Shown here: in pieces, positions 1-64,000 of the stretch | Layout of the letters: the number at the start of each line of letters is the position of its first letter | Numbering within the stretch: the first letter of the stretch is position 1 | Assembly (NCBI RefSeq): GCF_011045215.1 | Contig: NZ_CP049201.1 | DNA length: 64,000 bases | Strand: one strand, 5' to 3' | Origin: Escherichia coli | GTDB taxonomy: Bacteria > Pseudomonadota > Gammaproteobacteria > Enterobacterales > Enterobacteriaceae | Made by a program: the position numbers and the translations under genes | Notes under the pieces: generated by a model | The model's input: only the letters and a program-made list of their open reading frames with translations | Told to the model about the DNA's origin: nothing | The model's database searches: none

Positions 1-1037
1 ATACGGGCAATTTTTATTTTGATGAATTTTTCTGGGTCAGTCGCTTTGCTGAACTGCGCAAGGTGGCTGGCGCTATGGCAACCCTCAGCGGACTGCGGCG
101 CACCTACTTCTCCACGCCATCCACCGAAACGCACGAGGCATACGCCTACTGGAACGGCGACCGCTGGAACGAGAAAAAGGCCTCGCATAAACGCCAGCGT
201 TTTTCTGTGGACTGGAAAACGCTGCATAACGGGCTTATCTGCCCTGACCGGACGTGGCGGCAAATTGTCACGCTGGAAGATGTGGTTAATCACGGCTGGA
301 AACACACCGATATTGACGAAATCCGTGATGAAAACACCGAAGACGAGTTCCTCAATCTCTATATGTGTGAGTTTGTTCGCGAAGGGGAATCGGCATTTAA
401 CCTGAATATCCTGATTGGCTGCGGTGTTGACGGATACGACGACTGGAAAGACTGGAAACCTTTTGCTCCCCGCCCGATGGGGAATCGTCCGGTATGGATT
501 GGGTATGACGCAAACGGCAGCAGTGGCAACGGCGACAGCGGCGCTGTGTCCGTGGTGGTTCCTCCGGCTGTTCCTGGTGGCCGTTTTCGAACGGTGGAGA
601 CGCGACGCGTTCAGGGGCTGGAGTTTGAAGAACAGGCCAGAGTCATTGAAGAGTTCACGTATCGCTACAACGTGGAACACATCGGCATTGATGTGACGGG
701 CGGGAACGGGGAGGCTGTTTATCAGATAGTGAAACGGTTTTTCCCTGCTGCTATTCCGTACACCTTCACGCTGTCATCAAAACGGTCGCTGGTACTGAAA
801 ATGCTGCAAATAATGCGTGCCGGGCGGTGGGAATACGATCGCGCCGAACGCGAGCTGGTCGCGGCCTTTAACGCCGTGCGTAAGGTGAAAACACCGGGCG
901 GCTTTATCACTTACGAAACGGACCGCGCGAGGGGGATCAGCCACGGCGACCTTGCGTGGGCAACCATGCTTGCTGTCATTAACGAACCGATTGGCGGCGA
1001 AGGAGAAAACGAGCGTTTCACGGTTATGGAGTTCTGA
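1..1037 (+). CDS. Phage terminase ATPase (large) subunit, P2 gpP-like; 5' end truncated by the window edge
   Basis: The frame is open from base 3 with no stop, so the listed GTG at 63 is not the true start. It is followed, with a 1-nt ATGA overlap, by the portal gene as in the P2 PQ operon. Codon usage is typical coding. Confidence 0.7.
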   Translation, partial: TGNFYFDEFFWVSRFAELRKVAGAMATLSGLRRTYFSTPSTETHEAYAYWNGDRWNEKKASHKRQRFSVDWKTLHNGLICPDRTWRQIVTLEDVVNHGWKHTDIDEIRDENTEDEFLNLYMCEFVREGESAFNLNILIGCGVDGYDDWKDWKPFAPRPMGNRPVWIGYDANGSSGNGDSGAVSVVVPPAVPGGRFRTVETRRVQGLEFEEQARVIEEFTYRYNVEHIGIDVTGGNGEAVYQIVKRFFPAAIPYTFTLSSKRSLVLKMLQIMRAGRWEYDRAERELVAAFNAVRKVKTPGGFITYETDRARGISHGDLAWATMLAVINEPIGGEGENERFTVMEF

Positions 1038-2083
1038 TGAGCAGAAAAAATAAAAAAGTGCGCATGAGTTCACGCATTGATCTCGCTGATGCGCTCAGGA
1101 AAGAATCATCGCTCAGTGCATTCACATTTGATGGTCCTTATCGCCTGACCGGGCATGACCTGCTGGACAATATGTACTGTGCTGATAACGGGCGGTGGTA
1201 TGAAACCCCGGTGGACTGGTACGGTCTGGCAAGAGCTGCCCGGCAAACGTCCTGGCATCAGTCTGCGCTTTACTTTAAGCGCAATGTATTACTCGGTTGC
1301 TACATCCCGCACCCGCTGCTTTCCCGGCAGGATTTCTCGGCGCTGGCGCTGGACTGGTTTGTGTTCGGTAACGCATTCCTTGAGCTTCGGAGCAATATGC
1401 TCGGCGAACCACTTAAATTACGGCACGCACTGGCGAAATACATGCGACGCGGAAGCGATCTTGAATCATGGTGGTATGTGCAGGATGGCAAGGACGCGTT
1501 TCAGTTTCGCCCTGGCAAAGTGTGCCACCTGATGAATCCGGACATTAACCAGGAAATTTACGGCATGCCGGAATATCTTGGAGCATTACTCTCGGCCAGC
1601 CTGTCTCATTCGGCGGACATGTTCAGAAAACTGTATTACGACAACGGATCCCACGCCGGGTGCATCATCTACATCGGTGCAGCGCAGGTAAACCGCGAAA
1701 GCATGGACTCCCTGAAAGAAACGTTACAGGGTGCGCGTGGTGGTGGTGCGTTTAAAAACGTGCTCATCCACGCGCCCAACGGGGGCAAAGAGGGGGTGCA
1801 AATTTTGCCGTTCCAGCAGATCACCGCAAAGGATGAGTTCATGAATGTTAAGGCGGCATCCCGTGATGATGTGCTGGCTGCGCACCGCGTTCCGCCGCAA
1901 CTGATGGGGGCGATGCCGGGCGAAAAAAGTGCGTTTGGTGATGTGGAGAAGGCCGCGCGGGTTTACGCAATTAACGAGCTGATGCCCGTCATGGAGGCTA
2001 TGAAGCACATCAATGACTGGCTTGGCGAAGAGGTGATCCGCTTTAACCCTTACGCACTGCTGGACACCCAGCCCACATCCTGA
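1037..2083 (+). CDS. Phage portal (capsid portal vertex) protein, P2 gpQ-like
   Basis: 348 aa ORF, the size of P2 Q (~344 aa), immediately downstream of the terminase gene with an ATGA overlap. It is the last gene before the cos-proximal non-coding region. Confidence 0.7.
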   Translation: MSRKNKKVRMSSRIDLADALRKESSLSAFTFDGPYRLTGHDLLDNMYCADNGRWYETPVDWYGLARAARQTSWHQSALYFKRNVLLGCYIPHPLLSRQDFSALALDWFVFGNAFLELRSNMLGEPLKLRHALAKYMRRGSDLESWWYVQDGKDAFQFRPGKVCHLMNPDINQEIYGMPEYLGALLSASLSHSADMFRKLYYDNGSHAGCIIYIGAAQVNRESMDSLKETLQGARGGGAFKNVLIHAPNGGKEGVQILPFQQITAKDEFMNVKAASRDDVLAAHRVPPQLMGAMPGEKSAFGDVEKAARVYAINELMPVMEAMKHINDWLGEEVIRFNPYALLDTQPTS

Positions 2084-2110
2084 CGCGCTTCGCTTGTCTG
2101 CTGCTTCGCC

Positions 2111-2133
2111 GGGGCATAAAAAATTTATGCCCC
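2111..2133 (+). other. Perfect 10-bp-stem hairpin (ggggcataaa/tttatgcccc) 28 bp after the portal stop; possible PQ-operon 3' structure
   Basis: Inverted repeat read directly from the sequence. There is no downstream T-run, so it is not called an intrinsic terminator. Confidence 0.4.
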
Positions 2134-2688
2134 GACTCTCCAGCTCTTGTATCAATCAGATAATTTCACGACGCTTTCCTGCTTATTGCCATCATCGACA
2201 GTCAGACTCTTACGCAATCCCACCGCGTTGACTGCATGTTCTCGCCGTCTCAGTGCGATTTTGACGGCCTTACCTTTCACCCCATCAAATCAAAAGCCCT
2301 CACGTCTTTTTCACGCTCAGCGTGAGAAATACAGCCATTCTGTTGTGTCGCTGCGACATCGTTCAGGGGATGCTATTTACCCCCTGAAACGCGGGCTGTT
2401 CCCCCGTCACCTGCGCGCAGAAAAAACGCGTTTTTTTGTGCACGCACGGTTCCCTGACGGATCCAGCCGCCACGCGGGTCGGAAGGGCAAAAAGTCGTTC
2501 AAAAAAATTGTGCAAATTTGTGCACTTTTGTGCAGGTAAGCATGCCCATATATTTGACCGTAGCTTGCCTTTGATGTAGTTTATGCGTCACAAAAACCAC
2601 AAAACGTGGTTATGATTTCTATGAGGGGGTTGATATGAAAAAAATGTATGATGAATTTGATGGTTTCTAAGCTACGTTGACCTCTAAT

Positions 2689-2717
2689 GAGGCGGGGATT
2701 TGCTCCCCGCCTTTTTT
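2689..2717 (+). terminator. Rho-independent terminator immediately upstream of the low-GC cassette
   Basis: GGCGGGGA-tttgc-TCCCCGCC stem-loop (8-bp GC-rich stem) followed by TTTTTT. Confidence 0.8.
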
Positions 2718-2731
2718 ATGGATGAAATAGG

Positions 2732-3229
2732 ATGAACCCAATAACACTACAAATCATCAGCAATGCTATTGTTCTGCTTGGCGTTTTGGTTGCCATTGGA
2801 ACCATTATCTACAATGTGCGTACCGCAAAAAAAACTCAAACGGCCAACTTTCTTTTTGAGAGTCGGCAAGATATGCAATATATAGAGTCATTGCATACCC
2901 TGAAACAAGTGCATCGTTCAGGCAAATCATTTCGTTCTTATGTTTTTCCTTGTGATGGTTGTACAATAACAGATGAGGAAATGGCCGAGCGTCGAAAATT
3001 TCAATATATTTTAAATTTTTACGAGCGAGTTGCTGTAAGTATTCGTGAAGGTATTTATGATGAAAAAATGATAAAAAGAACATCTTACACAACAGTTGTA
3101 GAGACATATGATATTGCCGAGCCATTAATTAAAGCAATCAGAGAAAGCATTAATTCGGATACTACATATCAAGAATTCGAATGGTTAGTAAGAAGATGGA
3201 AAGCTAATCCTTTACGGAAAAACAAATAA
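2732..3229 (+). CDS. Hypothetical single-pass membrane protein (165 aa), first gene of a low-GC cargo cassette; candidate defence/exclusion component
   Basis: ORF with an N-terminal hydrophobic helix (ITLQIISNAIVLLGVLVAIGTIIY) followed by a charged soluble domain. GC content is visibly lower than the flanking phage genes. No motif recognised. Confidence 0.7.
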   Translation: MNPITLQIISNAIVLLGVLVAIGTIIYNVRTAKKTQTANFLFESRQDMQYIESLHTLKQVHRSGKSFRSYVFPCDGCTITDEEMAERRKFQYILNFYERVAVSIREGIYDEKMIKRTSYTTVVETYDIAEPLIKAIRESINSDTTYQEFEWLVRRWKANPLRKNK

Positions 3230-3268
3230 TGTTTTACCCTTTAATTTACAAGTAACACAGGGGGAAGT

Positions 3269-4111
3269 GTGACACAGAATCCGTTTTCATTTTATGACTT
3301 TTTGGGCTATCTAATTCCAGGTGGGTTATTCCTGTTTATCCTTTTTTTGTTTTCTATTGAAATTAACCCTGTTTATATAGAAGGTATTCTTAACCACATC
3401 CTGAAATATAAAGAAATAATAAGTGTATTTATATATGTGGTATTAATTGTTCTATCATATATTTCAGGTCACTTCATATCTATTCTATCATCCTGTTTAA
3501 TTGAAAAATACATGAACAGTAAACTTGGGTATCCTTCAATTTATCTGTTTTCTAAAAGAAGCTCCCTGAAAATAAAACGACATAATACTAAGTTCAGTAT
3601 AGTTCATTTTATCCGTGGAGTTTTTTTACTTCCTGTATCAGCTTTTGATAAAGCAGAACATCATAAAACCACTCTGCATTCTATACTTATTAAAGTCTTT
3701 TGGCCGCAAATACGAGATGGTTATATAAATGTTTTTTCTGTATCTACGCTATATCGACGTAAGGGCTTGAGGGGCGATCTTTTTCGCCTTGCTTATCATT
3801 ATGTGTATGAACATTCTAAAAATCATCAGGTGAAAATGCAAAACTATGTTGCTTTGTATGGTTTTTGTAGAAACATTACATTTGTTTTTCTCGCTTCAGT
3901 CTGGTTGCTTATATGCCTGTTCCCTCTATCCTTTTTAATAGATATAAATATCAGGTTGTTACCTTTTTGTTTTCTTCTCTTGTTTTGTATTGCTGCATCC
4001 CGAGTATTTTATTATGGTTTTGTTAAGTATTATCGCCGCTATTCTCTTGAGGTTTTAATGGCATTTGCGGTACTTCAGCACGATAAAAAAACTTCGGCAA
4101 TTCCATCATGA
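3269..4111 (+). CDS. Hypothetical four-pass membrane protein (280 aa), second gene of the low-GC cargo cassette; candidate defence/exclusion component
   Basis: GTG start 6 nt after an AGGGGGA Shine-Dalgarno, 39 bp downstream of the previous gene. Four predicted hydrophobic helices (two N-terminal, two C-terminal) flank a ~110 aa basic central region. Low GC. Confidence 0.7.
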   Translation: MTQNPFSFYDFLGYLIPGGLFLFILFLFSIEINPVYIEGILNHILKYKEIISVFIYVVLIVLSYISGHFISILSSCLIEKYMNSKLGYPSIYLFSKRSSLKIKRHNTKFSIVHFIRGVFLLPVSAFDKAEHHKTTLHSILIKVFWPQIRDGYINVFSVSTLYRRKGLRGDLFRLAYHYVYEHSKNHQVKMQNYVALYGFCRNITFVFLASVWLLICLFPLSFLIDINIRLLPFCFLLLFCIAASRVFYYGFVKYYRRYSLEVLMAFAVLQHDKKTSAIPS

Positions 4112-4121
4112 TTTGAAACAT

Positions 4122-4146
4122 TGGCACCCTGTTAGCAAGGGTGCCA
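4122..4146. terminator. Hairpin between the convergent cassette gene and parR-like gene; possible bidirectional terminator
   Basis: tggcaccc-N9-gggtgcca 8-bp stem. The flanks are T/A-rich but lack a clean U-tract. Confidence 0.4.
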
Positions 4147-4194
4147 GAATGATGTGTTGGTATGTATTTTATTAGTTCAAATACAATTGTCAGA

Positions 4195-4509
4195 TTATTC
4201 TGGGAATAAGGTCTGAATATTCTTTTTTATTTTATAAAAATTGCATTCAACTCCGCTAGGCTGATTAGCCTGGTATGTTTCCTTGATGCTAACGGTATTG
4301 AAGGGGAGGTTGTCCTCTGGCCATTCGGCCATCCAGTAGGCAAATGCTGGGTTGCGCTTTATGAGTGCTAGCCCAGCCAGAAAGGCCGCGCGTTGCGCGC
4401 GGCTGCGTTCGGAGGCTGGCAGGCTATCGAGGTAATTGCACGCCTCCTGTTCACTCTTGACGGCGGCGGGCTTCAGATAGAAACTTATCCGTCTGGTTGG
4501 TGTCGTCAT
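4195..4509 (-). CDS. parR: ParR-like partition adaptor / centromere-binding protein
   Basis: 104 aa ORF directly downstream of the parM-like gene. The segment ISFYLKPAAVKSEQEACNYLDSLPASERSRAQRAAFLAGLALIKRNP resembles the plasmid R1 ParR N-terminal ribbon-helix-helix region, as recalled from memory. Confidence 0.7.
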   Translation of the reverse strand: MTTPTRRISFYLKPAAVKSEQEACNYLDSLPASERSRAQRAAFLAGLALIKRNPAFAYWMAEWPEDNLPFNTVSIKETYQANQPSGVECNFYKIKKNIQTLFPE

Positions 4510-4513
4510 TGGT

Positions 4514-5473
4514 TTACTCCTTGTTCATTGCGTACAGTCCATTAACCAGAGCAAACTGTGGCACCCCGTCCGCGATGAAAGTCGCATTAACTCCGCAGGC
4601 TTCGCGGATAGCGGGTGCCACAATCTCCGCCCCGCCACCGACAACCATCACCCGCCCGTAACCCGAAAAAACCGCCAGCGCGCGGATCACGCGTTGTTTC
4701 AGTGTTTCTTCCTTTTCACGAATAACCGCCATCAGGCTGGCGTAATGCGCGTCATTGTGGATGTGCTGGCGCAGCCAGGCTTCATCATGGCGATGTTCGA
4801 TAATGGTATTGGCGATGTGGTGACTGGTGCGCATACCGTTAGTGGCCATCACCGACAGTACGGCATCGGCCATCAGAGAAACGCCTACGTGTGGATCGCA
4901 AAACACCTGGCTGATACCTGCCAGTTGCCCCTGGACCTTTGCCACATCCAGCGTGGTTCCGCCCAAATCCACAATCAGCAGGGATTCAAACGGACTCATG
5001 TCAGCCAGTGCCTTAAAGCCAGCCGGAATGGATTCAGGCATAACCCGTACGTTACGGATAGTGAATGCTTCGCCGTTCTGGTACTCCACCGGGCGCATGA
5101 CGTTCGCTTTTTTGCGGTTGATGTTGGCCATGTCCGGCTGTGCGTTTGTGTCGAAATATTCGCTCAGTGGCAGGGTGACAACCACATCCACTTCCTGTGG
5201 TGTGATGCCTGATTTGACCAGCGCGTGATGAATGGCAATGACATTCACATCGCTGTACTGGTATTGCGTGTCGGTCGTCTGGACAAAGCGATCGCTGACC
5301 GGATCAAAACCATAGCGCACGCCATCAACCATGTAGTTCGCGGGCTGCGTGCCACCGAACGGCGCAGACCATTCCGACTTGAAGCTGTTCGGGCTGATGG
5401 CGTTGCGGCGTTCGCCGTTCTCAGTCCATGCCAGCTTGATGTTGGTGGAGCCGTCATCGATACAAATTTTCAT
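4514..5473 (-). CDS. parM: ParM/StbA-like actin-type segregation ATPase
   Basis: 319 aa. The N-terminus MKICIDDGSTNIKLAW and motifs LIVDLGGTTLD and VMVVGGGAEI resemble R1 ParM (actin-fold phosphate and adenosine motifs). An AAGGAAAAG Shine-Dalgarno lies upstream. Confidence 0.85.
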   Translation of the reverse strand: MKICIDDGSTNIKLAWTENGERRNAISPNSFKSEWSAPFGGTQPANYMVDGVRYGFDPVSDRFVQTTDTQYQYSDVNVIAIHHALVKSGITPQEVDVVVTLPLSEYFDTNAQPDMANINRKKANVMRPVEYQNGEAFTIRNVRVMPESIPAGFKALADMSPFESLLIVDLGGTTLDVAKVQGQLAGISQVFCDPHVGVSLMADAVLSVMATNGMRTSHHIANTIIEHRHDEAWLRQHIHNDAHYASLMAVIREKEETLKQRVIRALAVFSGYGRVMVVGGGAEIVAPAIREACGVNATFIADGVPQFALVNGLYAMNKE

Positions 5474-5507
5474 GTCGCTTTTCCTTATGTTGATTAATTA
5501 ATCGTTT

Positions 5508-5613
5508 GCGGGATTCTGAAATCCCGTTTTTGCCTGTTTTATGCGCGCTTCATATATCGCGGCGCGTTTTTTGCTCATTTACGGGATTTGTGAATCCCGT
5601 TTCTGTCTGTTTT
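5508..5613. repeat. Two ~33-bp direct repeats, each containing a gggatt-N5-aatccc inverted repeat, upstream of parM; candidate parC-like centromere/promoter or plus-strand terminator hairpins
   Basis: Repeat 1 at 5508-5540 (gcgggattctgaaatcccgtttttgcctgtttt) and repeat 2 at 5581-5613 (acgggatttgtgaatcccgtttctgtctgtttt). Repeat 2 overlaps the 3' end of the gpA-like gene. Confidence 0.5.
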
Positions 5614-8373
5614 TTTGTTTCCACTGGTCAGGCTACCCTGCAGCAGGTCTGCTTTGCGGCGGGCGCGTTCAGTGGTTTCACTGATTCTCTGTGCGTGCTC
5701 TGCGTCACAAATGGCGCGCAGCATGTCAGAAAGCACGGTAACGGGTGTTTTCATGGTGTTCTGGACCTGCTGAAGTGTGGATGCCAGGCGTGCGGCGGCT
5801 TCGGGGTCTGATGCCCCGAGCTGTGCCAGATAGCTGGCGACCGGGTTATGGCGGATCTCCGTGCTGCTTACGCCGTGATTACGGCTCAGGCGCTGCCAGA
5901 GCTGCGTGATTCGGCTGTCCGGGCGGGTATCCGGTTTACGTACAATTTCAAATCCCTGCGGTGAAATGATGCTGCCGTCAACGTACAGACTGCCGCCCCG
6001 TAACAGGTGCTGCATCTGCTGTTCACCGATATGCAGGCCGAGAGATTCAGCAGACTCCCGCCATTCTTTAGCGAGTAACTCGTGGTTATCAGGCAAAGGC
6101 CGCGGCTGTTTGCGGCTCTGTGTCCAGCTCTGCATTTCATCGCTGCTGTTTTTTGCCTGTTTGTCACGAAGCGAACGCATCAGCGCCCGGCGTTCGTGCC
6201 GTTTCAGTGAGCGCATCCATTCATTCACTTCAACGCCGTCAGGAAGCTGCGGCCACGGTGCTGGCCGTTCTTCCGACTGTTCTGTCCCGCTGTTGCCTGT
6301 TTCCTGTACACGGGGACAGTTATTGCCACGAGTCCAAGGGGCGGCAGGGCCGCCCTGAAGGTCAAAACCATTTTCGCGGGCGCTGTCTTCCGCTTCCGGT
6401 TTACGTCTTACCAGCTTCCAGTTATCCGGATGCGTGCACACACGGGAGGATTCCCCGATGAGTGGTGACCAGATCCCGTAAATCTGTACGCTCTGTTCGC
6501 CGTAATCGTTCAGCTCATCTGCGAGGTCGTAGGCGGTGCGAATCAGGTAGTCTTTACGTGGAACAAGTACGCCACCCTGTTTCTCAATGTAGGTGGCAAA
6601 ACATCCGGCATCAGCGGCAGCAAGAACCGCATCCATTGCGTCATCCTTCAGCCGTTGCGGGCCTTCCGGGTTGCGTGCCATCTGGCTGGCAAGGCGGCGG
6701 AGTTCACGCCACACCTGACGGGAGGGAATGCCAAAGAACTGGAACTGGCGGACCCGGTGAAGGCGCGCCCAGCCGATGGCGCGCTCCACGCTCTCGGCCA
6801 TTGATTTACCTGTTTCGTGGTCAACGCGTGGCTTGCCCGTTTTCGGGTCGATGCCATCCACGGCACGGCTGTCCAGGTTTTTCCCAATGTAGGTGGCGAT
6901 GTAGCTGGTCGGTGTGCCTTTTGAGCCGTCGACGTACTCCGCCTTAAAGCGTGGGGTAATATCATCACCCAGCTCGTGACGATCTTCCTGAATGGCAATA
7001 TCGCGGGTGTGGGACACAATGGTGTCGATTTCTTCCGGATGAGCAAAGACCATCATATGCCAGTGCACGGTGCCGTCATGGTGAGGCTCCACCGTGCGGA
7101 TGCCATACCAGCGCAGGCCGTCGCGGTTCAGTTTCTTGCGGACCGCCGCAAAAAACGTGTTAACCAGGTAATCGCTGGAGTCGCGCATGGTGGCCCCGTT
7201 CCATTTGGGATTCGGATGACCGTTCTCCGTTGTTGCGTGGTATTTTGACGGGCAGGTGACAGTCAGAAACACCGCTCTGTCGCCACGGGCTTCGGCCAGA
7301 AGTTCCAGCCCCTTCATGGTGGCCATCATTTCTGCCTTACGGTGAACCGGGTTACTTACTCCCGCGTAATACACTGTCTCGAGATCAATCGTGAACCCGT
7401 CTTCATTTTCCAGCATGAAACTTTTCAGGAAATCGCGTGTTTTCTCGCGCTGTGCGCGAAACTCGCTTAACGCGTCCTGGCTCAGATATGGTGATGTTTT
7501 TCTGGAAACCAGACAGGCGGCGCGGAGTTGTTCTTCTCTCCACTCGCAACGTAACAGCCACAGTTTGCGTTTCCACCATTCCGCACAGGTCAGGCGAAGG
7601 ATTGCGCCCGGCAGCAGCTCCGTGTCCGGTTCGTTCCTCCGGTCTTTGTCTGTCGTCAGTGCGTCATAATGTGGAGGCATGGCGTGCAGGTGTAACGCCA
7701 TGCGGGCCAGCATCTGATACGCCTTCAGCGTTACATCCATGGTCAGTTCACCATCAGTCGCGCCAAAGCCATCGCAGAGTTTTTCGAAGGTGCTGCTGAA
7801 CATCGCCGCCGTCATGGTGGCCAGCGTCTGTATCTGGTGTTTGTTGAGCTGCGGCAGGTAAAGCAAATCGTCCAGGCGTTCGCGTCCGGCAAGGGAGCGA
7901 TAACCCGGTGTCAGCCAGCGTCCGTCAGTGCGATCCAGACGTTCGAATATTTTGCGCAGGGTTCCGCGTGCATAGCGTTCCGCCTGCCAGCTCTTTTTGC
8001 CTTTCCTGCGATCGGCTTCCTGTTTTTTGCGCAGGAAGGAGAGGTGGCGAATAAGCGGATCGCGCAGATAGGACGGCAGCAGGCGCAGCGAGGCCATGGC
8101 TTCATCCACCGCGCCGCGTGCCTGTTTTCTGGCGTCTCCTGCCAGTGTGATGGTTTTGTCCTGTTTTTCCTGTGCGTCCAGGCTTTTATTAATCAGGTTG
8201 CCCAGCGGCGTGGCGGAGAACGCCGCATCAGCCATTTCCTGGCGGCGCTCGTTCTCTGCCCGGTAGGCATCCAGCCAGGAGGAAAGCGCGGATTCAGGAG
8301 CGGGGATCCCCGTTCCTTCACGCCCCACTGCGTGGCGCGGTTGTTGCCAGTCCCTGATGTACTCTGCCGTCAT
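5575..8373 (-). CDS. Phage replication initiation protein, P2 gpA family (HUH rolling-circle endonuclease)
   Basis: 932 aa ORF containing a TVHWHMMVF motif of the HUH type. Its position after the early-operon genes matches gene A of P2/186. Confidence 0.85.
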   Translation of the reverse strand: MTAEYIRDWQQPRHAVGREGTGIPAPESALSSWLDAYRAENERRQEMADAAFSATPLGNLINKSLDAQEKQDKTITLAGDARKQARGAVDEAMASLRLLPSYLRDPLIRHLSFLRKKQEADRRKGKKSWQAERYARGTLRKIFERLDRTDGRWLTPGYRSLAGRERLDDLLYLPQLNKHQIQTLATMTAAMFSSTFEKLCDGFGATDGELTMDVTLKAYQMLARMALHLHAMPPHYDALTTDKDRRNEPDTELLPGAILRLTCAEWWKRKLWLLRCEWREEQLRAACLVSRKTSPYLSQDALSEFRAQREKTRDFLKSFMLENEDGFTIDLETVYYAGVSNPVHRKAEMMATMKGLELLAEARGDRAVFLTVTCPSKYHATTENGHPNPKWNGATMRDSSDYLVNTFFAAVRKKLNRDGLRWYGIRTVEPHHDGTVHWHMMVFAHPEEIDTIVSHTRDIAIQEDRHELGDDITPRFKAEYVDGSKGTPTSYIATYIGKNLDSRAVDGIDPKTGKPRVDHETGKSMAESVERAIGWARLHRVRQFQFFGIPSRQVWRELRRLASQMARNPEGPQRLKDDAMDAVLAAADAGCFATYIEKQGGVLVPRKDYLIRTAYDLADELNDYGEQSVQIYGIWSPLIGESSRVCTHPDNWKLVRRKPEAEDSARENGFDLQGGPAAPWTRGNNCPRVQETGNSGTEQSEERPAPWPQLPDGVEVNEWMRSLKRHERRALMRSLRDKQAKNSSDEMQSWTQSRKQPRPLPDNHELLAKEWRESAESLGLHIGEQQMQHLLRGGSLYVDGSIISPQGFEIVRKPDTRPDSRITQLWQRLSRNHGVSSTEIRHNPVASYLAQLGASDPEAAARLASTLQQVQNTMKTPVTVLSDMLRAICDAEHAQRISETTERARRKADLLQGSLTSGNKKTDRNGIHKSRK

Positions 8374-8379
8374 AGTGAT

Positions 8380-8745
8380 TTACTTCGTCATGCCATTCAG
8401 GGTGTCGCGGCAGACTGTAGCCAGCCGCTGAATTTCCAGCACGGTGTCTTCTGTGTCGGCATGGCGATGTGTGATGCGGATGCTGTCGGCAATCACATCG
8501 ACGATTGCAGAGGATGGGCGCTGGTAAATGCCAATAACGGACGGGGTGCCACCTTCAATGCGGTAAAGCCTGTAATTTCCCTCGTGGCTGTCAATCATGT
8601 AGCGACCATCAATAACAATCTTTCCGTCAGCGAGCTGCGGTACAGGCAGAGATTTCAGGTACATGTCATAACGATCACGCACGCGAGCGGCAAGATCACG
8701 TTCTGTGTTGAGCAGGTATTCAAGAAAGTCGTTGGCGAGAATCAT
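8380..8745 (-). CDS. Hypothetical phage early-operon protein (121 aa)
   Basis: ORF immediately upstream of the gpA-like gene on the same strand with tight spacing. No motif recognised. Confidence 0.55.
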   Translation of the reverse strand: MILANDFLEYLLNTERDLAARVRDRYDMYLKSLPVPQLADGKIVIDGRYMIDSHEGNYRLYRIEGGTPSVIGIYQRPSSAIVDVIADSIRITHRHADTEDTVLEIQRLATVCRDTLNGMTK

Positions 8746-8817
8746 TGCGGCAATCCTCTTGTTACAGATGTGCGAAGGCCTCCCGCCGCAAGGTGCAGGA
8801 AAGGCCCGGAACAGGAA

Positions 8818-9048
8818 TTAATGGAGTTTGTTTTGCTGCTGGATGAGCTGTTGAAGCTCGTGCAGATCATCCGCCAGATAGCTGAAAACAGAGGCGGAAT
8901 AAATGTTTGATAGTGCGTGGCTGCGCTCATGCCGCATATTGATGTGCATGATTTGCGCGACGCGTGATGCGCGGGAAAGTCTGCGGTTGATTTCAGTCTG
9001 GATGTGACGACGCTCCGCGATAGCGCGGTGCTGTTTGCGGTCTGCCAT
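8818..9048 (-). CDS. Hypothetical phage early-operon protein (76 aa)
   Basis: ORF with an AAGAGG Shine-Dalgarno ~8 nt upstream of the ATG. Basic, helical-looking sequence. Confidence 0.45.
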   Translation of the reverse strand: MADRKQHRAIAERRHIQTEINRRLSRASRVAQIMHINMRHERSHALSNIYSASVFSYLADDLHELQQLIQQQNKLH

Positions 9049-9370
9049 GGTGTGGCCTCTTTGCTCGGTGATAGAAATAACTCACCATCCAGAGTTGAGA
9101 ATCTCGGGGTGGCGAGACGTACAGGGTTCTCAACACCGGAGAGCAAAGAATCCGGCCCGACCGAAGTCGGCCCCGTACGCCCCGCCATAATTCTGACGCG
9201 AAAAAGACGTGGCAATACAGTACGCACAAAAAAACCGCTTGCGCGGTTATGCGCTTTGCTCTGTATCGGGTTGAGAATCCCGGCACCCGTTTTATGAGGT
9301 GCAGCGGAAATGTAACCTGACCGATTGAGGCATGGCAAGCGGTTTTTTTGTGTGTGCATGTTCTGGTTTC

Positions 9371-9670
9371 TTAGTGGTTCAGAAAAAAATCAAAAACCTT
9401 GTCAATGCGTTGCAGCAGCTCTTTCTGTATTGCTTCCGGCGTTTCCGGTTCGCCTGGCGCCTCCAACGTCGCGCAGAAATCCTCGATTTCATGACGGAGC
9501 GTCAGGCGAATGGCGAGAGGTGTGGTTTTGGCGTGCTCCAGCTGATCCAGCAGTGCCAGCACAGCAGACGGCGAGAGCATTGCGCGAAATGCCAGTAATT
9601 TTTGAGGAGTTGCCATTCGTTGCAGGGCAAATGCCAGTTCGCGTAGCTTCTGGTGGTTGGTGGTGCTCAT
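9371..9670 (-). CDS. Hypothetical phage early-operon protein (99 aa)
   Basis: ORF whose start overlaps the stop of the upstream gene (ATGA), typical of this operon. Confidence 0.55.
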   Translation of the reverse strand: MSTTNHQKLRELAFALQRMATPQKLLAFRAMLSPSAVLALLDQLEHAKTTPLAIRLTLRHEIEDFCATLEAPGEPETPEAIQKELLQRIDKVFDFFLNH

Positions 9671-9933
9671 GTTCTGGCTTCCTTCAGTAGCTGGTTAAAC
9701 ATGTGAGTAAGTGGATTGCTACACCCGAACGGCATCGGGTTTACGTGGTAAGAAGCCTGGCCTCCAGTTTTGCGAGCGCGACCACCTGTGCTGCGGTTTG
9801 TTCTGATGACTAAGCCGCCGCGCCAAAGTCGGCGTAACTCAGTATTAATAGCTGTGGTTGGGGTGTTCAATGCTGCGGCGATCTCTCCGCCGCTACACCC
9901 CGGATGAGTAGCGATGTAGTCCAGAATGGTCAT
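9667..9933 (-). CDS. Putative winged-helix DNA-binding protein (88 aa)
   Basis: The sequence ILDYIATHPGCSGGEIAAALNTPTTAINTELRRLWRGGLVIRT looks like a winged helix-turn-helix. Translationally coupled to both neighbours. Confidence 0.6.
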   Translation of the reverse strand: MTILDYIATHPGCSGGEIAAALNTPTTAINTELRRLWRGGLVIRTNRSTGGRARKTGGQASYHVNPMPFGCSNPLTHMFNQLLKEART

Positions 9934-10133
9934 CTGCGTGGCTCCTGTACCTGTCGGATAAGATTCACCCGCGCCACGTTGGTGGCGCAGAAGTAAGTGC
10001 CGTCAGTGAGGTAGATGTGGTGTGCATCCTTTTCCGAACGATGTTTGTCGATAGTGGTAATCAGGCGTTCGTCGACCTCGTATTCGCGCCCTCTGGAGGT
10101 AAAGCGAACGACGGGAAAATGCTTAATTGCCAT
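9930..10133 (-). CDS. Hypothetical phage protein (67 aa)
   Basis: ORF with a 4-nt overlap onto the downstream gene. Confidence 0.5.
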   Translation of the reverse strand: MAIKHFPVVRFTSRGREYEVDERLITTIDKHRSEKDAHHIYLTDGTYFCATNVARVNLIRQVQEPRR

Positions 10134-10156
10134 TGCGCCCCCTTTGTCCAGTAACC

Positions 10157-10573
10157 CTATGCGTTAAATACGGCACGTTGCGCGTCATCAATGAATACAG
10201 CTTGAGAGCGTTCTATCAGGCGGAGATTTGTCAGAAGCTCTGACTCTTTTGTGTGGTAAGGCGTTATCAGGTATTTGCCGTGCAGTTCGGCAATAATGGT
10301 GTATTGCAGCATCATTGCTGAACCAAGAATATAAATGCAGCGTCCAATGCTGGACGGATTCATGGCTGCAACTGTTGACTGTGTTTTAAGAGTGTCGATT
10401 TCTTTGCTCTGTTCCTCAATAATTTTGGCTGCGTCAGCGGTGATTTTTGCAATGGTCAGTGCGTGAAGTGCTGCCATATGTTGGCTACGCTTCACGGCAT
10501 CTTTAGCCATTTCATCTTCCGCTTCTGATATTTTTTTTAATGTGTCGATAATGCCTTCTTCTTTTGCGTTCAT
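10157..10573 (-). CDS. Hypothetical phage protein (138 aa)
   Basis: ORF with a GGAGAT Shine-Dalgarno upstream. No recognisable motif. Confidence 0.55.
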   Translation of the reverse strand: MNAKEEGIIDTLKKISEAEDEMAKDAVKRSQHMAALHALTIAKITADAAKIIEEQSKEIDTLKTQSTVAAMNPSSIGRCIYILGSAMMLQYTIIAELHGKYLITPYHTKESELLTNLRLIERSQAVFIDDAQRAVFNA

Positions 10574-10665
10574 TTTATATCTCCGTTATTTACGTGTGCG
10601 AATACCTCCGCGAATGCGGATAGTTTTCAGGTTTTCGGGTTTAATCTGGTGTTTTGTTTAAGCTG

Positions 10666-10779
10666 TTATTCGTCAGTGAAAAAGCGTTCAATCTTTTTTA
10701 CTGAATGAATAATTCGCATAATCCCAATGGCGCAGGCCACCGAAATAATCAGAACAAGCCATGAGATAAATATACTCAT
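10666..10779 (-). CDS. Possible small hydrophobic protein (37 aa, MSIFISWLVLIISVACAIGIMRIIHSVKKIERFFTDE)
   Basis: Not in the supplied ORF track; read by hand. Its ATG overlaps the stop of the upstream 80-aa gene (ATGA), and it encodes one predicted transmembrane helix. Confidence 0.35.
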   Translation of the reverse strand: MSIFISWLVLIISVACAIGIMRIIHSVKKIERFFTDE

Positions 10780-11018
10780 GCGATATTCCCCAGCTTATAC
10801 GGTTCAATGTGTTCCCCGCATTCTGCGGCACAGATCAGCTCGGAAAGTTCGTTAAGTGCATCCAGATCATCAGCGTAAAAAGCGACGTCATACAAACTCC
10901 GGATTGCCCTGGTCAATGAGTCACGGGCTGCACGTTCAGCATGAGCGCCTGATGCACTTAAGCGAAAATAAAATCGTTCAAGTGCTTTATTAATGAGAGT
11001 TTTATATTCTTTGCCCAT
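10776..11018 (-). CDS. Hypothetical phage protein (80 aa)
   Basis: ORF in the operon series. Confidence 0.5.
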   Translation of the reverse strand: MGKEYKTLINKALERFYFRLSASGAHAERAARDSLTRAIRSLYDVAFYADDLDALNELSELICAAECGEHIEPYKLGNIA

Positions 11019-11029
11019 CGCAACGCCCT

Positions 11030-11308
11030 TTAATCTGCTTTCTGAATTTCAGCTTCTGAATCCATACAAATAATTTCGATATAGGGTTCATCGCCATTAA
11101 CCTGACGTGCCTTTTCAGCTTCGCTAATGATTTCTCGTACGGTCTGGTACGGAAGCTCCACAGTCAGGCGCGTACCGTTCAGATAAACGTAAGTAGCTGC
11201 GTTTTTTTCTGATGGGACGACTCCATCAATAGCTGATGCGCGTAATAACAGTTCACCGCGAAAATCAATAAAACGGATAAATACACCTTGTGCATGCTCT
11301 TTGGCCAT
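11030..11308 (-). CDS. Hypothetical phage protein (92 aa from ATG at 11308)
   Basis: The track ORF runs to 11407, but the ATG at 11308 has an AGGTG Shine-Dalgarno and avoids overlapping the upstream gene. Confidence 0.5.
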   Translation of the reverse strand: MAKEHAQGVFIRFIDFRGELLLRASAIDGVVPSEKNAATYVYLNGTRLTVELPYQTVREIISEAEKARQVNGDEPYIEIICMDSEAEIQKAD

Positions 11309-11318
11309 AAAGCACCTG

Positions 11319-11777
11319 TTATAAATCAGCCTGTTTAATGAAATTCTGTCCGCGCAGCAGACGATCAACCGTGCGTAGCGCTTCGTACAATGTGAAATCC
11401 TGCCCAAACTGATTGTCGCCGTTGCTCAGAGCAAAAATGCGGTTTCCGGTAAATGGGTTGTGCGGGCATCTGTGAACCACGATTCCAGCTTTCTCAATCA
11501 GCCAGGTGTGTTCACCAATTTGTTTTACGGGATGGCCATCAGGTGTGGCGTGTGTTTCGCTCAAGCTGTAGCGAGAGTTGCTACGCGATGCACTGTTAGC
11601 GAAACGGTTAGCATGGTGTTCCGCCCCGTTGCGGAAGCGTTGCTGTGAAGAATTGCACTGTTGCTTCATGTCAAAAACTCCGTACCTATTTACTTCCCCG
11701 GCATAACGCCCATTTTCAAAGTAATTGCGACGAAATCCCGTGTTGTGGGGCTTGCCATTTCGCTGCTGCTTACTCAT
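11319..11777 (-). CDS. Hypothetical phage protein (~152 aa from ATG at 11777)
   Basis: The track ORF starts at a TTG at 11804. The ATG at 11777 (MSKQQ...) has a GAGG Shine-Dalgarno and does not overlap the upstream gene. Confidence 0.5.
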   Translation of the reverse strand: MSKQQRNGKPHNTGFRRNYFENGRYAGEVNRYGVFDMKQQCNSSQQRFRNGAEHHANRFANSASRSNSRYSLSETHATPDGHPVKQIGEHTWLIEKAGIVVHRCPHNPFTGNRIFALSNGDNQFGQDFTLYEALRTVDRLLRGQNFIKQADL

Positions 11778-11788
11778 TTTTCGTGCCT

Positions 11789-11995
11789 CTACCCGATGAG
11801 CCAAATAACAAACGCTGTGAGCACCGCACCAATGGTGATCGGAAAAAGACCTCTGGCATAAGCGGCGAGGTAATGAACGTTGAGAACAATAAAGCGTTCT
11901 TTTTGTCCTGTTAGCTTGCTAAGCAGATAAATCGCTATTACACCCACTTCTAGGAATACAAGGTCCAAAATGGCGCTGGTGATATTGTTGGTCAT
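11789..11995 (-). CDS. Small membrane protein (68 aa, two hydrophobic helices)
   Basis: ORF directly downstream of the cox-like gene. Hydrophobic composition. Confidence 0.5.
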   Translation of the reverse strand: MTNNITSAILDLVFLEVGVIAIYLLSKLTGQKERFIVLNVHYLAAYARGLFPITIGAVLTAFVIWLIG

Positions 11996-12001
11996 TTATG
12001 A

Positions 12002-12289
12002 TTAAAGCCCCAGCCACAACAACCATGCATCGCGGCGTTCTTTCGGCTGATCAAAAAACGCTTTGCGCATACCTGCGTTAAATGCTGGCAGATATACCCA
12101 GTTTTCTGATGCTCGCGTCTTCACTGAACCTGGTTTCACAAAGTCAATCGTTGGTAATTTTGCAGCGTCAATCATGGTTCTGACGGTTGATTCTTTGCGA
12201 CCAATCATCTTGGCAAATAGTTGATATGGCACCGCTTCAAGTGGATATGGTGCTACCTGAATGAACCCCTCAAGCTCTGATTCGCTCAT
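12002..12289 (-). CDS. cox: Cox-like excisionase / lytic-switch regulator (P2 Cox family)
   Basis: The segment PYQLFAKMIGRKESTVRTMIDAAKLPTIDF...NWVYLPAFNAGMRKAF...RDAWLLWLGL resembles remembered P2 Cox. It is the first gene of the leftward operon, divergent from the repressor gene. Start chosen at MSESE (AAGGAG Shine-Dalgarno); the track ORF extends to 12325. Confidence 0.75.
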   Translation of the reverse strand: MSESELEGFIQVAPYPLEAVPYQLFAKMIGRKESTVRTMIDAAKLPTIDFVKPGSVKTRASENWVYLPAFNAGMRKAFFDQPKERRDAWLLWLGL

Positions 12290-12404
12290 TGTGGTAATCT
12301 CCTTAATTCGTCCAAATGGCCCCAAATGGCTTATATAGGCTTATTTTGGCTATTTGAATGTTTTGTATTACATGTAACCCAATAGCGTGGAGTTTAGATC
12401 ACAT
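12290..12404. promoter_or_regulatory. Divergent early/repressor promoter-operator region (Pe/Pc-type immunity switch)
   Basis: 115-bp AT-rich intergenic region between the divergent cox-like and C-like genes. It carries tandem CCAAATGGC repeats (12312-12320, 12322-12330) and GGCTTA repeats. Confidence 0.6.
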
Positions 12405-12725
12405 ATGATCCATAAATCAAGCCTTGGAGAAAAACTTCGCCTGATTCGAGAGGCAGAGGGATTGTCACGTAGAGAGATGGAAGAGGTGACAGGGGTATCT
12501 CAAAACAATCTCAAAAATTATGAAATATTGGGAAGAATGATACCTGGAGAAACGCTACTCCTGATTTTGAATCATCCTCGTTTTCGGAAGTATTCGGATT
12601 GGGTGATGTTTAATCAAACTAATGCTGCGACGGGGCAGATTGCTCCGCCTCTCTCTCTTGATGGCTTCTTCGATTCGGAGGGCGATCAGGTTTCAACCGA
12701 AACAAACCAAAAATCACCCCGCTAA
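12405..12725 (+). CDS. Immunity repressor, P2 C-like (HTH)
   Basis: The segment LSRREMEEVTGVSQNNLKNYE...RFRKYSDWVMFNQTNAATGQIAPPLS resembles remembered P2 C (LSRQQLADLTGVPYGTLSYYE...QFTKYTLWFMTNQIAPESGQIAPAL). Start placed at the ATG at 12405; the track GTG at 12387 lacks a Shine-Dalgarno. Confidence 0.75.
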   Translation: MIHKSSLGEKLRLIREAEGLSRREMEEVTGVSQNNLKNYEILGRMIPGETLLLILNHPRFRKYSDWVMFNQTNAATGQIAPPLSLDGFFDSEGDQVSTETNQKSPR

Positions 12726-12821
12726 GGCCAGAAAACTGGTTAGACCTGCTCTTTGTCTGGTCTGATTATTGCTGGAAAGAGGCTGGAGAAATTGTAGAGC
12801 GGTTCATTGGAGGGCTTCGCA

Positions 12822-13826
12822 ATGTCAATTAAGAAGCTCGAAGATGGTCGTTATTTGCTGGACATCAGGCCGAACGGACGCAAGGGAAAGCGCGTGCGTA
12901 AGGTATTTGACAAAAAATCGGTAGCGGTGGCCACTGAACGCTACATCATGGCGAACGCTGAAAAGCGGGAATATATACAGGGCTACCGTGATCGCCGAAC
13001 GCTAAATGATTTGCTTGAGTTGTGGTGGATGTATCACGGTCAACACAGGCGTAAGGCGGAAGAAGACCGAAAACAACTGCGCAACATAATCAATGAGCTT
13101 GGCGCTGATATGCAGGCTGTGGATCTTGATAAGCTGAAAATTATCGCGTGGCGTTCTCAAAAGATAGCTGATGGATTGAAACCGTCATCTGCTAACAGAT
13201 ACATGAATCGGTTATCCGGAATGTTTACCGTACTGAAGAAAATAGGCCTCTGGGATGCAGAACATCCGGTAAGGGGAATTTCTATTCTTTATGTATCTCC
13301 ACGAGAAATGGCTTTCCTGTCCCAGAAGGAAGTGGCGCTATTGCTCGATACACTGGAGGGCGATTACTGGCGTGTTGCGCTTTTGTGTTTAAGCACGGGG
13401 GCGCGCTGGAGTGAAGCTTGTAAGCTTCGTGGTGAACAGATAGTTCATAACCGTGTAACGTTTCTTGAAACCAAAAATGGCCGAAAGAGAACAGTGCCAA
13501 TTTCGCAGGCAGTTTGTGAGGCGATCAAAACCAGAGAAACAGGCGGCTTGTTTGAGGTGAAGTACCGGGAATTCTGCTTGGCGCTGAAAAGAGTTAAGCC
13601 CGATTTGCCAAAAGGCCAGGCTGCACATGTGCTGCGGCATACGTTCGCCAGCCATTTTGTGATGAACGGAGGAAACATTATTGCGCTTCAGAAGATTCTT
13701 GGCCACGCAACCATTCAGCAAACAATGGCATATGCACATTTTGCACCGGATTACCTGCAGGATGCGGTGGCCCTTAATCCGCTGAAAGGTGGCGTGAGTG
13801 TCCACGCAGTGTCCACGGGGGATTAA
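12822..13826 (+). CDS. int: Tyrosine integrase, P2 Int family
   Basis: The N-terminus MSIKKLEDGRYLLDIRPNGRKGKRVRK and C-terminal HVLRHTFASHF...MAYAHFAPDYLQDAVALNPL (catalytic His/Arg/Tyr region) closely resemble remembered P2 Int. GGAGGG Shine-Dalgarno 7 nt upstream of the ATG; the track TTG at 12807 is an alternative start. Confidence 0.9.
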   Translation: MSIKKLEDGRYLLDIRPNGRKGKRVRKVFDKKSVAVATERYIMANAEKREYIQGYRDRRTLNDLLELWWMYHGQHRRKAEEDRKQLRNIINELGADMQAVDLDKLKIIAWRSQKIADGLKPSSANRYMNRLSGMFTVLKKIGLWDAEHPVRGISILYVSPREMAFLSQKEVALLLDTLEGDYWRVALLCLSTGARWSEACKLRGEQIVHNRVTFLETKNGRKRTVPISQAVCEAIKTRETGGLFEVKYREFCLALKRVKPDLPKGQAAHVLRHTFASHFVMNGGNIIALQKILGHATIQQTMAYAHFAPDYLQDAVALNPLKGGVSVHAVSTGD

Positions 13827-13984
13827 TTTTATATAGCCTGAAACGGCTTAAAGGGCGATACTGAATAACAATTTTTCAGTATTGCCCGTCTAAATGGTTA
13901 TGTTGTTATCTGTATGATTATGAATGTTTTTTCAGATTAAACAGCAGTTTGCAAATGGGCGTTTGTTAATAAAGGAGCCTTAGA

Positions 13985-15142
13985 TTGTCAGAGACTGAAA
14001 AAGGGTTAAAAATCCTTGTTGATGAAAATATGCCTTATGCCCGCGACTTATTTAGCCGTTTGGGTGAGGTGATCGCGGTTCCCGGGCGTCCAATCCCCGT
14101 CGCTCAACTGGCAGACGCGGATGCGCTGATGGTGCGTTCGGTCACGAAAGTGAATGAATCTTTGCTGGCAGGAAAACCCATTAAATTTGTTGGCACTGCC
14201 ACTGCGGGGACCGACCATGTCGATGAAGCATGGTTGAAGCAGGCGGGAATTGGTTTTTCCGCTGCACCTGGCTGTAATGCGATTGCGGTGGTGGAATATG
14301 TTTTCTCCTCCCTGCTGATGCTTGCCGAACGCGATGGATTTTCACTGCACGAGCGTACCGTGGGGATCGTAGGCGTTGGTAACGTTGGTCGGCGTTTACA
14401 GGCACGACTGGAAGCGTTAGGGATTAAAACCTTACTTTGCGATCCGCCTCGCGCCGACTGTGGGGATGAGGGTGATTTCCGCTCGCTGGATGAGTTAGTC
14501 CAGCGCGCGGATATTCTGACTTTCCATACGCCACTCTTCAAAGACGGGCCGTACAAAACGCTGCATCTGGCGGATGAAAAACTGATCCGTAGCCTGAAGC
14601 CCGGAGCGATTCTGATTAACGCCTGCCGTGGCGCAGTCGTCGATAATACCGCGCTGCTGACCTGCCTGAATGAAGGCCAGAAGTTAAGCGTAGTGCTGGA
14701 TGTCTGGGAAGGCGAACCGGAACTAAATGTGGAATTGCTGACAAAAGTGGATATCGGCACGCCGCATATTGCAGGCTATACCCTGGAAGGTAAAGCACGC
14801 GGTACTACGCAAGTGTTTGAAGCCTATAGCAAGTTTATTGGGCATGAACAGCACGTTGCGCTGGATACATTACTGCCCGCGCCAGAGTTTGGTCGCATTA
14901 CTCTGCATGGACCGCTCGATCAACCGACGCTGAAAAAGCTGGTGCATTTGGTGTATGATGTGCGCCGCGATGACGCACCGTTGCGTAAAGTCGCCGGGAT
15001 ACCGGGTGAGTTCGATAAACTGCGCAAAAACTATCTTGAGCGCCGTGAATGGTCATCTCTGTATGTAATTTGTGATGACGCCAGTGCGGCATCATTGCTG
15101 TGTAAACTGGGTTTTAACGCCGTTCATCATCCGGCACGTTAA
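13985..15142 (+). CDS. pdxB: Erythronate-4-phosphate dehydrogenase
   Basis: The translation matches remembered E. coli PdxB throughout ([21 protein letters not shown]...). Start uncertain: TTG at 13985 with an AGGAG Shine-Dalgarno, or ATG at 14012. The codon preceding Lys-Ile-Leu is TTA, not a start codon. Confidence 0.9.
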
Positions 15143-15207
15143 TCTCTTCTTCATGCTCTCTGCTGTAACATTGGCAGGGAGCTTTGCTATTTCTGGAGTA
15201 AACCACC

Positions 15208-16221
15208 ATGTCTGAAGGCTGGAACATTGCCGTCCTGGGCGCAACTGGCGCTGTGGGCGAAGCCCTGCTTGAAACGCTGGCTGAACGTCAGTTCCCGGTT
15301 GGGGAAATTTATGCACTGGCACGTAACGAAAGCGCAGGCGAACAACTGCGCTTTGGTGGTAAGACAATCACCGTGCAGGATGCTGCTGAATTCGACTGGA
15401 CGCAGGCGCAGCTGGCATTTTTTGTCGCAGGCAAAGAAGCTACCGCTGCCTGGGTTGAAGAAGCGACCAACTCAGGTTGCCTGGTGATCGACAGCAGCGG
15501 ACTGTTTGCTCTCGAACCCGACGTACCGCTGGTGGTGCCGGAAGTAAACCCGTTTGTACTGACCGATTACCGCAACCGGAATGTCATCGCCGTACCGGAC
15601 AGTCTGACCAGTCAGTTGCTGGCGGCACTGAAACCGTTAATCGATCAGGGCGGTTTATCACGTATCAGCGTTACCAGCCTGATTTCAGCCTCCGCCCAGG
15701 GCAAAAAAGCGGTCGATGCGTTAGCGGGACAGAGTGCTAAATTGCTCAACGGCATTCCGATTGACGAAGAAGATTTCTTCGGGCGTCAGCTGGCGTTCAA
15801 CATGCTGCCGTTACTGCCGGATAGCGAAGGTAGCGTGCGTGAAGAACGTCGTATCGTTGACGAAGTACGCAAAATCCTGCAGGACGAAGGACTGATGATT
15901 TCGGCAAGCGTCGTCCAGGCACCGGTATTCTACGGTCATGCCCAGATGGTCAACTTTGAAGCTCTGCGTCCACTGGCAGCAGAAGAAGCGCGTGATGCGT
16001 TTGTTCAAGGGGAAGATATTGTGCTCTCTGAAGAGAACGAATTCCCAACTCAGGTAGGGGATGCTTCGGGTACGCCGCATCTTTCTGTTGGCTGCGTGCG
16101 TAATGACTACGGTATGCCGGAGCAAGTCCAGTTCTGGTCGGTGGCCGATAACGTTCGCTTTGGCGGCGCGCTGATGGCAGTAAAAATCGCCGAGAAACTG
16201 GTGCAGGAGTATCTGTACTAA
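15208..16221 (+). CDS. usg: Aspartate-semialdehyde dehydrogenase paralogue Usg
   Basis: 337 aa with N-terminus [21 protein letters not shown]. Conserved position between pdxB and truA. Confidence 0.9.
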
Positions 16222-17033
16222 TGTCCGACCAGCAACAACCGCCAGTTTATAAAATTGCGCTGGGCATTGAGTACGACGGCAGTAAGTATTACGGCTGGCA
16301 ACGGCAGAACGAAGTTCGCAGTGTGCAGGAGAAGCTGGAAAAGGCGCTCTCCCAGGTGGCGAACGAACCCATCACCGTCTTCTGCGCCGGGCGTACTGAC
16401 GCAGGGGTACACGGTACCGGGCAGGTTGTGCATTTCGAAACTACCGCGCAGCGCAAAGACGCTGCGTGGACGTTGGGCGTAAATGCGAATTTACCTGGTG
16501 ACATCGCCGTGCGTTGGGTTAAAGCTGTACCTGATGATTTTCATGCCCGATTTAGCGCCACGGCTCGCCGTTATCGCTACATCATCTACAATCATCGGCT
16601 GCGCCCGGCGGTACTGAGTAAAGGGGTAACCCATTTTTACGAACCGCTGGACGCTGAACGGATGCATCGGGCTGCGCAATGCTTGCTGGGCGAGAATGAT
16701 TTCACCTCGTTCCGTGCGGTGCAGTGCCAGTCCCGAACCCCGTGGCGCAACGTTATGCATATTAATGTCACGCGTCACGGTCCTTATGTGGTGGTTGATA
16801 TCAAAGCGAATGCCTTTGTACATCATATGGTCAGGAATATTGTCGGCAGCCTGATGGAAGTCGGTGCCCACAACCAGCCGGAGAGCTGGATAGCAGAGTT
16901 GCTGGCGGCAAAGGACAGAACGCTGGCGGCAGCAACGGCAAAAGCGGAAGGGCTGTATCTGGTCGCGGTGGATTACCCTGACCGGTATGATCTTCCAAAA
17001 CCGCCAATGGGCCCGCTATTTCTGGCGGACTAA
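16221..17033 (+). CDS. truA: tRNA pseudouridine(38-40) synthase
   Basis: 270 aa starting [29 protein letters not shown]. Overlaps the usg stop by 1 nt. Confidence 0.95.
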
Positions 17034-17115
17034 CGAGAATAATGCTCGGAACATTTCAGGCTGTAGCCAACGTAGTTACAGCCTGAAAGATGACGAGTAC
17101 AAGGCATAGGCAAAT

Positions 17116-17775
17116 ATGGACCTGATTTATTTCCTCATCGATTTTATCCTGCACATTGACGTGCATCTGGCAGAGCTGGTCGCGGAGTACGGCGTCTGGG
17201 TTTATGCCATTTTGTTCTTAATTTTGTTCTGTGAAACCGGTCTGGTGGTAACGCCGTTTTTACCGGGTGATTCATTGCTGTTTGTTGCCGGAGCGTTGGC
17301 ATCACTGGAAACCAACGATCTCAACGTCCATATGATGGTGGTGCTGATGCTGATCGCCGCGATTGTGGGTGACGCGGTCAATTACACAATCGGGCGGTTG
17401 TTCGGTGAAAAGTTATTCAGTAATCCCAATTCGAAAATTTTCCGTCGCAGTTATCTCGACAAAACCCATCAGTTTTATGAGAAACATGGCGGCAAAACGA
17501 TTATTCTCGCCCGTTTTGTGCCGATCGTCAGAACGTTCGCCCCGTTTGTTGCGGGAATGGGCCACATGTCGTACCGTCATTTCGCTGCTTATAACGTGAT
17601 CGGCGCACTGTTGTGGGTACTGCTTTTTACCTACGCAGGCTATTTCTTCGGTACAATCCCGATGGTTCAGGATAACCTTAAGCTGCTGATCGTCGGGATT
17701 ATTGTGGTTTCTATTTTGCCGGGCGTCATCGAAATAATCCGTCACAAACGCGCTGCGGCACGCGCCGCAAAATAA
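17116..17775 (+). CDS. dedA: DedA family inner-membrane protein
   Basis: 219 aa hydrophobic protein in the conserved position. Confidence 0.9.
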
Positions 17776-17930
17776 AAAGTAACTCCGCGGTTCGACCACT
17801 TTTTTATCCAAAGTTTCGGGCTGTTATGTTTTAATGTGCAACATTCATGGTCTGTTGGGGGCAAAAATGGCATTATGCGTCCCCAAAGATAAAACTGGCA
17901 TCGAACCAGGTTCAGACAGAAAGGTCCCTA

Positions 17931-18845
17931 ATGAGCTGGATTGAACGAATTAAAAGCAACATTACTCCCACCCGCAAGGCGAGCATTCCTGAAGGGGTGT
18001 GGACTAAGTGTGATAGCTGCGGTCAGGTTTTATACCGCGCTGAGCTGGAACGTAATCTTGAGGTCTGTCCGAAGTGTGACCATCACATGCGTATGACAGC
18101 GCGTAATCGCCTGCATAGCCTGTTAGATGAAGGAAGCCTTGTGGAGCTGGGTAGCGAGCTTGAGCCGAAAGATGTGCTGAAGTTTCGTGACTCCAAGAAG
18201 TATAAAGACCGTCTGGCATCTGCGCAGAAAGAAACCGGCGAAAAAGATGCGCTGGTGGTGATGAAAGGCACTCTGTATGGAATGCCGGTTGTCGCTGCGG
18301 CATTCGAGTTCGCCTTTATGGGCGGTTCAATGGGGTCTGTTGTGGGTGCACGTTTCGTGCGTGCCGTTGAGCAGGCGCTGGAAGATAACTGCCCGCTGAT
18401 CTGCTTCTCCGCCTCTGGTGGCGCACGTATGCAGGAAGCACTGATGTCGCTGATGCAGATGGCGAAAACCTCTGCGGCACTGGCAAAAATGCAGGAGCGC
18501 GGCTTGCCGTACATCTCCGTGCTGACCGACCCGACGATGGGCGGTGTTTCTGCAAGTTTCGCCATGCTGGGCGATCTCAACATCGCTGAACCGAAAGCGT
18601 TAATCGGCTTTGCCGGTCCGCGTGTTATCGAACAGACCGTTCGCGAAAAACTGCCGCCAGGATTCCAGCGCAGTGAATTCCTGATCGAGAAAGGCGCCAT
18701 CGACATGATCGTCCGTCGTCCGGAAATGCGCCTGAAACTGGCGAGCATTCTGGCGAAGTTGATGAATCTGCCAGCGCCGAATCCTGAAGCGCCGCGTGAA
18801 GGCGTAGTGGTACCCCCGGTACCGGATCAGGAACCTGAGGCCTGA
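17931..18845 (+). CDS. accD: Acetyl-CoA carboxylase carboxyltransferase beta subunit
   Basis: Start placed at MSWIERIK (304 aa); the track ORF extends upstream to 17847. Zinc-finger CxxC...CxxC motif present. Confidence 0.95.
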
Positions 18846-18853
18846 TAACTGAT

Positions 18854-18884
18854 AAGGGCAGGGCCACTGGCTCTGCCCTTTTGC
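18854..18884 (+). terminator. Putative intrinsic terminator after accD
   Basis: aagggcag-N11-ctgccctt stem followed by a short T-run. Confidence 0.55.
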
Positions 18885-18914
18885 TATTCTCACCGTAACG
18901 AATCAGCGGATACC

Positions 18915-20183
18915 ATGATTATCAAACGCACTCCTCAAGCCGCGTCGCCTCTGGCTTCGTGGCTTTCTTATCTGGAAAACCTGCACAGTAAAACTATCGA
19001 TCTCGGCCTTGAGCGCGTGAGCCAGGTCGCGGCGCGTCTTGGCGTCCTGAAACCAGCGCCATTTGTGTTTACCGTTGCGGGTACGAATGGCAAAGGCACC
19101 ACCTGCCGTACGCTGGAGTCGATTCTGATGGCGGCAGGGTACAAAGTGGGCGTCTACAGTTCGCCTCATCTGGTGCGTTATACCGAGCGCGTACGTGTGC
19201 AGGGTCAGGAATTGCCGGAATCGGCCCACACCGCCTCTTTTGCGGAGATTGAATCGGCACGCGGTGATATTTCCCTGACCTATTTCGAGTACGGTACGCT
19301 GTCGGCGTTGTGGCTGTTCAAACAGGCACAACTTGACGTGGTGATTCTGGAAGTAGGGCTGGGCGGTCGTCTGGACGCAACCAATATTGTCGACGCCGAT
19401 GTCGCGGTAGTAACCAGTATTGCGCTGGATCATACCGACTGGCTGGGGCCAGATCGCGAAAGTATTGGTCGCGAGAAAGCAGGCATCTTTCGCAGCGAAA
19501 AACCGGCAATTGTCGGTGAGCCGGAAATGCCTTCTACCATTGCTGATGTGGCGCAGGAAAAAGGTGCACTGTTACAACGTCGGGGCGTTGAGTGGAACTA
19601 TTCCGTCACCGATCATGACTGGGCGTTTAGCGATGCTCACGGCACGCTGGAAAACCTGCCGTTGCCGCTTGTCCCGCAACCGAATGCCGCAACGGCGCTG
19701 GCGGCACTGCGTGCCAGCGGGCTGGAGGTCAGTGAAAATGCCATTCGAGACGGGATTGCCAGCGCAATTTTGCCGGGACGTTTCCAGATTGTGAGCGAGT
19801 CGCCACGCGTTATTTTTGATGTCGCGCATAATCCACATGCGGCGGAATATCTCACCGGGCGTATGAAAGCGCTACCGAAAAACGGGCGCGTGCTGGCGGT
19901 TATCGGTATGCTACATGATAAAGATATTGCCGGAACTCTGGCCTGGTTGAAAAGCGTGGTTGATGACTGGTATTGTGCGCCACTGGAAGGGCCGCGCGGT
20001 GCCACGGCAGAACAACTGCTTGAGCATTTGGGTAACGGCAAATCATTTGATAGCGTTGCGCAGGCATGGGATGCCGCAATGGCGAACGCTAAAGCGGAAG
20101 ACACCGTGCTGGTGTGTGGTTCTTTCCACACGGTCGCACATGTCATGGAAGTGATTGACGCGAGGAGAAGCGGTGGCAAGTAA
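18915..20183 (+). CDS. folC: Dihydrofolate synthase / folylpolyglutamate synthase
   Basis: 422 aa with N-terminus MIIKRTPQAASPLASWLSYLENLH. Confidence 0.95.
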   Translation: MIIKRTPQAASPLASWLSYLENLHSKTIDLGLERVSQVAARLGVLKPAPFVFTVAGTNGKGTTCRTLESILMAAGYKVGVYSSPHLVRYTERVRVQGQELPESAHTASFAEIESARGDISLTYFEYGTLSALWLFKQAQLDVVILEVGLGGRLDATNIVDADVAVVTSIALDHTDWLGPDRESIGREKAGIFRSEKPAIVGEPEMPSTIADVAQEKGALLQRRGVEWNYSVTDHDWAFSDAHGTLENLPLPLVPQPNAATALAALRASGLEVSENAIRDGIASAILPGRFQIVSESPRVIFDVAHNPHAAEYLTGRMKALPKNGRVLAVIGMLHDKDIAGTLAWLKSVVDDWYCAPLEGPRGATAEQLLEHLGNGKSFDSVAQAWDAAMANAKAEDTVLVCGSFHTVAHVMEVIDARRSGGK

Positions 20184-20835
20184 GTTTCAGAATCGGTTAG
20201 TGGGCACGATCGTGCTGGTGGCGCTGGGGGTGATTGTACTTCCAGGGCTGCTGGACGGGCAGAAAAAACATTATCAGGATGAGTTCGCGGCTATCCCGCT
20301 GGTGCCGAAAGCGGGCGATCGTGATGAACCTGATATGATGCCAGCCGCCACCCAGGCGTTGCCGACGCAGCCGCCGGAAGGCGCAGCGGAAGAGGTGCGG
20401 GCAGGTGATGCCGCAGCACCGTCGCTCGATCCGACCACTATTGCAGCCAATAACACCGAGTTTGAACCGGAACCTGCACCGGTCGTCCCACCGAAGCCGA
20501 AACCGGTGGAGCCGCCTAAGCCGAAGGTTGAAGCACCACCTGCGCCGAAGCCAGAACCGAAGCCGGTCGTGGAAGAAAAAGCTGCACCGACGGGTAAAGC
20601 CTATGTTGTGCAACTGGGTGCGCTGAAAAATGCCGATAAAGTGAATGAAATTGTCGGTAAGCTGCGCGGTGCCGGTTATCGGGTTTATACGTCGCCATCC
20701 ACGCCAGTGCAGGGTAAAATTACCCGTATTCTGGTTGGGCCGGATGCCTCGAAAGATAAGCTGAAAGGTTCGCTGGGTGAGTTGAAGCAACTTTCTGGCT
20801 TAAGTGGCGTGGTAATGGGCTATACGCCGAATTAA
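20173..20835 (+). CDS. dedD: Cell-division protein DedD (SPOR domain)
   Basis: GTG start with an AGGAG Shine-Dalgarno giving 220 aa (VASKFQNRLVG...). Pro/Lys/Glu-rich linker and C-terminal SPOR-like domain. Confidence 0.9.
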   Translation: MASKFQNRLVGTIVLVALGVIVLPGLLDGQKKHYQDEFAAIPLVPKAGDRDEPDMMPAATQALPTQPPEGAAEEVRAGDAAAPSLDPTTIAANNTEFEPEPAPVVPPKPKPVEPPKPKVEAPPAPKPEPKPVVEEKAAPTGKAYVVQLGALKNADKVNEIVGKLRGAGYRVYTSPSTPVQGKITRILVGPDASKDKLKGSLGELKQLSGLSGVVMGYTPN

Positions 20836-20844
20836 TACGGTCTT

Positions 20845-20965
20845 GCCTGATGCGACGCTGGCGCGTCTTATCAGGCCTACGCAGGGTTAGAACCGTAGGT
20901 CGGATAAGGCGTTTACGCCGCATCCGACACGCATTGTCCGATGCCGCAAAGGCATAAAAAGTCGA
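20845..20965. repeat. REP/BIME cluster between dedD and cvpA
   Basis: gcctgatgcgacgctggcgcgtcttatcaggcctac and gtaggtcggataaggcgtttacgccgcatccgacac are canonical REP palindromes. Confidence 0.85.
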
Positions 20966-21093
20966 TGGCGTTGAATATTTTTTCAGCGCCATTTTTATTG
21001 ATGCGCGGGAAGGAAATCCCTACGCAAACGTTTTCTTTTTCTGTTAGAATGCGCCCCGAACAGGATGACAGGGCGTAAAATCGTGGGACACAT

Positions 21094-21582
21094 ATGGTCT
21101 GGATTGATTACGCCATAATCGCGGTGATTGCTTTTTCCTCTCTGGTTAGCCTGATCCGCGGCTTTGTTCGTGAAGCGTTATCGCTGGTGACATGGGGTTG
21201 TGCTTTCTTTGTTGCCAGTCATTACTACACTTACCTGTCAGTCTGGTTTACGGGCTTTGAAGACGAACTGGTTCGAAATGGGATTGCCATCGCGGTACTG
21301 TTTATCGCTACCCTGATCGTTGGTGCTATCGTGAACTTCGTGATAGGCCAGCTGGTGGAGAAAACGGGGTTGTCAGGCACCGATCGGGTGCTGGGCGTCT
21401 GTTTCGGTGCGTTGCGCGGTGTGTTGATTGTTGCTGCCATTCTCTTCTTTCTCGACTCCTTTACCGGGGTGTCGAAAAGCGAAGACTGGAGCAAATCACA
21501 GCTGATCCCGCAGTTCAGTTTTATCATCAGATGGTTTTTTGATTATCTGCAAAGCTCGTCAAGTTTCTTGCCCAGAGCGTAA
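21094..21582 (+). CDS. cvpA: Colicin V production protein CvpA
   Basis: 162 aa membrane protein directly upstream of purF. Confidence 0.9.
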   Translation: MVWIDYAIIAVIAFSSLVSLIRGFVREALSLVTWGCAFFVASHYYTYLSVWFTGFEDELVRNGIAIAVLFIATLIVGAIVNFVIGQLVEKTGLSGTDRVLGVCFGALRGVLIVAAILFFLDSFTGVSKSEDWSKSQLIPQFSFIIRWFFDYLQSSSSFLPRA

Positions 21583-21618
21583 GTGCTCTGAGATGTGGCT
21601 TAACGAGGAAAAAGACGT

Positions 21619-23136
21619 ATGTGCGGTATTGTCGGTATCGCCGGTGTTATGCCGGTTAACCAGTCGATTTATGATGCCTTAACGGTGCTTCAGCATCGCG
21701 GTCAGGATGCCGCCGGCATCATCACCATAGATGCCAATAACTGCTTCCGTTTGCGTAAAGCGAACGGGCTGGTGAGCGATGTATTTGAAGCTCGCCATAT
21801 GCAGCGTTTGCAGGGCAATATGGGCATTGGTCATGTGCGTTACCCCACGGCTGGCAGCTCCAGCGCCTCTGAAGCGCAGCCGTTTTACGTTAACTCCCCG
21901 TATGGCATTACGCTTGCCCACAACGGCAATCTGACCAACGCTCACGAGTTGCGTAAAAAACTGTTTGAAGAAAAACGCCGCCACATCAACACCACTTCCG
22001 ACTCGGAAATTCTGCTTAATATCTTCGCCAGCGAGCTGGACAACTTCCGCCACTACCCGCTGGAAGCCGACAACATTTTCGCCGCCATCGCTGCTACAAA
22101 CCGCTTAATCCGCGGCGCGTATGCCTGTGTGGCGATGATTATCGGCCACGGTATGGTTGCTTTCCGCGATCCAAACGGTATTCGTCCGCTGGTTCTGGGA
22201 AAACGTGATATTGACGAGAACCGCACAGAATATATGGTCGCTTCCGAAAGCGTAGCGCTCGATACGCTGGGCTTTGATTTCCTGCGTGATGTCGCGCCGG
22301 GCGAAGCGATTTACATCACTGAAGAAGGGCAGTTGTTTACCCGTCAATGTGCTGACAATCCGGTCAGCAATCCGTGCCTGTTTGAGTATGTATACTTTGC
22401 CCGCCCGGACTCGTTCATCGACAAAATTTCCGTTTACAGCGCGCGTGTGAATATGGGCACGAAACTGGGCGAGAAAATTGCCCGCGAATGGGAAGATCTG
22501 GATATCGACGTGGTGATCCCGATCCCGGAAACCTCGTGTGATATCGCGCTGGAAATTGCTCGTATTCTGGGCAAGCCGTACCGCCAGGGCTTCGTTAAAA
22601 ACCGCTATGTTGGCCGCACCTTCATCATGCCGGGCCAGCAGCTGCGTCGTAAGTCCGTGCGCCGTAAACTGAACGCCAACCGCGCCGAGTTCCGCGATAA
22701 AAACGTCCTGCTGGTCGACGATTCCATCGTCCGTGGCACCACTTCTGAGCAGATTATCGAGATGGCACGCGAAGCCGGAGCGAAGAAAGTGTACCTCGCT
22801 TCTGCGGCACCGGAAATTCGCTTCCCGAACGTTTATGGTATTGATATGCCGAGCGCCACGGAGCTTATCGCTCACGGTCGCGAAGTTGATGAAATTCGCC
22901 AGATCATCGGTGCTGACGGGTTGATTTTCCAGGATCTGAACGATCTGATCGACGCCGTTCGCGCTGAAAATCCGGATATCCAGCAGTTTGAATGCTCGGT
23001 GTTCAACGGCGTCTACGTCACCAAAGATGTTGATCAGGGCTACCTCGATTTCCTCGATACTTTACGTAATGACGACGCCAAAGCAGTGCAACGTCAGAAC
23101 GAAGTGGAAAATCTCGAAATGCATAACGAAGGATGA
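21619..23136 (+). CDS. purF: Amidophosphoribosyltransferase
   Basis: 505 aa with N-terminus MCGIVGIAG (N-terminal Cys nucleophile). Confidence 0.95.
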
Positions 23137-23230
23137 TGCCTTCGCTGAGGGTGCCGGTCTGGCACCCTGACTTGCAACTCCCGCCGAAATCCTGCAAAGT
23201 CTGCCTGCAAGTCTGACAGGGCAACTATTT

Positions 23231-23800
23231 ATGAAACGACTCATTGTAGGCATCAGCGGTGCCAGCGGCGCGATTTATGGCGTGCGCTTATTACAGGTTC
23301 TGCGCGATGTCACAGATATCGAAACGCATCTGGTGATGAGCCAGGCAGCGCGCCAGACCTTATCCCTCGAAACGGATTTTTCTCTGCGCGAAGTGCAGGC
23401 ATTAGCCGATGTCACGCACGATGCGCGCGATATTGCCGCCAGCATCTCTTCCGGTTCTTTCCAGACGCTGGGGATGGTGATTTTACCCTGTTCAATCAAA
23501 ACCCTTTCCGGCATTGTCCATAGCTATACTGATGGCTTACTGACCCGTGCGGCAGATGTGGTGCTGAAAGAGCGTCGCCCGTTGGTGCTCTGCGTGCGTG
23601 AAACACCATTGCACTTAGGCCATCTGCGTTTAATGACTCAGGCGGCAGAAATCGGTGCGGTGATTATGCCTCCCGTTCCGGCGTTTTATCATCGCCCGCA
23701 ATCCCTTGATGATGTGATAAATCAGACGGTTAATCGTGTTCTTGACCAGTTTGCAATAACCCTTCCTGAAGATCTCTTTGCCCGCTGGCAGGGCGCATAA
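23231..23800 (+). CDS. ubiX: Flavin prenyltransferase UbiX
   Basis: 189 aa with N-terminus MKRLIVGISGASGAIYGVRLL. Confidence 0.95.
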   Translation: MKRLIVGISGASGAIYGVRLLQVLRDVTDIETHLVMSQAARQTLSLETDFSLREVQALADVTHDARDIAASISSGSFQTLGMVILPCSIKTLSGIVHSYTDGLLTRAADVVLKERRPLVLCVRETPLHLGHLRLMTQAAEIGAVIMPPVPAFYHRPQSLDDVINQTVNRVLDQFAITLPEDLFARWQGA

Positions 23801-23981
23801 CTCCGCTGTTGCCCTGTTTCAGGGCAATTTTGCAACCGCGATCAAATCCTCGACATTTTGTTTCTGCCATTCAATCGAAACGCTGCGATTCAACCGCTAT
23901 ACCTGTTATCTTCAACTTCAGGACAATAATGCAACGTCTTATTAACATATTTAACGTTGAATGTTACTGTTGTCGTCAAGA

Positions 23982-23997
23982 TGGCATAAGACCTGCA
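23982..23997 (+). promoter_or_regulatory. Candidate sigma54 (-24/-12) promoter upstream of argT
   Basis: TGGCAT-N6-TGCAT has the GG and GC dinucleotides at the canonical spacing, ~70 bp upstream of the argT ATG. Confidence 0.5.
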
Positions 23998-24065
23998 TGA
24001 AAGAGCCTGCAAACACACAACACAATACACAACATAAAAAAGCCATTTTCACTTGAGGGTTATGT

Positions 24066-24848
24066 ATGAAGAAGTCGATTCTCGCTCTGTCTTTGTTAGT
24101 CGGTCTCTCCGCAGCGGCTTCCAGCTATGCGGCGCTACCGGAGACGGTACGTATCGGAACCGATACCACCTATGCGCCGTTCTCGTCGAAAGATGCTAAA
24201 GGTGATTTTGTTGGCTTTGATATCGATCTCGGTAACGAGATGTGCAAACGGATGCAGGTGAAATGTACCTGGGTTGCCAGTGACTTTGACGCGCTGATCC
24301 CCTCACTGAAAGCGAAAAAAATCGACGCCATTATTTCGTCGCTCTCCATTACCGATAAACGTCAGCAGGAGATTGCTTTCTCCGACAAGTTGTACGCCGC
24401 AGATTCTCGTTTGATTGCCGCCAAAGGTTCGCCGATTCAGCCAACGCTGGATTCACTGAAAGGTAAACATGTTGGTGTGCTGCAGGGATCAACCCAGGAA
24501 GCTTACGCTAACGAGACCTGGCGTAGCAAAGGTGTGGATGTGGTGGCCTATGCCAACCAGGATTTGGTCTATTCCGATCTGGCTGCAGGACGTCTGGATG
24601 CGGCATTACAGGATGAAGTCGCCGCCAGCGAAGGATTCCTCAAGCAACCTGCTGGTAAAGACTTCGCCTTTGCTGGCTCATCAGTGAAAGACAAAAAATA
24701 CTTCGGTGATGGCACCGGTGTAGGGCTACGTAAAGATGATACTGAACTGACGGCTGCGTTTAATAAGGCGCTTGGAGAGCTGCGTCAGGACGGCACTTAC
24801 GACAAGATGGCGAAAAAGTATTTTGACTTTAATGTCTACGGTGACTGA
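24066..24848 (+). CDS. argT: Lysine/arginine/ornithine-binding periplasmic protein
   Basis: 260 aa with a signal peptide; paralogue of the adjacent hisJ. Confidence 0.95.
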
Positions 24849-25068
24849 TACGTCGCAGGGAAGCTGTGCCTGATGGAATGATCATCATGGTGCACGCCAG
24901 GTTTGTTGCACTATCGTGGTGCATTGAAATGCATACTTAAGCATTTTTAATGAAAAATAATACGCCTAACGGGGCGGGATATTTTGCCTTGATGGTCAAT
25001 TTTATGGCACGATAAGTGTAACAAACCTGTAAATATTCCCTATAAAAAGACTGTCAGTTGAGGACATT

Positions 25069-25851
25069 ATGAAAAAACTGGTGCTATCGCTCTCTCTGGT
25101 TCTGGCCTTCTCCAGCGCAACTGCGGCATTTGCTGCGATTCCGCAAAACATCCGCATCGGTACCGACCCGACCTATGCGCCATTTGAATCAAAAAATTCA
25201 CAAGGCGAACTGGTTGGCTTCGATATCGATCTGGCAAAGGAATTATGCAAACGCATCAATACGCAATGTACGTTTGTCGAAAATCCGCTGGATGCGTTAA
25301 TCCCGTCCTTAAAAGCGAAGAAGATTGACGCCATCATGTCATCGCTTTCCATTACGGAAAAACGTCAGCAAGAAATAGCCTTCACCGACAAACTGTACGC
25401 TGCCGATTCTCGTCTGGTGGTGGCGAAAAATTCCGACATTCAGCCGACAGTCGAGTCGCTGAAAGGCAAACGGGTAGGCGTATTGCAGGGCACCACTCAG
25501 GAGACGTTCGGTAATGAACATTGGGCACCAAAAGGCATTGAAATCGTCTCGTATCAGGGGCAGGACAACATTTATTCTGACCTGACTGCCGGACGTATTG
25601 ATGCCGCGTTCCAGGATGAGGTCGCTGCCAGCGAAGGTTTCCTCAAACAACCTGTCGGTAAAGATTACAAATTCGGTGGCCCGTCTGTTAAAGATGAAAA
25701 ACTGTTTGGCGTAGGGACCGGCATGGGCCTGCGTAAAGAAGATAACGAACTGCGCGAGGCACTGAACAAAGCCTTTGCCGAAATGCGCGCTGACGGTACT
25801 TACGAGAAATTAGCGAAAAAGTACTTCGATTTTGATGTTTATGGTGGTTAA
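25069..25851 (+). CDS. hisJ: Histidine-binding periplasmic protein
   Basis: 260 aa with a signal peptide; first gene of hisJQMP. Confidence 0.95.
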
Positions 25852-25940
25852 TCGCCATCGGTGAAAGAAAGCCCGCTCCCTTCGGGTAACCGGAGGGAGA
25901 CAAGAGGCGGTAATTCACCACACACGACAGGACAGGCAGC

Positions 25941-26627
25941 ATGTTGTATGGGTTTTCAGGTGTTATTTTACAGGGTGCGCTCGTCACGCTGGAGCTGGCT
26001 ATCAGCTCTGTAGTGCTCGCTGTAATCATCGGTTTAATTGGCGCTGGCGGTAAGCTCTCGCAAAATCGGCTTTCGGGGCTGATTTTCGAAGGGTACACCA
26101 CGCTGATTCGTGGCGTGCCGGACTTAGTGTTGATGCTGCTGATTTTCTACGGTTTGCAGATTGCACTAAACACGGTGACGGAGGCGATGGGCGTCGGGCA
26201 GATTGATATCGATCCGATGGTCGCTGGTATTATCACTCTCGGTTTTATCTACGGTGCTTATTTTACCGAAACGTTCCGTGGTGCTTTTATGGCAGTGCCG
26301 AAAGGACATATAGAGGCGGCGACGGCGTTCGGTTTTACTCGTGGGCAAGTGTTTCGGCGGATCATGTTTCCGGCGATGATGCGTTACGCCCTGCCAGGCA
26401 TTGGCAACAACTGGCAGGTGATCCTCAAATCTACCGCACTGGTTTCGTTACTCGGCCTGGAAGATGTGGTCAAAGCCACGCAGCTGGCAGGCAAAAGTAC
26501 CTGGGAGCCGTTCTATTTCGCCATAGTCTGTGGCGTGATTTACCTGGTTTTCACCACCGTTTCCAATGGTGTGCTGCTGTTCCTTGAGCGCCGCTACTCC
26601 GTGGGTGTGAAGAGGGCTGACCTGTGA
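25941..26627 (+). CDS. hisQ: Histidine ABC transporter permease
   Basis: 228 aa membrane protein. Confidence 0.95.
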   Translation: MLYGFSGVILQGALVTLELAISSVVLAVIIGLIGAGGKLSQNRLSGLIFEGYTTLIRGVPDLVLMLLIFYGLQIALNTVTEAMGVGQIDIDPMVAGIITLGFIYGAYFTETFRGAFMAVPKGHIEAATAFGFTRGQVFRRIMFPAMMRYALPGIGNNWQVILKSTALVSLLGLEDVVKATQLAGKSTWEPFYFAIVCGVIYLVFTTVSNGVLLFLERRYSVGVKRADL

Positions 26628-27340
26628 TCGAAATCTTACATGAATACTGGAAACCGCTGCTGTGGACCGACGGTTATCGCTTTACCGGTGTGGCGATCAC
26701 TCTGTGGCTGCTTATTTTGTCGGTAGTGATAGGCGGAGTCCTGGCGCTGTTTCTGGCGATTGGTCGTGTCTCCAGTAATAAATACATCCAGTTTCCAATC
26801 TGGTTATTTACCTATATTTTTCGCGGTACGCCGCTGTATGTTCAGTTGCTGGTGTTCTATTCCGGCATGTATACGCTGGAAATTGTTAAGGGGACCGAGT
26901 TTCTTAACGCCTTTTTCCGTAGTGGCCTGAACTGTACCGTGCTGGCGCTGACGCTTAACACCTGCGCTTACACTACCGAGATTTTTGCTGGGGCAATCCG
27001 TTCGGTTCCGCATGGGGAAATTGAAGCCGCCAGAGCCTATGGCTTCTCGACTTTTAAAATGTATCGCTGCATTATTTTGCCTTCTGCGCTGCGTATTGCG
27101 TTACCGGCATACAGCAACGAAGTGATCCTGATGCTGCACTCTACTGCGTTGGCATTTACTGCCACGGTGCCGGATCTGCTGAAAATAGCCCGCGATATTA
27201 ACGCCGCCACGTATCAACCTTTTACCGCCTTCGGCATTGCCGCGGTGCTCTATTTAATCATCTCTTATGTCCTGATCAGCCTCTTTCGCAGAGCGGAAAA
27301 ACGCTGGTTGCAGCATGTGAAACCTTCTTCAACGCACTGA
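26624..27340 (+). CDS. hisM: Histidine ABC transporter permease
   Basis: 238 aa; GTG start overlapping the hisQ stop. Confidence 0.95.
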
Positions 27341-27347
27341 GAATACG

Positions 27348-28121
27348 ATGTCCGAGAATAAATTAAACGTTATCGATTTGCACAAACGCTATGGCGAACA
27401 CGAAGTGCTGAAAGGGGTGTCACTGCAAGCGAATGCCGGAGATGTAATAAGCATCATCGGATCGTCGGGATCGGGGAAAAGTACCTTTCTGCGCTGCATT
27501 AACTTCCTCGAAAAACCGAGTGAAGGGGCGATCGTGGTCAATGGCCAGACGATCAATCTGGTGCGCGACAAAGACGGTCAACTCAAAGTCGCCGATAAAA
27601 ATCAACTGCGCTTACTGCGCACACGCCTGACGATGGTATTCCAGCACTTCAATCTCTGGAGCCATATGACGGTGCTGGAAAACGTCATGGAAGCGCCGAT
27701 TCAGGTGTTGGGCCTGAGCAAGCAGGAAGCGCGCGAGCGGGCGGTGAAGTATCTGGCAAAAGTCGGGATAGACGAACGTGCACAGGGGAAATATCCGGTG
27801 CATCTTTCCGGCGGTCAGCAACAGCGTGTTTCTATCGCGCGGGCGCTGGCGATGGAACCGGAAGTTTTACTGTTTGATGAACCTACCTCGGCGCTCGATC
27901 CTGAACTGGTAGGCGAAGTGTTGCGCATTATGCAGCAACTGGCAGAAGAGGGGAAAACCATGGTGGTAGTGACTCACGAAATGGGCTTTGCTCGTCATGT
28001 TTCTACTCACGTCATTTTCCTCCATCAGGGGAAAATAGAGGAAGAAGGCGCGCCGGAGCAGTTATTTGGCAACCCGCAAAGCCCTCGTCTGCAACAGTTC
28101 CTTAAAGGTTCGCTGAAATAA
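27348..28121 (+). CDS. hisP: Histidine ABC transporter ATP-binding protein
   Basis: 257 aa with a Walker A motif GSSGSGKST and signature LSGGQQQR. Confidence 0.95.
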
Positions 28122-28317
28122 TTGCCTCTCCGGTGGCTAACGCTGCCGGAGTATTTTCAAGGGGAATTTGCGAGTCAGCTTCCGCTGAAATGTAAAAGTT
28201 GCAGTCCGCTAAAAATACTTCTGAATTCGCTGTCCAAAGATAAAAACTGCCTGCTGCATTGGGTGTTAATCGTGGTTATTGTCGCGTCATCTTAAATTTG
28301 AGGGGTGACGGAACGCC

Positions 28318-29220
28318 ATGACAATATCGACAACTTCCACGCCGCATGATGCGGTATTTAAATCTTTTTTACGCCATCCAGACACCGCGCGGGATTTTAT
28401 TGATATTCATCTTCCTGCGCCGCTGCGCAAACTGTGTGATTTAACGACGCTTAAACTGGAACCAAACAGTTTTATTGATGAAGACCTGCGGCAATATTAT
28501 TCCGACCTCTTGTGGTCTGTGAAAACGCAGGAGGGAGTGGGTTATATTTATGTAGTGATAGAGCACCAAAGTAAGCCGGAAGAATTAATGGCTTTTCGCA
28601 TGATGCGTTATTCCATTGCGGCAATGCAAAACCATCTTGATGCGGGCTATAAAGAGCTTCCATTGGTGATCCCGATGCTGTTTTATCATGGTTGCAGAAG
28701 TCCTTATCCTTATTCACTCTGCTGGCTTGATGAATTTGCCGAGCCTGCGATTGCCCGTAAAATATATTCATCGGCTTTTCCGTTGGTGGATATTACCGTG
28801 GTGCCGGATGACGAGATTATGCAACATCGCAAAATGGCGCTGTTGGAGTTAATTCAGAAACATATTCGTCAGCGCGATCTGTTGGGATTAGTCGACCAAA
28901 TTGTTTCGCTGCTAGTTACAGGGAACACTAATGACAGACAGCTAAAAGCCCTGTTTAATTATGTATTACAAACGGGAGATGCCCAGCGTTTCCGTGCATT
29001 TATTGGTGAGATAGCAGAACGCGCACCACAGGAAAAGGAGAAACTGATGACCATTGCTGACAGATTACGTGAAGAAGGGCGGAATGATGGATTAATTCTT
29101 GGCAAACGCGAAGAAGCCCTGCGTATTGCTCAGGAGATGCTGGATAGAGGTTTAGACCGAGAGTTAGTTATGATGGTGACCCGACTTTCACCAGACGATC
29201 TTATCGCGCAAAGCCACTAA
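28318..29220 (+). CDS. rpnB: Rpn-family recombination-promoting nuclease / putative transposase YfcI
   Basis: 300 aa starting [18 protein letters not shown], in the conserved position after hisP. Confidence 0.85.
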
Positions 29221-29267
29221 CCCTGTAACACCGGGAGTTAACTGGCGGATGTTTGCAGTAAACCACA

Positions 29268-30161
29268 TCAGCGAACGACATCCGCCAGCGCCTCTTCTAA
29301 ATCGTACCAACGAAACGCAAAACCCGCTTCTTCCAGCCGTTTAGGCAGCGCGCGTTGTCCACCTAATACCAGTACTGAAGATTCGCCCATTAACAGCCGA
29401 ATGGCGGTTGCGGGGACGCGCAAAATAGCCGGGCGATGCAGCGCATGACCGAGCGCATGGGCAAATTGTTCATGGCGTATCGGGTAGGGCGAAACCATAT
29501 TAAATGGCCCGCGCAGCTCGTTATCCAGCAGCCAGAGAATGCCGTTGACCATATCATCGATATGAATCCAGGCCAGATACTGCCGACCGGAACCAATCGG
29601 CCCGCCCAGGCCAAGACGAAACGGCGGCAGCATTTTACCGAGAATACCGCCATCCGGTGCCAGCACTACGCCGGTACGCAGCAGGCACACTCGCGTTTTG
29701 TCACTTTGCGCCCGGCAGGCAATTTCTTCCCAGCGGGCGCAGAGTTTATGGGTAAATTCGTTATGCGGCGGTTCCTCTTCGGTAACCACCACTTCACCTA
29801 AGTCGCCATAATAGCCCGTTGCCGAGCCGGAAATGAGTACCGACGGTGGCGTGTCGCTGGCATTAATCAAATCGACCAGTTTTTGCGTGATATTCCAGCG
29901 GCTTTGGCAGAGACGCTCTTTTTGCTCGTGAGTCCAGCGTTTATCAGCAATCGGTTCTCCGGCGAGGTTGATTACCGCATCAACGCCGTTGAGGTTGCTT
30001 TGATCGGCAAGCCCTTGCCATAGCGTCACCTGCGGCCCGAGCACGGAACTGGCTTTCTGCGGGTTACGCGTCACTACCGTGATTTTATGGCCCAGATCCA
30101 GCAAACGCGGAATCAAATGGCGACCAATTAATCCCGTCCCTCCGGTGATCACTATGTTCAT
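29268..30161 (-). CDS. yfcH: Epimerase-family NAD-binding protein YfcH
   Basis: 297 aa with N-terminal Rossmann motif ITGGTGLIG. Confidence 0.9.
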
Positions 30162-30181
30162 GCAGCCTCCCGATATGGCGG

Positions 30182-30544
30182 TTAACGCTGCCAGCTTAAG
30201 GTCATGGATACCGAATCGGCGTAGCGCAGCGCGTGCAGTTTATCGATCTCCACTTCAGCATACGTCACCCAGTGATGTTCACGTGCGATATCGAGCACAT
30301 CCTGAGTTAATTTTTCCAGCAAAGAGAAACGGTTATTCTCTACATGCTGAATAATGTTTTTCGTTACGGTGCGATAATTCAGCGCATCGTTGATATCTTC
30401 GCTGGTGCGCGCTTTATCGGCGGGGTAGTGGATCGTCACATTGATAACAATATCCTGACGGTTGTTAATTTCTTCTTCCTTAATTCCGATAAACGTACGC
30501 AAACGAAGGTTCTTTATACGAATAATAGCGGCAGGTTGTGCCAT
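30182..30544 (-). CDS. folX: Dihydroneopterin triphosphate 2'-epimerase
   Basis: 120 aa starting [21 protein letters not shown]. Confidence 0.9.
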
Positions 30545-30600
30545 TGCAGGTTCTCCGTTGTTTTACTTAGGATGAAATAATACACGAGAACCTGTTTCTG

Positions 30601-32077
<1,477 letters not shown>

Positions 32078-32080
32078 TGA

Positions 32081-32635
32081 GTGATGAAACTGATGTTTGC
32101 ATCGGACATTCATGGGTCGTTACCGGCGACGGAACGTGTTCTGGAGTTGTTTGCCCAAAGCGGTGCCCAGTGGCTGGTGATCCTTGGCGACGTGTTGAAT
32201 CACGGCCCGCGTAATGCTTTACCGGAGGGTTACGCGCCAGCCAAAGTCGCTGAACGGCTTAATGAAGTGGCACATAAGGTTATTGCTGTGCGCGGCAACT
32301 GCGACAGCGAAGTGGATCAAATGCTGCTGCATTTCCCGATAACCGCGCCGTGGCAACAGGTATTACTGGAAAAACAACGTCTGTTTTTGACGCATGGTCA
32401 TCTTTTTGGCCCGGAAAATCTGCCTGCTTTAAACCAGAACGATGTGCTGGTGTTCGGCCATACCCATCTGCCAGTGGCAGAACAGCGGGGGGAGATTTTC
32501 CACTTCAACCCCGGCTCGGTGAGTATTCCGAAAGGCGGTAATCCGGCGAGTTATGGCATGCTCGATAATGACGTACTCAGTGTAATCGCACTCAATGATC
32601 AAAGTATCATTGCGCAGGTCGCGATTAATCCGTAA
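32081..32635 (+). CDS. yfcE: Metallophosphoesterase (phosphodiesterase) YfcE
   Basis: 184 aa with motifs DIHG and GNCD...GHTH. Confidence 0.9.
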   Translation: MMKLMFASDIHGSLPATERVLELFAQSGAQWLVILGDVLNHGPRNALPEGYAPAKVAERLNEVAHKVIAVRGNCDSEVDQMLLHFPITAPWQQVLLEKQRLFLTHGHLFGPENLPALNQNDVLVFGHTHLPVAEQRGEIFHFNPGSVSIPKGGNPASYGMLDNDVLSVIALNDQSIIAQVAINP

Positions 32636-32692
32636 TTTACCCACAACTCAAAATGCGCCGTAAGAGCGCCAGAAAAAGAAGGTTTCCTGATA

Positions 32693-33235
32693 ATGGAACA
32701 GCGTCGTTTGGCAAGTACTGAATGGGTGGATATTGTCAATGAAGAGAACGAAGTCATTGCACAAGCCAGCCGGGAACAAATGCGGGCACAGTGTCTGCGT
32801 CATCGTGCAACTTACATCGTCGTGCATGATGGCATGGGCAAAATTCTGGTCCAGCGTCGTACCGAGACAAAAGACTTTTTACCCGGCATGTTAGATGCGA
32901 CCGCAGGCGGTGTGGTTCAGGCCGATGAGCAACTGCTGGAATCCGCGCGTCGCGAAGCGGAAGAAGAGTTGGGCATTGCCGGTGTCCCCTTTGCCGAGCA
33001 CGGGCAGTTCTATTTCGAAGATAAAAATTGCCGTGTCTGGGGCGCATTGTTCAGCTGCGTCTCTCACGGTCCCTTCGCCCTACAGGAAGATGAAGTCAGT
33101 GAAGTTTGCTGGCTGACGCCGGAAGAAATCACCGCACGCTGCGATGAGTTCACTCCAGACTCGCTGAAAGCGCTGGCGTTGTGGATGAAGCGCAATGCCA
33201 AAAATGAAGCCGTAGAGACTGAAACGGCAGAATGA
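32693..33235 (+). CDS. yfcD: Nudix hydrolase YfcD
   Basis: 180 aa with a Nudix box around [10 protein letters not shown]. Confidence 0.9.
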
Positions 33236-33270
33236 AAAAAGAGCCGCAATTGCGGCTCTTAACATTTTTA
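33235..33270. terminator. Bidirectional terminator between convergent yfcD and yfcC
   Basis: Perfect palindrome gagccgcaattgcggctc flanked by an A-run upstream and a T-rich tract downstream. Confidence 0.6.
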
Positions 33271-34788
33271 GTGGTAGCCCATCAACTGAGCGCCGATCAC
33301 CACGACGCTGGACATAATAAACAGCAGTCCAAGCAGGGTCGCGCCCACCTTCAGCCAGTTACGGAAGTCCACCCGGCAAACACCGAGCGTCGCCATTAAC
33401 GAAGCTGAGGTCGGGTAAATGATGTGACTGAAGCCATCACCAAACTGGAACGCCAGCACGGTAACCTGACGGTTAACACCGACCAGATCGCCAAGCGGTG
33501 CCAGTAACGGCATGGTTAACGCCGCCTGACCAGAACCGGACGTCACGAAGAAATTAAATACCGCCTGGAAGAGCAACATAAACCAGGCCGCGACCGCGTT
33601 GTCCAGACCGCTAATGGCATTGGCAATGCTGTTGAGGATAGTATTTAACACGCTGGCATCACCCGCTTCACCATTACCGACCAGCAGCAAAATCCCTTTG
33701 GCGAAACCCACCAGCAGGGCAGGGGCGATCATCATTCGCGCCCCTTCGGTGAAGGATGAAGCCATGGTATTAACCGTCATACCGTTAAGGCGGAAAATAA
33801 CGCCGATGATGCCAATCACCAGACCCATGGTGAAGAACTGGCTGGCAATTTCTGGAATAAACCAGGCATTAACGATCACGCCCCAAATCACCCAGACCAT
33901 TACGGCGGTCAGGACAATCAATACCAGCCAGTCACCAAAGGTAAACGGACGTTGTTCAACATCCGCCTGCTTTTCACGAAAGAAGCGGTCGGACTCATGC
34001 ACGCGTGACAGAAGAGGATTCTTTTTCACTCGTGAGGCGTACACCATGGTAAAGATCAGGCCAATCAGAGTGGCGATAACCCACACCACGATGCGCAACC
34101 CGGAGCCAGAAAGCACCGGAACGCCGGCAATCCCCTGAGCAACAACCACACAAAACGGGTTCATCCACGAACTGGCAAAACCGATTTGCGTGGCAATATA
34201 GGTCACCAGGACGGTGGTAATACTGTCATAGCCCAGCCGGACCATTAGCGGTGCGATGATAATGGCAAAGGCGACGGCCTCTTCCCCCATACCAAATACC
34301 GCGCCGCCAAGTGAAAACAGAATAAACAGCGCAGGAATAAAGAGAATTTCATTCCCGCGGGTATGGCGAATAAGCGCCAGGATACCGTTATCAATGGTTC
34401 CTGTACGCATCACAATGCCAAACGCGCCGCCAATCACCAGCATAAACATGATGATGCCAACGGCTGTCCCGTATTTCGATCCTGAGGTTAACCCTTCAAA
34501 CGGGAAGTTCATCAGGCCCGGGCGTTCATCGCCCGTCGTGAACAGCTGTACGCGGTGATACTCAGGTTCGCCTGCTTCGTTAGTCAGAATGCGAAATGAG
34601 TGTGGATCTACGACTTTGCGTGTTTTTGTTTGACCATCAACCTGATACTGCACTTCCTGACTGTCAAACATCCCCACCGGAACTACCCAGGTGGCAAGGC
34701 TGGTTAAAATAGCAACAAAAAAGATAATCACCAACGTATCGGGCATTGCCCATCTTCTTGTTGGTTTGGATTCAGTGATTGCGGACAT
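33268..34788 (-). CDS. yfcC: Putative inner-membrane transporter YfcC
   Basis: Polytopic membrane protein. Start taken at MSAITESK (506 aa); the track ORF extends to 34809. Confidence 0.9.
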   Translation of the reverse strand: MSAITESKPTRRWAMPDTLVIIFFVAILTSLATWVVPVGMFDSQEVQYQVDGQTKTRKVVDPHSFRILTNEAGEPEYHRVQLFTTGDERPGLMNFPFEGLTSGSKYGTAVGIIMFMLVIGGAFGIVMRTGTIDNGILALIRHTRGNEILFIPALFILFSLGGAVFGMGEEAVAFAIIIAPLMVRLGYDSITTVLVTYIATQIGFASSWMNPFCVVVAQGIAGVPVLSGSGLRIVVWVIATLIGLIFTMVYASRVKKNPLLSRVHESDRFFREKQADVEQRPFTFGDWLVLIVLTAVMVWVIWGVIVNAWFIPEIASQFFTMGLVIGIIGVIFRLNGMTVNTMASSFTEGARMMIAPALLVGFAKGILLLVGNGEAGDASVLNTILNSIANAISGLDNAVAAWFMLLFQAVFNFFVTSGSGQAALTMPLLAPLGDLVGVNRQVTVLAFQFGDGFSHIIYPTSASLMATLGVCRVDFRNWLKVGATLLGLLFIMSSVVVIGAQLMGYH

Positions 34789-34977
34789 AGCGCAAATATT
34801 CCCTTGCACAAAACAAAGTGGTAAGTATGCAAAGTGAAATGGCGCAATTCATTGATGCAGCGCAGTTAAGCAAGATAATCAGAAAGGATTAATGCAAATT
34901 AAGAGAATAAAAAACCGGAAATAGTGACTATTTCCGGTTCAGATATCCGCAGCGCAAAGCTGCGGATGATGACGAGA

Positions 34978-37122
34978 TTACTGCTGCTGTGCAGACTGAA
35001 TCGCAGTCAGCGCGATGGTGTAGACGATATCGTCAACCAGTGCGCCACGGGACAGGTCGTTAACCGGCTTGCGCATACCCTGCAGCATCGGCCCGATGGA
35101 GATCAGGTCGGCAGAACGCTGTACCGCTTTGTAGGTGGTGTTACCGGTGTTCAGATCCGGGAAGATGAACACGGTAGCGCGACCTGCAACCGGAGAGTTC
35201 GGCGCTTTGGATTTCGCAACGTCAGCCATTACCGCAGCGTCGTACTGCAGCGGACCGTCGATCATCAGGTCAGGACGTTTTTCCTGCGCCAGACGAGTTG
35301 CTTCGCGAACTTTTTCTACGTCGCTACCTGCACCAGAAGTACCGGTGGAGTAGGAGAGCATAGCAACGCGCGGTTCGATACCGAAGGCTGCAGCGGAATC
35401 AGCGGACTGAATCGCGATTTCTGCCAGCTGTTCTGCGGTCGGATCCGGGTTGATCGCACAGTCACCGTAAACGTAAACCTGTTCCGGCAGCAGCATGAAG
35501 AACACGGAAGATACCAGGGAGCTGCCCGGTGCAGTTTTGATCAGCTGCAGCGGCGGACGGATGGTGTTAGCGGTAGTGTGAACAGCACCGGAAACCAGAC
35601 CATCAACTTCATCCTGTTCCAGCATCAGCGTACCGAGCACCACGTTGTCTTCCAGCTGTTCGCGGGCAACGGTTTCGGTCATGCCTTTGTTCTTACGCAG
35701 CTCGACCAGACGACCAACATAGCTTTCGCGAACCACTTCTGGATCAACGATTTCAATGCCTGCACCCAGTTCTACACCCTGAGACGCTGCAACACGGTTG
35801 ATCTCTGCCGGATTACCCAGCAGTACGCAAGTTGCGATACCACGTTCAGCACAGATAGCGGCTGCTTTAACGGTACGCGGTTCGTCACCTTCCGGCAGTA
35901 CGATACGTTTGCCCGCTTTGCGCGCAAGTTCAGTCAGCTGATAACGGAACGCTGGCGGAGACAGACGACGGCTGCGCTCAGAAGTGGCAGTCAGAGAATC
36001 GATCCAGTCAGCGTTGATGTAGTTAGCAACGTATTCCTGAACTTTCTCGATACGCTCGTGATCGTCAACTGGAACTTCCAAGTTGAAGCTCTGCAGGCTC
36101 AGAGAAGTCTGCCAGGTGTTGGTGTTCACCATAAATACCGGCAGGCCGGTAGCGAAAGCACGTTCGCACAGTTTAGAAATGCGCGCGTCCATTTCGTAGC
36201 CGCCAGTCAGCAGCAGGGCACCGATTTCTACGCCGTTCATGGCAGCCAGGCAAGCGGCAACCAGCACGTCAGGACGGTCTGCGGAAGTCACCAGCAGAGA
36301 ACCGGCACGGAAGTGCTCCAGCATGTGCGGAATGCTGCGTGCGCAGAAAGTGACGGATTTAACGCGGCGAGTATTGATGTCGCCTTCGTTGATGATGGTC
36401 GCATTCAGGTGGCGAGCCATATCGATCGCACGAGTCGCGATCAGGTCAAAGCTCCACGGCACAGCGCCGAGAACCGGCAGCGGGCTGGATTCTTGCAGCT
36501 TCGCCGGATCAACATTGTTTACTTTAGCTTTGGAAGAGTCGTCGAAAATCTCGGACAGATCCGGGCGAGTACGACCCTGTTCATCAACCGGTGCGTTCAG
36601 TTTGTTAACGATAACGCCGGTGATGTTGGTGTTTTTGGCACCGCCGAAGCTGTTGCGGGTCAGTTCGATACGCTCTTTCAGCTGTTCCGGGGTGTCAGTG
36701 CCCTGAGACATAACGAAGACGATTTCCGCATTCAGCGTTTTAGCGATTTCGTAGTTCAGAGACTGGGCAAACTGGTGCTTACGTGTCGGGACCAGACCTT
36801 CAACCAGAACGACTTCAGCGTCTTTGGTGTTAGCGTGGTAGTTTGCGACGATCTCTTCCATCAGCACATCTTTCTGATTGCTGGAAAGTAGACCTTCAAC
36901 GTAGCTCATTTTCAGCGGTTCAGCGGCCGTCGTGGTGGAAGAGTTCGCACGCACGATAGTCGTAGTCTGATCGGGCGCATCGCCACCGGTACGCGGCTGA
37001 GCGATAGGTTTGAAAACGCTCAGACGAACGCCTTTGCGTTCCATTGCACGGATCACGCCAAGGCTGACGCTGGTCAGACCGACGCTGGTTCCGGTAGGGA
37101 TCAGCATAATAATACGGGACAC
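34978..37122 (-). CDS. pta: Phosphate acetyltransferase
   Basis: 714 aa starting [22 protein letters not shown]. Confidence 0.95.
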
Positions 37123-37196
37123 GGTTTATCCTCTTTCGTTACCGCCGATTTGGCGGGTTACAAAACAGCACCGCCAGCTGAGCTGGCGGTGTGAAA

Positions 37197-38399
37197 TCAG
37201 GCAGTCAGGCGGCTCGCGTCTTGCGCGATAACCAGTTCTTCGTTGGTTGGGATAACCACCGCAGGACGGGTACCTTCTTTGTTGATGAAACCAGATTTGC
37301 CGAAACGTGCAGCCAGGTTGCGTTCATGATCAACTTCAAAGCCCAGCACGCTCAGTTTGCCCAGAGACAGTTCACGAACCATCGCGGCATTTTCACCGAT
37401 ACCACCGGTGAATACAACAGCGTCCAGACGACCATCCATCAGCGCAGTGTAGGCACCGATGTATTTCGCCAGGCGGTGGCAGTAAACGTCCATTGCGCGC
37501 TTCGCGTCTTCTTTCGTCGCGTAGTTGTCTTCAACATAGCGGCAGTCGCTGGTCACTTCGGTCAGACCCAGCAGGCCAGACTCTTTGGTCAGCAGTTTGT
37601 TGATTGCGTCAACGCTCATGCCCAGGGTGTCGTGCAGGTGGAAGATGATCGCCGGATCGATATCACCAGAACGGGTACCCATGACCAGACCTTCCAGCGG
37701 GGTCAGGCCCATAGAGGTGTCAACGCATTTACCGTTGCGGATAGCAGAAACGGAACCACCGTTGCCCAGGTGGCAGGTGATGATGTTCAGTTCTTCTACC
37801 GGTTTGTTCAGCATTTTTGCCGCTTCCTGGGTTACATAGAAGTGGCTGGTGCCGTGCGCGCCGTAACGACGGATGCCGTGCTCTTTGTACAGGTTGTACG
37901 GCAGGGCGTAGAGGTAAGACTCTTCCGGCATAGTCTGGTGGAACGCGGTGTCAAATACAGCAACGTTTTTGTCTTTCAGCTGTGGGAAAGATTTCAGAGC
38001 TTCTTCGATACCGATCAGGTGAGCCGGGTTGTGCAGCGGTGCAAAAGAAGCTGCATCTTTGATACCCTGAATAACAGACTCATCGATCACTACGGAGCTG
38101 GTATACTTTTCGCCGCCGTGTACGATACGGTGACCGATAGCAGTCAGCTGCGCAGACAGTTCTGGTTTTTGTGCCAGAATAGTATTAACGATAAAGTTGA
38201 GCGCTTCGCTGTGAGCGGCGCCTGCACCTAAAGCCGCTTCCTGTTTATTGCCGTCCATTTTCCATTTGATACGTGCTTCGGGCAGGTGGAAACATTCGGC
38301 TAAACCAGAAAGGTACTCTTCACCATTTACTGCATCGATGATGGCAAATTTCAGTGAAGAACTACCGCAGTTCAGAACCAGTACTAACTTACTCGACAT
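37197..38399 (-). CDS. ackA: Acetate kinase
   Basis: 400 aa starting [20 protein letters not shown]. Confidence 0.95.
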
Positions 38400-38736
38400 G
38401 GAAGTACCTATAATTGATACGTGGCTAAAAAAACGTCAGGGAGCCATAGAGCGTAGCGCATGATGACACCGACATTTATGATTAACATCATGCACTGCAA
38501 ATTTTTTTTGCATGATGGAAGAAATATCTTGAGTCTATGCCATTTTGCGTAATTTTCAGCCAATGGCATAATGTATATGAATTTGACGACTCAATGAATA
38601 TGTACTACTTAGGCCTTCAGGCTGCTAAAGGATACCTGATAGTGGGTATGGAAGACAAAATGTTTTGAACGTTGTCCCGCTGAGTTGTGAATTTGCACAA
38701 ATTTTTGAATCTTTATATGTGAAGTTGAGGTGAAGC

Positions 38737-39192
38737 ATGTCAACGCCGGATAATCGTTCTGTTAATTTTTTTAGCTTGTTTCGCCGGGGACAGCATTACT
38801 CAAAGACGTGGCCGCTGGAAAAACGCCTTGCCCCGGTCTTTGTCGAAAATCGCGTTATCAAGATGACGCGTTATGCGATCCGTTTTATGCCGCCGATCGC
38901 CGTATTTACTCTCTGCTGGCAGATTGCCCTGGGCGGTCAGCTTGGGCCGGCAGTTGCCACTGCCCTGTTCGCCTTAAGTTTACCCATGCAGGGATTGTGG
39001 TGGCTGGGCAAGCGTTCTGTCACGCCATTACCCCCTGCAATCCTCAACTGGTTTTATGAAGTTCGCGGTAAATTGCAGGAGTCTGGACAGGTGTTGGCAC
39101 CCGTTGAAGGCAAGCCTGATTACCAGGCATTAGCTGACACGCTTAAGCGCGCCTTCAAACAACTGGATAAAACTTTCCTTGATGATTTGTAA
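38737..39192 (+). CDS. yfbV: UPF0208 membrane protein YfbV
   Basis: 151 aa in the conserved position, divergent from ackA. Confidence 0.9.
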
Positions 39193-39196
39193 TTGA

Positions 39197-39769
<573 letters not shown>

Positions 39770-39779
39770 GGAGGCCCGC

Positions 39780-40430
39780 GTGCGGTGCAAAGGTTTTCTG
39801 TTTGATCTTGATGGAACGCTGGTGGATTCCCTGCCTGCGGTAGAACGGGCGTGGAGCAACTGGGCCAGACGTCATGGGTTAGCGCCGGAAGAGGTGCTGG
39901 CTTTCATTCACGGTAAACAGGCGATCACCTCTCTGCGCCATTTTATGGCGGGCAAATCCGAGGCTGATATTGCCGCCGAGTTTACGCGTCTGGAGCAAAT
40001 CGAGGCCACGGAAACCGAAGGTATTACCGCGCTTCCGGGGGCAATCGCCTTACTCAATCATTTGCATAAAGCAGGTATTCCGTGGGCCATTGTGACTTCT
40101 GGCTCCATGCCGGTAGCGCGAGCGCGCCATAAAATAGCTGGGCTTCCCGCACCAGAGGTGTTTGTAACCGCTGAGCGAGTGAAGCGCGGAAAACCAGAAC
40201 CTGATGCGTATCTGTTAGGCGCGCAGCTGCTGGGGCTTGCGCCGCAGGAGTGTGTGGTGGTGGAAGATGCTCCCGCTGGCGTGCTTTCTGGCCTGGCGGC
40301 GGGTTGCCATGTCATTGCGGTTAACGCTCCGGCAGATACCCCGCGCCTGAATGAGGTCGATTTGGTCCTCCACAGTCTGGAGCAAATTACTGTGACCAAA
40401 CAGCCAAATGGCGATGTTATTATTCAGTGA
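39780..40430 (+). CDS. yfbT: HAD-family sugar phosphatase YfbT
   Basis: 216 aa with HAD motif FLFDLDGTLVDS. Confidence 0.9.
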   Translation: MRCKGFLFDLDGTLVDSLPAVERAWSNWARRHGLAPEEVLAFIHGKQAITSLRHFMAGKSEADIAAEFTRLEQIEATETEGITALPGAIALLNHLHKAGIPWAIVTSGSMPVARARHKIAGLPAPEVFVTAERVKRGKPEPDAYLLGAQLLGLAPQECVVVEDAPAGVLSGLAAGCHVIAVNAPADTPRLNEVDLVLHSLEQITVTKQPNGDVIIQ

Positions 40431-40449
40431 AACACCTGATCATGATTTA

Positions 40450-40473
40450 GCCCCGTCTCGTCGGGGCTTTTTT
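40450..40473 (+). terminator. Intrinsic terminator after yfbT
   Basis: gccccg-tctcgt-cggggc stem-loop followed by TTTTTT. Confidence 0.8.
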
Positions 40474-40516
40474 ATGGCAGAATCAAGTCATCCCCCTCAA
40501 TTAACAAGGATAAGTT

Positions 40517-42349
40517 GTGAACGGTGAATTGATTTGGGTTCTTTCATTACTGGCCGTTGCCATCGTCTTGTTTGCGACGGGCAGAGTGCGTATGGATGCG
40601 GTCGCTTTGTTTGTTATTGTCGCGTTTGCATTAAGCGGAACGCTGACAGTCCCAGAAGTATTTTCCGGCTTTTCTGATCCTAACGTTGTCCTGATTGCCG
40701 CCTTGTTTATTATTGGCGATGGTTTGGTCCGTACCGGTGTTGCCACCGTAATGGGAACATGGCTGGTCAAAGTTGCGGGCAACAGTGAAATCAAAATGTT
40801 GGTTTTGTTGATGCTGACCGTCGCGGGGCTTGGCGCGTTTATGAGTTCAACCGGCGTTGTCGCTATCTTTATTCCCGTGGTGTTAAGCGTTGCCATGCGT
40901 ATGCAAACGTCGCCGTCACGTCTGATGATGCCGTTAAGTTTTGCCGGGCTGATTAGCGGCATGATGACGCTGGTGGCGACGCCGCCGAACCTGGTAGTCA
41001 ACAGTGAATTGCTGCGTGAAGGCTATCACGGCTTCAGTTTCTTTAGCGTAACACCTATTGGCCTGGTCGTGCTGGTGCTGGGTATTTTGTATATGTTAAT
41101 GATGCGTTTCATGCTGAAAGGGGATACCCAGACCCCGCAGCGCGAAGGCTGGACGCGTCGAACCTTTCGCGATCTTATCCGTGAATATCGACTGACCGGG
41201 CGTGCGCGACGTCTGGCTATTCGCCCCGGATCGCCAATGATTGGTCAACGGCTGGATGATCTCAAATTACGTGAGCGTTATGGCGCTAACGTCATCGGTG
41301 TTGAACGCTGGCGGCGTTTTCGTCGCGTTATCGTGAACGTTAATGGGGTTTCTGAATTTCGTGCGCGTGACGTTTTGCTTATTGATATGTCTGCGGCTGA
41401 TGTCGATCTCCGGCAATTTTGTAGTGAGCAATTGCTGGAGCCGATGGTACTGCGCGGCGAGTATTTTTCTGACCAGGCCCTTGATGTGGGCATGGCAGAG
41501 ATTTCATTAATTCCTGAGTCAGAACTGATTGGTAAATCGGTGCGCGAAATTGGTTTTCGTACCCGCTACGGACTGAATGTGGTGGGGCTAAAGCGCAATG
41601 GCGTGGCGCTGGAAGGTTCGCTGGCGGATGAGCCTCTGCTGCTGGGCGATATCATCCTGGTTGTGGGTAACTGGAAACTGATCGGTATGCTGGCCAAACA
41701 GGGCCGCGACTTCGTAGCGCTGAACTTACCGGAAGAGGTGAGTGAAGCATCGCCCGCGCACAGCCAGGCACCCCATGCCATTTTCTGTCTGGTGCTAATG
41801 GTGGCGTTAATGCTGACAGATGAAATTCCTAATCCTGTTGCCGCTATCATCGCCTGCCTGCTGATGGGGAAATTCCGCTGTATAGATGCTGAAAGCGCCT
41901 ATAAATCCATTCACTGGCCGAGCATTATTTTGATCGTTGGGATGATGCCGTTTGCTGTGGCATTACAGAAAACGGGAGGTGTCGCGCTGGCGGTGAAAGG
42001 GCTGATGGACATTGGCGGTGGTTACGGGCCACATATGATGCTGGGTTGTTTGTTTGTCTTGTCGGCGGTTATTGGGCTATTTATCTCTAATACCGCGACG
42101 GCGGTGTTGATGGCTCCGATTGCGCTGGCTGCTGCCAAAACGATGGGGGTGTCGCCTTATCCATTCGCGATGGTCGTGGCGATGGCAGCATCCGCCGCCT
42201 TTATGACACCGGTTTCTTCACCTGTTAACACACTGGTTTTAGGTCCGGGAAATTACAGCTTCAGTGACTTTGTGAAGTTGGGGGTACCGTTCACCATTAT
42301 CGTGATGGCGGTTTGTGTGGTGATGATCCCGATGCTGTTTCCGTTTTGA
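40517..42349 (+). CDS. yfbS: Putative anion transporter YfbS (permease halves with central TrkA-C-like domains)
   Basis: 610 aa with a GTG start; hydrophobic N- and C-terminal halves. Confidence 0.9.
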
Positions 42350-42354
42350 CAAGA

Positions 42355-42400
42355 GCCTGATGTCGCATCCGGCGCTTATTGCCTGATGCGACGCAGACTC
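42355..42400. repeat. REP element downstream of yfbS
   Basis: gcctgatgtcgcatccggcg...gcctgatgcgacgc REP-type palindromes. Confidence 0.75.
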
Positions 42401-42407
42401 CGGCTGC

Positions 42408-43007
42408 TTACAGCGGTGAATCCTGGCTAATCTCATCGAGCGAAAGTTGGAAGCTGGGAACAAATACTTCCATGAAGTAGTCCATCTCCTGGCTGCGACG
42501 CGCTTCAAGCGTCGCTTCCAGTCGCGTTTTTGCCAGCAAGAATTCATTATTTCCGGCCGCGAGTTCTTCCAGACATTTCAGATATGCACACAGTGCATCT
42601 GCCTGTTTCACCAGCGATTTTTCTTCATCGCTATATGCATGCTCGTCAATTAACGGCGCAAAGATATCCCGCAGCTCTTCCGGAACCATATCGACCAGTT
42701 TTTGCTGAGCGATTTTTTCAATAGCCTTGTACTCCTGAGCGATTTGCGAATTGAAGTATTTCACCGGAGTAGGGAGATCGCCGGTGAGCACTTCTGAGGC
42801 ATCGTGGTACATCGCCAGTAAAGCGATACGTTCGGCGTTGACATTACCGCCAAATTTCCGATTTTTGATAGCTGCCAGCGCATGGGCGACCATCGCTACC
42901 TGCAAACTGTGTTCGGACACATTTTCCGTCCGCACGTTGCGCATGAGCGGCCAGCGGTTAATGAGTTTCAGGCGGGAGAGATGGGCAAAAAAATGGCTCT
43001 GTTTCAT
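42408..43007 (-). CDS. yfbR: 5'-deoxynucleotidase (HD domain) YfbR
   Basis: 199 aa containing [10 protein letters not shown]...[11 protein letters not shown] (HD motif). Confidence 0.9.
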
Positions 43008-43090
43008 AGTGACCTTACGTATGATGACATCATCAGGTCATTGTGGCGGGATAACACTGCCGGATGCAATCTCCGGCAGTGAAATTAAGA

Positions 43091-44308
43091 TTACAGCTGA
43101 TGATAACCAGAAAGGAAACGCGCGAACTTGCTCAAAGACAGCTCGATATCATCGACACGCGGTAGCGTGACAATGCGGAAGTGATCCGGCCACGGCCAGT
43201 TGAATGCCGTCCCTTGCACCAACAGAACTTTTTCCTGCAACAGGAAATCCAGCACCATTTTCTGATCGTCGTGAATGTTAAAGCGTTTGGCGTCGATTTT
43301 CGGGAACATGTACAGCGCACCACGAGGTTTCACGCAGGAAACGCCCGGAATATCGTTGATCAATTCCCACGCGCGGTTACGCTGCTCATAAAGACGACCG
43401 CCAGGGGTAATAAATTCACTGATGCTCTGATAACCACCCAGCGCGGTCTGAATGGCGTGTTGCGCAGGAACGTTAGCACACAGGCGCATTGAAGCCAGCA
43501 TTTCCAGACCTTCGATGTAGCCTTTGGCGTGTTTTTTCGGCCCGTTCAACACCATCCATCCCTGACGGAAGCCTGCAACGCGGTACGTTTTCGACAGTCC
43601 ATTAAAGGTAATGGTCAGCAGGTCAGGTGCCAGCGGCGCAATTGAGTGATGCTCAGCGTCGTCGTAGAGAATTTTGTCATAAATTTCATCGGCGAAGATA
43701 ATGAGATTATGCTGACGTGCAATCTCCACAATCTCCATTAAAAGCTCTTTGGAATATACCGCGCCGGTTGGGTTATTTGGGTTGATAATAACGATCCCAC
43801 GCGTACGAGGCGTAATTTTAGCGCGAATATCATCGAGGTCCGGGAACCAGTCAGAGGATTCATCGCAAAGATAATGCACCGCTTTACCGCTGGAAAGCGA
43901 AACCGCCGCGGTCCATAGTGGGTAATCTGGTGCAGGAACCAACATTTCGTCCCCGCTGTTCAGCAATGCCTGCATTGCCTGAACGATAAGCTCCGATACA
44001 CCATTGCCGATGTAAATATCTTCCACGGTAACATCACGCATGCCACGAGCCTGGTAGTGCTGCATGATGGCTTTACGCGCGGAGTAAAGACCTTTGGAAT
44101 CGCAATACCCTTGAGCTGTAGGCAGGTTGCGTATCACGTCAACGAGGATTTCATCTGGCGCGTCAAAACCGAACGGGGCTGGGTTGCCGATGTTCAGTTT
44201 CAGTACCTTGTTACCTTCTTCTTCCAGGCGTTTTGCTTCTTTCAGCACCGGACCACGGATGTCATAACAGACATTCTCTAATTTGCTGGATTTTTCAATG
44301 GGGGACAT
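43091..44308 (-). CDS. alaA: Glutamate-pyruvate aminotransferase AlaA
   Basis: 405 aa PLP-dependent aminotransferase starting MSPIEKSSKLENVCYDIRGPV. Confidence 0.95.
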   Translation of the reverse strand: MSPIEKSSKLENVCYDIRGPVLKEAKRLEEEGNKVLKLNIGNPAPFGFDAPDEILVDVIRNLPTAQGYCDSKGLYSARKAIMQHYQARGMRDVTVEDIYIGNGVSELIVQAMQALLNSGDEMLVPAPDYPLWTAAVSLSSGKAVHYLCDESSDWFPDLDDIRAKITPRTRGIVIINPNNPTGAVYSKELLMEIVEIARQHNLIIFADEIYDKILYDDAEHHSIAPLAPDLLTITFNGLSKTYRVAGFRQGWMVLNGPKKHAKGYIEGLEMLASMRLCANVPAQHAIQTALGGYQSISEFITPGGRLYEQRNRAWELINDIPGVSCVKPRGALYMFPKIDAKRFNIHDDQKMVLDFLLQEKVLLVQGTAFNWPWPDHFRIVTLPRVDDIELSLSKFARFLSGYHQL

Positions 44309-45224
44309 GAATCTTGACCTTTTTTGTTGTTATCGCCACTCCCTGCCGTGGAAGTCAGCTTAGAACAATGTACTCCCCCAGGACGGTGTTTTGAAGGTCT
44401 GCAGAATAAGATTTTGCCAGAGGGGAGGGCTCGATTGTGCTGTTAATAACTTAATAATGACAAAATAATGAGGTGTATATGCTTTACATGCAATGTTATA
44501 TAGTGAATTGTTCTGATTCTTAATTGTAAGTCTGGTTTTTTTATCTGTAAGATAATTGTGTGAAAATGCCTCATTTAAGAATTCACTAATGAAACGCGAT
44601 GATGATATTTCCGCATTACGGAGAGTTTAACAGCGTGATGATTTCCGAGGTGTCGCAATGGGGGCAAGGTGTGAAACTATTGTTAAGCGGAATTAATGAA
44701 TGAGGATGATGCTAATTAATTATTATTTAATATTCAAAAAGGTTTTGATGTGCTTATTAATAATAGAAGATTACTTTGCCTAACATAACATAACTTTGCA
44801 TCAGATAATTCGCAATGACCCTTATAAATAAAAGGTTTTTGGGGTAAAATGCTCGCATAAATGACGGATCCCTGCTCTTGATGCCGCCTCACCATTGCTG
44901 TTTGTACGTGTTCGCGTATGACCAGCGATGCTGCACGAGAGTGGAACAAGGACTCACATTTACATTTATACAAACACGCGCATGTCATAAATAGAAAAGA
45001 GTGAGTAACTTAATAGATATGCGATCCCTGAAGATATATTCTGTGATCTACTTCAGGCATTATAACGGAACAATGTGAGTCGCTTTTTTAGTGCAACTCA
45101 TATGCATTTTTACTTTCGTCCGGGTTCCGGATGAAACTGCCAGGGAGGCACATTACAAATGGAATTGCTTGTTTGTGTGTGCACAGCATTAACCAGCTCA
45201 GTATGAGCCGCCAGTAAGTGATAA

Positions 45225-46166
<942 letters not shown>

Positions 46167-46210
46167 TCGACGGACGATAGATAATTCCTGAGACAATAGT
46201 GTAAAAAACG

Positions 46211-46249
46211 AGCCGCTGGGGGTGTTTTAAACCCCAGCGGCTTTTTTTT
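46211..46249 (+). terminator. Intrinsic terminator after lrhA
   Basis: agccgctgggg-N10-ccccagcggct stem followed by TTTTTTTT. Confidence 0.85.
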
Positions 46250-46796
46250 AGTAAAGAACCTTCTTCACATCGTGCAGAACGTACAAAACTGTTCATTTTT
46301 CAATCACCAGAGATTCACGCCCCGTACGCACAAATAATCGCCTGAAAAAAATCACCTGCTACAATGATGTTAAAAAATACGTAAATTTGTTGCTGCGTTT
46401 TTGTTATGGAATGACAAAAGCGTGTCACAGATCAAGAAAATACTCTCTTTTGGGGGGAGGAATCGACACAAATTCCTGTCAAAATAGACCCGTATTTTTT
46501 CCATTGCTTCACAACGGACACGATTCAACAACATCTAATTATCCTGGAGTCGTCAAGGATCTGGGGTGAAAGGGCATTAAATGCTAATGGTGTTGATATT
46601 ATGTAAACTAATGTGAAGAAACTTTTGTTAAAGTTGACAAAAGGTTATAGAAAGGAGTAAAAGACCACATCAATTAGCTGTATAAAAGAGTTTCTACAGT
46701 AATTGTAAGGTTTTTTTTATTCCTCCCCATGAATCGATGTGGCGTCCATCTGCCGTGAAGAGCAGTGAATCTGGCGCTACTTTTGATGAGTAAGCA

Positions 46797-47240
46797 ATGA
46801 GTATGTCAACATCCACTGAAGTCATCGCTCATCACTGGGCATTCGCTATCTTTCTTATCGTTGCCATTGGCCTGTGTTGCCTGATGCTGGTAGGCGGTTG
46901 GTTTTTAGGCGGTCGCGCACGCGCGAGGTCAAAAAACGTGCCGTTTGAATCCGGTATCGACTCGGTCGGCTCCGCCCGCTTACGCCTGTCCGCCAAGTTT
47001 TATCTGGTGGCCATATTCTTCGTTATCTTCGACGTTGAAGCGCTGTATCTGTTCGCATGGTCAACCTCTATCCGCGAAAGCGGCTGGGTAGGCTTTGTGG
47101 AAGCTGCAATTTTTATTTTTGTGTTACTGGCAGGTCTGGTTTATCTGGTGCGTATTGGCGCGCTGGACTGGACGCCCGCGCGTTCACGCCGCGAGCGTAT
47201 GAACCCGGAAACGAACAGTATCGCTAATCGTCAACGCTAA
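46797..47240 (+). CDS. nuoA: NADH-quinone oxidoreductase subunit A
   Basis: 147 aa starting [16 protein letters not shown]. Confidence 0.95.
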
Positions 47241-47255
47241 CCGCGAGGCATTAAG

Positions 47256-47918
47256 ATGGATTATACGCTCACCCGCATAGATCCCAACGGTGAGAACGAC
47301 CGTTACCCCCTGCAAAAGCAGGAGATCGTAACCGACCCTCTGGAGCAAGAAGTTAACAAAAACGTGTTTATGGGCAAGCTCAATGACATGGTTAACTGGG
47401 GTCGTAAAAACTCAATTTGGCCGTATAACTTCGGTCTTTCCTGCTGTTACGTTGAGATGGTGACTTCGTTTACCGCGGTGCATGACGTGGCGCGTTTTGG
47501 CGCAGAAGTATTGCGTGCTTCGCCGCGTCAGGCTGACCTGATGGTGGTTGCAGGAACCTGCTTTACCAAAATGGCACCGGTTATTCAGCGTCTGTATGAC
47601 CAGATGCTGGAACCAAAATGGGTTATCTCAATGGGTGCCTGTGCCAACTCTGGTGGTATGTACGATATTTATTCCGTTGTGCAGGGCGTCGATAAATTCA
47701 TCCCGGTTGATGTGTATATCCCGGGCTGCCCGCCGCGTCCTGAAGCGTACATGCAGGCACTGATGCTGTTGCAGGAATCTATCGGCAAAGAACGTCGTCC
47801 GCTCTCCTGGGTGGTTGGCGATCAGGGCGTTTATCGCGCCAATATGCAATCAGAGCGCGAACGCAAGCGCGGTGAACGCATTGCCGTAACCAACCTGCGT
47901 ACACCTGACGAGATTTAA
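47256..47918 (+). CDS. nuoB: NADH-quinone oxidoreductase subunit B
   Basis: 220 aa with the conserved Cys cluster (CCYVEM...GACANSGG...PGCPP). Confidence 0.95.
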
Positions 47919-48011
47919 TTTGCGCCTGTCGGCAAAGGGATTTTTCTTCGCTTATTCCTAAATCTATTTCGCGAAGCTTACTGCGCCGACAGTCACCACG
48001 GACCATTTGCA

Positions 48012-49814
48012 ATGGTGAACAATATGACCGACTTAACCGCGCAAGAACCCGCCTGGCAGACCCGCGATCATCTTGATGATCCGGTGATTGGCGAACTGCG
48101 CAACCGTTTTGGGCCGGATGCCTTTACTGTTCAGGCGACTCGCACCGGGGTTCCCGTTGTGTGGATCAAGCGTGAACAATTACTGATCGTGGCCGATTTC
48201 TTAAAGAAACTGCCGAAACCTTACGTCATGCTGTTTGACTTACACGGCATGGACGAACGTCTGCGCACACACCGCGAAGGGTTACCTGCCGCGGATTTTT
48301 CCGTTTTCTACCATCTGATTTCTATCGATCGTAACCGCGACATCATGCTGAAGGTGGCGCTGGCAGAAAACGACCTGCACGTACCGACCTTCACCAAACT
48401 GTTCCCGAACGCTAACTGGTATGAGCGTGAGACCTGGGATCTGTTTGGCATTACATTCGACGGTCACCCGAACCTGCGCCGCATCATGATGCCGCAAACC
48501 TGGAAAGGTCACCCGCTGCGTAAAGATTACCCGGCGCGCGCTACCGAATTCTCGCCGTTTGAGCTGACCAAAGCCAAACAGGATCTGGAGATGGAAGCCC
48601 TGACCTTCAAACCGGAAGAGTGGGGGATGAAGCGCGGCACCGAAAACGAGGACTTCATGTTCCTCAACCTCGGTCCGAACCACCCGTCGGCGCACGGTGC
48701 TTTCCGTATCGTTTTGCAGCTCGATGGCGAAGAGATTGTCGACTGCGTACCAGACATCGGCTACCACCACCGTGGTGCGGAGAAAATGGGCGAACGCCAG
48801 TCCTGGCACAGCTACATTCCGTATACCGACCGTATCGAATACCTCGGCGGCTGCGTTAACGAAATGCCTTACGTGCTGGCGGTAGAGAAACTGGCCGGGA
48901 TCACCGTGCCGGATCGCGTTAACGTCATTCGCGTAATGCTCTCCGAACTGTTCCGCATCAACAGCCACCTGCTGTATATCTCGACCTTTATTCAGGACGT
49001 CGGCGCAATGACGCCCGTGTTCTTCGCCTTTACCGATCGTCAGAAAATTTACGATCTGGTGGAAGCGATCACGGGTTTCCGTATGCACCCGGCGTGGTTC
49101 CGTATTGGCGGCGTAGCGCACGACCTGCCGCGCGGCTGGGATCGTCTGCTGCGTGAGTTCCTCGACTGGATGCCGAAACGTCTGGCGTCTTACGAGAAAG
49201 CGGCGCTGCAAAATACCATTCTGAAAGGTCGTTCCCAGGGCGTTGCCGCCTATGGCGCGAAAGAGGCGCTGGAGTGGGGCACCACTGGCGCGGGCCTGCG
49301 TGCTACCGGGATCGACTTCGACGTGCGTAAGGCGCGTCCTTATTCTGGCTATGAAAACTTCGACTTTGAAATCCCGGTTGGTGGTGGTGTTTCTGACTGC
49401 TACACCCGCGTAATGCTGAAAGTGGAAGAGCTGCGCCAGAGTCTGCGCATTCTTGAGCAGTGCCTCAACAACATGCCGGAAGGCCCGTTCAAAGCGGATC
49501 ACCCGCTGACCACGCCGCCGCCGAAAGAGCGCACGCTGCAACATATCGAAACCCTGATCACCCACTTCCTGCAAGTGTCGTGGGGGCCGGTGATGCCTGC
49601 CAATGAATCTTTCCAGATGATTGAGGCGACCAAGGGGATCAACAGTTACTACCTGACCAGCGACGGTAGCACCATGAGTTATCGCACTCGTATTCGCACG
49701 CCGAGTTATGCGCATTTGCAGCAAATTCCGGCGGCGATCCGCGGCAGCCTGGTGTCTGACCTGATTGTTTATCTGGGCAGTATCGATTTTGTTATGTCAG
49801 ATGTGGACCGCTAA
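48012..49814 (+). CDS. nuoC: NADH-quinone oxidoreductase fused subunit C/D
   Basis: 600 aa fused NuoCD as in E. coli. Confidence 0.95.
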
Positions 49815-49816
49815 TT

Positions 49817-50317
49817 ATGCACGAGAATCAACAACCACAAACCGAGGCTTTTGAGCTGAGTGCGGCAGAGCGTGAAGCGATCGAGCACGAGATGCACCAC
49901 TACGAAGACCCGCGTGCGGCGTCCATTGAAGCGCTGAAAATCGTTCAGAAGCAGCGTGGCTGGGTGCCGGATGGCGCGATCCACGCGATCGCCGATGTGC
50001 TGGGTATTCCGGCAAGCGACGTCGAAGGTGTGGCAACGTTCTACAGTCAGATCTTCCGCCAGCCGGTTGGTCGCCATGTGATCCGTTATTGCGACAGCGT
50101 GGTCTGTCATATCAACGGTTATCAGGGTATTCAGGCGGCGCTCGAGAAAAAGCTGAACATCAAACCAGGGCAAACGACATTTGATGGCCGCTTTACGCTG
50201 CTGCCAACTTGCTGCCTGGGGAACTGTGATAAAGGGCCAAACATGATGATCGATGAGGACACTCACGCGCATCTGACCCCGGAAGCGATCCCTGAACTGC
50301 TGGAGCGGTATAAATGA
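49817..50317 (+). CDS. nuoE: NADH-quinone oxidoreductase subunit E
   Basis: 166 aa. Confidence 0.95.
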
Positions 50318-51651
50318 AAAACATTATCCGTACTCCCGAAACGCATCCGCTGACCTGGCGTCTGCGCGATGACAAACAGCCAGTGTGGCTGGACGAATAT
50401 CGCAGCAAAAACGGTTACGAAGGGGCGCGTAAGGCGCTGACCGGGCTGTCTCCGGACGAAATCGTTAATCAGGTAAAAGACGCTGGTCTGAAAGGGCGCG
50501 GCGGCGCGGGCTTTTCGACTGGCCTGAAGTGGAGCCTGATGCCGAAAGACGAATCCATGAACATCCGTTACCTGCTGTGTAACGCCGATGAAATGGAGCC
50601 GGGCACCTATAAAGACCGCCTGTTGATGGAGCAACTGCCGCACCTGCTGGTGGAAGGTATTCTCATCTCCGCGTTTGCGCTGAAAGCTTACCGTGGCTAC
50701 ATCTTCCTGCGTGGCGAATATATTGAAGCGGCAGTGAATCTACGCCGTGCCATTGCCGAAGCCACCGAAGCAGGTCTGCTTGGCAAAAACATTATGGGAA
50801 CAGGTTTCGACTTCGAACTGTTCGTCCATACCGGGGCAGGGCGCTACATCTGCGGGGAAGAAACAGCGTTAATCAACTCCCTGGAAGGGCGTCGTGCTAA
50901 CCCACGCTCGAAACCCCCCTTCCCGGCAACCTCCGGCGTATGGGGCAAACCGACCTGTGTCAACAACGTCGAAACCCTGTGTAACGTTCCGGCGATCCTC
51001 GCTAACGGCGTGGAGTGGTATCAGAACATCTCGAAAAGTAAAGATGCTGGCACCAAGCTGATGGGCTTCTCCGGTCGGGTGAAAAATCCGGGACTGTGGG
51101 AACTGCCGTTCGGCACCACCGCACGCGAGATCCTCGAAGATTACGCCGGTGGTATGCGTGACGGTCTGAAATTCAAAGCCTGGCAGCCAGGCGGCGCGGG
51201 CACCGACTTCCTGACCGAAGCGCACCTTGACCTGCCGATGGAATTCGAAAGTATCGGTAAAGCGGGAAGCCGTCTGGGTACGGCGCTGGCGATGGCGGTT
51301 GACCATGAGATCAACATGGTGTCGCTGGTGCGTAACCTGGAAGAGTTTTTCGCCCGTGAGTCCTGCGGCTGGTGTACGCCGTGCCGCGACGGTCTGCCGT
51401 GGAGCGTGAAAATTCTGCGTGCGCTGGAGCGTGGCGAAGGTCAGCCGGGCGATATCGAAACACTTGAGCAACTGTGTCGATTCTTAGGCCCGGGTAAAAC
51501 TTTCTGTGCCCACGCACCTGGTGCAGTGGAGCCGTTACAGAGCGCCATCAAATATTTCCGCGAAGAATTTGAGGCGGGGATCAAACAGCCGTTCAGCAAT
51601 ACCCATTTGATTAATGGGATTCAGCCGAACCTGCTGAAAGAGCGCTGGTAA
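50314..51651 (+). CDS. nuoF: NADH-quinone oxidoreductase subunit F
   Basis: 445 aa. Confidence 0.95.
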
Positions 51652-51703
51652 CCGAATTTCGATTAACGCTCAGTCTCTGACTGAGAAAACTGGAAGCATG
51701 CTA

Positions 51704-54430
51704 ATGGCTACAATTCATGTAGACGGCAAAGAATACGAGGTCAACGGAGCGGACAACCTGCTGGAAGCTTGTCTGTCTCTGGGCCTTGATATTCCTTACT
51801 TTTGCTGGCATCCGGCGCTGGGAAGCGTCGGTGCTTGCCGCCAGTGTGCGGTGAAGCAATACCAAAACGCGGAAGACACGCGTGGTCGCCTGGTGATGTC
51901 CTGTATGACACCGGCTTCCGATGGCACCTTTATTTCCATTGACGACGAAGAAGCGAAACAGTTCCGTGAAAGTGTGGTCGAGTGGTTAATGACCAACCAC
52001 CCGCACGACTGTCCGGTATGTGAAGAAGGCGGTAACTGCCATCTTCAGGATATGACCGTGATGACTGGACACAGCTTCCGTCGCTACCGTTTCACCAAAC
52101 GTACCCACCGTAATCAGGATTTGGGGCCGTTCATCTCTCACGAAATGAACCGCTGCATCGCCTGCTACCGCTGCGTGCGTTACTACAAAGATTACGCTGA
52201 CGGTACAGATCTGGGCGTTTATGGCGCGCACGACAACGTCTACTTCGGTCGCCCGGAAGACGGCACGCTGGAAAGCGAATTTTCCGGTAACCTGGTCGAA
52301 ATTTGCCCGACCGGCGTATTTACCGACAAAACGCACTCCGAGCGTTACAACCGTAAATGGGATATGCAGTTTGCGCCGAGCATCTGCCAGCAATGTTCCA
52401 TCGGCTGTAACATCAGCCCCGGCGAGCGTTATGGCGAACTGCGTCGTATCGAAAACCGTTACAACGGTACGGTAAACCACTACTTCCTCTGCGACCGTGG
52501 TCGTTTCGGTTACGGTTACGTCAACCTGAAAGATCGTCCGCGTCAGCCAGTACAGCGTCGTGGCGATGATTTCATTACCCTCAACGCCGAACAGGCAATG
52601 CAGGGCGCAGCAGATATTCTGCGTCAGTCGAAGAAAGTGATCGGCATTGGTTCTCCGCGCGCCAGCGTGGAAAGCAACTTTGCGCTGCGTGAGCTGGTGG
52701 GCGAAGAAAACTTCTACACCGGTATCGCTCACGGTGAGCAGGAACGTCTGCAACTGGCGCTGAAAGTACTGCGTGAAGGCGGCATTTATACTCCTGCTCT
52801 GCGCGAAATCGAATCTTACGATGCTGTACTGGTGCTGGGCGAAGACGTTACCCAGACCGGCGCGCGCGTCGCGCTGGCAGTGCGTCAGGCGGTGAAAGGT
52901 AAAGCGCGCGAAATGGCGGCAGCACAGAAAGTGGCTGACTGGCAGATTGCGGCAATCCTCAACATCGGTCAACGTGCGAAGCATCCGCTGTTTGTTACCA
53001 ACGTTGATGACACCCGTCTGGATGATATCGCGGCGTGGACTTACCGCGCACCGGTTGAAGATCAGGCGCGTTTAGGTTTTGCCATCGCCCATGCGCTGGA
53101 TAACTCTGCACCAGCAGTTGACGGTATTGAACCTGAACTGCAAAGCAAAATCGACGTCATCGTGCAGGCACTGGCGGGTGCGAAGAAACCGTTGATTATC
53201 TCCGGGACGAACGCCGGTAGCTTAGAGGTGATTCAGGCGGCGGCTAACGTCGCAAAAGCCCTGAAAGGTCGCGGCGCTGACGTCGGTATCACCATGATTG
53301 CCCGTTCCGTCAACAGCATGGGGCTGGGCATTATGGGTGGCGGTTCGCTTGAAGAAGCGTTAACCGAACTGGAAACCGGACGCGCCGACGCGGTGGTGGT
53401 GTTGGAAAACGATCTGCATCGTCACGCTTCTGCTACCCGCGTGAATGCTGCGCTGGCTAAAGCGCCGCTGGTGATGGTGGTTGACCATCAACGCACAGCG
53501 ATCATGGAAAACGCCCATCTGGTGCTTTCCGCTGCCAGCTTTGCTGAAAGCGACGGTACGGTAATTAATAATGAAGGTCGCGCCCAACGTTTCTTCCAGG
53601 TTTACGATCCGGCTTATTACGACAGCAAAACTGTCATGCTGGAAAGCTGGCGTTGGTTACACTCGCTGCACAGCACCCTGCTGAGCCGTGAAGTGGACTG
53701 GACGCAGCTCGACCATGTGATTGACGCTATTGTGGCGAAAATCCCGGAACTGGCAGGTATCAAAGATGCTGCGCCGGATGCGACATTCCGTATTCGTGGG
53801 CAGAAACTGGCCCGTGAACCGCACCGTTACAGCGGCCGTACCGCCATGCGCGCCAATATCAGCGTTCATGAGCCGCGTCAGCCGCAGGATATTGACACCA
53901 TGTTCACCTTCTCGATGGAAGGTAACAACCAGCCGACCGCGCACCGTTCGCAAGTGCCGTTTGCCTGGGCTCCGGGCTGGAACTCCCCGCAGGCGTGGAA
54001 CAAATTCCAGGACGAAGTGGGCGGCAAACTGCGCTTTGGCGATCCGGGTGTGCGTCTGTTTGAAACCAGCGAAAATGGTCTGGATTACTTCACCAGCGTA
54101 CCGGCACGCTTCCAGCCGCAGGACGGGAAATGGCGTATCGCGCCGTATTACCACCTGTTTGGCAGCGATGAATTGTCACAGCGTGCTCCGGTCTTCCAGA
54201 GCCGTATGCCGCAGCCGTACATTAAACTCAACCCAGCGGATGCCGCGAAGTTGGGTGTAAACGCAGGTACACGCGTCTCCTTTAGTTACGATGGCAACAC
54301 GGTCACGCTGCCGGTTGAAATCGCTGAAGGGCTGACGGCAGGGCAGGTGGGCTTGCCGATGGGTATGTCCGGCATTGCTCCGGTGCTGGCTGGCGCGCAT
54401 CTTGAGGATCTCAAGGAGGCACAACAATGA
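51704..54430 (+). CDS. nuoG: NADH-quinone oxidoreductase subunit G
   Basis: Start taken at [11 protein letters not shown] (908 aa); the track ORF begins 6 nt earlier. Confidence 0.95.
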
Positions 54431-55404
54431 GTTGGATAACACCGGAACTGATTGAGATCCTGCTGACCATCCTCAAAGCGGTGGTGATCCTGCTGGTGGT
54501 TGTCACCTGCGGGGCATTCATGAGCTTTGGCGAACGTCGCCTGCTGGGTCTGTTCCAGAACCGTTACGGACCTAACCGTGTTGGCTGGGGTGGTTCGCTC
54601 CAGCTGGTTGCGGACATGATCAAAATGTTCTTTAAAGAAGACTGGATCCCGAAATTCTCGGATCGCGTCATCTTTACCCTGGCACCGATGATTGCCTTTA
54701 CCTCGCTGCTGCTGGCCTTTGCAATTGTGCCAGTCAGTCCGGGTTGGGTGGTTGCTGACCTGAACATCGGGATTTTGTTCTTCCTGATGATGGCAGGTCT
54801 GGCGGTTTACGCGGTGCTGTTTGCGGGCTGGTCAAGTAACAACAAATACTCGCTGCTGGGTGCGATGCGTGCTTCTGCGCAGACCCTGAGCTACGAAGTG
54901 TTCCTCGGGCTTTCCCTGATGGGCGTGGTGGCGCAAGCCGGTTCATTCAACATGACCGACATCGTCAACAGCCAGGCGCATGTGTGGAACGTCATCCCGC
55001 AATTCTTTGGTTTTATTACCTTTGCCATCGCGGGCGTGGCGGTATGTCACCGTCACCCGTTTGACCAGCCGGAAGCCGAGCAGGAACTGGCGGATGGTTA
55101 CCACATTGAATACTCCGGCATGAAGTTCGGTCTGTTCTTCGTGGGTGAGTACATCGGGATTGTGACCATCTCTGCATTGATGGTGACGCTGTTCTTCGGT
55201 GGCTGGCAAGGCCCGTTGTTACCGCCATTCATCTGGTTCGCGCTGAAAACCGCGTTCTTTATGATGATGTTCATTTTGATTCGTGCGTCGTTACCGCGTC
55301 CGCGTTATGACCAGGTAATGTCCTTCGGCTGGAAAATCTGCCTGCCGCTGACGCTGATCAACTTGCTGGTAACGGCGGCTGTCATTCTCTGGCAGGCGCA
55401 ATAA
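54427..55404 (+). CDS. nuoH: NADH-quinone oxidoreductase subunit H
   Basis: 325 aa membrane subunit. Confidence 0.95.
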
Positions 55405-55418
55405 GGGGCAATAAGACC

Positions 55419-55961
55419 ATGACTTTAAAAGAATTGTTAGTAGGTTTCGGCACCCAGGTTCGTAGTATCTGGATGATCGGCCTGCACGCGTTCGCCAAAC
55501 GCGAAACGCGAATGTACCCGGAAGAGCCGGTCTATCTGCCGCCCCGTTATCGTGGTCGTATCGTTCTGACCCGCGACCCGGACGGCGAAGAGCGTTGCGT
55601 AGCCTGTAACCTCTGTGCGGTAGCCTGCCCGGTCGGCTGTATCTCGCTGCAAAAAGCAGAAACCAAAGACGGTCGCTGGTACCCGGAATTTTTCCGTATC
55701 AACTTCTCACGCTGCATTTTCTGTGGTCTGTGCGAAGAAGCCTGTCCGACCACGGCGATTCAGTTAACCCCGGATTTCGAAATGGGGGAATACAAGCGCC
55801 AGGATCTGGTTTACGAAAAAGAGGATCTGCTGATCTCCGGTCCGGGCAAATACCCGGAATATAACTTCTACCGGATGGCAGGTATGGCAATCGACGGCAA
55901 AGATAAGGGCGAAGCAGAGAACGAAGCCAAGCCTATCGACGTCAAGAGCCTGTTACCGTAA
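55419..55961 (+). CDS. nuoI: NADH-quinone oxidoreductase subunit I
   Basis: 180 aa with two 4Fe-4S ferredoxin motifs (CxxCxxCxxxCP). Confidence 0.95.
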
Positions 55962-55972
55962 GGAGAGGGGCA

Positions 55973-56527
55973 ATGGAGTTCGCTTTTTATATCTGTGGCC
56001 TGATAGCCATACTTGCGACCTTGCGAGTGATCACCCATACCAATCCGGTACACGCACTGCTGTACCTGATTATTTCGCTGCTGGCGATTTCCGGGGTGTT
56101 CTTCTCACTGGGCGCTTACTTCGCCGGTGCGCTGGAAATTATCGTCTACGCGGGTGCCATTATGGTGCTGTTCGTGTTCGTAGTGATGATGCTCAACCTG
56201 GGCGGTTCAGAAATCGAACAGGAACGCCAGTGGCTGAAACCGCAGGTGTGGATTGGTCCGGCGATTTTGTCGGCCATCATGCTGGTGGTGATTGTTTACG
56301 CCATCCTTGGTGTTAATGATCAAGGTATCGACGGTACGCCAATCAGTGCTAAAGCAGTGGGTATTACGCTGTTCGGGCCTTACGTACTGGCGGTGGAACT
56401 GGCTTCTATGCTGCTGCTCGCGGGTCTGGTTGTGGCCTTCCACGTCGGTCGTGAAGAGCGTGCGGGTGAAGTGCTGAGCAATCGTAAAGACGACAGCGCG
56501 AAAAGAAAAACGGAGGAGCACGCATGA
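55973..56527 (+). CDS. nuoJ: NADH-quinone oxidoreductase subunit J
   Basis: 184 aa membrane subunit. Confidence 0.95.
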
Positions 56528-56826
56528 TCCCCTTACAACATGGACTGATCCTCGCGGCAATCTTATTCGTTCTTGGCTTAACCGGTCTGGTTATCCGTCG
56601 CAATCTGCTGTTTATGCTGATTGGTCTGGAAATCATGATTAACGCCTCCGCGCTGGCCTTTGTGGTCGCCGGAAGCTACTGGGGCCAGACCGACGGTCAG
56701 GTGATGTACATTCTCGCCATCAGCCTCGCGGCGGCAGAAGCGAGTATCGGCCTTGCGCTGCTGCTGCAACTTCACCGTCGTCGCCAGAACCTGAACATCG
56801 ATTCAGTAAGTGAGATGCGCGGATGA
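56524..56826 (+). CDS. nuoK: NADH-quinone oxidoreductase subunit K
   Basis: 100 aa membrane subunit. Confidence 0.95.
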
Positions 56827-58664
56827 ACATGCTTGCCTTAACCATTATTTTGCCATTGATTGGCTTCGTCCTGCTGGCGTTCTCCCGTGGGCGCTGGTCT
56901 GAAAACGTCTCGGCGATCGTCGGCGTTGGCTCTGTGGGCCTGGCGGCGCTGGTAACCGCCTTTATCGGCGTTGATTTCTTCGCTAACGGCGAGCAGGCAT
57001 ACAGCCAGCCGCTGTGGACGTGGATGTCGGTAGGCGACTTTAACATCGGTTTTAACCTGGTGTTGGACGGCCTGTCGCTGACCATGCTCTCGGTGGTCAC
57101 TGGTGTGGGTTTCCTGATCCACATGTACGCCTCCTGGTACATGCGCGGTGAAGAGGGCTACTCTCGCTTCTTCGCCTACACCAACCTGTTCATCGCCAGC
57201 ATGGTGGTTCTGGTGCTTGCCGACAACCTGCTGCTGATGTACCTCGGCTGGGAAGGCGTGGGCCTGTGCTCCTATCTGCTGATCGGTTTCTATTACACCG
57301 ATCCGAAGAATGGCGCAGCGGCAATGAAAGCGTTCGTCGTGACCCGTGTGGGTGACGTTTTCCTCGCTTTCGCACTGTTCATTCTTTACAACGAACTGGG
57401 CACCCTGAACTTCCGCGAAATGGTGGAACTGGCACCAGCGCACTTTGCTGACGGCAATAACATGCTGATGTGGGCGACGCTGATGCTGCTGGGCGGTGCG
57501 GTCGGTAAATCTGCGCAGTTGCCGTTGCAGACATGGCTTGCCGACGCGATGGCGGGCCCGACGCCTGTCTCCGCGCTGATCCACGCCGCAACGATGGTAA
57601 CCGCGGGTGTCTACCTGATCGCCCGTACCCACGGCCTGTTCCTGATGACGCCGGAAGTTCTGCATCTGGTGGGTATTGTCGGGGCGGTTACGCTGCTGCT
57701 GGCCGGTTTTGCCGCGCTGGTACAGACCGACATCAAACGTGTTCTCGCTTACTCTACCATGAGCCAGATTGGCTACATGTTCCTCGCGCTTGGCGTGCAG
57801 GCATGGGATGCGGCGATTTTTCACTTGATGACCCACGCGTTCTTTAAAGCGCTGCTGTTCCTGGCATCCGGTTCCGTCATTCTGGCCTGCCATCACGAAC
57901 AGAACATCTTCAAGATGGGCGGTCTGCGTAAATCTATTCCGCTGGTTTATCTCTGCTTCCTGGTGGGCGGCGCAGCACTGTCGGCACTGCCGCTGGTCAC
58001 TGCGGGCTTCTTCAGTAAGGATGAGATCCTCGCGGGTGCGATGGCGAATGGTCATATCAATCTGATGGTGGCAGGTCTGGTCGGTGCGTTTATGACCTCG
58101 CTCTACACCTTCCGTATGATTTTCATCGTCTTCCACGGAAAAGAACAAATTCACGCTCACGCCGTGAAAGGGGTAACTCACAGCCTGCCGCTGATTGTGC
58201 TGCTGATCCTTTCCACCTTCGTTGGCGCACTGATTGTACCGCCGCTGCAGGGCGTGCTTCCGCAAACGACGGAGCTGGCGCACGGCAGCATGTTGACCCT
58301 GGAAATTACCTCTGGCGTGGTCGCGATTGTCGGCATTCTGCTGGCTGCCTGGCTGTGGCTGGGTAAACGTACTCTGGTGACCTCCATCGCCAACAGTGCG
58401 CCGGGCCGTCTGCTGGGCACCTGGTGGTACAACGCCTGGGGCTTTGACTGGCTGTACGACAAAGTGTTCGTCAAGCCGTTCCTGGGTATTGCCTGGTTGC
58501 TGAAACGCGATCCGCTGAACTCAATGATGAACATTCCGGCGGTTCTTTCCCGCTTTGCAGGTAAAGGTCTGCTGTTAAGCGAGAACGGCTATCTGCGCTG
58601 GTATGTGGCATCCATGAGCATCGGTGCGGTCGTGGTGCTGGCACTGTTGATGGTACTGCGTTGA
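56823..58664 (+). CDS. nuoL: NADH-quinone oxidoreductase subunit L
   Basis: 613 aa antiporter-like subunit. Confidence 0.95.
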
Positions 58665-58702
58665 GTTAAGGATTGTGGGATTGCTCCTGGGCATATAAGA
58701 AC

Positions 58703-58740
58703 GTAGGTCGGATAAGCCTCCTTCGCGGTGCATCCGACAC
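58703..58740. repeat. REP element between nuoL and nuoM
   Basis: gtaggtcggataagcctccttcgcggtgcatccgacac REP palindrome. Confidence 0.8.
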
Positions 58741-58827
58741 TACCCCCAGTCCGAAGAGAATTTTCTGTCGTGAGAATTCGTTGAAAATCCGGTCCTGACG
58801 GGACTTTTACAAGGAATAAAGATCGCC

Positions 58828-60357
58828 ATGTTACTACCCTGGCTAATATTAATTCCCTTTATCGGCGGCTTCCTGTGCTGGCAGACCGAACGCTTTGGCG
58901 TCAAGGTGCCGCGCTGGATCGCGCTGATCACCATGGGATTGACGCTGGCGCTGTCGCTGCAACTGTGGTTGCAGGGCGGTTATTCACTGACGCAATCCGC
59001 CGGAATTCCGCAGTGGCAGTCTGAATTCGACATGCCGTGGATCCCGCGTTTTGGTATATCTATTCATCTCGCCATTGACGGGCTGTCGCTGCTGATGGTC
59101 GTGCTGACCGGTCTGCTCGGTGTGCTGGCGGTACTCTGTTCGTGGAAAGAGATTGAAAAATATCAGGGCTTCTTCCACCTCAACCTGATGTGGATCCTGG
59201 GCGGCGTTATCGGCGTGTTCCTTGCCATCGACATGTTCCTGTTCTTCTTCTTCTGGGAAATGATGCTGGTGCCGATGTACTTCCTGATCGCACTGTGGGG
59301 GCATAAAGCCTCTGACGGTAAAACGCGTATCACGGCGGCAACCAAGTTCTTCATTTACACCCAGGCGAGTGGTCTGGTGATGTTGATCGCCATCCTGGCG
59401 CTGGTTTTTGTTCACTACAATGCGACCGGCGTCTGGACCTTCAACTATGAAGAGCTGCTGAATACGCCAATGTCCAGTGGTGTGGAATATCTGTTGATGC
59501 TGGGCTTCTTCATCGCCTTCGCAGTCAAAATGCCGGTGGTTCCGCTGCATGGCTGGCTGCCGGATGCGCACTCCCAGGCTCCGACCGCCGGTTCCGTTGA
59601 CCTCGCGGGGATCTTGCTGAAAACTGCCGCTTACGGTTTGCTGCGTTTCTCCCTGCCGCTGTTCCCAAATGCGTCGGCAGAGTTCGCGCCAATCGCTATG
59701 TGGCTGGGTGTTATCGGCATCTTCTACGGTGCGTGGATGGCCTTCGCCCAGACCGATATCAAACGTCTGATCGCCTACACCTCGGTTTCCCACATGGGCT
59801 TCGTGCTGATTGCTATCTACACCGGCAGCCAGTTGGCCTACCAGGGCGCGGTAATCCAGATGATTGCGCACGGCTTGTCGGCGGCGGGTCTGTTTATTCT
59901 CTGCGGTCAGCTTTATGAACGTATCCATACCCGCGACATGCGCATGATGGGCGGTCTGTGGAGCAAGATGAAATGGCTGCCAGCACTGTCGCTGTTCTTT
60001 GCGGTGGCAACGCTTGGGATGCCTGGCACCGGTAACTTCGTCGGCGAATTTATGATTCTGTTCGGCAGCTTCCAGGTTGTCCCGGTGATTACCGTTATCT
60101 CTACCTTTGGGCTGGTCTTTGCATCTGTTTATTCGCTGGCGATGTTACATCGCGCTTACTTCGGTAAAGCGAAAAGCCAGATTGCCAGCCAGGAACTGCC
60201 AGGGATGTCGCTGCGTGAGCTGTTTATGATCCTGTTGCTGGTGGTGCTGCTGGTACTGCTGGGCTTCTATCCGCAGCCGATTCTGGATACCTCGCACTCC
60301 GCGATTGGCAATATCCAGCAGTGGTTTGTTAATTCCGTTACTACTACAAGGCCGTAA
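58828..60357 (+). CDS. nuoM: NADH-quinone oxidoreductase subunit M
   Basis: 509 aa antiporter-like subunit. Confidence 0.95.
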   Translation: MLLPWLILIPFIGGFLCWQTERFGVKVPRWIALITMGLTLALSLQLWLQGGYSLTQSAGIPQWQSEFDMPWIPRFGISIHLAIDGLSLLMVVLTGLLGVLAVLCSWKEIEKYQGFFHLNLMWILGGVIGVFLAIDMFLFFFFWEMMLVPMYFLIALWGHKASDGKTRITAATKFFIYTQASGLVMLIAILALVFVHYNATGVWTFNYEELLNTPMSSGVEYLLMLGFFIAFAVKMPVVPLHGWLPDAHSQAPTAGSVDLAGILLKTAAYGLLRFSLPLFPNASAEFAPIAMWLGVIGIFYGAWMAFAQTDIKRLIAYTSVSHMGFVLIAIYTGSQLAYQGAVIQMIAHGLSAAGLFILCGQLYERIHTRDMRMMGGLWSKMKWLPALSLFFAVATLGMPGTGNFVGEFMILFGSFQVVPVITVISTFGLVFASVYSLAMLHRAYFGKAKSQIASQELPGMSLRELFMILLLVVLLVLLGFYPQPILDTSHSAIGNIQQWFVNSVTTTRP

Positions 60358-60363
60358 ATCGCC

Positions 60364-61821
60364 ATGACAATAACTCCACAAAACCTGATCGCACTGCTAC
60401 CGTTGCTGATCGTCGGCTTGACGGTGGTGGTTGTGATGCTCTCCATTGCGTGGCGACGCAATCATTTCCTCAACGCTACGCTCTCGGTTATTGGGCTTAA
60501 CGCGGCGCTGGTTTCGCTCTGGTTTGTTGGCCAGGCGGGCGCTATGGACGTTACGCCGCTGATGCGCGTTGATGGTTTCGCCATGCTTTACACCGGGCTG
60601 GTATTGTTGGCGAGCCTCGCCACCTGTACTTTCGCCTACCCGTGGCTTGAAGGCTATAACGACAACAAGGATGAGTTCTACCTGTTGGTGTTAATTGCCG
60701 CGCTGGGCGGGATCCTGCTGGCGAATGCAAACCATCTGGCGTCTCTGTTCCTCGGTATTGAACTGATCTCTTTGCCGCTGTTTGGCCTGGTCGGTTACGC
60801 TTTCCGCCAGAAACGTTCGCTGGAAGCCAGTATCAAATACACCATCCTTTCTGCCGCAGCGTCTTCTTTCCTGCTGTTCGGTATGGCGCTGGTGTATGCG
60901 CAGTCTGGCGACCTGTCGTTTGTCGCGCTGGGTAAAAACCTCGGCGACGGTATGCTCAACGAGCCGCTGTTGCTGGCAGGTTTCGGTCTGATGATTGTTG
61001 GCCTCGGCTTCAAACTCTCTCTGGTGCCGTTCCACCTGTGGACGCCAGACGTATACCAGGGCGCGCCTGCGCCGGTTTCCACTTTCCTGGCGACGGCGAG
61101 CAAAATCGCTATCTTCGGTGTAGTGATGCGTCTGTTCCTCTACGCACCGGTGGGTGACAGCGAAGCGATTCGTGTGGTGCTGGCGATTATCGCCTTTGCC
61201 TCCATCATCTTCGGTAACCTGATGGCGCTGAGCCAGACCAATATCAAACGTCTGCTCGGTTACTCATCTATCTCTCACCTCGGCTATCTGCTGGTGGCGC
61301 TGATTGCGCTGCAAACTGGCGAGATGTCGATGGAAGCGGTAGGGGTTTACCTGGCCGGTTATCTGTTCAGCAGCCTCGGCGCGTTCGGCGTGGTCAGCCT
61401 GATGTCCAGCCCGTATCGTGGCCCGGATGCTGATTCCCTGTTCTCTTACCGCGGTCTGTTCTGGCATCGTCCGATCCTCGCGGCGGTGATGACGGTGATG
61501 ATGCTGTCTCTGGCCGGTATCCCGATGACGCTGGGCTTTATCGGTAAGTTCTACGTGCTGGCGGTCGGTGTCCAGGCACACTTGTGGTGGCTGGTGGGTG
61601 CCGTGGTTGTCGGTTCGGCAATCGGCCTCTACTACTACCTGCGCGTGGCGGTGAGCCTGTACCTGCACGCACCGGAACAACCGGGTCGCGATGCACCGTC
61701 AAACTGGCAGTACAGCGCGGGCGGTATCGTGGTGCTGATTTCTGCACTGTTGGTACTGGTGCTGGGTGTATGGCCACAACCGCTGATTAGCATTGTGCGG
61801 TTAGCAATGCCACTGATGTAA
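60364..61821 (+). CDS. nuoN: NADH-quinone oxidoreductase subunit N
   Basis: 485 aa antiporter-like subunit. Confidence 0.95.
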
Positions 61822-61845
61822 TCTGTTAGTTTGTAAGTCAGAAAG

Positions 61846-61872
61846 CCGCCGACATGTTCGGCGGTTTTTTTT
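61846..61872. terminator. Bidirectional intrinsic terminator between nuoN and convergent yfbM
   Basis: ccgccga-catgt-tcggcgg stem followed by eight Ts, with an A-run on the 5' side for the opposite strand. Confidence 0.9.
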
Positions 61873-61887
61873 GGTGCCCTGACACCA

Positions 61888-62391
61888 TCACCCAACAATA
61901 ACCGTCAGCGCATGATTCCCTTGTCGCAGCATACGTCGATACGCGCTAATCAGCTTTTCCATATCAAGCATGATCGAAGCAAAGAGTTGCCCCTCTAACT
62001 CTTCTGAAAAGGTCACTCCCGGATAAATCTCCATTTCATTGAGTCGCTTAATGGAAAACTTTTTACGCAGCTCACTTCGATCCAAAGCTTCCAGTCGGTC
62101 GATTGTCGCGGCTAACTCCTGATTCCATGTCAATCCCAGGAAACCATCTATACCATCTTCGAGGCTGTGTTCACCAAGCACGGCACGACTCAGCGGATCA
62201 TTCTTCGCTGGATCGAACGCAGAGGTGCCTGTCAGCCCAAAGTGTAAAAAATCCCAGCGTTTATCAATATCCAGTCGGCGTAATCCTGAAAGCGTGTCAT
62301 GTATATTATCCATCAAAGGTTTTTCAGTAGACTCAAGCAGTTGGTTAATCTTTTCTGAGTCAATTTCTGCAAAATAACCAATCATTCCCAT
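61888..62391 (-). CDS. yfbM: DUF1877-family protein YfbM
   Basis: 167 aa starting MGMIGYFAEIDSEKINQLL, recognised as E. coli YfbM. Confidence 0.75.
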   Translation of the reverse strand: MGMIGYFAEIDSEKINQLLESTEKPLMDNIHDTLSGLRRLDIDKRWDFLHFGLTGTSAFDPAKNDPLSRAVLGEHSLEDGIDGFLGLTWNQELAATIDRLEALDRSELRKKFSIKRLNEMEIYPGVTFSEELEGQLFASIMLDMEKLISAYRRMLRQGNHALTVIVG

Positions 62392-62493
62392 TTATTTTTC
62401 CTCCATTGAATTTTATGTTTCGCATCTTAAAACAGACGAGGGAAAATAAAATGTGCATGTCGCTTTTTCTGGACCCGCCTCGAAAAATTTTTA

Positions 62494-63117
62494 TTATTTA
62501 CTGTTGTATAACAAAGTTATAACCCCATCCACTACCTGAGCCATTTTCTGATAATTCAATCTGTCTCCGATATCACCGGGCAAGTAGTATTGTTTATTAC
62601 GATAAAAAGCGGTGTCAGTAATCATTACGGCGGGAATATCGTATTGCCAATAATTAAGGTGGTCAGAGAAATCAATACCGTGAATAAACCATGGGGCATT
62701 CATAGAATAAACAGATAAATCCCGGGATGATAACAATGCCGTTTTTACCTGACGAACGGCGTTGATATCCTGTATTCTGCCGACCAGGCAATAAAGTCCC
62801 CCCGATCGGGATAAAGCCAGGACATTGCGGGTAAGGGTAATCCTGGCTACCAGGCGCAGAGTCGTAATAGCCAATCGGGGACGCCCTGCGCGGTAACTCT
62901 GGCACCGCTACTGACAAAGAACTCTTTTATATACTCTACGGACCTATTCAGATTATCAATATTGTCGGCATTACGTGGATGCACAGTTTGTGTAAGATAA
63001 CGAACTGTTTTTTCTAATTGCTCAGGACTGACGTGTCGGGGCGTTGGCGATAATGCAGTGACCCAGGGTTGGTAAAAATAATCAGAGGGAGTGAAATCAG
63101 AAATAATATAACAAAAG
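62494..63117 (-). pseudogene. yfbL: Disrupted peptidase-like gene (yfbL-type): the reading frame is split over at least three frames
   Basis: Minus-strand segments in different frames: a signal-peptide-like N-terminus (MEKIPFVILFLISLPLIIF... ending at a stop), ...PEQLEKTVRYLTQTVHPRNADNIDNL..., and two overlapping ORFs (62672-62917 and 62494-62874). Consistent with frameshifts in a once-continuous ~320 aa gene. Confidence 0.5.
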
Positions 63118-63517
63118 GAATTTTTTCCATATATAAATTATCAATAAAAGACGTTATTTTATCATTATTTATAATGAGTTATGAGTGTTTGTTTTATTAC
63201 GGTTGTTAGATCTATACAAAAAGTATCTTTTACAGTGGCTTCGCTATTTTAAAAAGGAATTCATATAAGAAAAATATAATTATGTTATTTATTGGCAGAT
63301 TGAGTTGACAGGGGGCAGAACTCTGAGGGTAAGAAAAGTCAGCAACAACAATCCACTACATCAACAGACCAGCAATCGCGTGCCGAGATACGCTGGAAAT
63401 ACCCGAAGATTGAACTGGCGGAAGGTGTGACTGACATCAGTCAGTGATGACTTTTTAGTAAACTATGTTCGACCAGTCAGCATATTTACTGACTGGTCGA
63501 ATTAATTAACAATGATG

Positions 63518-64000
63518 TTAACTTACTCTTTTGCTTGATGCTCTATTTTGGGGTTGTGAGTGTTTTATTTCTAAGTTTCTATAATAATGATTGATATTTG
63601 CATCGCCATATTTATCTAAATAACAATTTCTGTTTACCTGTCGATGTTGAAAATCAATTTCGTACTGCTCTTCTGCTGAATATTTTTTAAATCTGTCAGC
63701 ATAGTTTTTTAATAACGTATAGGGGGCGCTGTCAGAATTGCTTTCCCTTTGTTCAATCACTTCCTGGGCTGCCATGCACACAAATGCACCGCAACTTTGG
63801 CTTAAGTATTGCTGAAGATCGGCATGTAAAAATATTATCTCTGGTTCGGTTAAATGAACTGTTATATTCTTATTATTCGACATTTCTCCCATGAGTTCAG
63901 AATTGAAACTATTAATGATACGCTTAAGTGAATTTTCTTTCTCATGGCCTAGTGCACGCAATGAGTTGAATATGACGCATTTTATTTGTTGTGTATTATT
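63518..64000 (-). CDS. Hypothetical protein in an AT-rich region; 5' end lies beyond the window
   Basis: The frame stays open upstream of the track TTG at 63961 to the window end, so the gene is truncated by the window. Low GC; no motif recognised. Confidence 0.4.

Follow-up and report, generated by a model that had tools for sequence, protein, structure and literature searches.

Introduction

In P2-like phages the two promoters of the lysis/lysogeny switch face one another, with the immunity operators positioned over the lytic promoter and the operators for the directionality factors Apl and Cox positioned over the lysogenic promoter (PMC7498355). [quoted passage not shown] The directionality factors bind tandem repeats that are spaced at a helical turn (PMC7498355). 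In the annotated P2 record, the spacer between cox and C is 114 bp long; the -35 element of the early promoter Pe lies within the first C codons, operators O1 and O2 (half-site GTTTAGAT) are situated 4-33 nt from the C ATG where they flank the Pe -10 element, and the -10 and -35 elements of the lysogenic promoter Pc are found at 18-43 nt from the cox ATG. The footprint of P2 Cox over Pc covers at least 70 nt and comprises at least six cox-boxes of consensus TTAAA(G/C)NC(A/C) that recur every 10-11 bp (PMC3936717). Cox targets are not uniform; that of WPhi Cox is reported to differ, being a 12-nt direct repeat (PMC5009727).

The half-sites recognized by C repressors are 22 bp apart in P2, 26 bp in Hy dis and 34 bp in WPhi (PMC1904268); they flank either the -10 or the -35 element of Pe. 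These three repressors are 43-63% identical and heteroimmune (PMC1904268), and C of the P2 family has been reported to modulate its own promoter (PMC3448106). Coliphage 186 resembles the locus described here in that the first gene of its lytic operon encodes a directionality factor (PMC7498355). This protein, Apl, binds direct repeats at 10-11 bp spacing both between the face-to-face promoters pR and pL and at att, and its binding is cooperative, bends the DNA and spreads (PMC7498355). Conversely, 186 departs from our locus in having CI/CII-type immunity with a repressor of another family and seven Apl sites, while Apl itself is distantly related to Cox. In the literature that we searched, we found no characterised lysis/lysogeny switch for P88 or other members of Xuanwuvirus. 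A corrected and testable annotation of the switch in this common but uncharacterised genus is of practical value.

Results

The switch that we have analysed is contained in a stretch of 64,000 nt from Escherichia coli (contig NZ_CP049201.1), which we refer to in its entirety as the window. A cox-like gene on the minus strand (12002-12289) opens the early (lytic) operon and encodes a protein of 95 aa that belongs to the Phage_Cox family (Pfam PF10743, E=1.2e-22; score 80 bits, where the cut-off is 27.5), matches the P2 Cox structure (PDB 4LHF, E=5.9e-26) and is annotated as a 'Cox family DNA-binding protein' in the records of Citrobacter phage Shae_phiSM and of E. coli. On the plus strand, positions 12405-12725 encode a C-type immunity repressor of 106 aa from the P2 C family, with a match to the P2 C protein (PDB 2L49/2XCJ, E=2.2e-13, residues 5-87) and with HTH_3/HTH_31 domains. 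Among 50,697 phage records this C type recurs in Shae_phiSM alone (99%), with all others being at most 50% identical. Downstream of C and co-transcribed with it is a gene for a tyrosine integrase (12822-13826, plus strand; PF24624 and PF00589). These matches substantiate an initial annotation of the region as an immunity switch between divergent Cox-like and C-like genes, and identify it as the lysis/lysogeny switch of a P2-like prophage. Directly downstream of cox lies a conserved, hydrophobic ORF of 68 aa (11789-11995, minus strand), which occupies the position of P2 orf78 and is labelled 'hypothetical' in all relatives.

The region is 98.9% identical over cox-C-int to Shae_phiSM, which carries the same C type, and its identity to P88_4B11 and PhiR44_2 is about 80%; these three phages, like Chuche, belong to the genus Xuanwuvirus (P88-like) of the family Peduoviridae. 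A prophage of E. coli KSC9 matches the region at 100% identity, and related sequence is present in 653 of 5,426 complete E. coli genomes. By these relationships the prophage is assigned to the P2-like (P88-type) phages of the genus Xuanwuvirus. Its gene order of cox, spacer and C-int-att is that of the P2 switch (Saha et al.; Berntsson et al. 2014, PMC3936717), its spacer is 115 bp compared with 114 bp in P2, and the encoded proteins are 55% (Cox), 36% (C) and 50% (Int) identical to their P2 counterparts.

The intergenic spacer (12290-12404, 37% G+C) separates the cox ATG (12289-12287, minus strand) from the C ATG (12405, plus strand). Within it are two copies of CCAAATGGC, at 12312-12320 and 12322-12330, whose starts are 10 bp apart; the length and AT-richness of the spacer and the two repeat copies about a helical turn apart are as the initial annotation had described. 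It had also recorded repeated GGCTTA/TTGGCT elements, which are indeed present (GGCTTA at 12328 and 12338; TTGGCT at 12346) and form part of a more extensive pattern. Four boxes, CCAAATGGCC, CCAAATGGCT, TATATAGGCT and TATTTTGGCT, follow one another at 10-bp phase across 12312-12351 as a candidate Cox-binding array. Each box consists of an A/T-rich pentamer followed by GGC(C/T), giving the architecture W5-G-G-C-Y, with GGC at positions 12318, 12328, 12338 and 12348. Weaker flanking units may extend the array to about 12302-12361. Measured from the cox start, the boxes occupy 23-62 nt; the CCAAATGGC pair alone occupies 23-41 nt from the cox ATG, its distance to the C ATG being 75-93 nt. The GGCC-like core looks much the same on either strand, phased arrays can be read on both, and the boxes may be oriented either way.

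Shuffling of the spacer confirmed that these repeats are real and beyond chance. A direct repeat of at least 9 nt at a spacing of 6-12 was found in 0.3-0.8% of shuffles, a trinucleotide occurring four times at lag 10/11 was found in 0.2-0.4%, and the lag-10 autocorrelation in this switch reached z=5.0. The perfect identity of the two 9-mers is due to a single-base private variant, C at 12323, which is confined to this haplotype; all 15 of the other distinct spacer haplotypes from relatives have A at this position and read CAAAATGGCT or AAAAATGGCT. To judge from this comparison, the conserved element is AATGGC / GGCT at 10-bp phase, rather than CCAAATGGC itself. Inspection of the spacer by eye did not reveal the IHF consensus WATCAANNNNTTR. 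Across the window as a whole, AATGGC occurs 77 times, compared with 52.8 +/- 7.7 in shuffles, none of 100 shuffles attaining 77; this excess is probably an effect of codon usage or composition. Given this over-representation, isolated matches outside the switch carry no weight.

Cox-box arrays are recognized by at least three repeats at helical-turn spacing (10-11 bp), and the spacer contains four boxes at exactly 10 bp. Judged by eye, each box agrees with three to five of the eight specified positions of the P2 cox-box consensus, which falls short of a match, although the architecture W5-G-N-C is common to the two. With Cox being only 55% identical to its P2 counterpart, an identical box sequence is not to be expected. 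Hence, the poor agreement makes it less probable that these are P2 cox-boxes as such, but not that they work like them.

Comparison of sister phages revealed which of the switch proteins the boxes accompany. Between the types represented by the window and Shae_phiSM, by P88_4B11 and by Chuche, Cox is 96.8-100% identical and Int 97-99.7% identical, whereas C identity is no more than 45-49% and the recognition helix differs. This degree of C identity is on the level of the heteroimmune P2, WPhi and Hy dis set, and the three sister C types are presumably heteroimmune. P88_4B11, PhiR44_2 and Chuche have cox, boxes, int and att in common with the window, but their C types and the C-proximal part of their spacers are unlike those of the window. 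Two copies of AATGGC and two of GGCTTAT are invariant across the three C types and 16 haplotypes; in one haplotype group, the GGC of box 2 is replaced by GAC. An alignment of the types is nearly invariant from cox to about 12347 and then collapses. Calculated over 30 nt at a time, 83-100% of positions agree with P88 and Chuche up to about 12350, where the value sinks to 43-47%; agreement is restored at about 12650. The conserved cox-proximal half could in part be the product of where recombination joints are placed, rather than of selection on the boxes.

The same association extends to less closely related phages. The boxes are kept in relative L045, whose Cox is 74% identical and whose flanks have diverged, and where the array is even clearer (GCGAATGGCT AAAAATGGCT TGTATTGGCT ATTTTTGGAT). 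Where the Cox homologue is 53-55% identical, and in P2, phased TAAT(T/G)GC(T/C) boxes occupy the same place. In all nine Cox-family switches examined, that of P2 included, lag 10 is the top autocorrelation lag of the cox-proximal half (z 2.0-5.0), and in the C-proximal half it is never the top lag. From phage to phage, therefore, the array follows Cox and not the immunity repressor, and the boxes cannot be what distinguishes the immunity of this prophage. Two relatives (L020 and L026) were considered as simple recombinants of a window-type cox half with a Chuche-type C; this was rejected on finding that their C genes are fused double-C genes, and both were left out of the covariation argument.

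The array is located at the same distance from cox as Pc and the cox-boxes of P2, separate from the type-specific region. A possible Pc -10 element, TATATA, is present at 12332-12337 on the plus strand; it is suggested by positional analogy to the TATAAT of P2 Pc and is not accompanied by a convincing -35 element. A standard promoter scan of 11900-12900 returned no sigma-70 site on either strand, and a relaxed scan returned no plus-strand promoter; the latter scan also misses the known Pc of P2.

The relaxed scan does recover the annotated Pe of P2, and its output is to be read as a prediction. In all four C types, the best Pe candidate falls at one homologous position on the minus strand, with 8-11 of 12 consensus positions: TTGATT-18-TAAACT in the window (8/12), TTGACA-18-TATCCT in P88, TTGACA-18-TATACT in the Chuche type and TTGACG-18-TATTAT in L045. 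For the window, this places the predicted -10 element at 12391-12396 and the predicted -35 element at 12415-12420, the latter within the first C codons as in P2. This runs counter to the initial annotation, in which the early promoter was put beside cox; a P2-type Pe sits at the C-proximal end of the spacer and Pc at the cox-proximal end.

An unbiased search for repeats in the C-proximal segment, which recovers P2 O1/O2 at lag 22, identified better candidates for C operators at this end of the spacer. The distal candidate GTTTTGTATTACATGTAACCCA (12360-12381) lies downstream of the predicted Pe -10 element and the proximal candidate GTTTAGATCACATATGATCCA (12392-12412) lies between the predicted -35 and -10 elements, overlapping the C start codon in the position of P2 O1 (4-11 nt from the C ATG). 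Local self-alignment of the two gives 16 identities in 22 columns with one gap (shuffle p about 0.06); the ungapped repeat, 10/14 at lag 31, is by itself not significant (shuffle p 0.35). The corresponding repeats are 13/14 at lag 31 in the P88 type and 12/14 at lag 31 in L045 (shuffle p<0.003 for each), and 11/14 at lag 24 in the Chuche type (shuffle p 0.04). The type-specific repeats, weak in the window and strong in the sister types, thus flank the predicted Pe -10 element, and it is mainly from positional homology with the sister types that operators are assigned in the window. As candidates, they resemble the C operators of P2 and WPhi, which likewise flank the Pe -10 element, and their spacing of 31 bp is near the 34 bp of WPhi. 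We propose that immunity specificity resides in this C-proximal third of the spacer, in the type-specific repeats flanking the predicted Pe.

A single exact copy of the P2 O1/O2 half-site GTTTAGAT is present at 12392-12399, where it overlaps the predicted Pe -10 element (chance about 0.8% in spacer shuffles). We considered this as a sign of P2 immunity and rejected it, as the copy stands alone and is oriented opposite to those of P2. P2 C, being unable to bind a lone half-site, is not expected to bind this one.

The end of int holds two arm-type sites for Int, GTGTCCAC(gca)GTGTCCAC (13798-13816, plus strand), which are homologous to the P' arm of P2 by comparison with the annotated P2 attP. 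Beside them, in the position of the Cox footprint at P2 attP, are the box-like units TATATAGCCT, GAAACGGCT and TAAAGGGCG (13830-13857, plus strand). When a PWM derived from the four switch boxes was applied to the whole window, 13830 and 13839 ranked in the top 0.1%; clusters of two such hits number about 20 per 64 kb, so that this pair does not stand out from background and is no evidence by itself. A similar resemblance between switch and att was seen in relative L055. By analogy with P2, the units at 13830-13857 are a possible excision-side Cox site.

Homology between the prophage and the free phages Shae_phiSM, P88_4B11, Chuche and PhiR44_2 continues across the pdxB ribosome-binding site and the first ~12 codons. 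This homology from int into pdxB, to about 14019, locates the attachment core in the 5' end of pdxB. On this evidence from alignment, the phage integrates in the 5' end of pdxB and brings its own promoter and 5' end as replacements. Beyond the junction, the phage carries another pair of Int arm-like sites (GTGTCCACGCAGTGACCAC).

Discussion

Our findings suggest that the phased boxes at 12312-12351 constitute a Cox-binding array over the lysogenic promoter Pc, a reading to which we assign a probability of roughly 0.7. Cox would then act in a dual role, as directionality factor for excision and as repressor of the lysogenic promoter. Protomers of Cox would bind cooperatively to the four phased boxes, one per helical turn, and the DNA would be bent or wrapped by the bound protein. 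By analogy with P2, Pc would underlie the boxes and read rightward into C-int, such that bound Cox would occlude it; synthesis of repressor and integrase would be shut off and the phage committed to lytic growth. At high concentration, a Cox filament may also spread toward Pe.

The likeness to P2 is close in architecture and looser in detail. Both switches have 10-bp phased repeats about 20-60 nt from the cox ATG, a Pe -35 element in the first C codons (as predicted here) and two copies of GTGTCCAC at the end of int. They differ in the box itself, which is W5-GGC(C/T) in the window and TTAAA(G/C)NC(A/C) in P2, and in the number of boxes, four being clear in the window as opposed to at least six in P2. 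The candidate C operators of the window measure about 21 nt and are 31 bp apart, compared with 8 bp and 22 bp in P2, the predicted Pe is weaker (8/12) and integration takes place in the 5' end of pdxB. The cox-boxes of P2 have been footprinted, and the array described here is a candidate predicted from sequence. In all, the region is an ordinary example of the well-known P2-type switch design and leaves the known mechanism of the switch unchanged.

The initial annotation had interpreted the CCAAATGGC and GGCTTA repeats differently, as half-sites of a C operator that overlies the early promoter and sets the immunity of the prophage. Its general premise is sound, in that P2-family C repressors do bind direct-repeat operators at the early promoter, and the repeats here are both direct and non-random; a C site near Pc is not inconceivable either, given the report of C modulating its own promoter (PMC3448106). 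The premise fails for these particular repeats, which are not at the Pe end. They are misplaced in the spacer for such a role, their distance to the C ATG being 75-93 nt rather than the 4-33 nt of P2 O1/O2, they are spaced by 10 bp rather than the 22, 26 and 34 bp of known C operators, and CCAAATGGC bears no resemblance to the P2 half-site GTTTAGAT. Moreover, they are unchanged between phages whose C proteins are 45-49% identical with different recognition helices and whose Cox proteins are 97-100% identical, while the predicted Pe and the type-specific repeats are to be found elsewhere. Failing to fit the operator class of P2, WPhi and Hy dis in position, spacing and covariation alike, the repeats are very unlikely to be C operator half-sites, and the claim that they define immunity specificity is contradicted by their conservation.

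Two further explanations dispense with a dedicated regulator. Phased units of A/T and GGC might create intrinsic curvature, provide an UP-like promoter architecture for a weak Pc or form a site for a host nucleoid protein, and be conserved along with the cox-int module. Indeed, bent DNA is classically marked by A/T tracts in 10-bp phase, the region has 37% G+C, a Pc without a recognizable -35 element might need such help and conservation follows the module boundaries. Nevertheless, it is the G+C core (GGC/GGCT) of each unit that does not vary, and not the A/T tract, and the same feature is present where P2 Cox was footprinted; we regard curvature or promoter architecture as an unlikely explanation in its own right, although curvature and wrapping by Cox are not mutually exclusive. 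It is more improbable still that the repeats are without function, having arisen by recent local duplication or slippage and hitch-hiking with the neighboring genes. The origin of the perfect 9-mer identity in a private one-base variant would be in keeping with such a history. However, the phasing of four boxes is kept in L045 with its Cox of 74% identity, phasing with a shifted motif is seen alongside Cox homologues of 53-55% identity and in P2, and the shuffle tests gave p below 0.01. A Cox-binding array over Pc is, therefore, the reading that we prefer.

Several consequences for annotation follow from the corrected map, in which a candidate Cox array at 12312-12351 is succeeded by candidate C operators at 12360-12412 and a predicted Pe at 12391-12420. 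Because the repeats are common to all three sister C types, they are unfit for defining or predicting the immunity group of this prophage. Placing an operator by the gene that is controlled is an annotation trap of a general kind in P2-like switches.

It is tempting to speculate that the boxes belong to a fixed cox-int-att cassette, with a recurrent recombination joint at ~12350 and a second joint at ~12640, inside C, that would let the Pe operators and the DNA-binding part of C be swapped. If true, such a swap of an immunity cartridge among P88-like phages would leave the specificities of Cox and Int untouched. In-frame capture of a second C module at the same joints may have given rise to double-C repressors of 195 aa, by which a lysogen might become immune to two phage types simultaneously, and the palindromic C sites described below would, if true, depart from the P2 paradigm of non-palindromic half-sites. 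Taken jointly, the cassette with its joints, the double-C capture and the palindromic sites form a tentative proposal to which we give distinctly less than even odds.

Several observations touch on these points. The variable segment (12350-12640) is sharply bordered, on one side immediately right of box 4 and on the other inside C, before a conserved C-terminal tail (GQIAPxLSxDG...) that is common even to Peduovirus phages at about 85% DNA identity. In four relatives outside the window (L020, L026, L027 and L041), the C position, about nt 116-703 upstream of cox in the window orientation, is occupied by a gene for a tandem-fused double-C repressor of 195 aa. The protein consists of two complete C modules fused in frame, the first being Chuche-type and the second window-type in L020, L026 and L027 and P88-type in L041, and the spacers of these relatives contain Chuche-type operator-like repeats only. 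In E. coli, the exact sequence of the double-C protein is found on 193 contigs and a 97% variant on 416, annotated merely as a helix-turn-helix protein. A fusion of this kind could work as a heterodimer in a single chain or provide dual immunity as a repressor.

The candidate C sites of the clade appear to be palindromic, in contrast to the non-palindromic 8-bp half-sites of P2. They read ATGCC-CGATAT-GGCAT in the P88 type (L024/L002), TTTCTCATATGAGAAA in the Chuche type (L021/L004) and TGCCACATATGGCA in L045, and in the window they read TTACATGTAA and GATCACATATGATC (12368-12377 and 12398-12411). Each is present in two copies, 24-31 bp apart, with the proximal copy centred on the C start codon. 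Two GATC (Dam) sites are contained in GATCACATATGATC (12398-12411), a candidate site that extends over the C start codon and the predicted Pe spacer, and it is conceivable that methylation-sensitive regulation could operate through this pair.

Follow-up and report, generated by a model that had tools for sequence, protein, structure and literature searches.

Phage-borne Shine–Dalgarno sequence, TTG codon and leader at the 5′ end of pdxB in a natural Escherichia coli lysogen

Phage 21 and e14, which integrate in icd, and phages that target tRNA genes carry in attP a surrogate sequence that rebuilds the displaced end of the host gene. A second known element of phage attachment regions is lambda sib, an RNA hairpin downstream of int in the att region that lies across the core and is uncoupled from int by integration. 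The closest described system to the locus analyzed here is the Citrobacter rodentium phage PhiSM: the passages of Magaziner et al. (J Bacteriol, 2019; PMC6456863) on its attachment site give attP as ATCCTTGTTGATGAAAA at the 5′ end of pdxB in E. coli K-12, note a phage-borne TTG and AAGGAG that read into pdxB, and report wild-type growth on M9 glucose for MG1655(PhiSM) lysogens, which have the same junction. Here we analyze a natural E. coli lysogen with a prophage at this position, using a stretch of 64,000 nucleotides from contig NZ_CP049201.1 (assembly GCF_011045215.1), hereafter the window. Taken as a whole, the evidence makes it very likely that a pdxB-targeting P2-like prophage supplies the Shine–Dalgarno sequence, TTG start and leader of pdxB; our preferred reading is that the gene is read mainly from the C–int transcript of the prophage.

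Prophage, attachment core and junction

On the basis of nucleotide similarity and gene order, positions 1–14028 of the window can be assigned to the right 14 kb of a P2-like prophage of the genus Xuanwuvirus, PhiSM/P88 type (Peduoviridae). A 1,709-nt query covering the cox 5′ end, C, int and the P arm (12300–14008) shares 97.9% nucleotide identity with Shae_phiSM, 95.4% with PhiR44_2 and 94.3% with Xuanwuvirus P884B11. The ORF map and PHROG matches reveal a P2-like gene order of terminase/portal, gpA replication endonuclease, cox, C and int, backed by the full annotation of a near-identical prophage in the lysogen O145 RM8988-C1, where the positions of the two core copies give a prophage length of ~37.5 kb. 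To the left of cox and C lie a gpA-type replication endonuclease gene (5575–8373, minus strand), a ParM-type partition gene and the portal and terminase genes. A cox-like gene (12002–12289, minus strand; phrog_272, E = 2.9e-38), the predicted excisionase and repressor of the lysogenic promoter, is annotated as a Cox family DNA-binding protein in the O145 counterpart and diverges from the gene for a C-type helix-turn-helix (HTH) immunity repressor (12405–12725, plus strand; phrog_147 transcriptional regulator, E = 1e-22), which is named ‘C protein’ in PhiSM and is the first gene of a rightward C–int operon. The 334-residue tyrosine integrase (12822–13826, plus strand; Pfam Int_N 1e-22, Phage_integrase 1.6e-20; phrog_1 1.6e-75) is 54% identical overall in amino acid sequence to a P2-type Int and near-identical to it in the N-terminal arm-binding domain. 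Its stop codon occupies 13824–13826 in the ORF list, the end point given in the initial annotation, and the host genes pdxB–usg–truA–dedA–accD follow to the right of the junction in both the ORF list and the O145 annotation.

We defined the attachment core by aligning attR of the window with attL of O145 RM8988-C1, attB of K-12 and attP of phages Chuche and P88_4B11. The alignment reveals a 20-bp common core, AAAATCCTTGTTGATGAAAA, that forms pdxB codons 2–8 at 14009–14028 on the plus strand, is identical in attB (K-12), attL (O145 RM8988-C1), attP (phage Chuche) and attR (the window), and contains the 17-bp PhiSM att sequence ATCCTTGTTGATGAAAA printed in PMC6456863. P88_4B11 has a natural T>G variant of the core, at the position that corresponds to 14023. 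A short core overlapping the pdxB 5′ end had been anticipated from the window sequence, as had the lack of a tRNA or tmRNA target, and ARAGORN finds neither type of gene in the whole window. The junction itself had been placed about 160 bp upstream of pdxB, and this was wrong: homology to prophage-free genomes begins exactly at 14009, at pdxB codon 2. K-12 is identical from AAAATCC rightward and has no identity leftward, and a 701-nt query spanning int to pdxB matches over its full length in 302 of 5,426 complete E. coli genomes, the remaining E. coli genomes matching only from query position 410, which is window position 14009. The outcome that the initial annotation had named as counting against its reading, full identity with prophage-free strains as far as the int stop combined with a canonical start codon, was not seen in these alignments.

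The P arm of attR, 182 nt from the int stop to the core (13827–14008, plus strand), is present in lysogens and free phages and absent from empty-site genomes. In the free genomes of Chuche and P88_4B11, the int stop, 182-nt spacer, core and P′ arm are contiguous and form a complete attP, and the P arm is also found in the free PhiSM genome; 13827–14008 is therefore phage DNA and not a host remnant, and the 158-nt spacer between the int stop and the TTG (13827–13984) is wholly phage-derived. Among 5,426 complete E. coli genomes, the P arm occurs at ≥95% identity in 303 (~5.6%) and an intact flk–pdxB site without the P arm in 5,122, which together account for all 5,425 that have pdxB.

The window holds one copy of the core, with no second copy at ≤3 mismatches, because it starts inside the prophage; attL falls outside it and was therefore taken from O145 RM8988-C1. 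There, a phage DNA methyltransferase gene and flk flank the other end of the prophage, which holds the expected core copy in the sequence ...aaacGTG AAAATCCTTGTTGATGAAAA aaacaaagattt...; the native promoter and GTG now encode only a 14-residue peptide, MKILVDEKNKDLIS, behind which the P′ arm of the phage supplies a terminator. In our reading, the tyrosine integrase has recombined the prophage into the 20-bp core, and integration has left the native promoter, GTG start and a core copy behind at attL.

Two tandem copies of the putative arm-type Int site AGTGTCCACG, a direct repeat with an 11-bp period, overlie the last int codons at 13797–13817 on the plus strand. The sequence GTGTCCAC occurs in the 64 kb only as those two copies, and a matching pair, GTGTCCACGCAGTGACCAC, is found in the P′ arm of both free-phage attP and attL. 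Read on the opposite strand, the AGTGTCCACG repeats correspond to the consensus for P2-type arm binding, tgTGGaCa (PMC3448106). As in P2-type phages, arm-binding direct repeats flank the core on both sides, and the P2-type attP is likewise laid out as arm repeats, core, inverted repeat, arm repeats and terminator.

A phage-derived start cassette in frame with pdxB

The 3′ end of the P arm carries a Shine–Dalgarno sequence, AAGGAG (13972–13977, plus strand), 7 nt before a TTG that opens a leader of eight codons (TTG plus seven; 13985–14008, plus strand) in frame with pdxB. The last of these is TTA (14006–14008), as the initial annotation had observed of the codon before Lys, and the Lys codon AAA begins at 14009; integration thus swaps the native pdxB GTG for TTA. 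Both starts that had been put forward, a TTG eight codons upstream and an ATG downstream, exist in frame, the former at 13985 and the latter at 14030–14032 on the plus strand, where it encodes native Met9. The K-12 PdxB N-terminus given for that comparison was right in its residues, but the native start codon is GTG and not ATG. From the TTG, the ORF list gives a chimeric pdxB coding sequence of 385 codons (13985–15142, plus strand) composed of eight phage codons and host codons 2–378, whose product is MSETEKGL fused to KILVDEN. The canonical native-start N-terminus M-K-I-L-V-D-E-N is accordingly absent, replaced either by the phage TTG, with a net gain of seven residues, or by Met9.

The suspicion that the N-terminal codons of this pdxB came from the phage proved correct, since free-phage attP carries the AAGGAG, the TTG and all eight leader codons, which establishes the cassette as phage DNA. 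In the free phage, the same TTG opens a mini-ORF of 21 codons that ends before the P′-arm terminator. We examined variation across the arm in 28 sequences of E. coli, phage and metagenome origin, which represent 17 haplotypes. AAGGAG is invariant in all 28, and among the 17 haplotypes only 2 of the 37 positions from the Shine–Dalgarno sequence to the end of the leader vary, one of them in the gap between AAGGAG and the TTG, the second a synonymous AAA>AAG substitution at 14002 that is the sole leader variant. Upstream of the Shine–Dalgarno sequence the arm is more variable, with changes at 21 of 119 positions, hairpin loop included (one-sided Fisher p = 0.05 for less variation in the cassette). 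The cassette is thus conserved within a drifting arm.

Forms of attP occur in phage isolates and metagenomes, and a metagenome scan for any Shine–Dalgarno–start–leader arrangement before the core returned pdxB-linked matches that all have this same P arm, the other matches being due to chance; IMG/VR yielded two matches only. We also surveyed 43 loci with integrase relatives (35–82% identity) in other species, sampling one genome per species, and none adjoins pdxB. The 82%-identical Int, from an Escherichia sp., differs in its C-terminus and in the region downstream of it, and therefore offers no independent P-arm design for comparison.

Transcription and translation of pdxB in the lysogen

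The initial annotation had raised the possibility that the pdxB promoter is phage-derived, and this follows by necessity: the native promoter is stranded at attL, ~37.5 kb away, so transcription of pdxB must come from phage DNA. On the plus strand between C and pdxB we found no terminator-like site except a weak 5-bp stem inside int, and the terminator of the attachment region lies just beyond the core in the P′ arm. In P2, C and int are co-transcribed from Pc. With this precedent and no terminator after C, read-through from C–int is the simplest source of pdxB message, and we infer that in the lysogen most pdxB message comes from the distal part of the lysogenic C–int transcript, to which a weak P-arm promoter such as TTGCCC-16-TGTTAT (13882–13909) may contribute. 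A simple consensus scan upstream of the Shine–Dalgarno sequence returned no promoter. Position weight matrix (PWM) scoring of the same region gave two candidates, TTGCCC-16-TGTTAT with a TG extension and CTAAAT-17-TATGAT, that score no better than many chance sites.

An alternative that we regard as possible, if somewhat doubtful, is that a hairpin after int efficiently terminates the C–int transcript and that pdxB depends entirely on a promoter of its own within the P arm, the arrangement put forward for PhiSM. The hairpin that the initial annotation had described is real and has the 13-bp stem claimed for it, although its position is 13853–13887 and not 13844–13878, which is 9 nt too low. 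Its arms, GGGCGATACTGAA (13853–13865) and TTCAGTATTGCCC (13875–13887), pair on the plus strand with one G·U pair and enclose a 9-nt loop, and the fold has a predicted energy of −21 kcal/mol (z = −7.8; none of 200 shuffles as good). The strength of this structure, its location directly after the int stop and its conservation in four of four related phage genomes and in lysogens all speak for this alternative, as does the retention of the TTGCCC-16-TGTTAT candidate with its TG extension in nearly all haplotypes. Against this, the stem is followed by GUCUAAAU in place of a U-rich tract, and terminator scans made no call on either strand: the element is a stable stem-loop without the U-tract of an intrinsic (Rho-independent) terminator. 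A −21 kcal/mol hairpin could terminate better than the missing U-tract suggests, which would favor a P-arm promoter over read-through.

The specific promoter predicted for PhiSM (−35 TTGCAA, −10 TAAAGG; PMC6456863) corresponds to 13949–13954 and 13970–13975 in the window, and we reject it in the form given in that paper. Its −10 element overlaps the Shine–Dalgarno sequence at 13972–13977, so that transcription from it would begin ~3 nt ahead of the TTG and leave AAGGAG out of the message, making the promoter and the ribosome-binding site mutually incompatible; the pair also falls outside the 12 best PWM hits.

Returning to read-through from C–int as the preferred source of pdxB message, the sequence of the hairpin suggests what role it may have. 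Variation across the 17 haplotypes affects 1 of the 26 stem positions, 3 of the 9 loop positions and 18 of the 110 positions elsewhere in the arm (one-sided p = 0.06 for stem versus rest of arm), and the sole stem change, 13856 C>T in PhiSM, L058 and L063, gives a U·G pair. Both departures of the hairpin from a perfect palindrome pair as wobble on the plus strand only, and that strand folds better than the minus strand (−16.2 kcal/mol), which mildly favors an RNA role on the int transcript. An Rfam search of 11500–14500 returned no family match at E ≤ 1. Because it has no U-tract, the hairpin would be at most a partial attenuator or a 3′-end stabilizer of the C–int message, and our best guess is a structure of this attenuating or 3′-end-protective kind.

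A DNA function for the inverted repeat, in which it would bind a dimeric accessory protein or induce a bend within the attP intasome, appears improbable to us. The repeat does lie in attP between the Int arm sites (13797–13817) and the core, its center, the loop, tolerates change as the middle of a spaced palindromic operator would, and the P2 attP has accessory-protein sites between the arm-type sites and the core. The wobble-compatible departures and the better fold of the plus strand, however, count against this function, no match to the IHF consensus WATCAANNNNTTR at ≤1 mismatch is present in 13780–14060, the arm included, and the P2-type attP has no equivalent palindrome at that place.

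If C–int read-through is the source of pdxB transcription, a further and rather unlikely extension is that pdxB serves as the third cistron of the prophage immunity operon (Pc–C–int–pdxB) in lysogens, with the hairpin setting how much transcription passes from int to pdxB. Such an arrangement would wire vitamin B6 synthesis to the phage lysis–lysogeny switch, Cox repression of Pc at induction would shut off pdxB, and host growth-rate control of pdxB would be lost.

For translation, the placement of AAGGAG, TTG and seven more codons before the remaining pdxB codons suggests that PdxB is made as 385 residues from the TTG with its first β-strand retained, and we infer TTG use on this basis. PdxB aligns to Salmonella PdxB (3OET) with E = 4e-224, the alignment starting at the KILVDEN strand, and to the solved structures 5DT9 (Vibrio; 4.5e-115) and 2O4C (9e-98); the KILVDEN N-terminal strand is conserved in the Salmonella (3OET) and Vibrio (5DT9) proteins. 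Initiation instead at ATG 14030 (Met9), with the TTG ORF incidental and a 370-residue product lacking the first eight residues, is very improbable: it is the annotated RefSeq/PGAP start in many lysogens, and the best-scoring sigma-70-like match in the region (TTGTCA-17-AAAAAT, 13985–14013) would begin a transcript just upstream, but such matches occur at chance frequency (2 found, 1.0 expected), no Shine–Dalgarno sequence precedes this ATG, the product would lose a KILVDEN strand that precedes Met9 and that solved PdxB structures share from E. coli to Vibrio, and the phage keeps AAGGAG 7 nt from an in-frame TTG in a near-invariant cassette while the rest of the arm drifts.

RefSeq annotation of pdxB in lysogens is inconsistent, which is of practical consequence. 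The start is split between the 385-residue TTG form, annotated in 14 of the 40 lysogens listed (for example WP_071829263.1), and the 370-residue Met9 form, annotated in the other 26 (about two thirds) and in further lysogens; the shorter RefSeq PdxB probably misstates the protein. The P arm would then act as a ready-made 5′ replacement cassette within attP that keeps lysogens prototrophic for vitamin B6.

Comparison with known phage attachment systems

Given 97.9% identity to PhiSM and a shared att site, the junction in the window is a natural instance of the arrangement published for PhiSM in 2019, and in that sense was already known. PhiSM (Shae_phiSM, OR565851.1) has the same integrase lineage, the same att sequence and the same phage AAGGAG and TTG, but the K-12 lysogen described for it was made in the laboratory whereas the prophage analyzed here is in a natural E. 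coli lysogen. Measured against the passages of PMC6456863 that describe the site, our analysis adds several refinements. The identity block is 20 bp here and 17 bp in that account; the native pdxB start is GTG where that account states ATG; and the AAA codon lies inside the core and is hence phage-supplied too, which differs from that account. Those passages also make no mention of the hairpin, which we find to be conserved, of the arm-type sites over the int 3′ end, or of the P′-arm terminator that caps the orphaned native promoter, and to these are added the split in RefSeq start annotation and the incompatibility of promoter and ribosome-binding site. The last of these has practical weight, as the promoter given in the literature cannot be combined with the ribosome-binding site proposed there. 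Both the principle and this att site were published with PhiSM, and the scientific gain is therefore small; the locus nonetheless shows cleanly, in a natural lysogen, how a phage can target a housekeeping gene at its 5′ end and bring a pre-built replacement for the translation start of that gene. The feature singled out in the initial annotation is real, and its reading is supported apart from the wording of the junction in its title and the hairpin coordinates. In the literature searched, no paper besides PMC6456863 links pdxB to a phage integrase. WPhi was considered as a source of the att site and set aside, as its Int region has only ~71% nucleotide identity and no paper was found that links WPhi to pdxB.

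Relative to P2, the prophage shares a recombination module with the order cox/C/int, tandem TGTCCAC repeats on both arms and a terminator beyond the P′ arm, but has a different core and a different target that lies inside a protein-coding gene. Unlike in P2, the P-arm sites overlap the int stop region, and the P arm contains a translation-initiation cassette and a hairpin, both of which are absent from the int-proximal arm of the P2-type attP. The hairpin resembles lambda sib in that both are RNA hairpins located downstream of int in the att region, whereas sib lies across the core from int; the hairpin described here is found between int and the core in attP as well as in attR. It thus remains linked to int in phage and prophage alike, cannot tell the two states apart and therefore cannot act like sib. 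Like phage 21, e14 and the tRNA-targeting phages, the prophage leaves its target gene functional through a gene end carried in attP. Those phages, however, rebuild the 3′ end of the gene and do not touch the host promoter or start, whereas here the 5′ end is replaced, and the promoter, ribosome-binding site and start codon of pdxB would therefore be phage-derived and PdxB would gain seven residues.

Attachment-site sequences

In the attL of the near-identical lysogen O145 RM8988-C1, we observed a canonical terminator (L003:18103-18124, outside the window) formed by AAGCCCGCAACATTGCGGGCTT followed by TGTCTTAT and positioned within the phage P′ arm just past the core. In the lysogen this element lies downstream of the native pdxB promoter, now orphaned, and of a stub ORF of 14 codons, and in the free phage it lies downstream of a 21-codon mini-ORF that begins with TTG. 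The 20-bp core itself varies in phage Xuanwuvirus P88_4B11 (L004), where attP carries a T>G mismatch to attB at the equivalent of window position 14023 (TTGAGGAAAATA) and continues past the mismatch with a host-like AAAATA where phages usually have AAAAAA. This core variant could aid in placing the points of strand exchange.

The switch region between the divergent cox (12002-12289, minus strand) and C repressor (12405-12725, plus strand) genes contains tandem CCAAATGGC repeats at 12311-12350, spaced by ~11 bp and followed by degenerate copies with GGC ends, and the P arm of attP contains AAATGG twice (13890-13898 and 13951-13959). These repeats are possible Cox boxes common to the switch region and attP. 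AAATGG occurs 60 times in the window, and the motif by itself is not statistically compelling.

The pdxB start in lysogens and in K-12

RefSeq/PGAP annotation presents lysogen pdxB in two forms, a 385-aa protein initiated at the phage TTG (13985) and a 370-aa protein initiated at native Met9 (14030). The long form is found in 14 of the 40 lysogens listed. The 370-aa form does not include the conserved first strand of PdxB and is probably a mis-annotation. For integration of phage PhiSM, the published account describes loss of the pdxB "ATG" start and AAA codon (PMC6456863). In contrast to that account, the K-12 pdxB start codon is GTG (L002:2998), and comparison with K-12 places the AAA codon within sequence common to phage and host.

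Cargo and partition genes

In the interval from the portal gene to the partition module, plus-strand cargo ORFs at 2147-4111 encode a 165-aa protein of unknown function (phrog_2284) and a multi-pass membrane protein of 280 aa (phrog_12528), which PADLOC matches weakly to Csx27 (E = 6e-6). Because the near-identical O145 prophage has other genes in this position, the segment appears to be a variable hotspot for moron or defence genes. On the minus strand at 4195-5473, this integrating P2-like prophage also houses a ParM-type partition protein (phrog_691, E = 1.6e-90), accompanied by a small partner gene; the O145 copy has the pair annotated as plasmid segregation and stability genes.

P arm copy number and a related integrase

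Across the E. coli genome collection, the P arm is present in 306 copies in 303 matching genomes, with two copies in at least one genome; the extra copies could represent tandem lysogeny or a second site. Escherichia sp. MOD1-EC7003 (L007:3500-4000) encodes an integrase that is 82% identical to that of the window and has a different C-terminal tail. Downstream of this gene lies not pdxB but a region with closely packed GCGGTTACA(A) repeats that run in both orientations, and the MOD1-EC7003 element therefore has a different attachment region despite its close integrase.

Follow-up and report, generated by a model that had tools for sequence, protein, structure and literature searches.

The 64-kb stretch of E. 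coli DNA analysed here (the window) carries the genes cvpA, purF, ubiX, argT, hisJ, hisQ, hisM, and hisP in this order, all on the + strand. The argT coding sequence (24066–24848, +) encodes a lysine/arginine/ornithine periplasmic binding protein of 260 aa, as assigned from its open reading frame and its RefSeq annotation in 5,425 E. coli genomes. We focused on a short motif in the spacer between ubiX and argT. A 601-bp stretch across this motif was matched in 5,425 of 5,426 complete E. coli genomes, with flanks annotated as ubiX and argT, and showed 99.8% identity to the closest complete genomes among the matches listed. The spacer is also overlapped by a 63-aa open reading frame (23809–24000), which we rejected as a gene: just 21 of 80 loci keep the frame open over 60 codons or more, and the conservation is block-like with indels.

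The motif, TGGCATAAGACCTGCAT, lies at 23982–23998 on the + strand, points to argT, and was found only once in the window by exact pattern search. Its GG (23983–23984; −24) and GC (23995–23996; −12) dinucleotides are 12 bp apart from start to start, with 10 bp between them, which is the spacing of sigma-54 promoters. The core reads TGGCAT-AAGAC-CTGCA and deviates from a TGGCAC-N5-TTGCW-like consensus at 3 of the 12 specified positions. Relative to the argT ATG at 24066, the motif ends 68 bp (3' end) and begins 84 bp (5' end) upstream. The initial annotation of this DNA had described a −24/−12 element of the sigma-54 type with GG and GC 12 bp apart, ~70 bp upstream of the argT start. The element is indeed present on the + strand with this spacing, and the distance was a fair estimate. 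The start of the annotated interval (23982–23997) is correct, but its end dropped the final T of TGCAT and belongs at 23998.

In a shuffled window, the exact pattern would occur 0.10 times on average, and the looser form TGGCAY-N6-TGCW occurred 4 times against 1.03 expected. For scoring, a sigma-54 position-specific scoring matrix (PSSM) was built from 41 published intergenic ChIP-seq motifs (Bonocora et al. 2015), with the argT site left out. The argT site obtained the top score of the window on both strands (15.0 bits), which exceeds the scores of 17 of the 41 training sites (range 8.2–21.6 bits, median 16.1). Scores at least as high are expected ~0.55 times per shuffled 64 kb. By itself, the sequence match is therefore suggestive and not decisive; what is decisive is the position and orientation of the motif, its conservation, and the published binding data. 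The second-best score of the window (14.3 bits) belonged to CTGGTCTGATTATTGCT at 12757–12773 (+), which is absent from the published high-stringency sigma-54 ChIP-seq sites.

To describe conservation, argT loci of 80 species (~25 genera of Enterobacteriaceae) were collected by protein similarity, blind to the motif. TGGCAY-N6-TGCW was present in 80/80 species, 66–105 bp upstream of the argT ATG. An alignment of 81 sequences showed no variation in TGGCA and TGC, in contrast to a variable spacer (AAGACC, AAAACG, AAAAAC, and GGTAAG, among others) and variable flanks on both sides; selection on a sigma-54 site would be expected to leave this pattern. Of the 5,426 complete E. coli genomes, 4,586 had an identical 41-bp core.

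The motif coincides with a published site of sigma-54 binding. Specifically, sigma-54 ChIP-seq in E. coli K-12 reported site OS22 (motif ATGGCATAAGACCTGCA, centre 2425890, minus strand, gene argT) at 12-fold above threshold, with its predicted start 58 nt away from the gene (Bonocora et al. 2015). Using the conversion K-12 position = 2449879 minus window position, the OS22 motif maps exactly to 23981–23997 and its predicted start to 24008; among the sites in the published tables of that study, OS22 is the only one within the K-12 range of this window. In vitro, sigma-54 holoenzyme alone binds the ubiX-argT spacer (gSELEX, 61% peak; Shimada et al. 2021). The same study reported a weak holoenzyme peak in vitro (31–32%) in the dedD-cvpA spacer at window position ~20807 (K-12 2429072); we found no strong sigma-54 PSSM match near that position among the best 25 of the window.

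Evidence from Salmonella points in the same direction. An 18-mer identical to that of the window is bound by sigma-54 in Salmonella LT2 (ChIP-chip). With a promiscuous activator supplied, Salmonella argT expression in the wild type was 3.5-fold higher than that of an rpoN deletion. Salmonella argT is counted among the experimentally known sigma-54 operons, with NtrC as the listed activator. Compared with argTp of E. coli K-12 (b2310), which is the same element (17-mer and position identical to OS22), and with argTr of Salmonella Typhimurium (STM2355), which shares the 18-mer and the gene order ubiX-argT-hisJQMP, the element of the window shows no material difference. Moreover, argTp is already a sigma-54 part in metabolic engineering. 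The published cloning fragment, which maps to 23810–24007 (−198 to −1), gave strong GFP expression, although it also contains a sigma-70 promoter. Our literature search yielded neither a direct mapping of the 5' end nor an experiment on rpoN/glnG dependence for argT of E. coli itself, and the curated annotation in EcoCyc still gave the argT promoter only as 'predicted' in 2015 (Bonocora et al. 2015).

Taken together, we are highly confident that the motif is the −24/−12 core of argTp, from which E. coli argT is transcribed in a nitrogen-regulated manner that depends on sigma-54 (RpoN). It is an already documented promoter and not a new one. The sigma-54 assignment of the initial annotation thus agrees with the published ChIP-seq site in E. 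coli, with holoenzyme binding in vitro, and with binding and rpoN dependence in Salmonella.

The predicted sigma-54 start at 24008 (+) follows from the rule of motif centre plus 19 bp and from the 58-nt distance in Table 1 of Bonocora et al., and would give argT a leader of 58 nt (24008–24065, +). This leader has a GAGGG Shine-Dalgarno sequence at ~24055–24059, and GAGGG is kept across genera. It also includes a CA-rich tract, AAACACACAACACAATACACAACATA (24011–24036, +), whose character is conserved across genera while its length is variable. The tract is probably the target of region R1 of the GcvB sRNA; argT is a GcvB R1 target that has been verified in Salmonella and is described as 'conserved' in E. 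coli.

With regard to nitrogen control, the initial annotation had proposed that argT is governed by NtrC. This is in line with expression data and with a ChIP-seq listing, whereas support for a direct contact of NtrC with the region upstream of argT is weak in E. coli. argT is listed as up-regulated in nitrogen-starved E. coli and as an NtrC target, and a glnK mutation, which makes NtrC more active, raised argTp-lacZ 2.4-fold and argT mRNA 3.2-fold. In NtrC ChIP-seq of nitrogen-starved E. coli, the argT peak was weak (5.4-fold), was missed by the peak caller, and was added by eye; it maps to 23938–24018, over the motif. The peak named 'hisJQMP' reached 23.7-fold and maps to 24858–24938. The main-table text of the NtrC gSELEX study carries no entry at the argT/hisJ coordinates.

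The distribution of NtrC boxes was evaluated by a scan with a consensus taken from the literature (TGCACCAnnnTGGTGCA, scored out of 14). Upstream of argT in E. coli, no box above 9/14 was found, and these poor boxes fit the weak NtrC ChIP signal at argT. In most other genera (Enterobacter, Klebsiella, Raoultella, Kosakonia, Trabulsiella, Pseudocitrobacter, and others), two positionally fixed dyads lie upstream of argTp, 30 bp apart, with their GCAC...GTGC arms kept and their centres free. A score of at least 10/14 was reached at the distal position in 45 of 81 sequences and at the proximal one in 14 of 81, compared with a chance of ~0.0004 per position. The proximal dyad, which scores 10–13/14 in those genera (e.g., TGCGCCACGATGGTGCA), corresponds in E. 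coli to TGCCCTGTTTCAGGGCA, a perfect 17-bp palindrome at 23810–23826 (8/14) that starts 172 bp upstream of TGGCA (centre ~−190). The distal position in E. coli, TGCCCGCTGGCAGGGCG (23779–23795), starts 203 bp upstream of TGGCA (centre ~−221), falls inside the 3' end of ubiX, and scores 7/14, as it does in all 7 Escherichia sequences. Overall, scores at the dyad positions are 6–9/14 in Escherichia and Salmonella, and likewise in Citrobacter with one exception at 10.

The palindrome TGCCCTGTTTCAGGGCA can also be read as a hairpin, located 10 bp after the ubiX stop codon and followed by AATTTT. It could be a weak ubiX terminator hairpin and a degenerate NtrC dyad at once. The published argTp fragment begins exactly at this palindrome (23810).

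Three further blocks upstream of argTp are conserved in 15 genera. Block 1, GCGATCAAATCCTCGACATTTTG (23838–23860), has an invariant GATCA-ATCCT; block 2, CTGTTATCTTC (23903–23913), an invariant TG-TATCTT; and block 3, GCAACGTCTTATTAACATATTTAACG (23931–23956; −77 to −52 of the predicted sigma-54 start), an invariant GCAAC...TTAAC. None of the three matched the NtrC or IHF consensus, and with just half-site-like TGCAAC they were left unassigned to NtrC. Such TGCAAC words occur at 23830 and 23932, 102 bp apart. An IHF-assisted architecture like that of glnHp2 found no support at argTp, as the IHF consensus WATCAANNNNTTR had no match at ≤1 mismatch on either strand of 23800–23985.

The best NtrC box of the window lies downstream of argT. 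Specifically, the argT-hisJ spacer contains tandem boxes at 24878–24923, namely ATGATCATCATGGTGCA (10/14) and, 29 bp downstream of it, TGCACTATCGTGGTGCA (24907–24923; 13/14), and these are situated under the 23.7-fold NtrC ChIP-seq peak. A box of at least 10/14 was found in this spacer in 80/80 species. The tandem boxes are 0.9 kb downstream of argTp and ~85–125 bp upstream of a second −24/−12-like motif, ATGGCACGATAAGTGTA (25004–25020, +), which lies 49 bp before the hisJ ATG (25069) and has GT for GC at −12. This hisJ-proximal motif has the third-best sigma-54 PSSM score of the window (12.8 bits). Across 12 genera its TGGCAC is invariant while its −12 region drifts (GTGTA in E. coli, CCGCA in Salmonella, CTGCA in Citrobacter and Franconibacter, CTGGC in Klebsiella and Raoultella). 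No sigma-54 ChIP-seq peak is reported at E. coli hisJ, supplementary tables included. Between the NtrC boxes and hisJ we also observed a conserved block, AATGCATACTTAAGCATTTTTAATGAAAAATAA (~24927–24960). By its appearance, this block may be the two ARG boxes that ArgR uses to repress hisJ at its sigma-70 promoter. In the literature, the hisJQMP genes are described as ArgR-regulated.

It is conceivable, then, that argTp is a real promoter whose enhancer in E. coli is the tandem pair of NtrC sites 0.9 kb downstream, acting by DNA looping, with the induction of hisJQMP largely a matter of read-through. Such a reading is compatible with our main explanation and concerns the location of NtrC alone; we consider it unlikely. 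It would account for the placement of the best NtrC box (13/14, 24907–24923) under the stronger of the two ChIP peaks (23.7-fold vs. 5.4-fold), for upstream boxes of just 6–9/14 in Escherichia, Salmonella, and nearly all Citrobacter (with the one exception at 10), and for a hisJ motif with GT at −12 in E. coli and no reported sigma-54 ChIP peak. NtrC is also reported to work over long distances and from downstream positions (Reitzer and Magasanik 1986). Nonetheless, a lacZ fusion to the argT 'promoter region' at the lac locus responded to loss of GlnK by 2.4-fold, compared with 3.2-fold for the native mRNA, and this ectopic response favours a promoter for which upstream sequences suffice, bearing in mind that the limits of the fragment are unstated in the mBio paper. 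The −198 to −1 fragment likewise drives strong GFP expression, but includes the sigma-70 promoter, and the hisJ motif, at 12.8 bits, may be a weak promoter itself. An evolutionary form of the same idea seems to us similarly doubtful: in Escherichia, Salmonella, and Citrobacter the upstream dyads would have decayed, a shared downstream enhancer would loop to argTp, and the hisJ-proximal site would have lost its −12 GC in E. coli.

The argTp motif also lies close to a sigma-70 promoter. In Table S3 of Schaefer et al. (2015), the sigma-54 motif spans +6 to +22 relative to a sigma-70 start, so that the sigma-70 +1 would fall at ~23976. In the same study, argT mRNA in rpoN+ cells grown on glutamine was 23% of that in the vector control (~4.3-fold lower), and sigma-54 competed with sigma-70 initiation in vitro. 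The candidate sigma-70 hexamers are TTAACA (23942–23947) and TACTGT (23965–23970) on the + strand, separated by a 17-bp spacer. They match the consensus at 8 of 12 positions; the −35 hexamer is included in conserved block 3, and the −10 hexamer is not conserved outside Escherichia. Our sigma-70 consensus scan of 23780–25100 returned no site at threshold, so the sigma-70 promoter of Schaefer et al. would be a weak match. The initial annotation held that a sigma-70 start together with absence of rpoN dependence would speak against its claim. A sigma-70 start is indeed found at argT, whereas absence of rpoN dependence is not, so the claim is not refuted on these terms.

In glutamine-grown cells, the published data show a net negative effect of sigma-54 on argT, which counts against a promoter reading. 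Schaefer et al. (2015) list argT with mdfA and topA among their 'Class II' repressive sigma-54 sites, and it shows the traits of that class: its sigma-54 motif closely follows a sigma-70 start, and its mRNA is lower with sigma-54. What sets argT apart from mdfA and topA is that it is also recognised as NtrC-induced, and its site would be both brake and promoter. Shimada et al. proposed this dual role in general, with a published model of 'repressive' RpoN promoters. Sigma-54 at argT probably both represses and promotes.

A stricter version would hold that the E. coli site serves mainly to park sigma-54, blocking or competing with the sigma-70 promoter while giving little productive sigma-54 transcription. 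The 4.3-fold lower argT mRNA with sigma-54 than without it on glutamine, the reduced sigma-70 initiation in the in vitro competition, and the general published model of repressive RpoN promoters are what it would predict, and the weak upstream NtrC boxes and NtrC ChIP signal in E. coli, along with the 'predicted' EcoCyc status, can be read in its favour. Yet argT belongs to the NtrC-induced set of nitrogen-starved E. coli and rises on removal of GlnK, and the Salmonella promoter, identical in sequence, depends on rpoN once an activator is provided. Good upstream NtrC dyads in many genera, in addition, argue for activation as the ancestral function. Considering that repression and activation are not mutually exclusive, we regard a mainly repressive site as improbable. 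That the motif is a chance resemblance, with argT transcribed from sigma-70 promoters only and nitrogen control indirect, is extremely improbable, for although ~0.55 matches of such quality are expected per shuffled window and a sigma-70 promoter lies just upstream, sigma-54 occupies exactly this motif in vivo and in vitro (ChIP-seq, gSELEX), TGGCA and TGC are invariant in 80/80 species around a variable spacer, and the orientation and distance to the gene are correct.

We also compared argTp with well-described systems. It shares with glnAp2, the archetype of NtrC-activated sigma-54 promoters, the GG-N10-GC core, a closed complex awaiting phosphorylated NtrC, and induction under nitrogen limitation. 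The NtrC sites of glnAp2 lie at ~−108 and ~−140. These two strong sites resemble the two argTp dyads of other genera in being about three helical turns apart, whereas the E. coli argT dyads are weak (7–8/14) and farther out (centres ~−190 and ~−221). The −12 region also differs, with CTGCA in argTp and TCGCT in glnAp2. Like argTp, glnHp2 is a sigma-54/NtrC promoter for the binding protein gene of a nitrogen-scavenging ABC transporter, and both glnHp2 and argT appear in sigma-54 and NtrC ChIP-seq lists. glnHp2 uses IHF between its NtrC sites and the promoter, whereas argTp has no IHF consensus at ≤1 mismatch in 23800–23985.

From these observations, a mechanism can be proposed for argTp as a nitrogen-regulated sigma-54 promoter. 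Sigma-54 RNA polymerase, whose binding has been shown in vivo and in vitro, would contact GG at 23983–23984 and GC at 23995–23996 and form a stable closed complex that would not start transcription alone. Under nitrogen limitation, phosphorylated NtrC would open this complex with ATP, and transcription would begin at ~24008 with the 58-nt leader. For E. coli, we infer the opening step by NtrC from motif geometry, NtrC ChIP, and expression data, while rpoN dependence was shown in Salmonella. With NtrC inactive, the parked holoenzyme at +6 to +22 dampens the upstream sigma-70 promoter, as the published RNA-seq and in vitro competition have shown. One element would thus be a brake when nitrogen is in excess and a promoter when it is limiting.

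As a discovery, argTp deserves little weight, since it is already on record as a sigma-54 promoter within the NtrC regulon for nitrogen scavenging. Its value is rather one of calibration, in that a real sigma-54 promoter was correctly recognised from sequence alone. For the evolution of sigma-54 promoters, the comparison offers modest leads, namely the lineage-specific decay of the upstream dyads, a possible downstream enhancer, and a hisJ-proximal motif in which −24 is invariant while −12 drifts.

Follow-up and report, generated by a model that had tools for sequence, protein, structure and literature searches.

Gene context and published control of hisJ

The window, by which we mean the whole 64-kb stretch of DNA analyzed here, carries purF, ubiX, argT, hisJ, hisQ, hisM, and hisP in that order, all on the + strand according to its list of open reading frames. 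E. coli chromosomes match it at 95-100% identity in BLAST searches, and argT and hisJ are annotated in RefSeq beneath the match. The feature under study is a palindrome in the 220-bp spacer between these two genes (24849-25068). The corresponding spacer of MG1655 has the same length and differs at 3 positions.

24066-24848, + strand: argT CDS, lysine/arginine/ornithine-binding protein, upstream neighbor of the spacer (open reading frame list, and RefSeq annotation under the BLAST match)
24920-24934, unstranded: reported palindrome TGCATTGAAATGCAT in the argT-hisJ spacer, spanning the junction of an NtrC box and ARG box 1
25069-25851, + strand: hisJ CDS, first gene of hisJQMP and the regulated gene (open reading frame list, RefSeq annotation)

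Window position x corresponds to 2,451,857 - x in NC_000913.3 and to 2,449,879 - x in the older MG1655 numbering (v2). The older numbering was used for published NtrC peaks because it is consistent with those reported at argT.

The initial annotation tied this locus to ArgR, and on that point it stands on firm ground, since hisJ is a recognized target of ArgR and its spacer holds ARG boxes (PMC6640053; ChIP-exo, PMC4381063). The link is not new, having already been published. Arginine-bound ArgR controls hisJQMP from two 18-bp ARG boxes that are 3 bp apart (PMC6640053, citing Caldara et al. 2007) and lie 17 bp upstream of the -35 element of the sigma70 hisJ promoter; repression is weak and direct and does not work by steric exclusion (PMC6640053). 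ChIP-exo found a single ArgR peak-pair at hisJ; each ArgR hexamer protected about 93 bp, and two of its subunits have been proposed to touch the DNA on either side (PMC4381063). Lrp is ruled out as an alternative regulator of PhisJ, as expression from this promoter is unchanged in an lrp mutant (PMC6640053). A full-text literature search for the sequences of the boxes found no paper that prints them.

The palindrome is ordinary as an inverted repeat

The palindrome is present as described: tgcattgaaatgcat was read directly from the window sequence at 24920-24934, 135 bp upstream of the hisJ ATG. Positions 24920-24933 form a 14-bp inverted repeat in which TGCATT and AATGCA flank a central GA, with 6/7 complementary pairs, and the core consists of the 5-bp arms TGCAT and ATGCA around TGAA. 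As a generic inverted repeat it is not unusual, with 78 14-mers of at least 6/7 pairs in the window compared to 87 +/- 8 in shuffles. The specific pattern TGCAT-N4-ATGCA occurs once in the window, with 0.20 expected, and appears at least once in 15 of 100 shuffles. The part of the neighborhood that rises above chance is its ArgR-like content, not the generic palindrome. Two other dyads, an FNR/CRP type (TTGAT-N4-ATCAA) and a LacI-family type (TGnAAnCGnTTnCA), were judged by eye and rejected, each having too many mismatches.

Variation within the species is sparse. Of 5,426 complete E. coli genomes, 5,278 carry an identical 44-mer around the palindrome, and among the rare variants of its center are TAAA (30 genomes) and TGGA (1 genome), which alter only bases between the NtrC box and ARG box 1. 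With 97% of genomes identical, this variation is too sparse to separate the models considered below.

An ArgR-type signal with two possible registers in E. coli

In order to score ARG boxes, for which the class consensus was the 18-bp imperfect palindrome WNTGAATWWWWATTCANW, a symmetric 18-bp ArgR matrix was derived from the 20 boxes found in 10 MG1655 operators (argA, argR, argG, argD, argE/C, argF, argI, carA, artJ, and artP). Their box pairs were recovered by consensus-seeded refinement and agree with the classical ArgR operators, in which boxes occur in pairs 3 bp, or rarely 2 bp, apart. In leave-one-out calibration, true single boxes scored 1.1-21.8 bits and true operator pairs 21.2-38 bits. 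Four ARG-like boxes were identified in the spacer, ranked here over 63,983 window positions.

24918-24935, unstranded: ARG-box-like 18-mer GGTGCATTGAAATGCATA, the register of the initial annotation; 11.8 bits, rank 7 of 63,983, Escherichia-specific
24928-24945, unstranded: ARG box 1, AATGCATACTTAAGCATT, the conserved box; 12.3 bits, rank 3 of 63,983
24938-24955, unstranded: ARG-box-like 18-mer TAAGCATTTTTAATGAAA, partner of the 24918 box with a 2-bp spacer; 9.8 bits, rank 10 of 63,983
24949-24966, unstranded: ARG box 2, AATGAAAAATAATACGCC, weak, 3 bp after box 1; 6.8 bits, rank 39 of 63,983

Scoring against an ArgR matrix had been proposed in the initial annotation, and on ours the palindrome 18-mer falls within the range of true boxes. 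The best pair of boxes in the entire window is 24918-24955, with a 2-bp spacer and 21.6 bits, followed by 24928-24966, with 19.0 bits, which is the best pair with a 3-bp spacer. When the 24918 box is instead given a partner at a 3-bp spacer, that partner scores 3.2 bits and the pair 15.0, compared to 9.8 and 21.6 bits with the 2-bp spacer, a spacing that also occurs among the operators recovered for the matrix (argR, artJ). Among dinucleotide-shuffled versions of the spacer, 5.5% contained a single box of 11.8 bits or more and 0.13% contained a pair of 19 bits or more. The ArgR-type signal in the hisJ spacer is genuine, and its register cannot be chosen from the E. coli sequence alone. At 19.0 bits the 24928-24966 pair is below the true-operator range, which would make it a weak operator, as published.

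The third-best pair in the window is found elsewhere, in the dedD-cvpA spacer (20949-20987, 17.9 bits), just upstream of a PurR-box-like sequence, ACGCAAACGTTTTC (~21023-21036), and beside a REP-like element (~20900-20930). Its score is below the 21.2-bit minimum of true operators, and it is probably a chance occurrence.

Geometry and orthologs favor the register that starts at 24928

Of the two best pairs in the window, 24928-24966 alone matches the 3-bp spacer of the published operator, and exactly 17 bp separate its end from a TTGCCT hexamer (24984-24989). With a start at 24918, a pair reaches only to 24955/24956, which leaves 28 bp or more to TTGCCT and 33 bp or more to TTGATG (24989).

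Orthologs separate the registers further. We collected 80 enterobacterial hisJ loci, 78 of which have argT immediately upstream, and scored, in 58 orthologs from outside Escherichia, the sites that correspond to the four boxes of E. coli. Median scores were -0.8 bits for the 24918 register, 9.2 for 24928, -6.9 for 24938, and -0.6 for 24949 (box 2). The 24928-equivalent box keeps a constant spacing of ~140 bp to the ATG, and the 24928 register with a 3-bp spacer was the best pair in the spacer in 42 of these 58 orthologs. In an alignment of 12 genera (A2), an invariant TG of box 1 and an invariant TG of box 2 are separated by 21 bp, the ARG-box period. In Leclercia, Atlantibacter, and Silvania, the TGCAT of box 1 is replaced by TGAAT, a change toward the ArgR consensus.

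Spacers from Cedecea and relatives (loci L060, L061, L064, and L068) and from Buttiauxella (L040-L047) do not contain the TGCATAsTTAAGC block of ARG box 1. Some of them are also missing TGGCAC, and the NtrC-like boxes are kept. ArgR control of hisJ thus appears to be absent in some lineages, as judged by the loss of this block.

From this geometry, rather than from a published footprint figure, 24928-24945 most likely corresponds to the first box of the published hisJ operator, and the exact 39 bp footprinted by Caldara et al. would then be 24928-24966. The palindrome shares with that operator its gene, its spacer, and its protein, and the right arm AATGCAT is the first half-site of the assigned box 1 (PMC6640053). 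It is also built like bona fide ARG boxes, as 5-4-5 geometry and TGCAT half-sites occur in those of argR, argG, carAB, and artJ. However, it is displaced upstream by 10 bp relative to the conserved box, its left arm is outside the 39-bp operator assigned here, and it is not kept as a unit outside Escherichia. The proposal that the palindrome is an ARG box therefore holds for its core geometry and its 11.8 bits and fails for its register, which is off by 10 bp from the conserved box. Nor is it the conserved ARG box of hisJ, which fits the geometry and has only AATGCAT in common with it.

A conserved NtrC box accounts for the left arm

The consensus for NtrC (GlnG) is a 17-bp dyad, TGCACCAnnnTGGTGCA (quoted in PMC8743547), and two sites upstream of ARG box 1 resemble it.

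24878-24894, unstranded: distal NtrC-like site ATGATCATCATGGTGCA, with a perfect right half (TGGTGCA), a poor left half, and mismatches at 4 of 14 positions
24907-24923, unstranded: proximal NtrC box TGCACTATCGTGGTGCA, which departs from TGCACCAnnnTGGTGCA at 1 position; the left arm of the palindrome begins with the final four bases of this box

The proximal box matches 13 of 14 consensus positions and is the sole match with at most 1 mismatch in the 64 kb, where 0.02 were expected. The GTGC of its right half and the GGTGC of the distal site are both invariant across the 12 genera of the alignment, and in Salmonella enterica subsp. diarizonae the position aligned with the proximal box carries a perfect NtrC consensus (0 mismatches). 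Across the family, NtrC-like boxes with at most 3 mismatches recur in phase near -165, -136, and -114, counted from a conserved TGGCAC. Those of Escherichia are at about -145 and -116 relative to TGGCAC (25005), and the 29 bp between the distal and proximal sites is also the spacing of the -165 and -136 boxes in other genera. The palindrome's left arm, TGCA (24920-24923), is fully explained by this conserved NtrC box.

Occupancy of the spacer by NtrC has been published. ChIP-seq of nitrogen-starved E. coli placed peak 12 at hisJQMP (2424941-2425021 in v2 numbering) with an enrichment of 23.7, compared to 5.4 for the argT peak (PMC4066584). By coordinate conversion, the hisJQMP peak corresponds to 24858-24938 of the window and covers both NtrC sites. 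In genomic SELEX for NtrC and RpoN, the region upstream of argT gave a peak, and no peak is listed for the argT-hisJ spacer (PMC8743547). Upstream of argT, no NtrC consensus with at most 3 mismatches was found in the window, which fits the weaker argT ChIP-seq peak. The sigma54 promoter of argT, TGGCATAAGACCTGCATG (23982-23999), is identical to the Salmonella argT promoter given in PMC3844500.

NtrC sites usually occur about 100-150 bp upstream of a sigma54 promoter with a -24 GG and a -12 GC, commonly with a second site. Compared to known NtrC enhancers (PMC8743547, PMC4066584), the left arm forms the TGCA end of a box that lies under a ChIP-seq peak, and the arrangement resembles the typical one, with the hisJ box ~116 bp upstream of TGGCAC and a half-conserved second site 29 bp further up. 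The palindrome itself was rejected as an NtrC dyad, which it does not fit, being 14 bp long and not 17. The locus also differs in the -12 element, which in Escherichia is GT, not GC.

Putative promoter elements upstream of hisJ

24984-24989, + strand: TTGCCT, putative sigma70 -35 of PhisJ, within the invariant block TTTGCC of the alignment and at the published 17-bp distance
25005-25020, + strand: TGGCACGATAAGTGTA, a conserved sigma54-type -24 with a degenerate -12, GT instead of GC in Escherichia

The assignments of TTGCCT as the putative -35 of PhisJ and of a possible -10 draw on conservation and on the published 17-bp distance. A simple sigma70 consensus scan of 23700-25200 found no promoter. 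A weak terminator-like hairpin, CGCCTAACGGGGCG followed by GGATATTTTG, is situated at 24963-24976 between ARG box 2 and the putative -35. K-12 has a weaker form of this hairpin (CGTC...), and other genera do not conserve it.

The sigma54-type element TGGCACGATAAcTGCA upstream of hisJ is conserved in most Enterobacteriaceae, and all Escherichia sequences have TGGCACGATAAGTGTA, with the GC of the -12 changed to GT. Most other genera carry TGGCACGATAACTGCA at this place. The Escherichia sequence can alternatively be read as an extended -10 (TGgCACGAT), 18 bp after TTGCCT, and from these matches the sigma70 and sigma54 promoters may overlap at 25005-25020. The hisJ gene has been classed as a sigma54 target, and astC and hisJ have both been named as ArgR-regulated sigma54 targets (bioRxiv 10.1101/276808).

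At hisJ, the NtrC sites come first, followed by the ARG boxes and lastly by a -24/-12-type element. The control region of astCADBE reportedly has the same order, with NtrC sites, ArgR sites, and a sigma54 promoter. There, however, ArgR is said to help activation, in contrast to the published weak repression of the sigma70 promoter of hisJ.

Proposed origin of the palindrome and alternative readings

Taken together, we consider that the palindrome is probably an Escherichia-specific junction of two known sites, an NtrC box and the ArgR operator, both of which contain TGCA, and that it is not a regulatory unit itself. In the alignment, a 21-column gap in Escherichia is located exactly in the palindrome center, between GGTGCATT and GAAATGCATAC. 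In other genera the two arms are ~21 bp further apart, and the intervening segment often carries a third NtrC-like box; we infer that the segment was deleted in Escherichia. How far the NtrC half-site (TGCAT) is from the ARG half-site differs among genera, with 2 bp in Kosakonia, 3 bp in Pseudocitrobacter, and 4 bp in Escherichia, and only the 4-bp spacing mimics an ARG-box core.

Under this model, the proximal NtrC box (24907-24923) and the weaker distal site (24878-24894) would recruit phosphorylated NtrC under nitrogen limitation and activate hisJQMP. The right arm AATGCAT (24928-34) would be the left half-site of ARG box 1 (24928-24945), which together with box 2 (24949-24966, 3-bp spacer) would form the operator for arginine-bound, hexameric ArgR. 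From 17 bp upstream of the -35, ArgR would weakly repress the sigma70 hisJ promoter. With the ~21-bp segment missing in Escherichia, the two half-sites would by chance have come to be 4 bp apart, producing the mimic. This analysis contributes the sequence matches, the pattern of conservation, and the coordinate overlap with the NtrC ChIP-seq peak; that ArgR binds and represses at hisJ and that NtrC occupies the spacer is taken from the literature. Some observations run against the model: on the E. coli matrix the 24918-24955 pair scores slightly higher (21.6 bits) than the favored 24928-24966 pair (19.0), ARG box 2 is poor in most other genera (median -0.6 bits), and the NtrC gSELEX data have no peak in the argT-hisJ spacer.

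The first of these observations bears on the reading that the palindrome is a working ARG box in Escherichia, either as a third box or as the first box of an alternative register (24918-24935 with 24938-24955, 2-bp spacer), with ArgR contacting the TGCAT at 24920 and overlapping the NtrC box. The score of the palindrome 18-mer and its rank of 7 agree with such a role, as does the fact that the 21.6-bit pair, the best in the window, arises in fewer than 0.1% of spacer shuffles. Furthermore, the four ARG-like boxes are offset by 10-11 bp and would thus be on one helix face, and ChIP-exo saw ~93-bp protection per hexamer, with two subunits proposed to be on flanking DNA (PMC4381063). The identity of the 44-mer in 5,278 of 5,426 E. 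coli genomes could be added, but near-identity inside one species is expected anyway. Against a working box, the published operator has a 3-bp spacer and is 17 bp from the -35, whereas the 24918 register ends at least 28 bp from any plausible -35; both of its boxes are unconserved outside Escherichia (medians -0.8 and -6.9 bits), its left arm is fully explained by the NtrC box, and ChIP-exo has a single peak-pair at hisJ (PMC4381063). We regard this reading as unlikely, although the absence of conservation outside Escherichia is compatible with a lineage-specific function.

That the palindrome arose by chance in an AT-rich spacer, with neither arm having a binding role, is in keeping with generic 6/7 palindromes being as common in the window as in shuffles and with TGCAT-N4-ATGCA appearing in 15% of shuffled windows. 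However, both arms are within blocks in which some columns do not vary over the 12 genera (GTGC in the NtrC box, TG.ATA in box 1), and both match independently defined motifs far above chance. For the arms, chance is largely refuted by this conservation, and we give the reading little credence. A role at the RNA level, with the palindrome acting as a hairpin, terminator, or stabilizer in the 3' region of argT, is the least probable and in our estimation barely tenable. The palindrome can form a 5-6-bp stem, and E. coli has no obvious strong hairpin right after the argT stop, where several genera have GC-rich ones. Its fold, however, reaches only -5.5 kcal/mol (z = -1.6), is equaled by 15 of 200 shuffles, and has no adjacent U-run; folds of longer context pair the NtrC and ARG box 1 palindromes instead. 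A terminator scan made no call, the sole Rfam match had an E value of 0.88 and is noise, and the arms are not kept together in other genera.

Strong hairpins directly after the argT stop were seen in Klebsiella, Franconibacter, and Buttiauxella, and not in E. coli. The lack of one in E. coli would fit read-through from argT into hisJ.

Implications

ArgR repression of hisJQMP and NtrC binding in the spacer have both been published, so that the value of these results is mainly the correct annotation of the site. They also carry a caution for motif scanning, as a good-looking palindrome can arise from two neighboring sites that share the core TGCA. The matrix score from a single genome (11.8 bits) would place an ARG box 10 bp out of register, and phylogenetic footprinting fixes the register.

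A more speculative possibility, which we think improbable, is confined to Escherichia. There, the loss of ~21 bp may have created an ARG-like box (24918-24935) that overlaps the NtrC box by 6 bp, so that arginine-bound ArgR could extend a fifth subunit over the NtrC site, or shift to the register 10 bp upstream, and directly antagonize or reshape NtrC-dependent activation of hisJQMP. If true, this would be a lineage-specific wiring of arginine and nitrogen signals that is absent in Salmonella, Citrobacter, and Klebsiella.

Follow-up and report, generated by a model that had tools for sequence, protein, structure and literature searches.

The window analysed here is a stretch of 64,000 nucleotides from the Escherichia coli contig NZ_CP049201.1, and close to its end, between nuoN and elaD, it contains a degraded copy of the peptidase gene yfbL. 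The genes and features of this region are the following:

60364–61821, plus strand: nuoN, from the listing of open reading frames
61888–62391, minus strand: yfbM, intact, 167 aa, from the same listing
62494–63130, minus strand: the whole yfbL pseudogene remnant, from the ATG at 63130 to the TAA at 62496–62494
63131–63517: non-coding stretch between the ATG of the remnant and elaD
63262–63447, plus strand: scar of yfbK, the gene of a vWA-domain protein, divergent from yfbL (blastn/tblastn against K-12 yfbK)
63462–63495: near-perfect hairpin with a 13-bp stem between elaD and the yfbK scar, a self-complementary blast hit (TTCGACCAGTCAG-TAAATATG-CTGACTGGTCGAA)
63518–64000, minus strand: 3' part of elaD, continuing past the end of the window

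The yfbL remnant has a length of 637 bp, compared with 972 bp (323 aa) for the intact gene, and yfbM begins 102 bp past its stop codon. In transcriptional order the remnant precedes yfbM; the initial annotation had placed it downstream. Its true start is the ATG at 63130, not position 63117. The naming of the gene as yfbL is borne out both by synteny (elaD ... yfbL-yfbM-nuoN) and by 92–96% nucleotide identity to K-12 yfbL. Position and identity together mark the window copy as the E. coli yfbL orthologue, with yfbM and nuoN on one flank and elaD on the other; in K-12 the gene (b2271, 'putative peptidase YfbL', 323 aa) occupies the corresponding position in the order elaD-[yfbK]-yfbL-yfbM ... 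nuoN. Identity to intact yfbL amounts to 92–96% on either side of a large internal deletion (94.2% to K-12 over the 5' stretch 63083–62877 and 96.2% over the 3' part of yfbL plus yfbM), so that the split-frame pattern described below is not due to chance.

The window falls within the E. coli/Shigella clade: its stretch 38000–62400 (24.4 kb) has a match in all complete E. coli genomes except one, at up to 99.4% identity and with no identical match. The YfbM protein is found unchanged, under the name 'YfbM family protein [Escherichia coli]', on at least 1000 contigs. For the 2.2-kb stretch that we used as a query, the top overall identity to any complete genome was 98.2%. The part of elaD that lies in the window (63518–64000) reads open. 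In several other genomes, among them NCTC9966, AR_0077 and OkiPb01680, a frameshift in elaD is annotated, and N54 and R3 lack the gene altogether. The hairpin at 63462–63495 was probably a terminator once shared by the convergent genes elaD and yfbK. An Rfam search of 61800–64000 yielded no known RNA or regulatory element.

Three-frame translation showed that the yfbL-homologous sequence uses all three frames of the minus strand with four frame switches, and no single continuous frame leads from start to stop. The initial annotation had described a split over three minus-strand frames with a signal-peptide-like N-terminus, a middle frame and two overlapping C-terminal ORFs, and the ORF listing and our translation agree with it on all of these points:

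63014–63130, minus strand: 38-aa ORF with a hydrophobic, signal-peptide-like start (MEKIPFVILFLISLPLIIFTNPGS... up to a stop)
62847–62984, minus strand: middle yfbL-like ORF in a second frame (YFYQPWVTALSPTPRHVSPEQLEKTVRYLTQTVHPRNADNIDNLNRSVEYIKEFFVSSGARVTAQGVP)
62672–62917, minus strand: 81-aa C-terminal ORF containing IGYYDSAPGSQDYPYP
62494–62874, minus strand: 126-aa C-terminal ORF with a TTG start, containing VGRIQ...LLYNSK and the stop, overlapping the 81-aa ORF

When the homology to intact yfbL is followed instead of the ORFs, the remnant resolves into five segments:

63076–63130, minus strand: segment 1, in the frame set by the ATG (63130), with the start codon and an N-terminus that resembles a signal peptide (MEKIPFVILFLISLPLII)
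62877–63073, minus strand: segment 2, yfbL residues ~21–87 in the second frame (YQPWVTALSP...AQGVP; YQPWVTALSPTPRHVSPEQLEKTVRYLTQTVHPRNADNIDNLNRSVEYIKEFFVSSGARVTAQGVP)
62829–62876, minus strand: segment 3, residues 197–212 (IGYYDSAPGSQDYPYP), again in the frame of the ATG
62787–62828, minus strand: segment 4, residues ~213–226 (AMSWLYPDRGDFIA), in the second frame
62494–62786, minus strand: segment 5, residues ~228–323 (VGRIQDINAV...LLYNSK) and the stop at 62494–62496, in the third frame

Segment 1, a stretch that is highly variable between alleles, differs from the intact alleles by 6 bp in-frame near 63120, in the signal-peptide region. The small ORFs in three frames are mechanical by-products of this frame path, which was created by decay, and since the ORF maps vary between remnant alleles, no new conserved reading frame has arisen.

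The lesions were mapped by alignment to the intact yfbL of K-12 (972 bp) and of AR_0077, the latter being an intact yfbL on the window's own upstream haplotype. Both references place the lesions identically, as one 326-bp and three 1-bp deletions, all of which change the frame:

63074–63078, minus strand: 1-bp deletion in a T-run, T5 versus T6 in intact alleles; first frame switch
62877/62876, minus strand: junction of the internal 326-bp deletion, corresponding to nt 262–587 of K-12 yfbL
62829/62828, minus strand: 1-bp deletion, CCCGGC to CCCGC; third frame switch
62787/62786, minus strand: 1-bp deletion, GCCGTGG to GCCTGG; fourth frame switch

The 326-bp deletion begins with codon 88 and ends two bases into codon 196 and, as 326 is not divisible by 3, it shifts the frame as well. 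It is this deletion, and not the frameshifts alone, that constitutes the decisive lesion. The initial annotation had attributed the inactivation to frameshifts: the gene is indeed inactivated and frameshifts are present, but the main lesion had been overlooked, and its estimate of at least two frameshifts understated a damage of four frame-changing lesions. Neither of the homopolymer positions it had pointed to holds an indel of this kind. The A6 run at 63007–63012, near 63,000, is the same in intact yfbL, the first shift being located in the T5 run at 63074–63078, and the slip suspected near 62,880 turned out to be the junction of the 326-bp deletion. With 326 bp missing, resequencing cannot give back one continuous frame. 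A repeat-mediated origin of the 326-bp deletion was considered and rejected, as no direct repeat was seen at the junction in the K-12 alignment; an ATTACG hexamer is found at the left edge of the deletion and again 8 bp inside its right edge, out of register.

Intact YfbL matches the Pfam family Peptidase_M28 (PF04389) over residues 95–317 with 90.6 bits (E = 1.4e-25, cut-off 21.3), and in NCBIfam it shows weak, sub-threshold matches only. For the frame-corrected remnant of 211 aa and for the 126-aa ORF no Pfam match was obtained at E≤0.01, the frame-corrected remnant likewise had no NCBIfam match, and by domain score the remnant does not rank as a functional M28 member. Intact YfbL, a member of the family by sequence, aligns with the solved M28 aminopeptidases 2EK8 and 3B3T/1AMP, the last two entries representing the leucyl aminopeptidase of Vibrio/Aeromonas proteolytica. 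The established metal site of the Vibrio enzyme consists of His97, Asp117, Glu152, Asp179 and His256, with Glu151 as general base. Counting along the alignment, which is a sequence-based and not a structural mapping, gives H113, D133, E166, E195 and H294 as the predicted equivalents in YfbL, and E165 as the general base. Residues H113, D115, D133, E165/E166 and E195 all fall inside the deleted residues 88–196; of the five predicted zinc ligands the deletion leaves one, and the predicted catalytic Glu is lost with the other four. At the position of the predicted fifth ligand, His294, the alignment shows a TAC codon for Tyr in the window (62584–62586, minus strand). His294 stands opposite His256 of the Vibrio aminopeptidase, and YHLPGDT of YfbL aligns with YHTPNDT of 2EK8. 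Tyr at position 294 also occurs in TUM13936, though not in TB06052, O157:H7 or NCTC9966. Compared with K-12 yfbL, the window copy thus lacks codons 88–196 and carries the three 1-bp deletions and His294Tyr in addition; compared with the M28 enzymes, it keeps the flanks of the domain, whereas the stretch with the His, Asp, Glu-Glu and Glu/Asp of the two-zinc site is lost. On this mapping the remnant has no co-catalytic metal site. Because the catalytic core is gone, undoing the three 1-bp deletions would not bring the peptidase back, and as judged from its sequence the remnant cannot encode the peptidase and would yield no useful product.

These observations also bear on programmed ribosomal frameshifting, by which the frame changes would be read through to give a full-length product. 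Apart from the T-run at the first shift nothing speaks for such a mechanism, which would require four shifts at sites that vary between alleles, and even a perfectly frame-corrected product would still be without the catalytic core and matches no family. The probability of this reading is practically negligible.

The distribution of the allele was determined by targeted sequence queries against 5,426 complete E. coli genomes. A core segment of K-12 yfbL is present in 3,311 of them, while about 2,115 are without it, which corresponds to an intact gene in ~61% and a dead gene in ~39% of E. coli. A 211-bp query comprising the deletion junction and both downstream 1-bp deletions was found at ≥99% identity in 1,374 records and at 95–99% identity in 813 further records; genomes with an intact gene show up in this query as two joined pieces at 90–95%. 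In an even sample of 60 genomes we counted 37 with full-length yfbL, 22 with the exact 326-bp gap and one with another truncation, the carriers of the gap including O157:H7, O55:H7, O121 and BL21(DE3). Multiple alignment showed the junction to be base-identical in TUM13936, TB06052, O157:H7 FRIK2455 and NCTC9966. Both downstream 1-bp deletions are common to TUM13936, TB06052 and O157:H7 and are missing in NCTC9966; the T-run has five Ts in the window, TUM13936 and NCTC9966 and six in TB06052, O157:H7 FRIK2455, K-12 and AR_0077. The 4,145 genomes that cover at least 80% of the 2.2-kb query were rejected as a count of the arrangement, because pieces up to ~1.6 kb apart had been joined, and intact and deleted loci were lumped together.

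The initial annotation had offered two explanations for the broken frame, a real pseudogene or local sequence errors. If the gene were intact in the organism and the breaks were sequencing or assembly errors at homopolymers, the 326-bp deletion would have to be explained differently, as it is no homopolymer event, and its junction agrees base for base among complete assemblies that were made independently, in different laboratories and on different platforms, with ~2,100 genomes lacking the yfbL core. The downstream 1-bp deletions lie inside the 211-bp stretch that is ≥99% identical in 1,374 records, and at neither position is there a long homopolymer (GG became G in one case, a single G was lost in the other). 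What does suit an error is the T-run at 63074–63078, which varies in length between published genomes; T-runs are error-prone on some sequencing platforms. Being polymorphic between genomes (T5/T6), this run is the sole lesion that could be a read error, and the verdict is unaffected by it. Sequencing error is excluded for the 326-bp deletion and for the two downstream 1-bp deletions, and that the organism should nevertheless possess an intact gene is most improbable.

Of the two explanations it is the pseudogene that stands: the locus carries disabling lesions relative to intact orthologues, the deletion and the downstream 1-bp deletions recur in independent genome assemblies, and in all remnant-bearing RefSeq records that we examined the locus is annotated as a pseudogene, 'frameshifted'. 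The PGAP entries for an M28 or hypothetical pseudogene between yfbM and elaD (RJ646_RS07775 in TUM13936, A8V32_RS17880 in O157:H7 FRIK2455) represent the same allele as the window, with which they share the 326-bp junction and the two downstream 1-bp deletions, the differences being minor (T5/T6, the length of the A/T-run after the ATG, and point substitutions). This yfbL allele is a common, inherited pseudogene that RefSeq already annotates. For annotation purposes the fragments belong under one pseudogene and not under several ORFs named 'hypothetical protein', 'aminopeptidase' or 'M28 family peptidase', and the lesion is better termed an internal deletion than 'frameshifted'.

Protein records for the fragments do exist. 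E. coli records include ORFs identical to those of the remnant, and closely related ORFs come from Shigella flexneri, boydii and dysenteriae. For the exact 126-aa ORF there is a single record, from a metagenome contig. A C-terminal ORF of 123–126 aa is found in most of the remnant alleles examined and is called a protein in public records, by some submitters an 'M28 family peptidase' or 'aminopeptidase', which would suit a re-use of the remnant, with the 126-aa ORF (62494–62874) or another fragment serving as a new small non-catalytic protein. The 126-aa ORF is, however, the original C-terminal frame preceded by 29 codons of out-of-frame junk, its start varies by allele (with 139–140-aa ORFs in NCTC9966 and PapM-32-1), and it has no Pfam match. 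Amino-acid changes build up freely, the metal ligand His294 included, and half an M28 domain without its central strands would be unlikely to fold. Weak promoter-like matches are present inside the remnant, yet the 6 found compare with 5.0 expected in shuffled sequence, and neither promoter- nor terminator-like matches in the remnant rose above the shuffled-sequence level. We regard re-use as very unlikely, although with the 126-aa ORF surviving in many alleles some residual product is conceivable.

The order in which the locus decayed can be read from alleles that carry only part of the lesions. Of yfbK the scar retains ~40 codons from the N-terminus, 21 bp from the interior and ~13 codons at the end, with ~1.5 kb missing, and the scar junction is found in 2,520 of the 5,426 genomes, about 400 more than are without the yfbL core. 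In AR_0077 the yfbK scar occurs together with an intact 972-bp yfbL, from which it follows that yfbK was lost before yfbL. NCTC9966 has the 326-bp deletion and neither of the two downstream 1-bp deletions, indicating that the large deletion came before these two.

We are highly confident that what is left of yfbL here is genuine, old and non-functional, the result of a stepwise decay of yfbK-yfbL. The intact gene encodes a secreted or membrane-anchored zinc peptidase of the M28 family. In the first step its divergent neighbour yfbK was deleted, leaving the scar; in the second, one 326-bp deletion took yfbL codons 88–196, the core of the M28 domain; and in the third, the dead gene gathered three 1-bp deletions, the His294-to-Tyr change and an apparent surplus of amino-acid-changing substitutions. 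The dead allele then spread by descent and recombination, so that the locus now has two common states in E. coli and Shigella, of which this is one. Evidence contradicting the stepwise decay was not found in this analysis. The locus illustrates how a gene decays step by step, with the intermediate stages still found in living strains: yfbK lost, then the yfbL core lost, then small indels.

The constraint on the coding sequence was estimated by the Nei-Gojobori method. dN/dS ranges from 0.14 to 0.25 between intact alleles (K-12, N54, R3) and is 0.93 for the window against K-12 and 0.25–2.2 for the window against other remnant alleles; with 8–27 substitutions per class, the comparison is indicative only. 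The direction of these values would fit a relaxed selection after inactivation, of which they are an indication. The remnant is kept at a similar length (~640 bp) across very many genomes. Neutral persistence due to slow deletion would be enough to account for the remnant and fits the similar length; possibly the remnant may also be kept for transcription signals needed by the intact yfbM downstream of it.

The surroundings of the remnant differ between haplotypes. When the yfbK-scar haplotype (window, AR_0077) was compared with the yfbK+ haplotype (K-12, N54, R3), the ~300 bp at 63084–63385, which take in the 5' scar of yfbK, the space between yfbK and yfbL and the opening ~18 codons of yfbL, showed 67–72% identity, while the rest of yfbL and yfbM is 92–98% identical in all haplotype pairs. 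The divergence of this segment is far deeper than species level, which points either to import or to a very old alternative version of it, with the breakpoint near codon 19 of yfbL. A further difference is that K-12 has both yfbK and the yfbN-yfbO-yfbP island and the window has neither. At the site of the island only 17 bp (61870–61886) lie between the nuoN-side and the yfbM-side homology, where K-12 holds an island of 2.56 kb. The direct nuoN-yfbM junction is present in 4,213 genomes, including the yfbK+/yfbL+ strains N54 and R3. A loss of yfbN-yfbO-yfbP in this lineage was rejected, since the island-free state is the majority; the island of K-12 is the minority state and probably an insertion.

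Natural inactivation of yfbL at this locus has occurred at least once more. In E. coli MSB1_3B the gene is disrupted by IS1 (3021–4471 of its locus), and the IS1 with an adjacent deletion took the 3' part of elaD, yfbK and the 5' part of yfbL; this event does not involve the 326-bp deletion and is independent of it. According to a 2025 preprint, K-12 strains with yfbL or yfbO knocked out (Keio) are resistant to phage N4, complementation restores susceptibility, and cross-resistance does not extend to seven further phages (bioRxiv 10.1101/2025.09.29.679331). A full-text search brought up only 12 papers that name yfbL, several of them dealing with unrelated topics. One could speculate that the loss of yfbK-yfbL is a recurrently selected change that alters the susceptibility to N4-like phages and would explain the coexistence of intact and dead alleles (~61%/39%). 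That yfbL was inactivated independently at least twice, by the 326-bp deletion and by IS1 truncation, with yfbK lost first, leads in this direction; we consider the idea unlikely. If the link between yfbL and N4 holds, natural yfbL nulls make up ~40% of E. coli, BL21(DE3) and O157:H7 among them, and are usable as a test set; phage pressure could then have a part in shaping the polymorphism. In itself the locus is an ordinary pseudogene of little import beyond annotation hygiene.

Two observations concern other parts of the window. Within the nuo operon the Rfam motif 'nuoG RNA' was identified at 51654–51696 on the plus strand (50.3 bits), as expected for E. coli. The first part of the window (1–14008) is not colinear with the region upstream of pdxB in E. 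coli PS10-3 and matches the end of a P2-family prophage in strain KSC9 at 99.9% (integrase, replication endonuclease, portal, terminase, ParM); the Rfam matches in this part are a C4 antisense RNA at 9105–9192 and isrK at 9228–9302, both on the minus strand.
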